64,000 nt of DNA from Chrysemys picta bellii. Taxonomy: Eukaryota. Every line of letters starts with the position of its first letter. Within the stretch, counting starts at the first letter, position 1. Positions 1 to 64,000 of this stretch are shown piece by piece. The translations under genes and the position numbers were made by a program. Under the pieces are notes generated by a model. That model was not told where the DNA came from. It saw nothing but the letters and a program-made list of their open reading frames with translations, and made no database searches. The stretch is from the NCBI RefSeq assembly GCF_011386835.1, contig NC_088795.1:144026001-144090000 (forward strand). Reading direction: 5' to 3'.

Positions 1-409
1 TGCCCAGGGCCCGGTATCCGGAGGAGCGGCCTGAGCTCACCCCCGCCGAGGGTCCGGAGGAACCGACCGATCTACCCAGCGCTCGGGGCCCGGAGGAGCC
101 CATGATCTGGGACACGGCAGACGAGACTCAGGAGGAACAGGTACCCATGGAGGAGGAGATGGGAAGTGGCCCGGGGATAGCAGACCCCGAACCCATGTCA
201 GTGTGTTGCGGTCAGGATCCCCACTGACTGCGCGGCAGACGGACTGCTGCGGATAGGGCCCCGGGCTGGAACACAGTGGAGTGGGTGGGCCTGTGTTCCC
301 CCGGGTGGCCGTCTCTCCTCAATCCCTGCATAAGAGGCCTGAGGTCCGAACTGTTACTTGTGTGTTATGTCCCTGCCCAAGGGCCTGAGCTGTGAACTGT
401 TATTAGCTT
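1..409 (+). repeat. Partial LTR unit, head-to-tail with the next LTR unit
   Basis: Matches the distal part of the 3' LTR (about 6595-7036); runs into the TGTAGCGGGGCGG motif at 410. Confidence 0.8.
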
Positions 410-611
410 TGTAGCGGGGCGGCCTGGCTCCCAGCCGCCCCTGCGAGGGATGAGCCAGAACAGCCGCCAGAGTGGGCGGAGCCACCGCCGCCTGTCCCCG
501 CCCCCCGGAAGTCAAGGGGCGGGACAGGAAGTATAAAGGCCAAGCCACAGCGCTCAGTAGCTGCCCGGCAGCGGGAGAGGACAGACGCTGGTGCCCGAGC
601 TCCCGCGGACC

Positions 612-1310
612 TGAGCCTGCCCAGGGCCCGATATCCGGAGGAGGACTGGCCGAGCCTGCCAAGAGCCCGGTATCCGGAGGAGGACTGGCCGAGCCTGCCA
701 AGAGCCCTGTATCCGGAGGAGGACTGGCCGAGCCTGCCGAGAGCCCGGTATCCGGAGGAGGACTGGCCGAGCCTGCCGAGAGCCCGGTATCCGGAGGAGG
801 ACTGGCCGAGCCTGCCGAGAGCCCGGTATCCGGAGGAGGATTGGCCGAGCCTGCCGAGAGCCCGGTATCCGGAGGAGGACTGGCCGAGCCGACCCCGAGC
901 CCGGTATCCGGAGGAGGACTGGCCGAGCCTGCCAAGAGCCCGGTATCCGGAGGAGGACTGACCGAGCCTGCCGAGAGCCCGGTATCCGGAGGAGGACTGG
1001 CCGAGCCGACCCCGAGCCCGGTATCCGGAGGAGGACTGGCCGAGCCGACCCCGAGCCCGGTATCCTGAGGAGGACTGGCCGAGCCTGCCGAGAGCCCGGT
1101 ATCCGGAGGAGGACTGGCCGAGCCTGCCGAGAGCCCGTTATCTGGAGGAGGACTGGCCGAGCCTGCCGAGAGCCCGGTATCAGGAGGAGGACTGGCCGAG
1201 CCTGCCGAGAGCCCGGTATCCGGAGGAGGACTGGCCGAGCCTGCCGAGAACCCGGTATCCGGAGGAGGACTGGCCGAGCCGACCCCGAGCCCGGTATCCG
1301 GAGGAGCGGC
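612..1310 (+). repeat. 36-bp minisatellite inside LTR, about 19 units
   Basis: Unit GAGCCCGGTATCCGGAGGAGGACTGGCCGAGCCTGCC-like; only about 5 units in the 3' LTR. Confidence 0.9.
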
Positions 1311-1611
1311 CTGAGCTCACCCCCGCTGAGGGTCCGGAGGAACCGACCGATCTACCTGGTGCTCGGGGCCCGGAGGAGCCCATGATCTGGGACACAGCAG
1401 ACGAGACTCAGGATGTGCAGGTACCCATGGAGGAGGAGATGGGAAGTGGCCCAGGGATAGCAGACCCCGAACCCATGTCAGTGTGTTGCGGTCAGGATCC
1501 CCACTGACGATGGACTGCTGCGGATAGGGCCCCGGGCTGGAACACAGTGGAGTGGGTGGGCCTGTGTTCCCCCCTGCCACCCCGCGCCGGGTGGCAGTCT
1601 CTCCTCCTCCC

Positions 1612-1960
1612 TGCCTAAGGGCCTGAGCTCTGAACTATTATTTGTGTGTTCAGTCCCTGCCCAAGGGCCTGAGCTCTGAACTGTTAATTGTGTGCTCAAT
1701 CCTTGCCTAAGGGCCTGAGCTCTGAACTGTTAATTGTGTGCTCAATCCTTGCCTAAGGGCCTGAGCTCTGAACTGTTACTTGTGTGCTCAATCCTTGCCT
1801 AAGGGCCTGAGCTCTGAACTGTTACTTGTGTGCTCAATCCTTGCCTAAGGGCCTGAGCTCTGAACTGTTACTTGTGTGCTCAATCCTTGCCCAAGGGCCT
1901 GAGCTCTGAACTGTTACTTGTGTGCTCAATCCTTGCCTAAGGGCCTGAGCCTTAACTGTT
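1612..1960 (+). repeat. 46-bp tandem repeat inside LTR, about 7-8 units
   Basis: Unit CCTAAGGGCCTGAGCTCTGAACTGTTACTTGTGTGCTCAATCCTTG; about 2 units in the 3' LTR. Confidence 0.9.
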
Positions 1961-2045
1961 ATTAGCTTTGTAGCGGGGCGGCCTGGCTCCCAGCCAGCAA
2001 AAGGAGCAAAAGGAGCAGCAGGCCGCACAGCTACAGCAGCAGCTC

Positions 2046-3278
2046 GTGGAGCAGCTGGGAACGCAATGGAACCAGCTCGTTCAAGACCTAATCACCCAGC
2101 ACCAGGACTTCCAGCGGCAATGTCTCCAGCAGCTCGCAGCGGCGCTGGCCCGACCTGGAGAGGCACAGCCAGGAGGCGCAGCCGGGACCACACGGTCCAG
2201 CCCCCCGATCCGGCTGACGAAGATGGTACCCAGCGATGACCCGGAAGCCTTTCTCGTCACCTTCGAGCGGGTGGCCGCCGTCGCCGGCTGGGCCCCGGAG
2301 CTATGGGCTTCCATCTTGGCCCCGTACTTGACTGGGACGACGCAGACAGTCTATCGAGGCCTGTCGGTGGAAGCCGCCCAAGACTACAGCCAAGTAAAGG
2401 CTGCCATTCTGGATGCCCTGGATGTGAGCCCCGAGACTTTCCGCCAGCAGTTTAGGAGTCTGACCTACCCCACGGGGGCCCGGCCTCGACGGGTGGCCCA
2501 GGAACTCCGGGAAACCTGCAAGCGGTGGTTGCAGCCTGAGCGCCGAACGTCGGAAGAGTTAATGGAGCAGGTGGTGCTGGAGCAGTTCACCCACGTTCTT
2601 CCACCACGGGGACGGGCCTGGGTCCTCCGCCACCGGCCAGCAACCCTGGCCGCCGCCGTTTCACTAATGGAGGACTTCCTTGCGGCTGAAATGCCGATAG
2701 GCCCGGGAGTTCGAGTAGCCCCACCAGGGGCAGAGCACCCTAACCCCAAGAAGAAAGGGGCGCCCGCTCGAGCGGATTTACGGGTTTCCTCCCGGGGAAC
2801 CGAGGACTGGACTCGTGCCCCGGTGGTGCCCAGGCGACCCACTCGGATCCCGATCCCCGCAGGGCGAAGAGACCACCGAAGTCCTCCTGGAAACCACTCT
2901 GGGACTCGGCTCCGGACGGGACGGGCAACCCTGGGGCCCTGTTTCTCCTGCGGGGAGTACGGCCATCTCCAGAGGGATTGCCCGGGATTGGAGTGTACCT
3001 TTGGTCAGGTCTGTGCAGGGGAGGCTCGTGCCCGTCCTTCTCAAGCGGCTAAGCTCACCGTACCGGTGGTCATTGAGGGATACCCGACGGTGGCCCTCCT
3101 CAACTTGGGCTGCGGACAGACGCTAGTCCGCCGACACTTTGGTCCCCCGGCGGGCGCCCGACTGGGTGAAATTCGCCTACAGTGCATCCATGGGGACATC
3201 CAGCCCTACCAGAGTACCCGGGCCCAACTGACGATTGAGGGGGTCACCCGATCAATGATGGTGGGACTTGCCCCATGA
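2046..3278 (+). pseudogene. Gag (SCAN-like capsid, zinc knuckle) and aspartic protease, 5'-truncated, ends at an in-frame TGA
   Basis: [22 protein letters not shown]2CX4HX4C; protease motif degraded to ALLNLG; same frame resumes at 3291 (VILGRDW). Confidence 0.88.
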
Positions 3279-3639
3279 CTGGCATACCCCGTGATCCTGG
3301 GTCGGGACTGGCCGGAGTTTCCAGCAATCCTCCGCTGCCACGCAGGAAACGACCCTCGGGCCATGCCAGCCTTAGAAGGGGAGGCCCCCGAGAGCGAAGG
3401 AGAGGAGAGAGAAGCCCCTGAGACAACCAGCTCGACGGGAGAACCCGAGAATGCTTCCCCAGGAGCAGGGGAGAATCCCTCACCCACCACGGACTTTTGC
3501 TGGGATCAACGGGCCGACCCCACACTTCAGCGGGTATACGAACAATTGGCCGTGTCGGAGGGGACTGTCCTCGACCCTGGTCGAGCGGCCCAGTGGCCAC
3601 ACTTTGAGTTGCGGCAGGAGCGCCTGTATCGTGTCGAAC

Positions 3640-4730
3640 GGGACCCCCACACGGGGGAGACCCAGACCCAACTCCTCGTTCCCCGGTGTCATCGACGGTC
3701 CGTCATGAAGTTGGCCCACGACGTCCCCGCGGCTGGACACCTCGGTCACGAGAAGACCCTGGCCCGGATTTTGGGACGCTTCTTCTGGCCGGGGGTGTAC
3801 CAGGAGGTAAAGAATTATTGTAATTCCTGCCCGGGTTGCCAGTTGGCTGCCCCGGCGCGGGCTCCCAAGGCCCCGTTGATCCCGATGCCCCTAATCGAGA
3901 CCCTCTTTGAGCGCGTGGCCATGGACCTGGTGGGGCCTCTTCCCAAGAGCAGAGCGGGGTTTCAATACATCTTAGTGATGTTGGACTATGCCACCTGGTT
4001 CCCCGAGGCAATTCCCCTCCGGAACATTACAGCCCGCACGATCACCGATGAGCTGGTGAAGGTTTTTGCCCGCGTCGGCCTACCCCACGAAATCCTTACG
4101 GATCAAGGGACGAACTTTGCGGTTGCTCCGGCAGGTGTGTGAGCTTCTGGGGGTCAAGCAACTGCGGACGTCAGTCTATCATCCCCAGACTGATGGACTG
4201 GTCGAGAGGTTTAACCGGACCCTAAAAGACATGCTCCGTAAGTTTCCCCAGGAGGACCTTCGGCGATGGGACCAGCTACTCCCGCCCTTGCTCCTGGCAG
4301 TCCGAGAGGTCCCCCAGTCGTCGACGAACTTCTCGCCGTTTGAACTGCTGTACGGCCGTCAACCGCGGGGCCTATTGGACCTAATGAGGGAAACTTGGGA
4401 GCAAACCCCCTCACCGGCCCAGGGCCTCTTCAAGTACGTGATCCAGCTCCAAGAGCGTCTTAAGCAGGCTGGAGACTGGTCCCGAGAGAATTTGAAAGCC
4501 GCCCAGGAGGCGCAAGCCCAGACGTACAACCGGGACGCCCAAACACGGGACTTTTTACCCAGAGACCGGGTATTACTCCTCCTCCCCTCCAGTGAGTCGA
4601 AGATTCTGGCTCGCTGGCAAGGACCATATGAGGTAGTCCGGAAGGTGGGCCCGGTTACATATGAGATCGACCAGCCCGATCGGAAGAAGAGGATACAGCG
4701 GTACCACGTCAACCTGCTCAAGCCCTGGCG
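3640..4730 (+). pseudogene. Integrase with frameshift near 4120
   Basis: AHDVPAAGHLG...CNSCPGC zinc finger, MDLVGP, TDQGTNF, YHPQTDGLVERFN, WQGPY. Confidence 0.9.
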
Positions 4731-5029
4731 GGAACGGGAAGCGCTTTTGATTAACCCCTACCCACCAGAACCTGAGCTAGGGCCCCAGATAGCCCATACC
4801 CAGGACCCTGAGGAACCCCAACTTGGGGAGACCCTAACGGAGGACCAACTCAAGCAAACCCGGTGCCTCCTACGAGCCTTCCCTCACACCTTCACGGCCC
4901 AACCGGGAGCCACCACCCTGGTGTACCATAGGATCCAAACGGAGCCGGGGGTGGTTATTCGTGGCGCGACCAGGCCCTTGCCATATCACCGGAGATGCGT
5001 CGTGGATAAGGAGGTACGGGCGATGCTGG

Positions 5030-6215
5030 ACCTGGGGGTGATTGAACCCTCGCACAGCGAGTGGCGTAGCCCAGTCGTGCTGGTACCGAAGCCCGACGGC
5101 TCCCAACGGTTCTGCATCGACTTCAGGCGCGTGAATGCCATCTCCAAGTTTGATGCCTACCCCATGCCCCGGATAGCCGAGATGTTGGCCCGGTTAGGAG
5201 GAGCCCGCTACATCACGACCCTTGACCTTAGCAAGGGGTATTGGCAAATCCCCCTGGAACCTACTTCCAGGGAGAAAACTGCATTCGCCACCCCTAAGGG
5301 CTTATACCAGTTTACCCGAATGCCCTTCAGTCTCCACGGGGCCCCGGCCACGTTTCAGCGCCTGATGGACCGCCTCCTCCAACCCCACCAAGACTACGCG
5401 GCGGCCTATTTGGATGACGTGGTCATTTACAGTCCGTAGTGGGAGAACCATCTAGAAAGGGTCGCAGCCGTCCTGAGGTCCCTGCGGGCAGCCGGGCAAA
5501 TGGCCAACCCGAAGAAGTGCTGCATCGGCCGACAAGAAACCAAGTATCTGGGGTACGCTATCGGACATGGACAGGTAAAACCGCTGGTGGACAAGGTGCA
5601 GGCCATTGCAACCTGCCCCCCACCCGCCACGAAACGGCAGGTATGCCACTTTCTGGGGCTGGCGGGGTATTATCGACGCTTCATCCCCCAATTTGCGGCA
5701 ATTGCCGCCCCCTTAACGGGGCTCTTGACGAAGGAAAGCCCACGGCAAGTGGTCTGGACCCGCGAGTGCGACGAGGCCTTCCAAACCCTCAAAACAAGCC
5801 TCTGCCAAGAGCCAGTCTTATATAGCCCCGATTTTAACCAGGCCTTTGTCCTGCAAACGGACGCTTCGGAGGTGAGCCTAGGGGCGGTCCTCTCCCAAGA
5901 GGTCAGCGGGGAAGAGCATCCAGTCCTCTACATCAGTCGGAAGCTGTTCCCCCGAGAGAAGAATTATGCGGTGGTGGAAAAGGAAGCCCTAGCCACGAAG
6001 TGGGCTTGTGACGCCCTGCGCTACTACCTCCTAGGAGCCCCTTTCATCTTGGTCACCGACCACTCTGCCCTCCAGTGGTTGGCCCGCATGAAGGACCATA
6101 ATATGCGGCTGCAACGGTGGTACTTGGCGCTGCAACCTTATGCCTTCACCGTTTGCCATCGGGCCGGGAAAGACCACGCGAACGCCGACTTCCTTTCCCG
6201 CCTAGGGGGTATGGA
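5030..6215 (+). pseudogene. Reverse transcriptase and RNase H with in-frame TAG at 5437-5439
   Basis: SPVVLVPKPDGSQRFCIDFR, LDLSKGYWQ, YLDD; LQTDAS, EKEALA, TDH, ADFLSR. Confidence 0.92.
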
Positions 6216-6247
6216 AGAGTCTGTCCCCGGTACCCGGGAACCAGCCT

Positions 6248-6258
6248 TGAGGGGGGGG
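6248..6258 (+). other. Polypurine tract
   Basis: GAGGGGGGGG run just upstream of the 3' LTR start. Confidence 0.8.
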
Positions 6259-6261
6259 CCG

Positions 6262-7102
6262 TGTAGCGGGGCGGCCTGGCTCACAGCCGCCCCTGTAAGG
6301 GACGAGCCAGAACAGCCGCCAGAGTGGGCGGAGCCACCACCGCCTGTCCCCACCCCTGGAAGTGAAGGGGCGGGACAGGAAGTATAAAGGCCAAGCCACA
6401 GCGCTCAGTAGCTGCCCGGCAGCGGGAGAGGACAGACGCTGGTGCCCGAGCTCCCGCTGGCCTGAGCCTGCCCAGGGCCCGGTATTCAGAGGAGGACTGG
6501 CCGAGCCTGCCCCGGGCCCGGTATCCGGAGGAGGACTGGCCGAGCCTGCCAAGAGCCCTGTATCCGGAGGAGGACTGGCCGAGCCTGCCCAGGGCCCGGT
6601 ATCCGGAGGAGGACTGGCCGAGCCGACCCCGAGCCCGGTATCCGGAGGAGCGGCCTGAGCTCACCCCCGCCGAGTGTCCGGAGGAACCGACCGATCTACC
6701 CAGCGCTCGGGGCCCGGAGAAGCCCATGATCTGGGACACGGCAGACGAGACTCAGGATGTCAGGTACCCATGGAGGAGGAGATGGGAAGTGGCCCGGGGA
6801 TAGCAGACCCCGAACCCATGTCAGTGTGTTGCGGTCAGGATCCCCACTGACGATGGACTGCTGCGGATAGGGCCCCGGGCTGGAACACAGTGGAGTGGGT
6901 GGGCCTGTGTTCCCCCCTGCCACCCCGCGCCGGGTGGCAGTCTCTCCTCCTCCCTGCATAAGGGCCTGAGCTCTGAACTGTTACTTGTGTGCTCAATCCC
7001 TGCCCAAGGGCCTGAGCTGTGAACTGTTATTAGCTTTGTAGCGGGGCGGCCTGGCTCCCAGCCGCCCCTGTGAGGGACGAGCCCCACCCCGGAACCTCTA
7101 CA
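6262..7102 (+). repeat. 3' LTR of the Gmr1-like element
   Basis: TGTAG...CTACA termini; TATAAA near 6383; start motif repeated internally at 7037. Confidence 0.88.
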
Positions 7103-7589
7103 GGCTCTCAACACTCAATTGAAGGGAACAAATAAGCAGGCTGGTAGCAGGGCCTGAGTGAGGGAAGATATCAGCATCTTAAGGGCCTAATTGGCTCCTC
7201 CTACTTCAGTTGACTGCCTGTTCTCCTCAAGGGGGTTCAGGGAAGCAGCAGGAACCAGGAAGCTCCCTGAGAAGCTGGTGTGAATCAATCCAGGCTCCTG
7301 GGGGTGCTGGAGAGGTACATAAGAGACTCCTCCTCCTCTCTCTCCCTGCAGCTCCTGCTGCTTTCTATTATTCCCTGTCCCCTTTTCTCCTGCCTGCCTG
7401 TTCTGTCTCTTGTGCCCTCCTTCCTCCAGCCCAGCACTCCACCATCTCTGTGCATCTCGAGCAGAGAGAATACAGATGCACCAGCAGCAGACACAATTTT
7501 CTACACTCTGGGTCCTAGTGATGCCCCCACACAGACACAGTCTGGCACCTGAGGCGGCTGCCTCAGTTCTCCTCATGGTAAGGCCAGCC

Positions 7590-7650
7590 CTGCTGGGGAT
7601 TACAGTGGACGAGAAGCTGGATATGAGTCAGCAGTGGGCCCTTGTTGCCC
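7590..7650 (+). mobile_element. CR1 LINE RT fragment
   Basis: Encodes GITVDEKLDMSQQWALVA, a typical CR1 ORF2 segment. Confidence 0.7.
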
Positions 7651-8778
7651 CGTATCTGGGCAAGAGGGACTGAGGGGGGGGAAAGGGCTGTGACTCCAGT
7701 TTGCTCATGTCCCCCACCCCCACCTCAGTTCCACCTGCAACCGACACTATTCGTGGTGTGTGTGACCCCCGCAGCGCCTGGGCGCCCCATTGTCCTGCAC
7801 ACACGCAGCCAGACAGGCTCTGCCCCCAGCAGCTCCCAGTCGACAGAGAAGCCCCAGGCAAAGGGCCAGGCCGAACCGAGGGGATCCGGCGCACGTCAGG
7901 CCCTCCCCTGTGCCGGGCATGGAGCATTTCCCCGAGGGCAGCCGTCGCTCACCATGCCCCAGAGCAGGCGAGCTTCTGAGCAGCACGAGGGGCCTGTGGT
8001 TAGAGCCCATGGCTGGGAGTCAGGCCGTCCGGGGTCTCCCCAGGGAAGTGTTAATGTGCAAGGCCAGGTGTGCAAAGGGAGGCACTGAGCAGCCTGCCCC
8101 CGTCACTAGCAGTGCCCGGCTCCCGGGTCAGTGCCCAACTCACCACCCGGCAGCTGCCTGGGATGGCTGCTGGCCTCCTGCGGGGGCTGGGTTCGGCTCA
8201 CGTACGCCCACGACAAGGCCGGGGAGAATTTCCCGAATGTTTTTCTGTTCGTTGTGATCACTGGCTGGGGGAGACAAATCCAACTGCCCAATGAACGCTC
8301 CAGGGGGCCTGGCGAAGTGGCTGTGAAGGGGGATTATGCCCGTTCGTGCCTTAAACAATCCCCGAGCTGTGTGCCTGCACCGGGGCTCCCACCCCTTCCC
8401 TCCCACCCCTTCGTTCCTCTCTATCCAGCTGACACCTGCCCCCTCTGGGGTCTCCCAACCCCTCCTGCTGCCCAGGGTTCCCCTCCCATCCCAGGGCTGG
8501 GCCCCCTGCCCTGCTCCTTGCTGGGGATGGTGAAAGAGTAGAGGAGGAATAGGGAATCCAGGAAGTGCCCCATGGAGTCGAGGAGCTTCCCGTGGGCTTG
8601 GTCCCAGCCGATGGTTATTGTCTTTTGTTCCCAGCAGCGTGGGTCAAAGGCCCCGGATACAGAGCGGCTGTCTTCTCCCGCTGGGGAGGTACCGCGCTGG
8701 GCAAGGGGACGAGAGTGACGGGACCACTGCAGTGCGAGCTGCTCTGGGTGTGGATCTGGGGGAGGGGGAGACGCTGAT

Positions 8779-9852
8779 TGTAACTATGCTGGTTCTGGTG
8801 GGACCCAACTGAGAGTGCCAATTCAGGACAAATTGCTCAAACAGGGCAGTTACAGCCCAAGGCTGGGGGTTTTCCACCTCTAAGGCAAACCAAACCAGCC
8901 AGACTAAGAGGACTTTGGTTTCACCCCACTGGCTAACCACAAGTCACACAAGCAATTCCCTTAGACACTCCAGTTTCCCAGTATCACCACCAGTGCCACT
9001 CGTTATGGGGACAAATGGTTATGAAAACCAATACCCCAGTAAAAGAAAAAAGGTTCTTCTGATCCCTAAGGACCAAGCCACAGACCCAGGTCAATATACA
9101 AATCAGATCTTACCCACAAATCACGCTGTTGCCAATCCTTTAGAACCTAAAATCTAAAGGTTTATTGATAAAAGAAAAAAGATAGAGATGAGAGCTAGAA
9201 TTGGTTAAATGGAATCAATTACATACAGTAATGGCAAAGTCTTGGTTCAGGCTTGTAGCAGTGATAGAATAAACTGCAGGTTCAAATCAAGTCTCTGGAA
9301 TACATCCCCCGCTGGGATGGGTCCTCAGTCCTTTGTTCAGAGCTTCTGTTTGTAGCAAAGTCCCTCCAGAGGTAAGAAGCAGGATTGAAGACAAGATGGA
9401 GATGAGGCATCAGCCTTTTATAGTCTTTTCCAGGTGTAAGAACACCTCTTTGTTCTTACTGTGGAAAATTACAGCAAAATGGAGTCTGGAGTCACATGGG
9501 CCAGTCTCTGCATACTTTGCTGAGTTACAAACCGTATTTGCCTTCTCTCAATGAGTCCATTGTATAGCTGATGGTCCTTAATGGGCCATCAAGCAGGCTA
9601 GGCAGAGCTAACACCAACTTGTCTGGGATGTCACCCAGAAGCATAGCATAAGTTTGCCATACAGACAGTACAGAGCCAATATTCATAACTTCAACTACAA
9701 AATTGATACACACATATAGACAGAATAATCATAACCAGCCAACCATAACCTTGTCTTAGACATCTCATTTGTCCCCCTTTATACACGATTTGGTGCCACT
9801 ACAGGACTTTGGTTGCTTCTATATGGTCCCGGTTCAAATCAATAACGTGACA
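8779..9852 (-). mobile_element. Solo LTR, family A
   Basis: TG...CA ends, 5-bp TSD CTGAT (8774-8778 / 9853-9857); empty site in unit 2 near 31858. Confidence 0.93.
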
Positions 9853-10325
9853 CTGATCCACAAACATCTGCCATCCCCTTCCAGACAGGATCACAGCCCA
9901 TTAATCTGGGGAGCTGCTGAGAGCGTGGGGCATGGACCTCCATGGCCAGCCTGTCGCCAGCTAGGGCTGGCGTTTAAAGAGGCAGCGTCTGCCTAGTGAA
10001 GCCCCCTGCCCTGCTCCTCAGCCCCTCTACCTTGAGCCCCTGCGAGAGATTGTCTCCCCCCGTCCCCAAACCATACCTGGTGCTCCTCTCGCAGGGCAGG
10101 GCTGATGGGTGGGTGCTGAGGTAGCTGGGAGTGGGGGTGATGAGATGGCAGGGCGGTGGGTGGAGGCGTGACAGGTGTTTGCCAGGAGTCAGTGAGGGTG
10201 GGGGTAGTCCAGTGCAGCGAGAAGCCAGGGGCACTGCGGGAAGTGGCCGGTGGATCAGGAATGTCCCAACCCGCTCCCCTGATTTAATCTCTGTCTGCTC
10301 TAGTGTGCCTGGGCTGAGCGGCCCC

Positions 10326-11880
10326 ATGGCCCCGTACCGCATCCGGCAGTACGAGGACGGTGACTACGAGGCCGTGTGCACCATGTTCGGCCATGGGGTT
10401 ATGGAGCACACTCCTGCTGCGTTCATCTACATGCTGAAGTGTCCCCAGACCCAGCTGCACTTCCTGGGCCTGTTCCTGGTGGTGCTCGCGGCCTCCGGGT
10501 CCCTCCTGGTCTCCCTTCTGGCTCTCCTGCTCGCTCTCACTGGGGCCTGGTTTTGCATCTGGTCTCTCTGGACCGATTACATCCAGCAGTCTCTTCACAA
10601 CAACCTACTGGACATCCGGAGAACCTACCTGGAGGCAGCAGACTCTTGTCTCTGGGTGGCAGGGGCTGAGGGGGCGGTGGTGGGTGCGGTGGGGGCTGTC
10701 CTGCCGGAGTTCCCCTCAGAAAGGGGGCACGCCCTGGAACTAAAGCGTATGTCCGTGGAGAGGTATTAGGGGGCTTATTCCTTCACCCTCTCACTTTCCT
10801 GGTCCTGCTTGCATGAACAGAGAGCAACAATACACGAAGTCCGAAGATGCAAACAATTCAATGTTTATAGGGATGAACTTCCAGCAAGCAAGTTGATTCC
10901 AGTTTCCTTCCTCAGCTCTGACACCACAGAGCCTTGCCTGTGTCCCTGTTCCCATCCCCTGTTCCCATTCCCCCCACCTTACTTCCTGATTGACTGCAGA
11001 CTATATAGTAAAACTTGAGTTCTGTTTAGCTATACCTTAACCAATCATTTTCCTGAAATGTAACTAACCAATCCTAACATACTGTAACATGGTTATTTAA
11101 CCAATTATATCCCACCACCTTAATTGGTTTACACCCAACAAAATTAATTATACAGCAGACAGAAACAATCACAGAACCAGACAGAGATTATACAGACAAA
11201 CAATAGGGAAGTGGAGACTACAGTGATAGAACAATACAGAAATGAGGATTTGACATCCCAGCTATTGATAAGTGAGTTCTTGCCAGACAGGATCCAATCA
11301 AACTAAGTTTCCTTTTACATCTTCTAGGCTCTTCCCTTTCTCTGGAGGTGATGGGAATATCAGGACAGGATTGTATTCCTAACAGCCCAATAGCACCTTA
11401 TTTCCATGTGACTGGTTTGGAATGTGAGGATATGACCGTTCACTTCCCAGTTTATGGCTGCCTCTGCTGCTTAGCCGAAGGCCTTAGCCTAAGAACCAGG
11501 CCTCAGACTGTCCCTTACACAGACAGACAGTGATTTTGATTCTTTCTTTTATACCTCTATAACTAGCTTAGTGATAAAAATACACCTAAATTCTTAAAGT
11601 GTAGGTCTTTGCAGACAGGCCTGAATATCTCTATCCTAACAGGAGGGAGCACCGGGGCCGGGGCATCACCAGGGCGCTCTGCAGGACGGTCATCCGCTTC
11701 GCCCAGGAACGCAGGTACAGTGCAGTCGTGCTCTCCACCTCCATGGTTCACTACTCGGCCCAGCAGCTGTACGAGAGCATGGGCTTCCGGAGGGTCTCGC
11801 AGAGGTCCCCATCGCTCCTCACCAGCTTCCTGCAGTTCTCCGTCTTCTATTACCGATACGAGATTCCAGGGTCTCGCTGA
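10326..11880 (+). CDS. NAT8: NAT8/camello-like N-acetyltransferase copy 1, LTR-interrupted; either truncated (147 aa) or spliced 10326-10762 + 11643-11880 (224 aa)
   Basis: Both halves are open and colinear with copies 2 and 3; a GT...AG junction restores frame. Confidence 0.8.
10764..11641 (-). mobile_element. Solo LTR (family F), antisense inside NAT8 copy 1 CDS
   Basis: TATTAGG...CCTAACA ends; TSD AGAGG/GGAGG; CCAAT and TATA-like motifs read on the minus strand; absent from copies 2 and 3. Confidence 0.92.
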
Positions 11881-11989
11881 AGGCTCAGGGGGGGCGATTC
11901 TTCCCCTGCCTGCTCAGCCGCTGGGAGCTTTGCCTGGCTTGTTAATTAACTCCCAGCAAGTTGCTACTTTTTTACCTTTTGGGTTAAAA

Positions 11990-11995
11990 AATAAA
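11990..11995 (+). terminator. Polyadenylation signal, NAT8 copy 1
   Basis: AATAAA about 110 nt after the stop; conserved in all three copies. Confidence 0.65.
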
Positions 11996-13574
11996 CTGAG
12001 CTTGGAGGAAAAGTCTCACGTGCGTGACACTGTTCTTGTGCTGGCTTGGGATTATTGTTCCCCCAGGGGCTCCCCCTTCCCCACAGCCACCTGGGTCCCC
12101 TGGATCTGAACTTCACCCCTGGAGCTGAGCCGGCCGGGATCAGACTCACCCACATTTGCTCAGTGGTTCCTAGATGGTCCCGGACCCCTAAAGAACCAGG
12201 CGACCCTGGCAAGGAAACCTCCGTGAAGGTTCATTTGAATTTTCACCCACTCTTCTTTGACACGTTCGTGTCTCATTCCTGTCACCCACAGAAATGTCCA
12301 ATCCTTGGATCTTGCCAATTTCTTCACCCCCCACAACATCCAGTAGCAGTGAGTTCCACAGGCTGGCTATGTGTTGTGTGGAAAAGGCAATTCCTTTGCT
12401 AAGTTTACAATGTCCCACCTTTCGCTTTCGCTGGCTGTCCCCTTGTTGGTGTATCCTGAGACAAGGAGAACAGAAGCGCTGGATCTTCGTTCTGTAGCCC
12501 ATTCGTTCTTTTATTCATGTTGAGCACATCACCTTAGAAAGGAGATGGATAAGAGTGAACAAGCCCAGGCTCGTTGATCTCTTCATGGGACAGTTTTTTC
12601 CAGGCCCTTGTTGGTCCCCGTTGCCCTCCTCTGAACCCGCTAGTTGTGCAATGTCCTTTCGGAGCCGGACCCTATCCAGATCGACCTCTCTTTGCTGGCC
12701 CATGTGGGCCGGGCACGTGGCAGCCCTGGGTGCACATGCTCACTTGCTCTTGCTTCTCGCAGCCCAGAGTCCTCGGCACCTCCCCGACAGCCCCGCTCGC
12801 TCACCCGTGTCCAGGCAGTGCGAGGTGTCTCGATTGCAGCAGCAGCCGTGGCAGGAGACGAGCGAGGGTGTGAACGCCCCGCTTGGCCGGAGCACACAAC
12901 TCTGTCTGGGGGTTCGTGTCCTCAGCGCTATGGGCACAGCTGGGCGGCTGGTTCCCAGGGCAGTCGACGGAGACGTGCTAGCTCTGATTTGAGCTGGCGG
13001 GCTAAAAGTAGCCGTGTGGCTGCAGTAGCTCAGGCTAGCCGGCTGGGCACATACCCAGGGGAGGGCAGCTGAGACTGGACGTGGGCGGCTAGCCAGAGCT
13101 ATGGGTCTCCTAGAGCGGCATGACCCCAATGGCCTGGTGTGCCAGTGCCATGCAGCACCCCAGAGCCCCCACACCACACAGGGGCTGGGAGGTGCCAATC
13201 CGTTGGGGTCCTCGGCTGGGTGGTGCCGCCCAGGGGGAAAGCCCTGCACTCTTGTCACCAGACAGCAGCCAGGATTCTGTAGGATCAGATTCTCCCCAGG
13301 GACTCCTGCAGCCGCTGAGCCGGGCCCCAGGGGCTGGTGGAGAGCAGGCCCCGCAGCGGGAGGAATGCCTGGTTTTAATCCTGTCCAGCTCAAGGCTGCA
13401 CGGTGCAATGGTTAGGGCGCTAGCTTCGGATTGGGGCGATGCCAGTGCTATGCCCTGCTCCGCCACAGCCTGCCTGGGTGCCCTAGGGCCAGTCACTTAG
13501 CCGCTCTGTGCCTCAGTCCCTGACTGTGCTGGGGCGAGCAGCCCTGCCTTGCCTACAACGGGGTGTGAGGACAG

Positions 13575-13867
13575 AGATGCTATTATTAAAGGGAAATCAT
13601 GCCTCACCAATCTACTAGAATTCATTGAGGTGCTCAACAAGCATGTGGAAAAAGGGGATCCAGTGGATATTGTGTACTTAGATTTTCAGAAGGCCTTTGA
13701 CAAGGTCCCTCAAAGGCTCTTACGCAAAGTGAGCTGCCGTGGGATAAGAGGGAAGGTCCTCTCCTGGACTGGTAACTGGTTAAAAGATAGGAAACAAAGG
13801 GTAGGAATAAATGGTCAGTTTTCAGAGTGGAGAGAGGTAAATGGTGGTGTTCCCCAGCAGTCTGTAC
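13575..13867 (+). mobile_element. CR1 LINE RT fragment
   Basis: [12 protein letters not shown]...[12 protein letters not shown]...GVPQ. Confidence 0.9.
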
Positions 13868-13869
13868 TG

Positions 13870-15734
13870 CCCCCCCCCCTCAGGTTGGGCTTGCTTCCAG
13901 CTATACAGTTCTTGGGGTCTGTTTCCACTGTAGCAGTCACCAGGACCCCAACTTCCATCTCCAGGATCCATGTCTCTGTGCCCCTCTTCCACTCCATAAC
14001 AGCCAGTTCCTGCTTCTGGGTCTCTATTTGTGCTTCTCTCTGGGCCTCAACTGCTTTGTCTTTTAAGTTCAGGGTTTGCTGGTGGGCAGCCATTTGTCTC
14101 GCTGCTTCTACCTCCATGGCAGCCTTTTCCTGGGCAAACTGCACGTCAATTTCCATTTATCTCCCCTTGAGACTGTCACTCGATGGGCTGGGATACCACA
14201 GAGAACCCCCTCATGTCAGAACAGGCGTCCCTACACTCCTGTCAGCACAGACCCAGAGGTTGGGCCACACCCGTCTGCAGTTCACTGGAACTGAGATTCA
14301 CTCAGCCCAGGGGCTTCTCAGTTAACAGGGACTTTCCCAGGGCCCAGTGTTCAGCCTTTCTGGGCAATCTGCAACCTGTGCAGTTCCAGCTTCTTCTGAA
14401 CTTCACTCTCACTCATATTGCTTCCTTTTCTGTCCCTATATCCCTCACCCGAAATAAGCAAACAGAAAATAACAAACCAGTAACCAGTTCATCTGCTCTC
14501 CGGCCACCACACTTAAAACTCACTTTAAATCACTACCAGTGTCTCAAAGCAATCAACTGTGCACAGATCCTGTTCGACTACACCATTGTGATGGGTTCAG
14601 TCACAGAGACCCCCTTGGCATTGCCACCTGATGTGCTGGGACTGCCTCCGAGCCCGTTTTCCCTGCCAGCTTGGGACTTCAGTACCCTGCCTGCTGGAGC
14701 CAGACACGCTAGCCTGCGGCAAACACAGACCCAAGTCTGAACCACGTCCCCCACAAGCTGCAGGCTTAACTGAAAACAGCTTAAGAAGTGCTCCTGTCTC
14801 CAGCACCCAGACACACAGCTCCCAATGGGGTCCAAACCCCAAATAAATCCATTTCACCCTGTATAAAGCTTATGCAGGGTAAACCCATAAATTGTCCGCC
14901 CTCTATAACACCGATAGAGAGATATGCACAGCTGTTTGCTCCCCCAGGTATTAATACTTGCTCAGGGTTAATTAATAAGCAAAAAGTGATTTTATTAAAT
15001 ATAAAAAGTAGGATTTAAGTGGTTCCAAGTAATAACAGACAGAACAAAGTAAATTACCAAGCAAAATAAAACAAAAACATGCAAGTCGAAGCCTAATACA
15101 TTAATAAACTGATTACAGATGAAATCTCACCCTCAGAGATGTTCCAATAAGCTTCTACCACAGACCAGACTCCTTCCTAGTCTGGGCCCAATCCTTTCCC
15201 CTGGTACAGTCCTTGTTCCAGCTCAGGTGGTAGCTAGGGGATTTCTCATGACTGCAGCCCCCTTTGTTCTGTTCCACCCCCTTATATGGCTTTGGCCCAA
15301 GGCGGGAATCTTTTTTCTCTTTGGGTCCCCATCCCTCCTTCTAAATGGAAAAGTACCAGGTTTAAGATGGATTCCAGTACCAGGTGACTTGGTCACATGT
15401 CCTGTGAGACCCCCAAGCCTTCATTCTTCCCGACCTGTCTCACAGGAAGGCCTGCAAGTAAACAGAGCCTCTACAGTCAATTGTCCTGTTTGATGGGCGC
15501 CATCAAGATTCTAAACCACCATTAATGACCCACACTTTGCATAACTACAATAGGACCACAGAGGTATACTTCATATTCCTAGTTATAGATACAAGAGTGA
15601 TACATTTACACAAATAGGATGAACACACTCAGTAGATTATAAGCTTTGTAATGGTCCCTTACGAGAGACCTTTTGCATGAAGCATATTCCAGTTACATCA
15701 TATTCACTCATTAGCATATTTTCATAACATCACA
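13870..15734 (-). mobile_element. Truncated Gypsy element: 5' LTR (family E, 14587-15734), PBS (14570-14585), gag coiled-coil N-terminus
   Basis: TG...CA LTR; PBS TGGTGTAGTCGAACAG resembles the complement of the tRNA-Ser 3' end; ORF 13815-14156 is coiled-coil-like. Confidence 0.8.
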
Positions 15735-16619
15735 TGAAGTGCAAGTCACACTTATGTTCTATACTAAAGGGTGGGAGGTGCCCAGACACCAGCGCAATGG
15801 GGACCAGCTGAGGATCCTAGACAGGGCCAGCCCCAAACCTCGCGGGAGGCGGAAGCAGGCAATGCCAGCACCCCGCAGGGGCTGCGAAGCGAGGGCAAAG
15901 GTGCTTCACCCACCTCCGGGCAGCATGCACAGGGGCAGGGGGCTGCAGGGGCGCCAGGTGGCTGCTGATACACCAACGAGCTGGGCCCAGACGAGCCCGG
16001 GAGCGTGGTGGCTCTGCTTTACCCCCGTGCGTCCCATCGAGGTCAATGGGAGTTAGGCACCCAACCGGTTTAACCTTTGTAAACATGCCCCGGTGTTACA
16101 GCAGCACACTATGATCCTGCAGACATCCCCGCCCGGAGCTCAGGAGAGCGGCTGGGGGGCTGGCTACGGGCGCAGGAGTCGAGGGGCTACGCCCACCACG
16201 GCTGGCTCAGCGGGGAGCAAAGGAGGGACTTGAAACCCGGGTTCAAACCGTGAAGCTGGCACGTGCACCCCTCCCCCCTCCTTCCACTGGATGAGGTGCT
16301 GGCCCATGGGCCTCCCAGCCCCAGCCCCCTAAAGGCAGGCAGGGTTCAAAGCCAGGGTGGGGTTGAGCTGTTCCCAACACAGTCCCTGCCCCTGGCAAAA
16401 TGCATCCTGCCCCCTGAGGCCCCTGGAGCTATATGATTCGGCCCATGGCATCCAATTCAACCCCTGCTTTCACGCCGTTCGCTTCAGCAAGCCTCGGGCA
16501 TCTTGGGGGCGCAGGGGCTCGTTCTGGTCAGAATTTCAGGGGCACAGGGATGGATCTGGGCATAGCTTGCCCAGCCTTGCCGAGCCAGTGTGCAACCCGT
16601 AAATCGCCAGGCAGGCATT

Positions 16620-16890
16620 GGCAGAGCTCGGGCGGAACCCAGGGCTGGGCTAGCAGGGGCTGTGGGTCGGGAGTGAGGGGCACTGGCAGAGCTGGGGGGG
16701 AGCCCAGGGCTGGGCTAGCAGGGGCTGTGGGTCGGGAGTGAGGGGCACCGGCAGAGCTGGGGGGAGCCCAGGGCTGGGCTAGCAGGGGCTGTGGGTCGGG
16801 AGTGAGGGGTCCTGGCAGAGCTGGGGGGAGCCCAGGGCTGGGCTAGCAGGGGCTGTGGGTCGGGAGTGAGGGGCACCGGCAGAGCTGAGG
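16620..16890 (+). repeat. About 60-bp GC-rich satellite, 4-5 units
   Basis: Repeated GGGGAGCCCAGGGCTGGGCTAGCAGGGGCTGTGGGTCGGGAGTGAGGGGCAC. Confidence 0.85.
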
Positions 16891-16966
16891 CGTGGGGGCT
16901 GTTTCAGTTCTCTCTCTCCACGGCTGTAACCTGGGCTCTTTGCTCCATGTGTCCTCGGTGCCAAGC

Positions 16967-18046
16967 TGTGACGTTATTGACATAAACTGGGACCATATAG
17001 ATCATTGTTGCAACCAAGGTCCTGTAGTGGCACCCAAATCTTGTATAAAGGGGGTCAAATGGGGTGTCTAAGACAAGGTTATGGTTTACTGGTTATGATG
17101 ATGCTGTCTATATGTGTGTATCAGTTTTGTATTGAAGTTATGAATATTGGTTCTGTACTGTCTGTATGGCAAACTTATGCTATGCTGCTGGGTGACATCC
17201 CAGACAAGCTGGAATTAGCTCTGCCTAGCCTGCTTGATGGCCCATTAAGGACCATCAGCTATACAATGGACCCATTAAGAGAAGGCAAATATGCCTTGTA
17301 ACTCAGCAAAGTATGCAGGAACTGGCCCATGTGACTCCAGACTCCATTTTGCTGTAATTTTCCACAGTAAGAACAAAGAGGTGTTCTTACACCTGGAAAA
17401 GGCTATATAAGGCTGATGCCTCATCTCCATTTTGTCTTCAATCCTGCTTCATACCTCTGGAAGGACTTTGCTACAAACTGAAGCTTTGAACAAAGGACTG
17501 AGGACCCATCCCAGCTGGGGATGTATTCCAGAGACTTGATTTGAACCTGCAGTTTATTCTATCGCTGCTGCAAGCCTGAACCAAGAACTGTGCCATTACT
17601 GTATGTAATTGATTCCATTTAACCAATTCTAACTCTCATCTCTACCTTTTTCCTTTTATGAATAAACCTTTAGATTTTAGATTCTAAGGGATTGGCAACA
17701 GCGTGATTTGTGGGAAAGATCTGATTTGTATATTGACCTGGGTCTGGGGCTTGGTCCTTTGGGATCAGGAGAACCTTTTTTGTGTATATTGGGATATTGG
17801 TTTTCATAACCATTTGTCCCCATAACGAGTGGCACTGGTGGTGATACTGGGAAACTGAAGTGTCTAAGGGAATTGTTTGTGTGACTTGTGGTTAGCCAGT
17901 GGGGTGAAACCAAAGTCCTCTTTGCCTGGCTGGTTTGGTGCCTTAGAGGTGGAAAACCCCCAGCCTTGGGCTGTAACTACCCTGTTTAAGCAATTTGTCC
18001 TGAATTGGCACTCTCAGTTGGGTCCCGCCAGAACCGCATCATCACA
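16967..18046 (+). mobile_element. Solo LTR, family A
   Basis: TGTGA...TCACA, 5-bp TSD CAAGC; TATA-like motif near 17404, AATAAA near 17661. Confidence 0.95.
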
Positions 18047-18527
18047 CAAGCTGCCAGAGGCGCTGCCCAGGCCGGGGAGGAGAGAAGCCAAGAGCCCAAG
18101 GAACCAGGACCCCCCTTTCCTGGCACATCCTATTTCTCCTACTAGCTCAGCAGCGGAGCTCTCTCCTCCCGGTGATGCTGCACCAGCCCGGTCCAGCCCC
18201 CCCTTCCCCAGGCCTCGGAAGCTGCCACCTGGCACCAGAAGCCAGGCCCAGGCCGGGCGCCCGTCTCCTCAGGCCCAGCTCTGCTGGCAGGTACAATGGG
18301 TGGCGTGTTGGGCCCTATTGACACAGGGCCGTGGTGCTGGTCCGTACCTGGCTGCCGGTCGGTGGGCAGGACGCTGGGCCGGGGCTGTTTGCGTTAGCGA
18401 CGCTCCAGGGACTGGGCACAGAGCACCCGCAGTGCGCTGGGGTTCCCACCCGCTCCGTTTGTGTAGGAGCCAGGCTGGGCTGCCTGCCAGTGACTGAGAC
18501 TCTGTGCCCTCGGGTGGCAGAATGGGC
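18047..18527 (+). repeat. Distal block of duplication unit 1 (paralogue of about 35973-36450)
   Basis: Direct sequence match starting CTGCCAGAGGCGCTGCCCAGG. Confidence 0.85.
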
Positions 18528-21500
18528 GGGGGATCTCAATCCTTATGGTTTAAGGTTTCCCCGCTTGAATCCCAAAGCAGATCTGAGATGAAGAAGGATC
18601 GTGTCCCTGGGTTTTTATACATTTCCAGCAGCCTTTTGGCCTGAGAAAACAGTAGGCTCAACTTTCCTTCTCCTAAACATCATGACAATTAGCACAGGGT
18701 AATCTATCCATTAAACAGTTCAGATCCAGGTTACCACAACCTTCAAAGAGACATAGAGACAATAATACTATTTCCCTCAAGTGTCTTCCTAAATGTTAAT
18801 ATTCCTTTTTTGATCTTTGAATCAAAGCTATAGCAATAGACAAGACTTGTTTGCTTACATCACAAGCCCTGAGCAAACACCTCCCCTTCTATCTGTAACA
18901 ATGCGGCCTGCATTTCAAAGCTCCATTCATTTACCTGTCTTCCTAACCAGTCTCTACAGTTCAGCCATGGGTCAGGTCAGTCGGTGAGTTAATTAACTCT
19001 TTCTGGCCCTGTCACCTTTCAATGAGATATTATATTACACTCATAAGGTCACACCCCCAATGCAAAATTGATGCAGGAAGGGATGACAAACATCACTGAG
19101 TGCATCCCTAGAGCTCCCCATCTTAGGTTCTGTCTCACTAGGGCTTGTACTGGGTTAGAAGCCGTATTAGTGTATAACAGAAATGGTTTACCAAAGTCAT
19201 GTTCAATAACATGATTGAATCTCTTTACAAACTTAAGGTAAAACTTGGCTAGAACAATAGTGGATTGGATCTGCTCTTGCAGCATGGTTCCTGTATGTCT
19301 CATGTGATCTTGCCAAGAGCTAAAGAAAACAGCTACTTTATCCATACAAGCTCTGGCAAATGTCTGGAACCCAACTAACATTAAGTCAATGTAGATATTA
19401 ATGTTGTCCATAGTACGGGAATCTTGGCATTTAGCCATGAAAGCAATAAGCTAGCGTGCCTCAGTTTCCCTTCTTATACAGGGCATTAGGTCTGGAATGT
19501 CTTTTCTCCTGTGAAAAGTTCCAATACTGTTTACAGGCACTAACAGTCAACATCAGTATTACAAGGCCTTTTAACATAAGGTGTGTTCTTATGTATCACT
19601 TTCAACATGTTCAAGGGATTTTCCAAAAGATTAGGCACATTGTACATTTTTACAGTTCTTGGTAATAGTGACACATTAGTTAAAAAATTACCATTAGCAA
19701 GAGCAACAAATCCATTGAAAGTGTCCATTTGCAGTCATGTTTGTCATGCCACACCTTTGACTCAATACCATTGGCGTTTTGGGGTTTTAGGACTATCCTG
19801 TGGCTTCCCTTTGCAAAATTCAGTTTACTCTTTCCTCCTTGTCCGGAAGGATCAAAGTCTGATTTCTTTTGCTTAACAGAATTCACTGGCTGATTGGGTG
19901 TGCTCTCTTTGCTAATAGCTATTAGCAAATCTTTCTTCTCCCTGCCACCCAGGTAATTTGCAAATTTTCAGCTGCTTCCAATTTCAAGGCTCGTCTTAAA
20001 GAGAGACCACACGAATCCAAAGAGTCTGAGGGTGAGAGTTGGCTTGCTCTCCCCAACAGCCTTAAGCATTCAGCCATAAAACTGTTCTGCTCTGAAACAC
20101 CAGTAACCAAATCTGTCCTCAGACCCTGAAGCACAGACTGCTCACACACAGAATTAGCATGGAGACAGTCCTATTCCAACACCATTGTCTTCCCAACAAG
20201 CTGGCCACACACAGCCACTTGGTTATAGGGCTGCTCAACTTTCTTAACAGCTTTTACTCCATCTGAGACCTTCTCAGAGCTACCCACACTGGATCTCTCA
20301 AAAGGAAAGTCAGTGGATCCATTCACAAGAGAAAATTTCTGGGTGTTAGGAACTGAAACTTCCTGGATTAAATCACTTTTAAACCCTTTAGCTGTAGCAA
20401 GCTGCTTGCACAGATTACCATGAGGATTCCTTTCCCTAGGAGCTTTTCTAAGCCACAGTTCACCCCTCACAGAAATTCTGCTCTTACCCTTCCTTGAGCA
20501 ACAACAGACTCTTTTTGGGTCTTACTCACATCCATGATCACCTTCGTCCCATCAGGCAGATTTCTACACAATCCCCTTGCAGACAAACTCATAGACTCAC
20601 TAGATAAAAGGTTAGAAGCATTCTCCTTCCCTTTGCCACACACACAAGTTCAGGAATCTTTCCTTCTTGCTACAAGTTGTCAAACCATCAGTGGGTAACA
20701 CAATTAAATCACCTTCTTGCTCTCTTTGTGCCCTGGCTAGGATATCACCCTGATTAGACAGAGTTGCTACATCCTTTTCCAACCACACATTAGCAATAGG
20801 CCGAATACAAGCACCAGAATTGTCTGGTCTCTGGGATTTCGCCATGACACTAACCGGATGCCACCTAGTTACAGTTCCATTCTCCCCAGCAGACACAAAC
20901 TTACGACCATTCCCTTCTGGGCTTTAGTTGAATCCAGAACCAACTCTGAGACAACTGAATCACCCTCGACCAACACAGTCTGCTTCACAGACAAAGAAGA
21001 GCCGGAGACACCTTCTCCTTTACCAGACACAGCTTGGGATTTCATTTCCCTTGTCCCAGCGCACAGGCCTGTTCACAGACAACTGCTTGGAGACCGAGGT
21101 AGCTTCCTCCATAGGCAAGTCAATACCCCTGACAGACACAGGCACATTTCCTCCACTGTCACAATTCTCCACACAGGTAACAGGTAAGGGATAGGGACAC
21201 TCATTTTCCACTCTCCTTGCCTTCCCAAACTGCTGACTAGACAAAGCCATCAGCTCACAAGGCTGCCTGGGCTCATCCAAACTTTTCTTATTCTCCTCTC
21301 CCTTCGCTTGATCTAATTTCAGATTTGCTTCTGAGACATTAGACAGACATTCAGAAACGTCATTCATAGCCAAATAGCTCTCTTGCATAGACAACAATTT
21401 GGAGACACCCTCCCCAGGCAAATCATTGCCATAACAGACACAGGTTTAAGCTCATTCCTTTCCTGTGATTGGCTACCTGGACTGAACAGAGCTTTAACAT

Positions 21501-21998
21501 CTTCCCCAATCAAAAGATCCTTAGGCAATAACTTCCTTACACCAGCTATATAACTTCATGCTTCGTACCATTCCATTCAAGGTGGATTCTGGCTAAAGAC
21601 ACGCGTACAGTAAACTCATAGGCCTTGTCTACACTACGAGAGTAGTTCGATTTTACTTGCATCGAATTTTTGTAATCGATATTGCAAAGTCGAACGTGTG
21701 TGTCCACACTAAGGACAGTAATTCGACTTTGTGCGTCCACACTAACGGTGATAGCGTCGACATTCGAAGCGGTGCACTGTGGTCAGCTATCCCACAGTTC
21801 CCGCAGTCCCCTCTGCCCATTGGAATTCTGGGTGTAGCCGGCAATGCCTTCTGGGTAACAAAATGAGTCGAGGGTGCTTTTGGGAAACTGTCGTCATCCG
21901 TCCATCACTCCCGCCCTCCCTCCCTGAAAGCGCCGGCGGGAAAACAGTTCGCGCGCTTTTCCAGTCATTGACAGCGCGGACGCCACTGTACTCCGAGC

Positions 21999-23282
21999 AT
22001 GGAGCCCGCTGCGACCATCGCTGCAGTTGTGGCCGCTCTCAACGTCTCGCAGCTTATCATAAAGGTTTCCCTGAGGCAGATGCAGAAAAGTCAGGCAAGG
22101 AGGCTACGGCACCGCGGTGATGTCCTGAAGTCTGAGAGTAGCACAGACCTGTCAGAAAGCAGGCGACCCAGCGCCGAGGACATCACAGTGGCAATGGGTC
22201 ATGTTGATGCCGTGGAACGGCGATTCTGGGCACGGGAGACAAGCACTGAGTGGTGGGACCGCATAGTGCTGCAGGTCTGGGATGAATCCCAGTGGCTGCG
22301 AAACTTTCGCATGCGGAAGGGAACTTTCCTGGAACTTTGTGAGTTGCTGTCCCCTGCCCTGAAGCGCAGTGACACCCGGTTGCGAGCTGCACTGAGTGTA
22401 CAGAAGCGAGTGGCCATAGCCCTGTGGAAGCTTGCAACGCCAGACAGCTACCGGTCAGTCGCGAACCAGTTTGGGGTGGGCAAATCTACCGTGGGGGTTG
22501 TTGTGATGCAAGTAGCGAAGGCAATCGTTGATGTACTGCTGCCAAAGGTAGTGACCCTGGGAAACGTGGAGGCGATCATAGATGGCTTCGCAGCGATGGG
22601 ATTCCCAAACTGCGGTGGGGCCATAGATGGAACTCACATCCCTATCCTGGCACCGGACCACCAGGCCACCCAGTACATTAACCGAAAGGGATACTTTTCC
22701 ATGGTGCTGCAAGCACTGGTGGACCACAGGGGACGTTTTACCAACATCTACGTGGGATGGCCGGGCAAGGTTCATGACGCTCGTGTTTTCAGGAACTCTG
22801 GTCTGTTTAGACGGCTGCAACAAGGTATTTACTTCCCGGACCACAAAATAACTGTTGGGGATGTGGAGATGCCTATAGTCATCCTCGGGGACCCAGCCTA
22901 CCCGCTAATGCCCTGGCTCATGAAGCCCTATACTGGCGCCCTGGACACTGAAAAAGAACTCTTCAACTACCGGCTGAGCAAGTGCAGAATGGTGGTGGAG
23001 TGTGCTTTTGGCCGTCTCAAGGGGAGATGGAGAAGCTTACTGACTCGCTGTGATCTCAGCGAAACCAATATCCCCATTGTTATAGCAGCTTGCTGTGTGC
23101 TCCACAATCTCTGTGAGAGCAAGGGGGAGACCTTTATGGCGGGGTGGGAGGTTGAGGAAAATAGCCTGGCTGGTGATTACTCACAGCCAGACAGCCGGGC
23201 GATTAGAAGAGACCAGCGGGAAGCGCTGTGCATCCGGGAGGCTTTGAAAGCAAAGTTCCTGAGTGAGCAGGGTAACCTGTGA
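21999..23282 (+). CDS. Harbinger DDE transposase (HARBI1-like), 427 aa, intact
   Basis: GAIDGTHI, GKVHDARV, ILGDPAYPL, RMVVECAFGRLKGRW, CCVLHNLC. Confidence 0.93.
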   Translation: MEPAATIAAVVAALNVSQLIIKVSLRQMQKSQARRLRHRGDVLKSESSTDLSESRRPSAEDITVAMGHVDAVERRFWARETSTEWWDRIVLQVWDESQWLRNFRMRKGTFLELCELLSPALKRSDTRLRAALSVQKRVAIALWKLATPDSYRSVANQFGVGKSTVGVVVMQVAKAIVDVLLPKVVTLGNVEAIIDGFAAMGFPNCGGAIDGTHIPILAPDHQATQYINRKGYFSMVLQALVDHRGRFTNIYVGWPGKVHDARVFRNSGLFRRLQQGIYFPDHKITVGDVEMPIVILGDPAYPLMPWLMKPYTGALDTEKELFNYRLSKCRMVVECAFGRLKGRWRSLLTRCDLSETNIPIVIAACCVLHNLCESKGETFMAGWEVEENSLAGDYSQPDSRAIRRDQREALCIREALKAKFLSEQGNL

Positions 23283-24031
23283 TTTTATAGTTTGTGTACT
23301 GAGAAGCTAAACCTGCCCCCGTTTCTTTACCCAGGTAATGTTGACTATCCTATCCAGTTACATACCCCCTTCACCCCCCCTCCAACACACGTGTCGAAAT
23401 AAAAATAGTTCTACTTTGTTAAAGCACACCGTTTTCTTTAATACTGTTTTAGCGGGAATTTTTTAAAACTGGGACGCAGACTGTGGTGCGGGGCGGGTCT
23501 AGTGTTGTGATGCGAATGCAGCTTCTAAACTCAAGGATTGACAGGCTCCGCTGCGGTGGGATGCTTGTTTCAACGGAGCCTGTCACCCCTCCTGATCGGG
23601 ACTGTGTGTATGGGAGGTCTATTTGACTTTGTGGCAGGGGGAGGACGGTTACAGATCCCATGCTGTGTGGCTCTGTGATCCTGTCTAAGGACCGGCGCTT
23701 AAGATCTGTAACTGCCCTCCCCCGCCACAAAGTCACAGAGCAACCCACCCCCCCCAACATTACATCAAAACAACCTCCCAGACTAACCGGGGCAACTAGT
23801 CACTGCATCACTGCACTGTGTATATGCCCTGCTGCTGTGCCTGCCCCCGACTATGTACCCTGCCAAAGGAGACTGTCCTGTCCAATTTCCAACCCCCTTT
23901 CCCCTCCTCCTCCAAAAGAACATGATTGAAACAGTAGTTAACAGAAACGAATTTTTTATTATCAACTACACATGGCATTGGGAGGTGAAACTTGGACGTG
24001 GGCTTGTGTCAGGCGGGAAGGAAAGAACTTT

Positions 24032-24507
24032 TCAAATTTTGGGAAATGAGAGCCTTCTGCTACTAGAGCTCTCTGCAGGGGTGGAGTGAGAGTTAGCAGG
24101 GACTCTGCCGCCTCTCCTTCTTTGCACTTTGGGTGAGGTGGGTATGGGACTTGGTGGCGGGGGAGGGCGGTTAGAGATGGACTGCAGCGGGGCTCTGTCC
24201 TCCTGCCTCCGTTCCTGCAGAACATCCACAAGGCGCCGGAGCGTGTCCGTTTGCTCCCTCAGTAGTCCAAGCAGCGTTTGAGTCGCCTGCTGGTCTTCCT
24301 GCCGCCACCTCTCCTCCCGATCCATGTTGGCTTGGTGCATTCGGGTCAAGTTCTCCCGCCACTGGGTCTGCTGTGCTGCCTGGGCTTGGGAAGAGGCCAT
24401 AAGCTCAGAGAACATGTCCTCCCGTGTCCTCTTCTTCCTACGCCTAATCCGCGCTAGCCTCTGGGAGTGTGATTCCAGGCTAGGTTGTGAGACAGTCGCA
24501 GACGGGG
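24032..24507 (-). CDS. Harbinger Myb/SANT protein, exon 2 (joined product 350 aa)
   Basis: Pyrimidine tract plus CAG at 24510-24508; phase-1 join A|CC; RRRKKR NLS-like motif, coiled coil; 577+476 nt = 351 codons. Confidence 0.82.
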
Positions 24508-25501
24508 CTGTGGAAATGGGAAAAAGGGAGTGAATTCCTCTGAAAGATAAATGTAGTTGTGAACAAAGAACATAGTCTTTCTCTGTGAACAAGACCATGC
24601 ACAGCACCTTTCACATGCGCACTCAGCACAAGGTCGAATTCTCGGCCTTCGCATTCTGTGCCTGGGGTCTTGAACAGCACATTTGAGAAGCGAGGCAGCA
24701 CAACGGAATTTCTGTTGCAGGCAGACATGGTAAGCCGTACACTTGTGGCAGTTTAAAACTTTTATATTACCACTGGCCTCATTTCACATTTAAATCAATG
24801 TCAGTCCCTGCTGCCAGCAATCCGGCAAGCGGGAACTCTGCCCCTGTCCCACCCCCTCGCGGCTGTCCCCGGGAATGATCCCTTTCGGCTGCCCCTCTCC
24901 CGCCTCCACCGCGTGGCTGCAAACCAGCGGTGACAGTTCTGTAAAGGAACGGGAAAGCAGTCCCAACACTAACATTCCCCTACCTAATTAAAAGCAGGTC
25001 ACCATGGCCGACATCACCCTGATGAGGATCTCCGAGAGCGACAAAGAGAGAATGCTCCGGGAAAGCCTCCAAAGACCAGGGCCGTATGCCGCCCTGCTGT
25101 GCAGAGCAATGATCCCCGAGTACCTGATAATCTCGTGGCGCGGCAACGTGTCGTACTTCGGAGGACCCAATAAGGCCGCTCTCCCCAAGAACCTCATGCA
25201 ACGGCTTTCAAGTTACCTCCAGGAGAGCTTCATCGAGATGTCCCAGGAGGATTACTGCTCTATCCCCGCACATATAGACCGCATTTTACTGTAGCTGCAG
25301 TAGCAGGGAATACACAGTAGAGCGGCTTGTGCAGGACAATCACTGAAAACCGGACATTGCTAGATTTCTTTTCAAAACTTGCACTGCCCCTTACTAAACC
25401 GTTAAGCGCCTAGGGCACACTAATCATGAACAACCCATTCTTTTAATTGTTAATATTCCTGTTTTGTTAAAAATAAATGTTTAGATGTTTACAACACTTA
25501 C

Positions 25502-26078
25502 TGGCTGATCCTTCACCAGATTCTGTGTCCGGGGTAATGGCTGGGGACGCTTCGTAGGGGATCTCTGTAAGGGTGATGAAGAGATCCTGGCTGTCGGGGA
25601 AATCAGCGTTGTGAGATCTGCCAACTGCCTCGCCCTCCTCATCTCCTTCCTCATCTTCCCCGTCCCCTAACATGTCTGAGGAACCGGCCGTGGACAGTAT
25701 CCCATCCTCAGAGTCCACGGTCACTGGTGGGGTAGTGGTGGCGGCAGCACCGAGGATGGAATGCAGTGCCTCGTAGAAACGGGATGTCTGGGGATGGGAT
25801 CCGGAGCATCCGTTTGCCTCTTTGGTCTTCTGGTAGCCTTGTCTCAGCTCCTTGATTTTCACGCGGCACTGCGTTGCATCCCGGCTGTATCCTCTCTCTG
25901 CCATGTCTTTAGAGATCTTCTCGTAGATCTTTGCATTCCTTCTTTTGGATCGCAGCTCGGAAAGCACGGACTCATCGCCCCACACAGCGATGAGATCCAA
26001 GACTTCACGATCAGTCCATGCTGGGGCTCTCTTTCTATTCCCAGACTGCATGGCCATCACTGCTGGAGAGCTCTGCAT
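25502..26078 (-). CDS. Harbinger Myb/SANT (trihelix) protein, exon 1
   Basis: WTDREVLDLIAVW...QCRVKIKELRQGY...FYEALHSIL; donor A|GTAAGT at 25501. Confidence 0.88.
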
Positions 26079-27352
26079 CGTTGCCAGTGCTGCTGTGCTC
26101 GCCACGATGTCCAGACAGGAAATGAGATTCAAACTGGCCAGACAGGAAAAGGAATTCAAATTCAAATTTTCCCGGGGCTTTTCCTGTGTGGCTGGTCAGA
26201 GCATCCGAGCTCGCACTGCTGTCCAGAGCGTCAACAGAGTGGTGCACTGTGGGATAGCTCCCGGAGCTATTAGCGTCGATTTCCATCCACACCTAGCCTA
26301 ATTCGACATGGCCATGTCGAATTTAGCGCTACTCCCCTCGTCGGGGAGGAGTACAGAAGTCGAATTAAAGAGACCTCTATGTCGAACTAAATAGCATCGC
26401 AGTGTGGACGGGTGCAGGGTTAATTCGATTTAACGGCGCTAACTTCGACATAAACGCCTAGTGTAGACCAGGCCATAGAGGACTACAACATTCACACTCT
26501 GATTTGGTAAGTGATCTTCCTCTTTGACAAGATCTGCTTTAACTAGAGTGATGTTAGAAGCCATAATTTGCCCTAAACAGCTTTTACCATTGACTTTTAC
26601 ACTCTCTATGATTTTTTCATTACCCCTCCCATACATAGTATTGGCACAATTTTGGGGTCACCTTCTACTGAACTCACAGTAACGGCATTTACATAAAAGG
26701 TGGCAGCGCTGGGGTACATTTGGTTACACCCAGACAATTGCTCAGCATTATACAACATACCAACATTGTTATCAACTGGACTTTCAGGAGGATACACTTT
26801 CTGCTGTTCTTCCCTTGCTTTTTGGACGTGGAGCTGAAGTCAGACCGTGTCCTGTTGCATTTGGTGAGCTTTCTCCTCAGCAGCCAGCAGCTCCAGACGC
26901 CCCTTACGAGCTCTCTCTTCTCTCTCATCAGCCTCCTTCTTTCTTTGATCAGCTTCTCTTTCTAATTCAGCTATGTTTTGCTTTTCCAGCCATCGAAGAT
27001 CTGCCAGCTTCTGTTCATGCTCAAGTTGCAGTTTATTTGCTGCCATTTGCATTCGAACTTTGTCTGCAGCTTCTGTAGCCTCAGGTAAGGGCTGTGCTCC
27101 TGCCTCTGGATCACTGGCCATTAACAGATCTCTCAGTTCTTCATTTGTAGCTTTCTCTCTAAAGCTGATCCCCTTTTCTGAACACAAACCTTCCAGGGCT
27201 TTTTTATCAGGGCCTCATATGCTCTTTGCTCAGCCATTGCATCTGCTCTTTAACCCACCAAACTCTCAATCCCAACATTCAGATGTGGATAGCGCGGGGT
27301 TCTGACCCAGAGCTTCATTGATCTGGTTCTGTGCATTCTGCTGATACTGCAT

Positions 27353-28434
27353 TGTGACGGCGCTGCCCGTGGGACCCAGCTGAGGTCACTCGATCAGGGT
27401 GAACTGCAAACAGAACGGGGCAGACAAACCCCAAACGCTGGTGGATCTTCCAATACTTAGATTTACCAACCAGCCCAAAACAGGTCCTGTAGTACCTCAC
27501 TGGTTACTCAGAAGTCCAACCAACGCAGTTCCCTTAAAGTGCCCAGCCTCAGGCCTCCGTCCAGACACACCTGTCAGATATGATGATGATTACGGAAAAT
27601 CTGATCTCATCATCTAAAAGAAAAGGTTCTTCCAATCCCAAAGGATATAACTGGACACACCCAGGTCCAATTATAACTTAGGATCTTACCCAAAATACAC
27701 GCTACTAGCCAATTCTTATTAACTAAGCTAAAATTTATTAAAAAAGAAAAGAGAGAGAGTGCTGGTTAAAAGATAAATATACATACAGACTTGAATTCAA
27801 TTCTTGAGGTTCAGATGCATAGCAGAGATGAGCTTGTAGTTGCCAAAAGTCCTTTTAGAAATAGTCCAGAGGTTATAGTCCAATGTCCATATTCAGGGTG
27901 GCTCCAGTCAATGACTGGGGACCTCAATCCTTATGGCTTAAGGTTTCCCCCCTTGAAACCCAAAGCAGATCTGAGATGAAGCAGGTTCGTGTCCCAGGGT
28001 TCTTATACATTTCCAGCAGCCTTTTGGCCTGAGAAAACAGTAGGCTTAACTCTCCTTCTCCCAAACATCCTGGCAATTAGCACAGGGTAATTTATCCATT
28101 AAACAGTTCAGATCCAGGTTACCACAACCTTCAAAGAGACATAGAGACAATAATACTATTTCCCTCAAGTGTCTTCCTAAATGTTAATATTCCTTTTTTG
28201 ATCTTTGAATCAAAGCTATAGCAATAGACAAGCCGTGTTTGCTTACATCACAAGCCCTGAGCAAACACCTCCCCTTCTACCTCTAACAATGCCGACTGCA
28301 TTTCAAAGCTCTGTTCATTTACAGATCTTCCTAACAAGTCTCTAAACTCCGGCCATGGGTCAGGTCAGTTTAATTAACTCTTTCTGGCCCTGTCATCTTT
28401 CAATGAGATATTATATTACAGTTATGACGTCACA
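27353..28434 (-). repeat. 5' LTR, family B
   Basis: TG...CA ends; homologous to 49343-50418 and 60143-61190. Confidence 0.88.
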
Positions 28435-29829
28435 CACCCCTCTCCTGGAGACACCGCCCTGCTCCCAGCCTCAGCTCTGGGGGGGGGGGGGGGGGGAGGA
28501 AGGGGAAGGATGCGGACAGGACTAAGTGGGGTGTGAGGTAAAAACTTTGGGGACAGTTTCACTGGCTTTCAGCCCCTCACTATAAAATGTCCCTGCCCCA
28601 CAGACAGCGCTGGCACAGCCCGGAGCATCTCCGCAGTACCCACAGCATCAGGGATGTCTCTCCGGCGCAGAGCTGGTACCAGAGCTTCGCACGAACTGGC
28701 CTTCAGCGAGCTCACGTGGGATGCCAATAACCCGGGGGAGGTTCCATTGTTCTTTGCATTTGCTGAGTGCCCATCCCCCGTATCTGGGCAAGAGGGACGG
28801 GGCGGGAAGGGCTGTGACTCCAGTTTGCTCATGTCCCCCACCCCCACCCCACTTCCACCTGCCACCGACACTATTCGTGGTGTGTGTGACCCCCGCAGCG
28901 CCTGGACACCCCATTGTCCTGCACACACGCAGCCAGACAGGCTCTGCCCCCAGCAGCTCCCAGTCCACAGAGAAGCCCCAGGCAAAGGGCTGAGGGGAAA
29001 CACGCCCAGGGAGGGGAAGGGACTGAGCCGACATCCCGCAGCAGGTCAGGGGCAGAGCTGGGGTAGCCCCGGTCTCCTGCATGCTAGCCCACTGCCCCAG
29101 CCACTAGCCCACACAGCCTGGCTTCTGGCTGTTAGCTGCTGCGTGAAGTGGCCGAGGCCTGACCCCCAGGGAATGTGCCTCGGCCGCTGGCGGGGGGGTC
29201 GTGCTGTGATCCCCTTAACAGAGATGGGGACTCCCAGCCACAGAGCAGCTCGTTTGGTGCCATGCAAAGGCGACGAGACGCAGCTGTAATCTGCTTCCAC
29301 GCCCAGGAACCAGCTTGAGCTTCCGCCAGCAAGGAGGGAAGCAGTTGGGGGGGGGCTCTGGAGTGCGTGGGGGGGGGGCGAGCAGCTTATTGCTGGAGTG
29401 CGGCTGTCGGGGGAAAGCTGAACTGTTGCAAAGACCCCGTCCTGTCCCCCCAGGCAGCGCTGCCTGCGTCAGGCTCTCTCTAAAGCCTGCTTTCCCTTTA
29501 AGCAGCCTGGGCCCTGCCAGCTGGCTGGATTCCCGGGGAGGGCGGCTACATCCCGGCTCTGGGCAGCTAGCGGTTGTATCACCGCTGCTCTGGAGCTCCT
29601 GGCTGGAAGTGGGGGGCTTTCACTCCGGCTGGGAGGCCCCTGGCTGGGTCTGTGCACAGCTGAGTTCTGCAGCTGGGAGAGGGGGGTTGGGGACACTGCA
29701 GAGTGTCGCTGCAGCCTGGGGCTTTGCACGGCCACAGAACAATGGCTGGCCTGGGGGGCCCTGTGCCATGGTCAGGGCTGGCTCCAGGCACCAGCCCACC
29801 AAGCATGTGCTTGGGGCGGCTCCTGGAGG

Positions 29830-30130
29830 GGGGCAGCGCGGTGCTCCGGCCCGAGAGTGGGGCCGCAACTGGGCTCGCCGCCCTCCCCACGGTGCTCTGT
29901 CCGCCGGGGACAGCGGAGCTGCGGCCGGGCCCTCCGCCCTCACCCCGGCGCTCTGGCCACCAGCGAAGCCGCGGCGGGCTCGCCACCCTCCCCCCGGCGC
30001 TCCAGCCGGGCTTGGCGCCCTCCCCTGCCACGCTCCCCGTGGGCGGTGGGAGTGGGGGGAGGCAGTGGGAGGCTTTTTTGCCTGGGGCGGCAAAAAAGCC
30101 AGAGCCGGCCCTGGCCATGGTGCTAAGGGG
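29830..30130. promoter_or_regulatory. CpG/GC-rich island-like segment upstream of NAT8 copy 2 (paralogue about 58540-58780)
   Basis: Dense CpG and GC-box-like motifs; promoter role is inferred only. Confidence 0.4.
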
Positions 30131-31400
30131 CTGCTCGGGAGAGGAACAGGCTTTGCTCCTGGCTGCAGCTGGGAGCGTTTCCTTCTCGGCTGCAAAAGCA
30201 GGAACTGAAACAGCTTCCAAGGCCCTGAGCTGGCCAGCCCGCAGTGCCCATGCAGGGGCCGTGGAGGTGGGGGCTGTTCCTGGGGACTGGCTGGCCAAGC
30301 CGCGGCTACACTGAGCTTTGGAGCCCAGGGTGTTCTGAGAGCAGGGGAGAGAACCCAGGCGTCCTGCCCAGCCAGGCAGCAGAACAGGAGTGAGCGGGCG
30401 AGCACTGACTGCTGCACTCCCTCTCCAGAGCTTCCCGCGGTGCCTGGGTGTGTAAGGGCCAGGCCGAACCGAGGGGATCCGGCGCACGTCAGGGCCTCCC
30501 CTGTGCCGGGCATGGAGCATTTCCCCGAGGGCAGCCGTCGCTCACCATGCCCCAGAGCAGCCGAGCTTCTGAGCAGCACGAGGGGCCTGTGGTTAGAGAC
30601 TGTGGCTGGGAATCAGGCCATCCGGGGTCTCCCCAGGGAAATGTTAGATCCACAGAGCTTCGCACCAAAGTGTGCAAGGCCAGGTGTGCAAAGGGAGGCA
30701 CTGAGCAGCCTGCCCCCGTCACCAGCAGTGCCAGGCTCCCGGGTCAGTGCCCAACTCACCACCCGGCAGCTGCCTGGGATGGCTGCTGGCCTCCTGCGGG
30801 GGCTGGGTTCGGCTCACGTACGCCCACGACAAGGCCGGGGAGAATTTCCCGAATGTTTTTCTGTTCGTTGTGATCACTGGCTGGGGGAGACCAATCAAAC
30901 TGCCCCATGAACGCTCCGGGGGCCTGGCGACGTGGTCGTGCAGGAGGTTTATGGCCGTTCGTGCCTTAAAACAATCCCCGAGCTGTGTGCCTGCCATGGT
31001 GCACGGAGCTGGACGCACTGAGGGCTGTTGGCCAATGCCCAGGGAGGACGGGAGGCCCCGGCTGTGTAGCTGACAGTGCCAGGCAGGGTAAGCGAGTCTG
31101 GGCCATCCCGGGCAGCATGGGCCGTTGTGCCTTGTTCTATGGCCCAAGCGCTGGGGCTCCCACCCCTTCCGTCCCACCCCTTCGTTCCTCTCTATCCAGC
31201 CAACACCTGCCCCCTCTGGGGTCTCCCAACCCCTCCTGCTGCCCAGGCTTCCCCTCCCATCCCAGGGCTGGGCCCCCTGCCCTGCTCCTTGCTGGGGAAG
31301 GTGAAAGAGCAGAGGAGGAATAGGGAATCCAGGAAGTGCCCCATGGAGTTGAGGAGCTTCCTGTGGGCTTGGTCCCAGCTGATGGTTATTGTCCTTTGTT

Positions 31401-31593
31401 TTTATAAATTAATGGAGATATCCTATCTCCTAGAACTGGAAGGGACCTTAAAAGGTCATTGAGTCCAGCCCCCTGCCTTCACTAGCAGGACCAAGTACTG
31501 ATTTTGCCCCAGATCCCCAAGTGACCCCCTCAAGGATTGAACTCACCACTCTGGGTTTAACAGGCCAATGCTCAAACCACTGAGCTATCCCCC
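31401..31593 (-). mobile_element. tRNA-derived SINE with CR1-like 3' end
   Basis: GGGGGATAGCTCAGTGG A-box, GAGTTCAATCC B-box, GTCCCTTCCAGTTCT CR1-type tail; absent in unit 1 near 8620. Confidence 0.88.
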
Positions 31594-32292
31594 CACAGCA
31601 GCATGGGGCAAAGGCCCCAGATACAGAGCGAGTATCTTCTCCCACGAGTCCAGGAAGCCTCTTCTGCTCCCGAGCGTGGAATCTCCGGGGACTCGGGATC
31701 TAGGGATCTGCTCCCAACACTCCTGCAAGGTCAGCAGGTCTTCCTGAGCAGCGCTGCACCCCCGCTGGGTAGGTACCGCGCTGGACAAGGGGACGAGGGT
31801 GACGGGATCACTGCAGTGCGAGCTGCTCTGGGTGTGGATCTGGGGGAGGGGGAGAGGCTGATCCACAGACACCCGCCTTCCCCTTCCAGATGGGATCGCA
31901 GCCCGTTAGTCTGGGGAGCTGCTTGGAGCGTGGGGCATGGAACCTCCATGGGCAGCCTGTCGCCAGCTAGGGCTGGCGTTTAAAAGGGCAGCGTCCGCCT
32001 AGTGAAGCCCCCTGTCCTGCCCCCCCAGCCCCTCTACCCTGAGCCCCTAGGAGAGATTGTCTCCCCCCGTCCCCGACCCGTTCCTGGTGCTCCTCTCGCA
32101 GGGCAGGGCTGATGGGTGGGTGCTGAGGTAGCTGGGAGTGGGGGTGATGAGATGGCAGGGCGGTGGGTGGAGGCGTGACAGGTGTTTGCCAGGAGTCAGT
32201 GAGGGTGGGGGGAGCCCAGTGCAGCGAGAAGCCAGGGGCACTGCAGGAAGTGGCCGGTGGATCAGCAATGTCCCAACCCGCTCCCCTGGTTT

Positions 32293-32310
32293 AATCTCTG
32301 TCTGCCCTAG
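32293..32310 (+). promoter_or_regulatory. Probable splice acceptor ahead of the single coding exon of NAT8 copy 2
   Basis: AATCTCTGTCTGCCCTAG 22 nt before the ATG; conserved in all three copies. Confidence 0.55.
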
Positions 32311-32332
32311 GGTGCCTGGGCTGAGCAGCCCA

Positions 32333-33004
32333 ATGGCCCTGTACCGCATCCGGCAGTACGAGGATGGTGACTACGAGGCCGTGCGCACCATGTTCGGACG
32401 TGGGATTATGGAGCACACTCCTGCTGCGTTCATCTACATGCTGAAGTGTCCCCAGGCCCAGCTGCTCTTCCTGGGCCTGTTCCTGGCGGTGCTCGCGGCC
32501 TCCGGGTCCCTCCTGGTCTCCCTCCTGGCTCTCCTGCTCGGTCTCACTGGGGGCTGGTTTTGCAGCCGGTCTCTCTGGACCGATTATGTCCAGCAGTCTC
32601 TTCGCAACGACCTACTGGACATCCGGAGAACCTACCTGGAGGCAGCAGACTCTTGTCTCTGGGTGGCAGAGGCTGAGGGGTCAGTGGTGGGCATGGTGGG
32701 GGCCGTCCTGCCGGACGACCCCTCGGAAAGTGGGCACGCCCTGGAACTGAAGCGTATGTCCGTGGGGAGGGAGCACCGGGGCCGGGGCATAGGCAGGGCG
32801 CTCTGCAGGACGGTCATCCGCTTCGCCCAGGAACACGGGTACAGTGCGGTCGTGCTGTCCACCTCCATGGTTCACTACTCGGCCCAGCAGCTGTACGAGA
32901 GCATGGGCTTCCGGAGGGTCTTGGTGAGGTCTCCATCGCTCCTCGAGAGCTTTCTGCAGTTCTCCCTGTTTTATTACCGATACGAGGTTCCAGGGTCTCG
33001 CTGA
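32333..33004 (+). CDS. NAT8: NAT8/camello-like GNAT N-acetyltransferase copy 2, 223 aa, intact
   Basis: EHTPAAF, hydrophobic membrane segment, DLLDIRRTY, SCLWVAE, HRGRGIG acetyl-CoA motif, LYESMGF; AATAAA at 33114-33119. Confidence 0.92.
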   Translation: MALYRIRQYEDGDYEAVRTMFGRGIMEHTPAAFIYMLKCPQAQLLFLGLFLAVLAASGSLLVSLLALLLGLTGGWFCSRSLWTDYVQQSLRNDLLDIRRTYLEAADSCLWVAEAEGSVVGMVGAVLPDDPSESGHALELKRMSVGREHRGRGIGRALCRTVIRFAQEHGYSAVVLSTSMVHYSAQQLYESMGFRRVLVRSPSLLESFLQFSLFYYRYEVPGSR

Positions 33005-33343
33005 AGGCTCGGGGGGGGCGATTCTTCACCTGCCTGCTCAGCCGCTGGGAGCTTTGCCTGGCTTGTCAATTAACTCCCAGCAAGTTGCTACTTTTTTATC
33101 TTTTGGGTTAAAAAATAAACTGAGTTTGGAGGAAAAGTCTCACGTGCGTGACACTGTTCTTGTGCTGGCTTGGGATTATTGTTCCCCCAGGGGCTCCTCC
33201 TTCCCCACAGCCACCTGGGTCCCCTGGATCTGAACTTCACCCCTGGAGCTGAGTCGGCCGGGATCAGACTCACCCCCATTGCTCAGTGGTTCCTAGATGG
33301 CCCCTGACCCCTAAAGAACCAGGCGACCCTGGCAAGGAAACCT

Positions 33344-33999
33344 TGTCAAGGCTGCTTCCCCACTCTGAACTTTAGGGTACAAATGGGGGGGCCTGCATGA
33401 AAACTTCTAAGCTTAACTACCAGCTTAGATCTGGTCCGCTCCCACCACTCTCGATGCTAATTCCCTTCCCTGGGTAGCCTTGAGAGACTCTTCATCAATT
33501 CCCTGGTGAATACAGATCCAAACCCCTTGGATCTTAAAACAAGGAGAAATTAACCATCCCCCTCCTTTCTCCCACCAACTCCTGGTGGATCAAGATCCAA
33601 CCCCCTTGGATCTAAAAACAATGAAAAATCAATCAGGTACATTTACAAGTTGAGAAAACAAAGATAAAAACTAGCACGCCTTGCCTGGCTGTTTACTTAC
33701 AAGTTTGAAATATGAGAGACTTGTTTAGAAAGAGGTGGAGAACCTGGATTGATGTCTGGTCCCTCTCAGTCCCGAGAGCGAACAACCCCCAAAACAAAGA
33801 GCACAAACAGAAACCTTCCCCCTGCCCCAAGATTTGAAAGTATCTTGTCCCCTTATTGGTCCTTTGGGTCAGGTGTCAGCCAGGTTACCTGAGCTTCTTA
33901 ACCCTTTAGAGGTAAAAGGATTTTGGAGTCTCTGCCCAGGATGGATTTTATAGTACTGTACACAGGAGAGCTATTACCCTTCCCTTTATAGTTATGACA
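33344..33999 (-). mobile_element. Solo LTR, family C
   Basis: TGTCA...TGACA, TSD AACCT; empty site in unit 1 near 12216; orientation inferred from poly(A)/TATA placement. Confidence 0.92.
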
Positions 34000-35364
34000 A
34001 ACCTCCATGAAGGTTCATTTGAATTTTCACCCACTCTTCTTTGACAAGTTCATGTCTCATTCCTGTCATCCACAGAAATGACCAATCCTTGGATCTTGCC
34101 AATTTTTTCATCCCCCACAACATCCAGTAGCAGTGAATTCCACAGGCTGGCTATGTGTTGTGTGGAAAAGGCAATTCCTTTGCTAGGTTTATAATGTCCC
34201 ACCCTTCCCGTTCGTTGGCTGTCCCCTTGTTGGTGTATCCTGAGACAAGGAGAACAGAAGCGCTGGATCTTCGTTCTGTAGCCCATTCGTTCTTTTATTC
34301 ATGTTGAGCACGTCACCTTAGAAATGAGACGGATAAGAGTGAACAAGCCCAGGCTCGTTGATCTCTTCATGGGACAGTTTTTTCCAGGCCCTTGTTGGTC
34401 CCCATTGCCCTCCTCTGAACCCGCTAGTTGTGCAATGTCCTTTCGGAGACGGACCCTATCCAGATCGACCTCTCTTTGCTGGCCCGTGTGGGCCGGGCAC
34501 ATGGCAGCCCTGGGTGCACATGCTCACTTGCTCTTGCTCCTCACAGCCCAGAGTCCTCGGCACCTCCCTGACAGCCCCGCTCGCTCACCCGTGTCCAGGC
34601 AGTGCGAGGTGTCTCGATTGCAGCAGCAGCCGTGGCAGGAGACGAGCGAGGGTGCAAACGCCCCGCTTGGCCGGAGCACACAGCTCTGTCTGGGGGTTCG
34701 TGTCCTCGGCCCTAAGGGCACAGTTGGGCGGCTGGTTCCCAGGGCAGTCGACGGAGACGTGCTCGCTCTGATTTGAGCTGGCGGGCTAAAAGTAGCCGTG
34801 TGGACGCAGTAGCTCAGGCTAGCCGGCTGGGCACGTACCCAGGGGAGGGCAGCTGAGACTGGACGTGGGCGGCTAGCCGGAGCTACGGGTCTCCCAGAGC
34901 GGCGTGACCCCAATGGCCTGGTGTGCCAGTGCCATGCAGGACCCTGGCCCCACACTGCACAGGGGCTGGGAGGTGCCAATCCGTTGGGGTCCTTGGCTGG
35001 GTGGTGCCGCCCAGGGGGAAAGCCCTGCACTGTTGTCACCAGCCAGCAGCCGGGATTCAGTTGCTCCCCAGCCATTCCCAGGGCAGGGACTCCTGCAGCC
35101 GCTGAGCCGGGCCCCAGGGGCTGGTGGAGAGCAGGCCCCGCAGCGGGAGGAATGCCTGGTTTTAATCCTTCCCAGTGCAAGGCTGGGTGGTGCAGTGCTT
35201 ACGGCACTGGCTTCGGACTGGGGCGACGCCGGTGCTATGCCCTGCTCCGCCACAGTCTGCCTGGGTGCCCTTGGGCCAGTCACTTAGCCGCTCTGTGCCT
35301 CAGTCCCTGACTGTGCTGAGGCGAGCAGCCCTGCCTTGCCTACAGCGGGGTATGAGGACGGAGC

Positions 35365-35755
35365 TGGTTTTAGTAAAGGGAAATCATGCCTCACCAATCT
35401 ACTAGAATCCTTGGAGGGGGTCAACAAGCATGTGGACCAAGGGGATTCAGTGGATATTGTGTACTTAGATTTTCAGAAGGCCTTTGACAAGGTCCCTCAC
35501 CAAAGGCTCTTACGCAAAGTAACCTGCACCGGGATAAGAGGGAAGGTCCTCTCATGGATTGGTAACTGGTTAAAAGATAGGAAACAAAGGGTAGGAATAA
35601 ATGGTCAGTTTTCAGAATGGAGAGAGGTAAATAGTGGTGTCCCTCAGGGGTCTGTACTGGGCCCAGTCCTATGCAACATATTTATAAATGATCTGGAAAA
35701 AGGGGTAAACAGTGAGGTGGCAAAATTTGCAGATAATACAAAATGCCTAGAGTGG
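35365..35755 (+). mobile_element. CR1 LINE RT fragment
   Basis: [39 protein letters not shown]. Confidence 0.92.
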
Positions 35756-35830
35756 TAGCCGTGTTCGCCTGTATCAGCAAAAACCACGAGGAGTCCTTGC
35801 GGCACCTTAGAGACTAACAAACTTATTCGG

Positions 35831-35870
35831 GCATAAGCTTTCGTGGTCTAGAACCCACTTCATCAGATAC
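35831..35870 (-). ncRNA. Penelope-type minimal hammerhead ribozyme motif in a PLE terminal-repeat fragment (about 35758-35875)
   Basis: Minus strand GTAT-CTGATGA-A-GTGG(GTTCTAGA)CCAC-GAAA-GCTT-ATGC. Confidence 0.65.
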
Positions 35871-36829
35871 ATGCAGTGGAAAATGGCCTAACCCCCTGCG
35901 TCCTTCAGCCCCCAGCACTGGGGCTGCTGCTGGGAATGGGAAGAATCCAGAAGGATAACGACGGCATTAGCGCTGCCAGAGGCGCTGCCCAGGCCGGGGA
36001 GGAGAGAAGCCAAGAGCCCAAGGAACCAGGACCCCCCTTTCCTGGCACATCGTATTTCTCCTACTAGCTCAGCAGCGGAGCCCTCTCCTCCCGGTGATGC
36101 TGCACCAGCCCGGTCCAGCCCCCCCTTCCCCAGGCCTCGGAAGCTGCCACCTGGCACCAGAAGCCAGGCCCAGGCCGAGCACCCGTCTCCTCGGGCCCAG
36201 CTCCGCTGGCAGGTACAATGGGTGGCTTGTTGGGCCCTATTGACACAGGGCTGTGGTGCTGGTCCGTACCTGGCTGCCGGTCGGTGGGCAGGACGCTGGG
36301 CCGGGGCTGTTTGCTTTAGCAACACTCTAGGGGCTGAGCACAGAGCGCCCGCAGTGTGCTGGGGTTCCCACCCGCTCCGTCTGTGTAGGAGCCAGGCTGG
36401 GCTGCCTGCCAGTGACCGAGGCTCTGTGCCCTCGGGCGGCAGAATGGGCGGGGGGGAGGGGGGACGGGGGACCCGCCAGGGAGGTGATTGCATCTGTTTG
36501 GATTAATCAGCTAAGCTGTGAAGCAAACAGGGCTGCTACCCCCTCCCCACGGCCTGCCAGCCCATCCTCCCTAGCCAGCTGTTGGGCCATGGGGCAGGTG
36601 GAGGTGGGCTGGGGAGGGTCAGTGATTGGGGGGGGTTGTAGGGAGGCTGGGGGTAGGGGGTTAGGCTGCTCATTGAGTGGCAGGCACGCTATAGGGTCAG
36701 CTATTGGGAAGGGGGGGTGCACACTTTGGGGGCTGTGGAGGGCTGGGCAGTGCCTGTGGGGCGGGGGGCAGAGCAGGGACTAGCCAAGCGGCTGGGAAAG
36801 GCCCTTGTTGCTGGAAGCGGGTTACACCA

Positions 36830-37872
36830 GATGGGTGCCCCTCCATGCCAGGAACACACCATGGCTTTGTGCTTTGTTGAAAGCTTGTGTCCCTGACATA
36901 TTTGGGGTGCATTGCGTCATACACCAAGAAGTGCTCTGCGCTAAACCTGACAAGGGAGACAGACCGAAAGCTGTAATAGACAACGTGGTGCAGATTGTTC
37001 ACTTCATACACGCTCGTCCCCTGCGTCACCATCCAGGTGGGGAACTTGTGGACCAAATTGAAACAGAAGATGGAGACCTCGTCACGCTCACTGAAGTGCG
37101 GTGGTTACGCCGTGGTAAAGTCCTGGGCTGTTTCCTGGCACTGCTACCAGAAATCCAGCAGGTTCTTGCTCAGAAATCTCAAAGGTACCCAGAGTTGGAA
37201 GATGAAAACTGAATTTTGGATGTGGCTTTTCTCGTCAGCATCACTGGTCAACTGAACGTGTTGAACGAGTCGTTGCAGGGGAAAAAATCACTTCTTGCTC
37301 ACACTAATTGCTAGTGTCAGAAAATTCATGCTACACCTGCAGTTAATGTCAACTCAGTTACCTCCATGTGACGACACTCACTGCCCGCATTTGAAAAAAT
37401 GCTGGACAAACACTGATCAAGGAACCCAATCTGATCCGTCAGTTCACAAACAAGCACTGGCTACACTGGCAGAGCGTTTCGAGAACTGCTTTTCTTCTCG
37501 GAGAGCTCTGAAGCCCTGCCTCTCAGCGCTCTCAAATCCATTTGCATTTGATCTGAACAAATGTGGAGTAGCATGGTAGAGCTCTGGGGGTGATAAAAGG
37601 AAGTTTGAGGAGGAATTAATTCATGTCCATGCCCTGGATGAAGATGAAATTAACCAGCTAAAGAGGAAAGGTTTACAAGAACGGTGGTTGAATACCCCGG
37701 TCTAATTCTCTGGCACGGAATTGCAAAGCTCATGTCAATCTTTGGCGCAACATACACATGCGAGCAGACGTTTCCTGCTACGGGACACATCAAATGCAAG
37801 AAGCGCAGGAGACTAACGGATGGAAAGCTCAGTGCTGAATTGCGAAGCGTCTGCTCTAAGCAATTGTCCTGA
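36830..37872 (+). pseudogene. hAT (Buster/Charlie, GTF2IRD2-like) transposase relic
   Basis: HCVIHQEVLCAK, EVRWLRRG, SIFGATYTCEQTF; stops and frameshifts. Confidence 0.85.
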
Positions 37873-38011
37873 ATTGATACTCTCAGTTGTGTCCCACCAG
37901 AGGCCGCTTTGTTACAGGGAGGTGTAGGTTGGACATTAGGAAACACTATTTCACTAGGAGGGTGGTGAAGCACTGGAATGGGTTACCTAGGGAGGTGGAG
38001 GAATCTACATC

Positions 38012-40458
38012 TGTCAAGGTTCCCTCCCCACTCTGAACTTTAGGGTACAGATGTGGGGACCCGCATGAAAGACCCCCTAAGCTTATTTTTACCAGCTTAG
38101 GTTAACAGTACGCTGCCACCACCAAGCGAGTTAACCAAAGATTTAGGGAGAGCCACTTGGAACTCTGCCTTTCCCCAAATATCTCCCAAGTCCCTAACCC
38201 CCACTTTCCTGGGCAGGCCTGAGACTAATCCTCCCCAAGTCCTTACACCCCTTTTCCTGGGTAGGCTTGAGAATATCCCATCACCACTTAGTCCTGGTGA
38301 ACACCGATCCAAACCGTTGGATCTTAAAACAATGAAAAATCAATCAGGTTCTTAAAAGAAGAATTTTAATTAAAGAAAAAAGGTGGAAGGAATACCTCTG
38401 TAAGATTAGAATGAAAGGCAATCTCACAGACAATCAGATTCAAAACACAAAGGTTTTCCCTCTGGGCAAAACTTTAAAGTTACACAAAGAACCCACATTT
38501 ACCCTCCCTCTTATTCGCAGAAGAACTCACAAACAGGAAAATAAAAGTAACCTAACTCATTCCTTCTCTAAATACTCACTACCCTATAGGGGTGGGATGG
38601 CTCCTTCTTTCTCTGTCTCCGGCAAAAGCCCACACCCAGCACAGACAAAAGACTTTTTCCCCCTTCCAGATTTTTAAAGTATCTTGTCTCCTTATTGGTC
38701 CTTCTGGTCAGGTGTCAGCTAGGTTATGTGAGCTTCTTAACCCTTTACAGGTGTAACCCTTCTGCCCATCTAAGTTGGCAGCAGCAAGGGCCGGGTTCAG
38801 TATCTAGGGGTTCCGTTTCAATAATGCAATGCAAAACCAGCTCGAGCCCCCACCCAGTGACCTGGGACAATTACATACCACCCCCCTGGGCGCCTCTAAG
38901 AGGCAATACTTCCCCTCTCGCAAGCACAGAGTCTGAGTGTAGCAAAATCCTTTGAATAAAGGAGGGAAACAATGCGGTATCATGTTGGGGAAACACCACA
39001 AACAGGATTCATACCGCAAACTATGAGCAAAAGACCCACCCCCAAGTAAGTTTGGCAGTATCCTTTTCCCCTCAGGGTCTTAAGTCCAGCAACCCAAAAA
39101 ATCACCCAAAGTCCCAAAAGTCCAACACCCCAAAAGTCTCTTGAGTCCAGCAACCCAAAAATCACCCAAAAGTCCAACAAAACAAAGTCTCTGTCCCTGG
39201 TCGTTGCAGCCCCAGAGTTCAAAAGTTTATCTGCAGAGTTTTACCTCCCAGCCTGGGTGGAAATGCCCCGCCCCCCCCCGGGGTGTTAAGGGGCACCTTA
39301 CGTGGTCCAAGGCTGACTGCCCCACCTCCTCGTGGGGTTCTGCTGCAGCCTTCACCGCAAGCCACTCCGCCAGCTGCTCTGCTCCGCTCCACCAGCTGCC
39401 CCGCCAACTGCGCCACTCCGCCAGCTGCTCCGCTCCATCAGCCGTCCCGTGAGCCGCTCCAGCCATCCCGCCAACTGCGCCGCTCCGCCAGCTGCTCCGC
39501 TCCATCAGCCGTCCCATAAGCCGCTCCGCCAGCTGCTCCGCTCCATCAGCCGTCCCATAAGCCGCTCCGCCAGCTGCTCTGCTCCACCAGCCATCCGGTG
39601 AGCCACTCCAGCCGTCCCGCCAACTGCGCTGCTCCACCAGCTGCTCCGCTCCATCAGCCGTCCCGTGAGCCGCTCCAGCCGTCCCGCCAACTGCGCCGCT
39701 CCACCAGCTGCTCCGCTCCATCAGCCGTCCCATAAGCCGCTCCGCCAGCTGCTCTGCTCCACCAGCCGTCCCGTGAGCCGCTCTGCTCCACCAACTGTCC
39801 CGCCAACTGCACCGCTCTGCCAGCTGCTCAGTCATATAGCTTCAGCCCCCCACCCACTTAACACGGCACTCAGTGATTTCAGCTCCTTATTGATTTCACC
39901 TTGTAGTAGGGGAGCCCCAGTGCTGCTGCACCATTGGCCCAAAGCGAGCTCAACATAGCAGCCTGTAACTAGGTTCTTAATGGAATCAAAATTAGCTCTG
40001 CTATTCAATAGTGGAGAAAGGAGATAGTGCAATTGATATTTCCAGCCCTCAAAGAGTACCCACACCATCCACTATAAATACCCATCCCTGACCTCTCTCA
40101 ATTCACTGGGTTTTGGAACCCATGTCCTTTTTCTAGCGAGTGCTACTTAGGTGATGGTGAGACCCTCTGTCATAAAAGAGTTTCATTGTCCTTGATTTAC
40201 ATAATCAGGGTAACAGCACTTTATTCCTCCTGCCCCAATAACAGAGAAACTGGGGATCCCATAGCAGCCAAAGTGACCATTTTGGGCTGCCGTGGGCTCA
40301 TGCCAGGCGGGTGGGTGTGCCTACGCAACCAAGATCAGCCCCTGAAGTTCTTTTCCAAAACTCGCCACAATTCACCACCAGATGTCAGGGTAGAGCTCAT
40401 CCTGACTCTGCTTACACAGGTAAAAGAAGAATTAACCCTTAACTGTATGTTTATGACA
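38012..40458 (-). mobile_element. Solo LTR, family C, with nested LTR D
   Basis: TGTCA...TGACA, TSD ACATC. Confidence 0.92.
38752..40416 (-). mobile_element. Solo LTR, family D, with internal GC minisatellite (about 39355-39830)
   Basis: TGTAA...TTACA, 4-bp TSD CAGG; reverse complement of 43885-45320. Confidence 0.92.
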
Positions 40459-40669
40459 ACATCCTTAGAGGTTTTTAAGGTCAGGCTTGACAAAGCCCTG
40501 GCTGGGATGATTTAGTTGGGGTTGGTCCTGCTTTGAGCAGGGGGTTGGACTAGATGACCTCATGAGATCCCTTCCAACCCTGATATTCTATTATTCTAGG
40601 ATTGTATGAGAAGCAACACACAGTGTCTTTGTTCACACATATTAGTAAGGATATAAGAATATCAAAAGT

Positions 40670-43475
40670 CAGGGTCCTGCACCCCCCTCTTCTGGCGATT
40701 CACCGTGACTCTCAGCCAGCCAGTAAAACAGAAGGTTTATTAGACGACAGGAACACAGTCCCAAGCAGAGCTTGTAGGTACAACCAGGACCCCTCAGCCA
40801 GGTCCCTCTGGAGTGGGGGGGGGGGCAGGGAGCTTAGACCCCAACCCTGGGGGGTTCCCTCCATTTCCTCAGCCAGCTTCAAACTGAAACTCCACTGCAG
40901 CCGTGTCCTTCCACCCTCCCCCGGCTCCTCCTCCAGCCTTTGTCCAGTTTCCCGGGCAAAGGTGTCACCTGGCCCCATCCCCCTCCCGGCTCAGGTTACA
41001 GGCTCAGGTATCGTCCCTCAAATAAAGTCATCCCCTGATATCCCATCCCCCATGCAGACAGTGCCAGTAAAACTAGACGACATTCCCAGGTCAATCCGCC
41101 CCGCTCCCTACTGCATCACATCTCTCCCCCCTTGGAGACTGAACTGAGCGGGGTCACTCGGACCAGTGACCTGGGGAAGTTCAGGGCCCCGTCTCTGGGA
41201 AAATGCATCCGCTATCAGGTTGTCTCTTCCCTTCACATGGACCACGTCCATGTCATAATCCTGCAGGAGCCGGCTCCACCTCAGGAGCTTGGCGTTGCCT
41301 CCTTTCATCTGGTGCAGCCAGGTCAGGGGAGAGTGGTCGGTGTGCACGGTGAAGTGTCGCCCAAAGAGATATGGCTCTAGTTTCTTGAGGGCCCACACCA
41401 TGGCCAGGCGTTCCTTCTCAATGGCTGCATAGTTTTGCTTCCGGGGTAGCAACTTCTTGCTCAGGTACACGATGGGGTGTCTCTTCCCCTTTTCATCCTC
41501 CTGCATTAACACCGCCCCCAGTCCTGTGTCTGAGGTGTCGGTGAACACCATAAAGAGCTTGTCAAAGTCTGGGTTTGCCAGAATTGGGCCACTGACCAGA
41601 GCTTCTTTCAGTGCACAGAGAGCCTCCAGCATTGCTTGGTCCAGACCACCTTGTCTGGCTTCCTTTTCTTGCACAGCTCAGTGATGGGGGTGGCTATGGA
41701 GCTAAAGTGGGGCACGAACCTCCGATAGTACCCTGCCATCCCAATAAAGGCTTGGACCTGCTTTTTGGTTTGTGGAGCAGGCCAGTCTCTGATCACCTCC
41801 ACTTTGGCTGGTTCCAGCTTTAGGCAGACACTCCCCACCCGGTGACCTAGGTAGGGTATTTCGGCCATCCCCACCTTGCACTTCTCAGCTTTTACGGTCA
41901 GCCCAGCCTCCTGGAGTCGGTCCAGCACTTGTCTAACCTGGGACACGTGGTCCTCCCAGGTCTGGCTAAAGACACAGATGTTATTAATATACGCCACGGT
42001 GGTGAAGACGCGGGCCCGCGCCGTGCGGTCATACCAGACCTTCTGCTTCCTCTGGGCTCTGGCCAGATTCTCCTTGGCCAGGCCCATGAGCTCAGCAAGT
42101 GTTTTCCAGAAGGTTAGGACTTACTCCACCACTGACTCTTAATTGGGAGTGACCTTTCCCTCCCATTTGTCTTTTATTAGGTTTAGGGGCCCCCTTACCC
42201 TCCTGCCATTTAACAGTTCGAAAGGCAAAAACCCAGTAGACTCCTGGGGCACTTCCCTGTACGCGAACAGCAGGTGAGGTAAGTACTTGTCCCAGTCCTG
42301 CGGGTGCTGGTTTATAAATGTTTTTAGCATCATTTTTAGCGTTCCGTTGAACCTCTCCACAGCCCATTGGATTGGTGCTCCGGTGCTTGTGGGAGAAATG
42401 TGGGGTCCAGCACAGCTGGGCCTCAGTGTATCACCCCCAATCCAATGGGCTGGTGGAGAGGTTTAATAAAAGACAAATGGGAGAATCTGGCCAGAGCCCA
42501 GAGGAAGCAGAAGGTCTGGTATGACTACACGGCATGGGCCCGTGCCTATGCCATGGCGTGGACCCACGCCTAGGGGATCAGGTGATGGTTCTCATCCCCA
42601 TGAGGAAAAACAAACTACAGGCCGCCTGGGAAGGTCCTTTCAAGGTTGTCAAGCAACTAAATGAGGTAAACTATGTGGTGGAGCTGTCGAACCGGGCCCA
42701 CCACCGCCGGGGGTATCACGTCAATAGGATGAAGCCATATTATGACAGGGGGAATGTGGGTGTTTGACATTTGGGAGGAGCAGGAAAATAACCCTTTAGT
42801 AACTCTGTTCCCTGGAACAAAAGCTGGCTCCCCCCTGGAAACAATTCCCCTCTCGGATCGGCTGACCCCGGCCCAGCGAGCTGAGATCAAAGGGGTTGCT
42901 GCATCTGTACGGACAGCTCTTTTCCAATCAGCCTGGATGCACTAATCTGACGGTCCACTGGGTGGAGACAGGATCACATCCTCCTATAAAATGCTCCCCC
43001 TTCCAAGTCACAGAAAAAACTACACAGGACCTAAAAAAAAAAGGTCAGGAACATGCTGGCTTTGGGGGTGATCCTGCCATTTTCCAACCCTTGGGCCTCG
43101 CCCGTGGTGCTGATCCCCAAAAAGGACGGGTCGATCCGGTTCTGTGTGGACTATCGGAAGCTCAATGCCATCACTGTAGCCGATGCCTACCCCATGCCCA
43201 GGCCTGACGAGCTCCTAGACAAGCTGGGAGGTGCTCGGTACCTTACCACCGTGGATCTTACAAAGGGCTACTGGCAAGTGCCACTGGATGCAGATGCCAG
43301 GTTAAAATCGGCCTTTATCACCCCTCTGGGGCTCTATGAGTTCCTAACCCTGCCCTTCGGCCTCAAGGGAGCGCCGGCCACCTTCCAGCGCCTGGTGGAT
43401 CAGCTACTGAGGGGGATGGAGAGTTTTGCCGTGGCGTATATTAATAACATCTGTGTCTTTAGCCAGACCTGGCAA
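40670..43475. mobile_element. Rearranged Gmr1-like Gypsy relic: 3' LTR (about 40670-41120, -), PPT, RNase H/RT/IN on minus, IN-RT on plus
   Basis: ORFs 41108-41674(-), 41608-42087(-), 42139-42360(-), 43053-43493(+) carry RH, RT and IN motifs; RT motif reads YINN. Confidence 0.88.
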
Positions 43476-43559
43476 CGACTGCAACAGCCGTAGTGGATCC
43501 AATCCCAGAGACCCAGCCAAAGCCAGTCCCAGAACCGGAACTGGCAACGCAACCAGCAC

Positions 43560-45523
43560 CAAAATTAATTAAATTAATTAAAGAAAAAGGTAAAAATCAT
43601 CTCTGTAAAATCAGGATGGAAACTAACTTTACAGGGTAATCAAACTTAAAGAGCCCAGAGGAATCCCCTCTAGCCTTAGGTTCAAAGTTACAGCAAACAG
43701 AGATAAACACTCTAGCAAAAAGGTACATTTACAAGTTGAGAAAACAAAGATAAAAACTAACACGCCTTGCCTGGCTGTTTACTTACAAGTTTGAAATAGG
43801 AGAGACTTGTTCAGAAAGATGGGGAGAACCTGGATTGATGTCTGGTCCCTCTCAGTCCCAAGAGCGAACAACCCCCAAAACAGATGTAAGCAGAGTCAGG
43901 ATGAGCTCTACCCTGACATCTGGTGGTGAATTATGGCGAGGGTGGAAAAGAACTCCAGGGGCTGATCTTGTTTGCATAGGCACACCCACTCGCCTGGCAT
44001 GAAACCACAGCAACTCAAAGTGGTTACTTTGGCTGGTGTGGGATCCCCAGTTTCTCTGTTATTGGGGCAGGAAGAATAAAGTTTTGTTACCCTGATTCTG
44101 TGAATCAAGGCCAGTGGAACTGTTGTATGACAGAAGGACTGAGTGAGTCATTCACCATTACCTAAGTAGCATTTGCTTGTCAAGGGGCATGGGTTACAAA
44201 ACCCAGTGAATTGAGAGAGGATGGGTATATGTACCTGATGGTGTGGCTTCCTCCCTCAGGGGGTTGAAACACCAATTGCACTATTTCCTCTCTCCACTGT
44301 TGAATGTTGGAGCTAACTTTGATTCCCTTAGGAGTCTAGTTACAGACTGCTGAGCTGAGTTCGCTTTGGGCCAATAGTGCACCAGCACTGGGGCTCCCCT
44401 ACTACTAGCTGAAATCACTAAGAGCTGAAATCACAAAAGAGCTAAAGCTATCTAAGAGCTGAGATCACTGAGGCTGTGTTAACTAGTGGGGGAGCCTGAA
44501 GCTATATTGCTAAGCTAACTTAGCTTAGCGGGGGTGAGCGGAGCGGCTCACAGGTCGGTGAATGGAGCGGCTGGAGGAGCAGCTAGCAGAGCAGAGCCTT
44601 GTGGGAGCGGCCCAAGGGACGGCTGGAGCGGAGCGGACCGGAGCGGCGCGGCTCACAGGTCGGTGAGCGGAGCGGCGCAGCTCACAGGTCGGTGAGCGGA
44701 GCGGAGCGGCTGCCAGAGCAGTTTGTGGGACTGCGGGTGGAGTGGAGCAGTTCGTGGTGAAGGCTGCAGTGGAACCCCACGGAGAAGCAGCCGGTTGGCC
44801 TCGGATCACGTAAGGTGCCCCTTAACACCCTGCTCACCCCCCCCTTTGAACTCTGGGGTTGCACTGATCATGGACAGAGACTTTGGGGGGTTGTTGGACT
44901 TTTGGGACTTTTGTGATTCTTGGGTTGCTGGACCCAAGAGACTTTGGGATTGGTGGACTTTTGGGACTTTGGTGATTCTTGGGTCGCTGGTTTCAAGAAC
45001 CAACGGGAGAGGACACGGCCCAATTTGCTGGGGTGGGTCTTCGCTCATGGTTTGGTCTAAAAACTCTAGTTGTGGTGTTTTTTCCATTTAATGCTGATGT
45101 TGTTTACCTCATGTTATTAAACATTTTCTGTTACACTCAGACTCCGTGCTTGCGAGAGGGGAAGTATTGCCTCTTAGAGGTGCCCAGGGGGTGGTATGTA
45201 ATTGTCCCAGGTCACTGGGTGGGGGCTCGAGCCGGTTTTGCATTGCGTTATTGAAACGGAACCCCTAGATACAGAACCCGGCCCTTGTTGCTGCCAACTT
45301 AGATGGGCAGAAGGGTTACACAAAGAACACAAACAAAAGCCTTCCCCCCACCAAGATTTGAAAGTATCTTGTCCCCTTATTGGTCCTTTGGGTCAGGTGT
45401 CAGCCAGGTTACCTGAGCTTCTTAACCCTTTACAGGGAAAAGGATTTTGGAGTCTCTGGCCAGGAGGGATTTTATAGTACTGTACACAGGAGGGCTGTTA
45501 CCCTTCCCTTTATATTTATGACA
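43560..45523 (-). mobile_element. Partial LTR, family C, with nested LTR D
   Basis: Homologous to 33344-33999; ends TTATGACA; left boundary unclear. Confidence 0.8.
43885..45320 (+). mobile_element. Solo LTR, family D
   Basis: TGTAA...TTACA, 4-bp TSD CAGA/CAAA; ATTAAA near 45115. Confidence 0.88.
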
Positions 45524-45659
45524 GGGACACAGACAAGGCTCTGTGGTGTCAGAGCTGAGGAAGGTGTGCAGAGGGAGGGGGTGCAGGTTCTGGGAGGGAG
45601 TTTGGGGATGGGAGGGGTGCAGAGGGATGGGGTGCAGGGATGAGGGCAGTGGGTTGTGG

Positions 45660-48310
45660 CTGCAGATGAGGGGTTTGGGGTGTGGGAGGGGCTCAAGGCG
45701 AGAGTAGGAGTGTGGGGGGTGAGGGCTCTGTCTGGGTCTGGGAATGGGACGTTTGAGGTGTGGGAGGGGCTCAAGGCGAGAGTAGGAGTGTGGGGGGTGA
45801 GGGCTCTGGCTGGGAATGGGAGGTTTGGGGTGTGGGAGGGGCTCAGGGCGAGAGTAGGGGTGAGGGCTCTGTCTGGGTCTGGGAATGGGAGGTTTGGGGT
45901 GTGGGAGGGGCTCAGGGCGAGAGTAGGGGTGAGGGCTCTGTCTGGGTCTGGGAATGGGAGGTTTGGGGTGTGGGAGGGGCTCAGGGTGAGAGGAGGAGTG
46001 GGGGGGTGAGGGCTCTGGCTGGGGCTGGGAATGGGAGGTTTGGGGTGTGGGAGAGGCTGGGGCAAAGGGTTGGGGTGTGGGGGATGAGGGATCTGGCTGG
46101 GACTGGGGATACGGTGTTTGGGGTGCTGGAGGGGCTCAGGGCGAGAGTAGGGGTGAGGGCTCTGTCTGGGTCTGGGAATGGGAGGTTTGGGGTGTGGGAG
46201 GGGCTCAGGGCGAGAGTAGGAGTGTGGGGGTGTGAGGGCTCTGTCTGGGTCTGGGAATGGGAGGTTTGGGGTGTGGGAGGGGCTCAGGGTGAGAGCAGGA
46301 GTGGGGGGGTGAGGGCTCTGGCTGGGGCTGGGAATGGGAGGTTTGGGGTGTGGGAGAGGCTGGGGCAAAGGGTTGGGGTGTGGGGGATGAGGGATCTGGC
46401 TGGGACTGGGGATACGGTGTTTGGGGTGCTGGAGGGGCTCAGGGCGAGAGTAGGGGTGAGGGCTCTGTCTGGGTCTGGGAATGGGAGGTTTGGGGTGTGG
46501 GAGGGGCTCAGGGCGAGAGTAGGAGTGTGGGGGGGTGAGGGCTCTGTCTGGGTCTGGGAATGGGAGGTTTGGGGTGTGGGAGGGGCTCAGGGCGAGAGTA
46601 GGAGTGTGGGGGGGTGAGGGCTCTGTCTGGGTCTGGGAATGGGAGATTTGGGGTGTGGGAGGGGCTCAGGGTGAGAGTAGGAGTGTGGGGGGGTGAGGGC
46701 TCTGTCTGGGAATGGGAGGTTTGGGGTGTGGGAGGGGCTGAGGGTGAGAGTAGGAGTGTGTGGGGAGGGGGAGGGCTCTGTCTGGGTCTGGGAATGGGAG
46801 GTTTGGGTGTGGGAGGGGCTCAGGGCGAGAGTAGGAGTGTGTGGGGGGTGTGGGCTCTGGCTGGGAATGGGAGATTTGGGGTGTGGGAGGGGCTCAGGGC
46901 GAGAGTAGGAGTGTGTGGGGGGTGTGGGTTCTGGCTGGGAATGGGAATGGGAGGTTTGGGAGGGGCTCAGGGTGAGAGTAGGAGTGGTGGGGGTGAGGGC
47001 TCTGTCTGGGGCTGGGAATGGGAGGTTTGGGGTGTGGGAGGGGCTCAGGGCGAGAGTAGGGGTGAGGGCTCTGTCTGGGTCTGGGAATGGGAGGTTTGGG
47101 GTGTGGGAGGGGCTCAGGGTGAGAGCAGGAGTGGGGGGGTGAGGGCTCTGGCTGGGGCTGGGAATGGGAGGTTTGGGGTGTGGGAGAGGCTGGGGCAAAG
47201 GGTTGGGGTGTGGGGGATGAGGGATCTGGCTGGGACTGGGGATACGGTGTTTGGGGTGCTGGAGGGGCTCAGGGCGAGAGTAGGGGTGAGGGCTCTGTCT
47301 GGGTCTGGGAATGGGAGGTTTGGGGTGTGGGAGGGGCTCAGGGCGAGAGTAGGAGTGTGGGGGTGTGAGGGCTCTGTCTGGGTGTGGGAGGGGCTCAGGG
47401 TGAGAGTAGGAGTGTGGGGGGGTGAGGGCTCTGTCTGGGTCTGGGAATGGGAGGTTTGGGGTGTGGGAGGGGCTCAGGGTGAGAGTAGGAGTGTGGGGGG
47501 GTGAGGGCTCTGTCTGGGTCTGGGAATGGGAGGTTTGGGGTGTGGGAGGGGCTCAGGGCGAGAGTAGGAGTGTGTGGGGGTGTGGGCTCTGGCTGGGAAT
47601 GGGAGATTTGGGGTGTGGGAGGGGCTCAGGGCGAGAGTAGGAGTGTGGGGGGGGTGTGGGTTCTGGCTGGGAATGGGAGATTTGGGGTATGGGAGGGGCT
47701 CAAGGCGAGAGTAGGAGTGTGGGGGGGGTGAGTGCTCTGTCTGGGTCTGGGAATGGGAGGTTTGGGGTGTGGGAGGGGCTCAGGGCGAGAGTAGGAGTGT
47801 GGGGGGGTGAGGGCTCTGTCTGGGTCTGGGAATGGGAGGTTTGGGAGGGGCTCAGGGTGAGAGTAGGAGTGGTGGGGGTGAGGGCTCTGTCTGGGTCTGG
47901 GAATGGGAGGTTTGGGGTGTGGGAGGGGCTCAGGGCGAGAGTAGGAGTGTGGGGGGGTGAGGGCTCTGTCTGGGTCTGGGAATGGGAGGTTTGGGAGGGG
48001 CTCAGGGTGAGAGTAGGAGTGGTGGGGGTGAGGGCTCTGTCTGGGTCTGGGAATGGGAGGTTTGGGGTGTGGGAGGGGCTCAGGGTGAGAGTAGGAGTGG
48101 TGGGGGTGAGGGCTCTGTCTGGGTCTGGGAATGGGAGGTTTGGGGTGTGGGAGAGGCTGGGGCAAAGGGTTGGGGTGTGGGGGATGAGGGCTCTGGCTGG
48201 GACTGGGGATAAGGTGTTTGGGGTGCTGGAGGGGCTCAGGGCGAGAGTAGGGGTGAGGGCTCTGTCTGGGTCTGGGAATGGGAGGTTTGGGGTGTGGGAG
48301 GGGCTCAGGG
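45660..48310 (+). repeat. G-rich minisatellite (about 60-70 bp variants) with higher-order blocks
   Basis: Repeated GAGGGCTCTGTCTGGGTCTGGGAATGGGAGGTTTGGGGTGTGGGAGGGGCTCAGGG; 303-bp block repeated (46047 vs 46350). Confidence 0.92.
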
Positions 48311-49055
48311 CTGGGGTAGAGGGTTGAGGGTGCAGTGGGGGGGTGAAAGCTCTGACTGAGGGTGTGGGCTCTGGGGTGGGGCAGGGCTGGGGATGAGTTT
48401 AGGGTGCAGACAGGCTGCTCCGGGACAGGGCCAGAGAGGAGGACTCCCCCCAGCCCTTTCCCTGCCGGCAGCAGCGAGCTCTGGGGGAGGAGCCCCCCTT
48501 CCCCGCCCCCCCCAGCAGCACATTCACCCCCACCACTGTCACTGCATGTGCTCCTAGGGCCCCTCTCAGGTCCAGGAATCTCCCTCGCCTCCCCTGTGGT
48601 GGGTGCCGGGAGGTGCTGCGTGCGCCTCCTCCCTGCTGTTGCCCCTGACTCACTGGGGGTGAGGGATGGGGCTGCCCCTTGCCCAGCATGGGGCAGGAGT
48701 AGTGACTGCGGGTTGGAGGGCCCCCTGTGCTGCTGGAGGGTCCTGCCAGAAAAGGGAAGGGTCTGAGGGGAAGGGCAGGCTCAGAGTCAGTCTGCCCTGG
48801 CAGTCGAGATGGGGGGCGCTAGGACCCTGCAGCAGCAGTTGCTGCAGAGGAAAGACAGGGACTCTCTGCTCCAGCCGGGGGGAGGGGGGAGCAAGTCGGG
48901 GCTGGGAGACACTCGGGGGAGGCGGCAGGTGGGGCCAGGGGGGAGATCACCCGGGTTATAAATATCTCCGTGCCAGCAACATTTTTTTTTCTCTACTGTT
49001 TTCTGCGCACCTCGGCTTTGTGTGCCCGAGGCAAGTGCCTCACTCGCCTCGTCCT

Positions 49056-49342
49056 TGTTACGGCACTGACTGGGGCTGGCCCGATTCCCAATAAAGCAGG
49101 GGCCATCCCAGGTGTGGGTCAAAGAGTGCTCCTTTGCTGAAAACTTTCTGTACATTACTGGTTGGCCTAGTTCCCATATCAAAGGAGGTTTTCCCCAGCC
49201 TAGTTTGTTGTCTGTGTATTGCTGTACTATGCCTAGCTGTGTTGCCACTTGCTTGTGCAAAGCAGCTATTGTCTCTGCTACGGTTTGTACCCATTCATCC
49301 GTTACCCGCTTCCCTTCCCAGGCACTAGGCAGTTCCACTCCC
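49056..49342 (-). pseudogene. LTR-retroelement integrase C-terminal fragment
   Basis: LHKQVATQL...GQPVMYRKF...WDGP, a GPY/F-like module. Confidence 0.5.
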
Positions 49343-50757
49343 TGTGACGTTATGAGTATGATATAATATCTCATTGAAAGATGACAGTCCAGAATTATGT
49401 CACAGACTGACCTGACCTATGGCCGAACTGTAGAGACTGGTTAGGAAGATCTGTAAATGAATAGAGCTTTGAAATGCAGCCGGCATTGTTAGAGGTAGAA
49501 GGGGAGGTGTTTGCTCAATCTTGTGATGTAAGCAAACAAGTCTTGTCTATCGCTGTAGCTTTGATTCAAAGATCAAAAAAGGAGTATTAATATTTAGGAA
49601 GATACTGGAGTGAAATAGTATTATTGTCTCTATGTCTCTCTGAAAGTTGTAGTAACCTGTATCTGAACTGTTTAATGGATAAATTACCCTGTGCTAATTG
49701 CCAGGATGTTTGGAAGAAGAGTTAAGCCTATTGTTTTCTCAGGCCAAAAGGCTGCTGGAAATGTATAAGAACCTTGGGACATGATCCTTCTTCATCTCAG
49801 ATCTGCTTTGGGTTTCAAGAGGGGGAAGGCTTCAGCCACAAGGATTGAGGTCCCCAGTCATTGACTGGAGTCACCCTGAATATGGACATTGGACTATAAC
49901 CTATGGACTATTTCTAAAAGGACTTTTGGCAACTACAGGCTCATCTCTGCTACGCATCTGAACCTCAAGAATTGAATTCAAGTCTGTCTGTAGATTGATC
50001 TTTTAACCAGCACTCTCTCTCTTTTCTTTTTTAATAAATTTTAGTTTAGTTAATAAGAATTGGCTATTAGCGTGTATTTTGGGTAAGATCTAAGTTATAA
50101 TTGGACCTGGGTGTGTCCAGTTATATCCTTTGGGGCTGGAAGAACCTTTTCTTTTATATGATGAGATCAGATTTTCCGTAATCATCATCATATCTGACGG
50201 GTGTGTCTGGACGGAGGCCTGAGGCTGGGCACTTTAAGGGAACTGCGTTGTTTGGATGTCTGAGTAACCAGTGAGGTAATACAGGAGCTGTTCTGTGCTG
50301 GTTGGTAAATCTAAGTATTGGAAGATCCACCAGCGTTTGGGGTTTGTCTGTCCTGTTCTGTTTGCAGTTCACCCTGATCGAATGACCTCAGCTGGCTCCC
50401 ACGGGCAGCATCATCACAGTGGCGGCGTCGTGCTTGGATCCACAGAACCAGGTCAATGAAGCTCTGGGTCAGAACCCCGCGCTATCCACATTTGAATGTT
50501 GGGATTGAGAGTTTGGTGGGTTAAAGAGCAGTTGCAATGGGTGAGCAAAGAGCATATGAGGCCTTGGCAAAAAAGCCCTGGAAGGTTTGTGTTCAGAAAA
50601 GGGATAAGCTTTAGAAAGAAAGCTACAAATGAAGAACTGAGAGATCTGTTAATGGCCAGTGATCCGGAGGCAGGAGCACAGCCCTTACCTGAGGCTACAG
50701 AAGCTGCAGAAGCCATTAGAATGCAAAAGGCAGCAAGTAAACTGCAAGCCCTGGAAG
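49343..50757 (+). mobile_element. Family B 5' LTR (49343-50418), PBS and gag N-terminus, truncated at a CR1 junction
   Basis: TGTGAC...TCACA then TGGCGGCGTCG; KATNEELRDLLMASDPEAG. Confidence 0.85.
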
Positions 50758-51235
50758 ACACCTGATATCTGCTGGGAGAGCAATACAGCAGTGCACACAC
50801 AATCCAGGAAGTTTTTGGAAAGTGTAGGGGACAATTTTCTGGTGAAAGTGCTGGAGGAACCAACTAGGGGCAGAGCTCTTCTAGACCTGCTGCTCACAAA
50901 CCGGGAAGAATTAGTAGGGGAAGCAAAAGTGGATGGGAACCTGGGAGGCAGTGACCATGAGATGGTCGAGTTCAGGATCCTGACACAAGGAAGAAAGGAG
51001 AGCAGCAGAATACGGACCCTGGACTTCAGAAAAGCAGACTTTGACTCCCTCAGGGAACAGATGGGCAGGATCCCCTGGGAGAATAACATGAAGGGCAAAG
51101 GGGTCCAGGAGAGCTGGCTGTATTTTAAAGAATCCTTATTGCGGTTGCAGGAAAAAAACATCCCAATGTGTAGAAAGAACAGTAAATATGGCAGGCGACC
51201 AGCTTGGCAGGTGACCAGCTTGGCTAAACAGTGAA
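50757..51235 (+). mobile_element. CR1 ORF2 endonuclease C-terminal fragment
   Basis: PDICWESNT...LDLLLTN...GGSDHEMVEF...FRKADF. Confidence 0.92.
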
Positions 51236-51539
51236 ATCCTTGCTGATCTTAAACCCTGCCCGTAGCATTCCCTTTTGTGATCTGGGGTAGTGAAAGCATG
51301 TTGTCTGCACAACAGGGCTTTTTTTTCTTTTTCTTTTTTCCCCCCTTTAAGTTAAAATACATTTGTGGTTTTCTTACAGTATTAAACAGTACCCATTTCC
51401 AAGTGGGGGGCCTTTGCAGATATCAATGAATGTCTTGGGGCTTGGTTGTTTTTTAAAAACATGTTTCTTTCATGCTTAAAGTTTGGGAGTGGGGTTGTTT
51501 CCTAGAAAGAATGACCCATAGCATTCATCCAACTCCTGG

Positions 51540-51970
51540 GCTGTATTTAAACTGTCCAATAGCATTCCACCAACTCCTGGGTCTTTTAAACTGGCCAATA
51601 GTGCTCTACCAACCCCAGGGGTTATATTTAAACTGTCCAATAGCATCCCACCAACTCCTGGGTCTTTTAAACTGGCCAATAGTGCTCTACCAACCCCAGG
51701 GATTATATTTAAACTGTCCAATAGCATTCCACCAACTCCTGGGTCTTTTAAACTGGCCAATAGTGCTCTACCAACCCCAGGGGTTATATTTAAACTGTCC
51801 AATAGCATTCCACCAACTCCTGGGTCTTTTAAACTGGCCAATAGTGCTCTACCAACCCCAGGGGTTATATTTAAACTGTCCAATAGCATCCCACCAACTC
51901 CTGGGTCTTTTAAACTGGCCAATAGTGCTCTACCAACCCCAGGGGTTATATTTAAACTGTCCAATAGCAT
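51540..51970 (+). repeat. 81-bp tandem repeat (dimer of 40/41-bp subunits), 5 and a bit units, each subunit with CCAAT
   Basis: ACTGTCCAAT recurs at 51551, 51632 and onward with 81-bp period. Confidence 0.92.
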
Positions 51971-52157
51971 CTGTGAATTCCTGAGGTTTAATTTCATTTC
52001 ATATTAAGCAGAACTCACCATCCACCCCCACCCACCCCTTACTATGGGTGCACTCCCATCAAATGTAACCCTATAGCAACAAGGGTAAGTAATTGCAGCC
52101 ACCCTGGCTATTCAGTGAGGGGTGTGAGTGGTTAAACCCATTCAGTTCAACAGACTA

Positions 52158-52235
52158 AGCATAGCTCAGTGGTTTGAGCATTGCCCCCCTGGGATCTGGG
52201 GCAAAATCAATATTTGGTCCTGCTAGTGAAGGCCG
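52158..52235 (+). mobile_element. Internally deleted tRNA-SINE fragment
   Basis: ATAGCTCAGTGGTTTGAGCATTG joined to GGGATCTGGGGCAAAATC...GGTCCTGCTAGTGAAGG. Confidence 0.7.
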
Positions 52236-52362
52236 TTCTATGAGATAGGTATATCTCTATATTAACTCTATTGTACTCAAACGCATGTCTGAACTAACAC
52301 TTTTAGGATTTTTTCCCCCCTACCGCAACATACATTTCAGCTTTTTGCTATAAATGGGTCTC

Positions 52363-52366
<4 letters not shown>

Positions 52367-52434
<68 letters not shown>
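52367..52434 (+). repeat. (AC)n microsatellite, about 34 units
   Basis: Uninterrupted AC run. Confidence 0.97.
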
Positions 52435-52437
<3 letters not shown>

Positions 52438-52738
52438 TTCTCACAAACAATTTATCTATTTTTATTTAAAAGACATACAGCTCCTTGAAAACAAACCAAG
52501 ATGCTTCATTAAAACTTTTTTAGCTCACTTAAGGGCAAAGGCCTTCTAACAAAACACAGATAGTCAGAAAAACCTTTTTTTTTTTAATATACAGCTACCA
52601 AGTTTTATATCTCATGTTTGTCCCCTCACGATTCTCTAACTTAATCCTTTTAGATTTCTTACAAATAGTCTTTTTCTTAAGCAGGGTTCTGTAACTTTTT
52701 GTGTGGACTAGACGGTCAATATAATGCTGTAAGCAGGT

Positions 52739-55255
52739 TGTGATGTTATTGACATAAACTGGGACCATATAGATCATTGTTGCAACCAAGGTCCTGTAGT
52801 GGCACCCAAATCTTGTATAAAGGGAGTCAAATGGGGTGTCTAAGACAAGGTTATGGTTTACTGGTTATGATTATGCTGTCTATATGTGTGTATCAATTTT
52901 ATAGTTGAAGTTATGAATATTGGCTCTATACTGTCTGTATGGCAAACTTATGCTATGCTTCTGGGTGACATCGCAGACAAACTGGTGTTAGCTCTGCCTA
53001 GCCTGCTTGATGGCCCATTAAGGACCATCAGCTATACAATGGACCCATTGAGAGAAGGCAAATATGCCTTCAGACTCAGCAAAGTATGCAGGAACTGGCC
53101 CATGTGACTCCAGACTCCATTTTGCTGTAATTTTCTACAGTAAGGACAAAGAGGTGATCTTACACCTGGAAAAGACTATATAAGGCTGATGCCTCATCTC
53201 CATTTTGTCTTCAATCCTGCTTCTTACCTCTGGAAGGACTTTGCTTCAAGCTGAAACTTTGAACAAAGGACTGAGGACCCATCCCAGCGGGGGATGTATT
53301 CCAGAGACTTAATTTGAACCTGCAGTTTATTCCATCATTGCTGCAAGCCTGAACCAAGAACTTTGCCATTACTGTATGTAATTGATTCTATTTAACCAAT
53401 TCTAGCTCTCATCTCTATCTTTTTCCATTTATGAATAAACCTTTAGATTTTAGATTCTAAAGGATTGGCAACAGCGTGATTTGTGGGTAAGATCTGATTT
53501 GTATATTGACCTGGGTCTGGGGCTTGGTCCTTTGGGATCAGCAGAACCTTTTTTCTTTTACTGCGGTATTGGTTTTCATAACCATTTGTCCCCATAAGGA
53601 GTGGTACTGGTGGTGATACTGGGAAACCGGAGTGTCTAAGGAAATTGCTTGTGAGACTTGCGGTTAGCCAGTGGGGTGAGACCAAAGTCCTCTTAGTCTG
53701 TCTGGTTTGGTTTGCCTTAGAGGTGGAAAAACCCCAGCCTTGGGCTGCAACTGCCCTGTTTGAGCAATTTGTCCTGAGTTGGCACTCTCAGTTGGGTTCT
53801 GCCAGAGCCGCATTGTCACAGTGGTGTAGTCGTGCTTGGATCCACAGAACCAGGTCAATTAAGCTTTGGGTCAGAACCCCGCGCTGTCCAAATTTGAATT
53901 TCGGGATTGAGAGTTTTGTGGGTTAAAGAGCTGCTGCAATGGCTGAGCAAAGAGCATATGAGGGACTTGGCAAAAAAGCCCTGAAAGATTTGTGTTCAGA
54001 AAAGAGGATAAGCTTTAGAAAGAAAGCTACAAAAGAAGAACTGAGAAATCTGTTAATAGCCAGTGATCAGGGAGCAAAAGCACAGCCCTTACCTGAGGCT
54101 ACAGAAGATGCAGAAAAAATTAGAGTGCAAAAGGCAACAAATAAACTGCAATTTGAGCATGAACAGAAGCTAGCAGATCTTCGATTGCTGGAGAAGCAGA
54201 AAATAGCGGAATTAGAGAAAGAAGCCGATCAAAGAATGAAGGAGGCTGATGAGAGAGAGAAGAGAGAGCCCGTAAGGGGCGTCTAGAGCTGTTCGCTGCT
54301 GAGCAGGAGACTCACAAGATGGAACAGGAGACGGCCAGACTTCAGCTCCAAGTAATGGAAGAGCGGAGAAAGTCATCCCCTCCTGGTACTCCACTTCCAC
54401 CCCGCCATGAGAAAAACTGGGAAAGGATGTGTCCCATTTACAATGATACTGAGGATACAGAGGAGTTTTTGTCTACCTTTGAACACCTTTGCAATCTGTA
54501 CCAGATCCCCGAGGGTCAGCGAATGCCTGTCCTGCTGACCAGACTGACTGGAAAAGCCAGGGAGGTATTTAATGAATTGGGGGAACAAGAAGCCTTGGAT
54601 TATGGGCGGTTTAAGGATTCTGTGTTAAGGCGGTTCAAGGTTACTCCAGAGTTAAGTTTAGAGAGTTTAAAATGTCTAAGGATTGTACTTTTGTAGAATG
54701 TGCTCATAAGCTGATGGGTTTTGTTAAAAAGTGGGTTATGGGAGCTAAGGCGCATGGGAGTTTTGAAAAACTGCTGGATTTAATAACTTTGGAACAGTTC
54801 TTAGACATTGTGCCTGACAATGTGAGAGCAGCTGTGTGTGACAGGGACCCTGAGTCAGTCCTACGGGCAGCAGAGATTGCGGATGCCCATATCCAAAACA
54901 GGGCTCGAGAAGGGTGTAAAACCCCGGGGAAAACTAATCACCATTCTCCCCAGTTCAAGAGGAGGGAAGGATTTAAAAGTAAACCTGACTCTTCTAAAGG
55001 AGTTTAACGGGGCCCGGAGGGTAGGAACTCACATCCCAGGACGGAACAGGTTACATGCTATCACTGGTATGCTGGGCCACATGAGACCAGACTGCCCGAC
55101 ACTGAAGGGCAGCCCAAAGCCAGCAACCCCAAATGCCACAGCAAATGCTAACCCTGGTGTTATAAACTCAGAGGCAAGCCACACAGAGCCCAGCTCTATT
55201 GTCCTGTGTGCAAATGCTGTTTCTGTGGTCTCTGAAGAATTTGACCTTAAAACTC
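52739..55255 (+). mobile_element. Family A 5' LTR (52739-53820), PBS (53822-53832) and frameshifted gag (53939-about 55250), truncated
   Basis: TGTGA...TCACA then TGGTGTAGTCG; DTEEFLSTFEHLC, ITLEQFLDIVP (SCAN-like capsid). Confidence 0.88.
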
Positions 55256-55595
55256 AGGTTTCCTTGCCAGGGTTGCCTGGTTCTTTAGGGGTCAGGGGTC
55301 AACTAGGAACCACTGAGCAAATGGGGGTGAGTCTGATCCCGGCCGGCTCAGCTCCAGGGGTGAAGTTCAGATCCAGGGGACCCAGGCGGCTGTGGGGAAG
55401 GTGGAGCCCTTGGGGTAACAATAATCCCAAGCCAGCACAAGAACAGTGTCACGCATGTGAGACTTTTCCTCCAAGCTCAGTTTATTTTTTAACCCAAAAG
55501 GTAAAAAAGTAGCAACTTGCTGGGAGTTAATTAACAAGCCAGGCAAAGCTCCCAGCGGCTGAGCAGGCAGGCGAAGAATCGCCCCCCCTGAGCCT

Positions 55596-56267
55596 TCAGC
55601 GAGACCCTGGAATCTCGTATCGGTAATAGAAGACGGAGAACTGCAGGAAGCTGGCGAGGAGCGATGGGGACCTCTGCGAGACCCTCCGGAAGCCCATGCT
55701 CTCGTACAGCTGCTGGGCTGAGTACTGAACCATGGTGGTGTTCAGCACGACCGCACTGTACCCGCGTTCCTGGGCGAAGCGGATGACCGTCCTGCAGAGC
55801 GCCTTGGCGATGCCCCGGCCCCGGTGCTCCCTCCCCACAGACATACGCTTCAGTTCCAGGGCGCACCCCCTTTCTGACGGGTCCTCGGGTAGGACGGCCC
55901 CCACCATGCCCACCACCGCCCCCTCAGCCTCTGCCACCCAGAGACAAGAGTCTGCTGCCTCCAGGTAGGTTCTCCGGATGTCCAGTAGGTTGTTGTGAAG
56001 AAACTGCTGGGCGTAATCGTTCCAGAGAGACCGGATGTAAAACCAGGCCCCAGTGAGACCGAGCAGGAGAGCCAGGAGGGAGATCAGGAGGGACTCGGAG
56101 GCTGCGAGCACCACCAGGAACAGGCCCAGGAAGTGCAGCTGGGCCTGGGGACACTTCAGCATGTAGATGAACGCAGCAGGAGTGTGCTCCATAATCCCAC
56201 GTCCGAACATGGTGCACACGGCCTCGTAGTCACCGTCCTCGTAGTGCCGGATGCGGTACGGGGCCAT
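55596..56267 (-). CDS. NAT8: NAT8/camello-like N-acetyltransferase copy 3, 223 aa, intact
   Basis: Open frame, HRGRGIA motif, 30 aa differences from copy 2; poly(A) signal at 55481-55486. Confidence 0.92.
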   Translation of the reverse strand: MAPYRIRHYEDGDYEAVCTMFGRGIMEHTPAAFIYMLKCPQAQLHFLGLFLVVLAASESLLISLLALLLGLTGAWFYIRSLWNDYAQQFLHNNLLDIRRTYLEAADSCLWVAEAEGAVVGMVGAVLPEDPSERGCALELKRMSVGREHRGRGIAKALCRTVIRFAQERGYSAVVLNTTMVQYSAQQLYESMGFRRVSQRSPSLLASFLQFSVFYYRYEIPGSR

Positions 56268-57005
56268 GGGGCCGCTCAGCCCAGGCACCCTAGGGCAGAC
56301 AGAGATTAAACCAGGGGAGCGGGTTGGGACATTGCTGATCCACCGGCCACTTCCCGCAGTGCCCCTGGCTTCTCGCTGCACTGGGCTCCCCCCACCCTCA
56401 CTGACTCCTGGCAAACACCTTCCACGCCTCCACCCACCGCCCTGCCATCTAATCACCCCCACTCCCAGCTACCTCAGCACCCACCCATCAGCCCTGCCCT
56501 GCGAGAGGAGCACCAGGAACGGGTCGGGGACGGGGGGAGACTTTCTCTCGCAGGGGCTCAGGGTAGAGGGGCTGTGGGGGCAGGACAGGGGGCTTCACTA
56601 GGTGGACACTGCCCCTTTAAATGCCAGCGCTAGCTGGCGACAGGCTGGCCGTGGAGGTTCCATGCCCCACGCTCTCAGCAGCTCCCCAGACTAACGGGCT
56701 GTGATCCCGTCTGGAAGGGGACGGCAGGTGTTTGTGGATCAGCCTCTCCCGCTCCCCCAGATCCACACCCAGAGCAGCTTGCAGTGCAGTGATCCCGTCA
56801 CCCTCGTCCCCTTGCCCAGCGCGGTACCTACCCAGCGGGGGTGCAGCGCTGCTCAGGAAGACCTGCTGACCTTGCAGGAGTGTTGGGAGCAGATCCCTAG
56901 ATCCCGAGTCCCCGGAGATTCCACGCTCGGGAGCAGAAGAGGTTTCCTGGACTCGTGGGAGAAGATACTCACTCTGTATCTGGGGCCTTTGCCCCATGCT
57001 GCTGG

Positions 57006-57190
57006 GGGGGATAGCTCAGTGGTTTGAGCATTGGCCTGCTAAACCCAGGGTGGTGAGTTCAATCCTTGAGGGGGTCACTTGGGGATCTGGGGCAAAATCA
57101 GTACTTGGTCTTGCTAGGGGGCTGGACTCAATGACCTTTTAAGGTCCCTTCCAGTTCTAGGAGATAGGATATCTCCATTAATTTATAAAA
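57006..57190 (+). mobile_element. tRNA-derived SINE, same insertion as 31401-31593
   Basis: Same flanks and sequence in inverted orientation. Confidence 0.88.
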
Positions 57191-60142
57191 ACAAAGGACA
57201 ATAACCATCAGCTGGGACCAAGCCCACAGGAAGCTCCTCAACTCCATGGGGCACTTCCTGGATTCCCTATTCCTCCTCTGCTCTTTCACCTTCCCCAGCA
57301 AGGAGCAGGGCAGGGGGACCAGCCCTGGGATGGGAGGGGAAGCCTGGGCAGCAGGAGGGGTTGGGAGACCCCAGAGGGGGCAGGTGTTGGCTGGATAGAG
57401 AGGAACGAAGGGGTGGGACGGAAGGGGTGGGAGCCCCAGCGCTTGGGCCATAGAACAAGGCACAACGGCCCATGCTGCCCGGGACGGCCCAGACTCGCTT
57501 ACCCTGCCTGGCACTGCCAGCTACACAGCCGGGGCCTCCCGTCCTCCCTGGGCATTGGCCAACAGCCCTCAGTGTGTCCAGCTCCGTGCACCATGGCAGG
57601 CACACAGCTCGGGGATTGTTTTAAGGCACGAACGGCCATAAACCTCCTGCACGGCCACTTCGCCAGGCCCCCCGGAGCGTTCATTGGGCAGTTTGATTGG
57701 TCTCCCCCAGCCAGTGATCACAACGAACAGAAAAACATTCGGGAAATTCTCCCCGGCCTTGTCGTGGGCGTACGTGAGCCGAACCCAGCCCCCGCAGGAG
57801 GCCAGCAGCCATCCCAGGCAGCTGCCGGGTGGTGAGTTGGGCACTGACCCGGGAGCCTGGCACTGCTGGTGATGGGGGCAGGCTGCTCAGTGCCTCCCTT
57901 TGCACACCTGGCCTTACACACTTTGGTGCAAAGCTCTGTGGATCTAACACTTCCCTGGGGAGACCCCGGATGGCCTGACTCCCAGCCATGGGCTCTAACC
58001 ACAGGCCCCTCGTGCTGCTCAGAAGCTCGGCTGCTCTGGGGCATGGTGAGCGACGGCTGCTCTCGGGGAAATGCTCCATGCCCGGCACAGGGGAGGGCCT
58101 GACGTGCGCCGGATCCCCTCGGTTCGGCCTGGCCCTTACACACCCAGGCACCGCGGGAAGCTCTGGAGAGGGAGCGCAGCAGTCACTGCTCGCCCGCTCA
58201 CACCTGTTCTGCTGCCTGGCTGGGCAGGACGCCTGGGTTCTCTCCCCTGCTCTCAGAACACCCTGGGCTCCAAAGCTCAGTGTAGCCGCGGCTTGGCCAG
58301 CCAGTCCCCAGGAACAGCCCCCACCTCCACGGCCCCTGCATGGGCACTGCGGGCTGGCCAGCTCAGGGCCTTGGAAGCGGTTTCAGTCCCTGCTTTTGCA
58401 GCCGAGGAGGAAACGCTCCCAGCTGCAGCCAGGAGCAAAGCCTGTTCCTCTCCCGAGCAGCCCCTTAGCACCATGGCCAGGGCCGGCTCTGGCTTTTTTG
58501 CCGCCCCAGGCAAAAAAGCCTCCCATTGCCCCCCCCACCCCCGCCGCCCACGGGGAGCGTGGCAGGGGAGGGCGCCAAGCCCGGCTGGAGCGCCGGGGGG
58601 AGGGTGGCGAGCCCGCCGCGGCTTCGCTGGTGGCCAGAGTGCCGGGGTGAGGTCGGAGGGCCCGGCTGCAGCTCCGCTGTCCCCGGCGGCCAGAGCGCTG
58701 CGGGCAGGGCGGCGAGCCCAGTCGTGGCCCCGCTCTCGGGCCGGAGCACCGCGCCGCCCCCCTCCAGGTGCCACCCCAAGCACATGCTTGGTGGGCTGGT
58801 GCCTGGAGCCGGCCCTGACCATGGCACAGGGCCCCCCAGGCCAGCCATCATTCTGTGGCTGTGCAAACCCCCAGGCTGCAGCGACACTCTGCAGTGTCCC
58901 CAACCCCCTCTCCCAGCTGCAGAACTCAGCTGTGCACAGACCCAGCCAGGCGCCTCCCAGCCGGAGGGAAAGCCCCCCACTTCCAGCCAGGAGCTCCAGA
59001 GCAGCGGTGATACAACCGCTAGCTGCCCAGAGCCGAGATGTAGCCGCCCTCCCCGGGAATCCAGCCAGCTGGCAGGGCCCAGGCTGCTTAAAGGGAAAGC
59101 AGGCTTTAGAGAGAGCCTGACGCAGGCAGCTCTGCCTGGGGGGACAGGACGGGGTCTTTGCAACAGTTCAGCTTTCCCCCGACAGCCGCACTCCAGCAAT
59201 AAGCTGCTCCCCCCCCCACGCACTCCAGAGCCCCCCCCTCTAACTGCTTCCCTCCTTGCTGGCGGAAGCTCAAGCTGGTTCCTGGGCGTGGAAGCAGATT
59301 ACAGCTGTGTCTCGTCGCCTTTGCATGGCACCAAACGAGCTGCTCTGTGGCTGGGAGTCCCCATCTCTGTAAGGGGATCACAGCACGACCCCCCCGCCAG
59401 CGGCCGAGGCACATTCCCTGGGGGTCAGGCCTCGGCCACTTCACGCAGCAGCTAACAGCCAGAAGCCAGGCTGTGTGGGCTAGTGGCTGGGGCAGTGGGC
59501 TAGCATGCAGGAGACCGGGGCTACCCCAGCTCTGCCCCGACCTGCTGCGGGATGTCGGCTCAGTCCCTTCCCCTCCCTGGGCCTGTTTCCCCTCAGCCCT
59601 TTGCCTGGGGCTTCTCTCTGGACTGGGAGCTGCTGGGGGCAGAGCCTGTCTGGCTGTGTGTGTGCACCACAATGGGGTGACCAGGGTCTGCGGGGGTCAC
59701 ACACTCAACGAATAGTGTCGGTTGCAGGTGTAACTGGGGTGGGGGTGGGGGATGTGAGCAAACTGGAGTCACAGCTCTTCCCCCCCCCCAGTTCCTCTTG
59801 CCCAGATACGGGGGATGGGCACTCAGCAAATGGAAAGAACAATGGAACCTCCCCCGGGTTATTGGCATCCCACGTGAGCTCGCTGAAGGCCAGTTGATGC
59901 GAAGCTCTGGTACCAGCTCTGCGCCGGAGAGACATCCCTGATGCTGCGGGTACTGCAGAAACGCTCCAGGCTGCGCCAGGGCTGTCTGTGGGGCAGGGAC
60001 ATTTTATAGTGGGGGGCTGAAAGCCAGTGAAACTACCCCCAAAGTTTTTACCTCGCACCCCACTTAGTCCTGTCTGCGCCCTTTCCCCCACTCTCCCCAG
60101 AGCTGAGGCTGGGAGCAGGGTGGTGTCTCCGGGAGAGGGGTG

Positions 60143-63100
60143 TGTGTTATAACTGTAATATAATATCTCATTGACAGATGACAGGGCCAGAAAGAGTTAA
60201 TTAAACTGACCTGACCCATGGCCGGAGTTTAGAAACTGGTTAGGAAGATCTGTAAATGAATAGAGCTTTGAAATGCAGGCTGCATTGTTAGAGGTAGAAG
60301 GGGAGGTGTTTGCTCAGGGCTTGTGATGTAAGCAAACAAGTCTTGTCTATTGCTATAGCTTTGATTCAAAGATCAAAAAAGGAATATTAACATTTAGGAA
60401 GACACTTGAGGGAAATAGTATCATTGTCTCTATGTCTCTTTGAAGGTTGTGGTAACCTGGATCTGAACTGTTTAATGGATAAATTACCCTGTGCTAATTG
60501 CCAGGATGTTTGGAAGAAGAGTTAAGCCTATTGTTTTCTCAGGCCAAAAGGCTGCTGGAAATGTATAAAAACCCTGAGACATGATCCTGCTTCATGTCAG
60601 ATCTGCTTTGGGTTTCAAGAGGGGGAAACCTTCAGCCATAAGGATTGAGGTCCCCAGTCATTGACTGGAGTCATCCTGAATATGGACATTGGACTATAAC
60701 CTATGGACTATTTCTAAAAGGACTTTTGGCAACTACAGGCTCAAGAATTGAATTCAAGTCTGTCTGTATATTGATCTTTTAACCAGCACGCTCTCTTTTC
60801 TTTTTTAATAAATTTTAGCTTAGTTAATAAGAATTGGCTATAGTGTGTATTTTGGGTAAGATCTAAGTTATAATTGGACCTGGGTGTGTCCAGTTATATC
60901 CTTTGAGGTTGGAAGAACCTTTTCTTTTCTATGATGAGATCAGATTTTCCGTAATCATCATCATATCTGACGTGTGTGTCTGGACGGAGGCCTGAGGCTG
61001 GGCACTTTAGGGGGACTGCGTTGTTTGGACTCTGAGTAACCAGTGAGGTAACACAGAGGCTGTTTGGAGCTGGTTGGTAAATCTAAGTATTGGAAGATCC
61101 ACCAGCGTTTGGGGTTTCTCTGCCCCGTTCTGTTTGCAGTTCACCCTGATCGAGTGACCTCAGCTGGGTCCCACGGGCAGCGCCGTCACAATGCCGTATC
61201 AGCAGGATCCACAGAACCAGGTCAATGAAGCTCTGGGTCAGAACCCCACGTTATCCAAATTTGAATTTTGGGATTGAGAGTTTGGTGGGTTAAAGAGCAG
61301 TTGCAATGGGTGAGCAAAGAGCATATGAAAGTCTTGATAAAAAAGCCCTGGAAGGTTTGTGTTCAGAAAAGGGGATAAGCTTTAGAAAGAAAGCTACAAA
61401 TGAAGAACTGAGAGATATGTTAATGGCCAGTGATCCGGAGGCAGGAGCACAGCCCTTACCTGAGGCTACAGAAGATGCAGAAAAAGTTTGAATGCAAATG
61501 GCAGCAAATAAACTGTAACTTGAGCATGAACAGAAGCTCGCAGATCTTCGATGGCTGGAAAAGCAAAACATAGCAGAATTAGAAAGAGAAGCTGATCAAA
61601 GAAAGAAGGAGGCTGATGAGAGAGAAGAGAGAGCTCGTAAGGGGCGTCTGGAGCTGCTGGCTGCTGAGGAGAAAGCTCACCAGATGCAACAGGAGACTCA
61701 CCAGATGCAACAGGACACGGTCTGACTTCAGCTCCACGTCCAAAAAGCAAGGGAAGAACAGCAGAAAGTGTATCCTCCTGAAAGTCCAGTTGATAACAAT
61801 GTTGGTATGTTGTATAACGCTGAGCAATTGTCTGGGTGTAACGAAATGTACCCCAGCGCTGCCACCTTTTATGTAAATGCCGTTACTGTGAGTTCAGTAG
61901 AAGGTGACCCCATACATTGGGCCAGTGCTCTGTATGGGAGTGTTAATGAAAAAATCAGAGAGAGTGTAAAAGTCAATGGTAAAAGCTGTTTAGGGCAAAT
62001 TATGGCTTCTAACGTCACTCTTGTTAAAGCAGATCTTGTCAAAGAGGAAGATCACTTACCAAATCCTAGTGCGAATGTTGATGTCCTCTATGAGTTTACT
62101 GTCCGTGTGCCTTTAGCCAGAATCCACCTTGAATGGAATGGTACGAAGCATGAAGTTATATAGCTGGTGTAAGGAAGTTATTGCCTAAGGATCTTTTGAT
62201 TGGGGAAGATGTTAAAGCTCTGTTCAGTCCAGGTAGCCAATCACAGGAAAGGAATGATCTTAAACCTGTGTCTGTTATGGGCAATGATTTGCCTGGGGAG
62301 GGCGTCTCCAAATGTTTGTCTGAGAAGAGCTATTTGGCTGTGAATGAAGTTTCTGAATGTCTGTCTAATGTCTCAGAAGCAAATCTGAAATTAGATCAAG
62401 CGAAGGGAGAGGAGAATAAGGCTTGGTCTACACTACCCCCCTAATTCGAACTAAGGTACGCAACTTCAGCTACGTGAATAACGTAGCTGAAGTCGAAGTA
62501 CCTTAGTTCGAACTTACCTTGGTCCACACTCGGCAGGCAGGCTCCCCTGTCGACTCCGCGGTACTCCTCTCGCCAAGCTGGAGTACCGCAGTCGACGGCG
62601 AGCACTTCCGGGTTCGACTTATCGCGTCCAGACTAGACGCGATAAGTCGAACCCAGAAGTTCGATTGCCAGCCTCCGAACTAGCGGGTAAGTGTAGCCAA
62701 GGCCTAAGAAAAGTTTGGATGAGCCCAGGCAGCCTTGTGAGCTGATGGCTTTGTCTAGTCAGCAGTTTGGGAAGGCAAGGAGAGGGGAAGATGAATGTCC
62801 CTATACCTTACCTGTTACCTGTGTGGAGAATTGTGACAGTGGAGGAAATGTGCCTGTGTCTGTCAGGGGTATTGACTTGCCTATGGAGGAAGCTACCTCA
62901 GTCTCCAAGCAGTTGTCTGTGAACAGCCCTGTGCGCTGGGACAAGGAAAATGAAATCCCGAGCTATGTGTCTGGTAAAGGAGAAGGTGTCTCCGGGCTCT
63001 TCTTTGTCTGTGAAGCAGACTGTGATGGTCAAGGGTGATTCAGTTGTCTCAGAGTTGGTTCTGGATTCAACTAAAGCCCTGAAGGGAATGGTCTCAAGTT

Positions 63101-64000
63101 TGTGTCCGCTGGGGAGAATGGCACTGGAACTAGGTTGCATCCAGTTAGTGTCCTAGCAAAATCCCAGAGACCAGACAATTCTGGTGCTTGTATTTGGCCT
63201 ATTGCTAATGTGTGGTTGGAAAAGGATGTAGCAACTCTGTCTAATCAGGGTGATATCCTAGCCAGGGCACAAGGAGAGCAAGAAGGTGATTTAATTGTGT
63301 TACCCACTGATGGTTTGACAACTTGTAACAAGAAGGAAAAGATTCCTGAACTTGTGTGTGTGGCAAAGGGAAGGAGAATGCTTCTGACCTTTTATCTAAT
63401 GAGTCTATAAATTTGCCTGCAATGGGACTGTGTAGAAATCTGCCTGATGGGACGAAGGTGATCACGGATGTGAGTAAGACCCAAAAAGAGTCTGTTGTTT
63501 CTCAGGGAAGTGTTCCTTTAGAGCAAGCCCCAGGTGAAGAGGGTAAGGGCAGAATTTCTGTGATGGGGGAACGGTGGCTTAGAAAAGCTCCTAGGGAAAG
63601 GAATCCTCATGGTAATCTGTGCAAGCAGCTTGCTACAGCTAAAGGGTTTAAAAGTGATTTAATCCAGGAAGTTTCAGTTCCTAACAGCCAGAAATTGTCT
63701 GTTGTGAATGGATCCACTGACTTTCCTTTCGAAAGATCCAGTGTGGATAGCTCTGAGAAGGTCTCAGATGGAGTAAAAGCTGTTAAGAAAGTTGAGCAGC
63801 CCTATAATGAAGTGGCTGTGTTTGGCCAGCTTGTTGGGAAGACAATGGTGTTGGAACAGGAATGTCTCCGTGCTAATTCTGTGTGTGAGTAGTCTGTGCT
63901 TCAGGGTCTGAGGACAGATTTGGTTACTGGTGTTTCAGAGCAGAACAGTTGTATGGCTGAATGCTTAAAGATGTAGGGGAGAGCAAGCCAATTCTCACCC
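60143..64000 (+). mobile_element. Gypsy-B non-autonomous derivative, duplicate copy (LTR about 60143-61190)
   Basis: LTR, PBS-like TGCCGTATCAGCAGGAT, gag N-terminus, protease remnant, unassigned internal region. Confidence 0.85.
62420..62704. mobile_element. Harbinger-family MITE (285 bp)
   Basis: TIRs GGCTTGGTCTACAC / GGCCTTGGCTACAC, TSD TAA, empty site near 21288. Confidence 0.92.

What the first reader, a model, noticed from the sequence alone, without database searches (positions are those of the whole stretch)
10755..11660. Solo LTR plus its TSD forms a frame-restoring GT-AG intron candidate inside NAT8 copy 1
Seen: an 878-bp antisense solo LTR (10764-11641) sits in the CDS with TSD AGAGG/GGAGG. 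The last G of the left TSD plus the LTR's first T gives GAG|GTATTA at 10763. The LTR's last A plus the first G of the right TSD gives TCTCTATCCTAACAG|G at 11642. Removing 10763-11642 (880 nt) gives GTG GAG AGG AGG GAG CAC CGG, i.e. V-E-R-R-E-H-R-G-R-G: one extra codon, an intact 224-aa ORF and the same stop and poly(A) site as the paralogues. The LTR end reads TA instead of TG, putting A at donor +3 (closer to consensus). I saw no AATAAA on the sense strand of the insert, and the 79 downstream codons are still open. Inference: an apparently killed gene may be rescued by a new intron made from an LTR. Caveats: the donor is weak at +4 to +6; copy 1 has T at the G/A position of the acetyl-CoA motif and a G-to-R change in ERGY; it lacks a 1.47-kb GC-rich upstream block.
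Basis: partly seen in the sequence, partly recalled or inferred. Interest (0 to 1): 0.85.

Follow-up and report, generated by a model that had tools for sequence, protein, structure and literature searches.

The report
Solo LTR modelled as NAT8 intron
A retroviral solo LTR sits inside the coding exon of one painted-turtle NAT8-like gene copy and, with its target-site duplication, happens to carry GT...AG ends that would restore the reading frame; but the only RNA-like data available here show the LTR kept in the transcript, so rescue by splicing is unproven.

Summary
The sequence observation is correct. An 878-bp LTR (10764-11641) with a 5-bp target-site duplication (TSD) splits copy 1 of three NAT8-like genes. 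Removing 10763-11642 gives an open 224-aa frame.

- The acceptor is a tandem CAGGAG. A second GT..AG intron (10763-11645, 883 nt) restores the frame with no extra codon.
- The window is Chrysemys picta bellii CM062322.1. RefSeq already models that 883-nt intron in copy 1 (XP_065454537.1) and in an LTR-bearing paralogue (XP_065453472.1).

Evidence against efficient splicing:
- The donor GAG|GTATTA is weak.
- RefSeq's GAG acceptor is the least favoured type, as expected for a homology-driven model.
- Contigs of two RNA-like runs (two studies) run unbroken from exon into LTR. No contig shows either spliced junction.
- Other database records hold the truncated 147-aa product.
- A third LTR-bearing paralogue has lost the donor G and carries two stop codons.

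Any TG..CA element with a G-NNN-G TSD gives such a pair automatically, so the coincidence is cheap.

Most likely copy 1 is a transcribed, truncated gene copy. Real splicing remains possible (about 25%) and needs raw RNA-seq reads or RT-PCR.

The parts
10304..10762 (+). 5' part of the NAT8-like copy 1 coding exon. The acceptor AG is at 10302-10303 and the ATG at 10326. There are 145 codons plus 2 nt before the candidate donor.
   Evidence: It is 92.5-93% identical to copies 2 and 3.
10759..10763 (.). Left copy of the 5-bp target-site duplication (AGAGG). Its last G is the G of the candidate GT donor.
   Evidence: Five-bp overlap of the paralogue alignments. This G is a C in paralogue L001.
10763..10768 (+). 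Candidate 5' splice site GAG|GTATTA. It is weak, with only positions -2 to +3 able to pair with U1.
   Evidence: The approximate PWM score is -0.9 bits against 8.7 for the consensus, rank 17 of 93.
10767..10769 (+). TAG stop codon reached if the LTR is retained, giving the 147-aa product ...KRMSVERY.
   Evidence: Exactly this 147-aa protein is in public databases (P0029).
10764..11641 (-). Solo LTR, 878 bp and 41% GC, with terminal inverted repeats TATTAGG...CCTAACA. Its sense strand is the window's minus strand, so it is antisense to NAT8.
   Evidence: Whole-genome contig depth is about 20-180 times that of unique flanks. In another copy the same end reads TG and is followed by the complement of a tRNA-His primer-binding site (loose end at 10766).
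11640..11645 (+). Tandem (NAGNAG) acceptor CAG|GAG|. RefSeq's ends at 11645 (no extra codon).
   Evidence: Published preference is CAG > TAG > AAG > GAG (PMC2699507).
11642..11646 (.). Right copy of the target-site duplication (GGAGG).
11646..11880 (+). 3' part of the copy 1 coding sequence. It holds the acetyl-CoA motif RGRGIT and ends at TGA 11878-11880. It is open in frame.
   Evidence: It is 94.8-96% identical to copies 2 and 3.
11990..11995 (+). AATAAA poly(A) signal shared with the paralogues.
   Evidence: The paralogue alignment runs on to 12220. Coverage in RNA-like run X5 stops within the 11947-12107 bin.
32333..33004 (+). Copy 2, an intact 223-aa NAT8-like coding sequence with an empty insertion site (GTG GGG AGG GAG).
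55596..56267 (-). Copy 3, an intact 223-aa NAT8-like coding sequence with an empty insertion site.

Best explanation
Copy 1 is an LTR-disrupted member of a large, recently duplicated NAT8-like cluster on Chrysemys picta bellii chromosome CM062322.1.

How it arose: a retroviral-type LTR element inserted antisense into the single coding exon of an ancestral copy and made the 5-bp TSD G-GAG-G. The locus now holds a solo LTR (how it became solo was not tested). The disrupted gene was then copied at least twice by segmental duplications of 8 kb or more.

Why the splice-like ends exist: an LTR starts with TG (here TA) and ends with CA, and this TSD starts and ends with G. A GT..AG pair that leaves +3 nt, or +0 nt with the next AG, therefore arises automatically.

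What happens now: the gene is transcribed through the LTR to its old poly(A) site. Most or all transcripts keep the LTR, so they encode a 147-aa product that lacks the acetyl-CoA-binding half of the GNAT fold. The RefSeq intron is most likely placed by protein homology.

Shown: the anatomy, the duplication history, the presence of the unspliced junction in RNA-like contigs, and the decay of one sister copy. Inferred: that splicing is absent or minor, and that the RefSeq intron is homology-driven.
For: - Anatomy and arithmetic.
- The window equals CM062322.1:144026001-144090000. Locus L003 is identical to window 7140-14880.
- LTR-bearing paralogues L004 (97.0% over 8 kb) and L001 (96.5% over 5.2 kb) carry the same LTR at the same site.
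- Run X5 covers only 10176-12107 among the unique bins, which matches the transcript limits. Its contig 10664-10795 has no mismatch (it carries the copy-1-private A at 10718). It crosses the donor unbroken at depth 4.2 and continues into the LTR as contigs 10767-11114.
- Run X1 has equal depth (41.6 and 41.5) in the two bins either side of the junction.
- No joint 10762>11643 or 10762>11646 was reported in X1, X5, X7 or X15.
- Words spanning the unspliced junction are held by RNA-like runs of two studies.
- The truncated 147-aa products P0029 and P0030, and the Ensembl read-through model P0024, are in public databases.
- The donor is weak. A GAG acceptor is the least preferred type.
- L001 has donor G>C, GAA>TAA, TAT>TAA and a 12-nt deletion.
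- The only two substitutions private to copy 1 are non-synonymous. One falls in the acetyl-CoA motif.
Against: - RefSeq models the LTR as a GT..AG intron in two paralogues (XP_065454537.1, XP_065453472.1). I could not see whether RNA-seq supports those introns.
- Copy 1 and L004 both keep the GT, the CAGGAG acceptor and fully open frames on both sides.
- The runs are only guessed to be RNA, their tissue is unknown, and they are kept as contigs. Contigs drop rare variants and cannot prove absence. At depth about 4 a minor spliced form would be missed.
- Open frames are not informative. About one disabling hit per copy is expected at this divergence, by my rough estimate.
Confidence: 0.6

Rival explanations
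1. The LTR plus part of the TSD is removed as a U2-type intron in a meaningful share of transcripts. The donor is at 10763 and the acceptor is mainly CAG| at 11642, perhaps also GAG| at 11645. This would give a 224- or 223-aa NAT8-like protein with a complete GNAT domain. It would be a real LTR-derived intron gain in a vertebrate coding exon, later spread by segmental duplication.
For: - The GT..AG ends are present and conserved in copy 1 and L004.
- The acceptor has a moderate pyrimidine tract (59% Y at -20..-4) and no AG in the 23 nt between 11618 and the CAG.
- The intron length and flanking exon sizes are ordinary.
- RefSeq models exist for two paralogues.
- The spliced product still scores 57.8 bits on Pfam Acetyltransf_1.
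- Both halves of the frame are open.
Against: - No spliced joint appears in any of three RNA-like runs, while contigs cross the donor unbroken.
- The donor lacks the consensus bases at +4 to +6.
- Competing AGs lie at 11614 and 11618.
- No database protein carries VERREHR, and no assembled short protein spans the junction.
- Sister copy L001 has decayed.
- The GNAT score is 12-14 bits below copies 2 and 3.
Confidence: 0.25
2. Copy 1 is essentially silent. On this view the 'RNA-like' contigs that cross the exon-LTR junction are genomic DNA, because the runs are mislabelled or contaminated, so nothing can be said about splicing either way.
For: - All runs are listed as 'RNA? (a guess: may be DNA)'.
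- X1 also covers unique stretches outside the coding exon: 7861-8007, 8133-8266 and 12122-12395.
- Copy 1 lacks the 1,464-bp GC-rich upstream block that copies 2 and 3 have.
Against: - X5 has zero depth in every unique intergenic bin. It has continuous depth from the 10176-10336 bin to the 11947-12107 bin, which matches the exon start (10304) and the poly(A) site (11990-11995).
- X1 shows a joint from about 8685 to about 10305, as expected of a spliced 5' UTR exon in a copy-1-like gene.
Confidence: 0.1

Closest known systems
Introner elements and other transposon-derived introns that co-opt a splice site from the target-site duplication (review PMC11282704; surveys PMC9860276, PMC12130899)
   Same: A mobile element sits in an exon, the TSD lies at the exon-intron boundaries, and TSD nucleotides complete the splice dinucleotides. 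Here the G of GT and the G of AG both come from the TSD.
   Different: Introners are mostly short DNA transposons that create many introns by transposition in protists, algae, fungi and tunicates, and they are demonstrably spliced. Here the element is an 878-bp retroviral-type solo LTR in a vertebrate. The copies arose by segmental duplication, not transposition. Splicing is not demonstrated.
NAGNAG tandem acceptors (PMC2699507)
   Same: CAGGAG at 11640-11645 is a NAGNAG motif. The two AGs give products differing by one codon (VERREHR or VEREHR).
   Different: Motifs containing GAG are regarded as implausible for alternative use. The upstream CAG is strongly preferred, so the RefSeq choice (GAG) is the mechanistically less likely one. 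No usage data exist for this site.
Endogenous retrovirus solo LTR with a tRNA-His primer-binding site in full-length relatives (the PBS is the same 18-mer as in HERV-H, PMC3253121)
   Same: It has TG...CA-type ends with a 7-bp inverted repeat, a 5-bp TSD and many genomic copies. Another copy is followed by the tRNA-His PBS 18-mer.
   Different: No homology to HERV-H itself was tested or is claimed. Only the PBS type is shared. The turtle family was not named because no repeat library was available.
NAT8 / NAT8B / NAT8-family (GNAT) membrane acetyltransferases
   Same: Copies 2 and 3 and the joined copy-1 product match Pfam Acetyltransf_1 and are 44-90% identical to annotated reptile and bird NAT8-like proteins over the N-terminal 147 aa.
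   Different: The unspliced copy-1 product (147 aa) has no GNAT hit. The joined product carries T instead of G/A in the acetyl-CoA motif and G instead of E in WVAEAEG.

Membership tests
Spliceosomal U2-type GT-AG intron | GT at the 5' end and AG at the 3' end | tested here: met
   GT is at 10763-10764. AG is at 11641-11642 and again at 11644-11645.
Spliceosomal U2-type GT-AG intron | Donor with adequate match to the MAG|GTRAGT consensus | tested here: inconclusive
   GAG|GTATTA matches at -2 to +3 only. An approximate PWM (frequencies recalled from memory) gives -0.9 bits against 8.7 for the consensus, rank 17 of 93 GTs. MaxEntScan and SpliceAI were not available.
Spliceosomal U2-type GT-AG intron | Exon-exon junction present in RNA | tested here: not met
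   No joint 10762>11643 or 10762>11646 appears in X1, X5 or X7. X5 contig 10664-10795 crosses the donor unbroken. These are contigs of runs only guessed to be RNA, so absence is not proven.
Transposon-derived intron with TSD-supplied splice sites (introner-like) | Element termini and TSD lie exactly at the exon-intron boundaries, with the TSD contributing to the splice sites | tested here: met
Transposon-derived intron with TSD-supplied splice sites (introner-like) | The same element family forms introns in many unrelated genes by transposition | not tested
   The three or more LTR-bearing NAT8 copies share 5-8 kb of flanks, so they arose by segmental duplication. Other genes were not surveyed.
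Retroviral-type solo LTR | TG..CA ends with a short inverted repeat, a TSD, no internal region, and multiple copies | tested here: met
   The ends read TATTAGG..CCTAACA, and another copy reads TG at the first end. The TSD is 5 bp. The 878-bp insert holds no ORF above 69 aa. Whole-genome contig depth is 20-180 times that of the flanks.
Retroviral-type solo LTR | Full-length relatives carry a tRNA primer-binding site next to the 5' LTR | tested here: met
   The X5 loose end before 10766 holds ATCCGAGTCACGGCACCA, the complement of the tRNA-His PBS, 3 nt from the LTR end. This also fixes the LTR sense strand as the window's minus strand.
GNAT acetyltransferase (NAT8-like) | Pfam Acetyltransf_1 domain above the gathering score | tested here: met
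   The joined copy-1 product scores 57.8 bits (cut-off 20.7). Copies 3 and 2 score 69.5 and 72.1. The unspliced 147-aa product has no hit.
GNAT acetyltransferase (NAT8-like) | Acetyl-CoA motif R/Q-x-x-G-x-G/A | tested here: not met
   Copy 1 reads RGRGIT. A154T is a copy-1-private CpG change. Copies 2 and 3 read RGRGIG and RGRGIA.
NAGNAG tandem acceptor | Two AGs 3 nt apart, both used | tested here: inconclusive
   The motif CAGGAG is present. Usage is untested. Published preference puts GAG last.

The most novel reading that the evidence does not exclude
An antisense retroviral solo LTR inserted into a vertebrate coding exon has become a working spliceosomal intron. The two G's of its own target-site duplication complete both splice dinucleotides. 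The intron-bearing gene was then propagated by segmental duplication to at least three NAT8-like paralogues, two of which still make full-length enzyme. This would be a recent, mechanistically transparent intron gain in an amniote.
Probability: 0.2. Interest if true: 0.75.

Novelty: new member of a known kind. Interest (0 to 1): 0.35.

Why it matters
Intron gain is held (my own knowledge) to be extremely rare in vertebrates, and documented transposon-made introns come mostly from protists, algae and fungi. If RNA data confirmed this one, it would be a datable amniote example made from an LTR, with sister copies as natural controls: two keep the GT and one has lost it.

It also shows a simple rule. 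Any TG..CA element with a 5-bp G-NNN-G TSD makes a frame-neutral GT..AG pair. That rule could be used to screen genomes for more cases.

As things stand, the practical point is about annotation. Two RefSeq protein models (XP_065454537.1, XP_065453472.1) rest on an LTR-spanning intron with a disfavoured GAG acceptor. They may describe proteins that are not made.

Tried and rejected
- Selection test. Private substitutions are mostly non-synonymous in intact non-LTR copies too (c2 4 syn/9 non-syn, c3 1/3, L002 0/5). The coding sequences are gene-conversion mosaics, diverging 3-9% against 1.4-2.2% in the LTR. dN/dS therefore cannot separate functional from dead copies.\n- Assembled short proteins across the junction. 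A 65-aa query centred on the junction returned only a bird NAT8 fragment.\n- Genomic loci of the Ensembl models P0001 and P0024. They are not on record. P0001's odd C-terminus would need a non-canonical CA..GT junction in the current assembly, so I did not count it as RNA evidence.\n- First reading of L001 as the orthologue in another species. Rejected once L003 proved that the window is C. picta itself, which makes L001, L002 and L004 paralogues.\n- The X1 joint 8685>10305 as proof that copy 1's 5' UTR is spliced. The 26-nt side is identical in c1, L001, L004 and L002, and the ends are not cleanly GT..AG on copy 1. It only suggests that X1 contains spliced RNA from a copy-1-like gene.\n- U12-type intron. 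GTATTA and TCCTAAC resemble the U12 signals only loosely, and the branch-like motif lies 3-7 nt from the AGs, which is too close. The single read-laying run had already been used.

Full report
**1. What is in the sequence**

The window holds three NAT8-like coding exons.
- Copy 1 lies on the + strand, with its ATG at 10326 and its stop at 11878-11880.
- Copy 2 lies at 32333-33004 (+) and copy 3 at 55596-56267 (-). Both are intact at 223 aa.

BLAST of the copy-1 locus against the window shows that homology to copies 2 and 3 ends at 10763 and resumes at 11642. The two alignments overlap by 5 bp in the paralogues' coordinates. Copy 1 therefore carries an 878-bp insertion (10764-11641) flanked by a 5-bp target-site duplication (TSD), AGAGG on the left and GGAGG on the right.

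Unspliced, the frame runs into TAG at 10767-10769 and gives 147 aa. Removing 10763-11642 (880 nt, GT..AG) gives a 224-aa open frame reading ...KRMSVERREHRGRGIT..., which ends at the paralogues' stop. The sense strand of the insert has no AATAAA or ATTAAA. The gene's own AATAAA lies at 11990-11995.

**2. The insert is a real LTR, antisense to the gene**

- Its ends form a 7-bp inverted repeat, TATTAGG...CCTAACA.
- In whole-genome contigs its depth is about 20-180 times that of the unique flanks, so it is a multi-copy family.
- One contig in run X5 matches the insert from 10766 onward. Before that point it carries TGCATCCGAGTCACGGCACCAAGATG.
- The final TG of that string is the canonical LTR start, where copy 1 has TA.
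- ATCCGAGTCACGGCACCA is the reverse complement of TGGTGCCGTGACTCGGAT. That 18-mer is the tRNA-His primer-binding site used as a PBS primer for HERV-H (PMC3253121) and matches the 3' end of tRNA-His (PMC11662652).

So full-length relatives exist. No second copy of this LTR lies in the window, apart from a 44-bp fragment at 45521-45564.

**3.

(a) *The acceptor is a tandem CAG|GAG| (11640-11645).* With the same donor, the intron 10763-11645 (883 nt) is also GT..AG. It restores the pre-insertion reading VEREHR with no extra codon.

(b) *The window is a known, annotated genome.* A protein search with the 147-aa piece led to Chrysemys picta bellii proteins. XP_065454537.1 (P0027, 285 aa, starting at ATG 10140) is copy 1 with exactly the 883-nt intron removed. 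Its locus L003 is identical to window 7140-14880, which places the window at CM062322.1:144026001-144090000 of GCA_011386835.2.

(c) *The LTR-bearing gene is not unique.* L004 (143.60 Mb; XP_065453472.1, 223 aa) is 97.0% identical to window 7000-15000. It carries the same LTR, donor and CAGGAG, and is modelled with an 880-nt intron. L001 (143.78 Mb; XP_065454536.1, 133 aa) is 96.5% identical over 5.2 kb, again with the same LTR at the same site. P0030 (147 aa) and the Ensembl read-through model P0024 point to a fourth such copy in the older assembly. The insertion therefore predates at least two segmental duplications. LTR divergence between copies is 1.4-2.2%. Words spanning the exon-LTR junction also occur in genome-sized runs under three other organism labels.

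**4. Is the GT..AG pair more than chance?**

Only slightly.
- An LTR begins with T(G) and ends with CA. If the TSD begins and ends with G, then GT and AG are created automatically. The excised length is LTR+2, which leaves TSD-2 = 3 nt.
- For a random 5-bp TSD the chance is about 1 in 16.
- Around the two junctions, 45 of 180 GT x AG pairs keep the frame open.
- The TA-for-TG change is shared by all three LTR-bearing copies. It merely swaps G for A at donor +3.

**5. Would the spliceosome use it?**

*Donor.* GAG|GTATTA can pair with U1 only from -2 to +3. With an approximate position-weight matrix it scores -0.9 bits, against 8.7 for the consensus, and ranks 17th of 93 GTs between 10140 and 11880. 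The matrix frequencies were recalled from memory, so the figures are rough.

*Acceptor.* The region has 59% pyrimidines at -20..-4. Competing AGs lie at 11614 (TCTTTGCAG|) and 11618.

*Choice between the tandem AGs.* Published work gives the order CAG > TAG > AAG > GAG and a scanning preference for the upstream AG (PMC2699507). RefSeq's GAG is the choice a protein-to-genome aligner would make, because it avoids a one-residue insertion. I infer from this that the RefSeq intron is homology-driven. I could not see the record's evidence line.

**6. RNA evidence**

Only contigs of runs guessed to be RNA were available, and only one read-laying run was allowed.

- *Run X5 looks like RNA.* Among unique bins it has depth only from the 10176-10336 bin to the 11947-12107 bin. 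That matches the exon start (10304) and the poly(A) site. Every intergenic unique bin has zero depth.
- *X5 crosses the donor unbroken.* Its contig 10664-10795 has no mismatch, so it carries the copy-1-private A at 10718. Its depth is 4.2. Contigs 10767-10890, 10874-11024 and 10995-11114 continue into the LTR at depths 3-7.
- *Why unbroken matters.* A spliced form at comparable abundance would have forced a branch at 10763/10764. This is an inference from how such assembly graphs behave.
- *Run X1.* It has depths of 41.6 and 41.5 in the two bins on either side of the junction.
- *No spliced joint.* No joint across the LTR was reported for X1, X5, X7 or the whole-genome run X15.
- *Junction words.* Words spanning the unspliced junction are identical in copy 1 and L004. 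They are held by four RNA-like runs of two studies.

Other sources agree:
- No protein with VERREHR exists in the 15-billion-sequence collection's cluster for this gene.
- No short assembled protein spans the junction.
- Public databases also hold the truncated 147-aa product of copy 1 (P0029) and of a sister copy (P0030, XP_005315495.1), and Ensembl has a read-through model (P0024).

All of this points to retention. It cannot exclude a minor or tissue-specific spliced form.

**7. Evolutionary evidence**

*L001 has decayed.* The donor G is now C (10763 equivalent). GAA>TAA lies before the LTR, there is a 12-nt deletion, and TAT>TAA lies eight codons before the normal stop. At least one LTR-bearing copy is therefore a decayed copy.

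*Copy 1 and L004 are open on both sides, but this is weak evidence.* At about 1% divergence per lineage I estimate roughly one disabling hit per copy under neutrality.

*A dN/dS test is uninformative.* The coding parts diverge more (3-9%) than the LTR and flanks (1.4-2.5%), because tracts have been exchanged with non-LTR copies. Private changes are mostly non-synonymous even in intact copies.

*Copy 1's own changes.* Its only two private changes are non-synonymous CpG transitions in the 3' half. One of them, A154T, turns the acetyl-CoA motif RGRGIA into RGRGIT.

*Domain scores.* The joined product still scores 57.8 bits on Pfam Acetyltransf_1, against 69.5 and 72.1 for copies 3 and 2. The 147-aa product has no hit.

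**8. Verdict**

The most likely reading (0.6) is as follows:
- Copy 1 is a transcribed, LTR-disrupted NAT8 paralogue.
- Its transcripts keep the LTR.
- They encode a truncated product with no recognisable GNAT domain, which probably has no enzyme activity.
- The frame-restoring GT..AG is a cheap by-product of LTR ends plus a G...G TSD.
- Homology-based annotation has turned that pair into an intron.

Real splicing at a meaningful level is still possible (about 0.25). A third reading, that copy 1 is essentially silent and the contigs are genomic DNA, gets about 0.1.

If true, this would be a rare, datable LTR-derived intron gain in an amniote. Its nearest analogues are introner-type transposon introns that co-opt TSD bases (PMC11282704). 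Raw RNA-seq reads or RT-PCR would settle it.

Noticed in passing
window 2046-6387 (+), flanked by tandem repeats at 354-1068 and 6281-6739: This is a gypsy-type retroelement whose gag ORF carries a SCAN domain and a zinc knuckle. Its integrase (H2C2 and rve domains) lies upstream of the reverse transcriptase and RNase H. That is the Gmr1-like domain order, and the known source of vertebrate SCAN domains (from my own knowledge).
   Followed up: partly
window 11714/11715 (CAG|GTACAG inside the 3' half of copy 1): In run X7 (organism B) a contig matches up to 11715 and then continues with GTGCCTGGGCTGCGCGGAACCATGGCC, the start of a NAT8 coding exon. This suggests chimeric read-through transcripts between tandem NAT8 copies that use a cryptic donor inside the coding sequence.
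   Followed up: no
window 28990-30454 and 58449-59018 region: A GC-rich block of about 1,464 bp lies upstream of copies 2 and 3. It is missing from copy 1, and no match to it turned up in L001 or L004. It may hold the promoter or CpG island of the intact copies.
   Followed up: partly
window 8677-8690 vs 31761-31784 and 56816-56839: Copies 2 and 3 read CCCGCTGG|GTAGGTACC at the end of the presumed 5' UTR exon, which is a good donor. Copy 1, L001, L004 and L002 read GGGGAGGTACC, which removes that GT and leaves GAG|GTACCG 4 nt downstream. The acceptor also differs, TAG|GG against TAG|TG.
   Followed up: partly
window 52411-56839 vs L002 (CM062322.1 about 143.81 Mb): The copy-3 segment has a 99.0% identical duplicate about 220 kb away on the same chromosome. 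The NAT8 cluster therefore contains very recent segmental duplications as well as older ones of about 3% divergence.
   Followed up: no
window 45320-48330: This is a long, strongly G-skewed tandem-repeat array (GC skew up to 0.74) that produces long spurious ORFs on both strands. Its edge (45521-45564) holds a 44-bp, 97.7% match to an internal part of the LTR, 10906-10949.
   Followed up: no
window 21999-26165: This is a PIF/Harbinger-type element. It has an intact 427-aa DDE_Tnp_4 transposase ORF and, by eye, Myb-like ORFs on the opposite strand. A related element with a Myb_DNA-bind_4 gene lies downstream of the L001 paralogue.
   Followed up: partly
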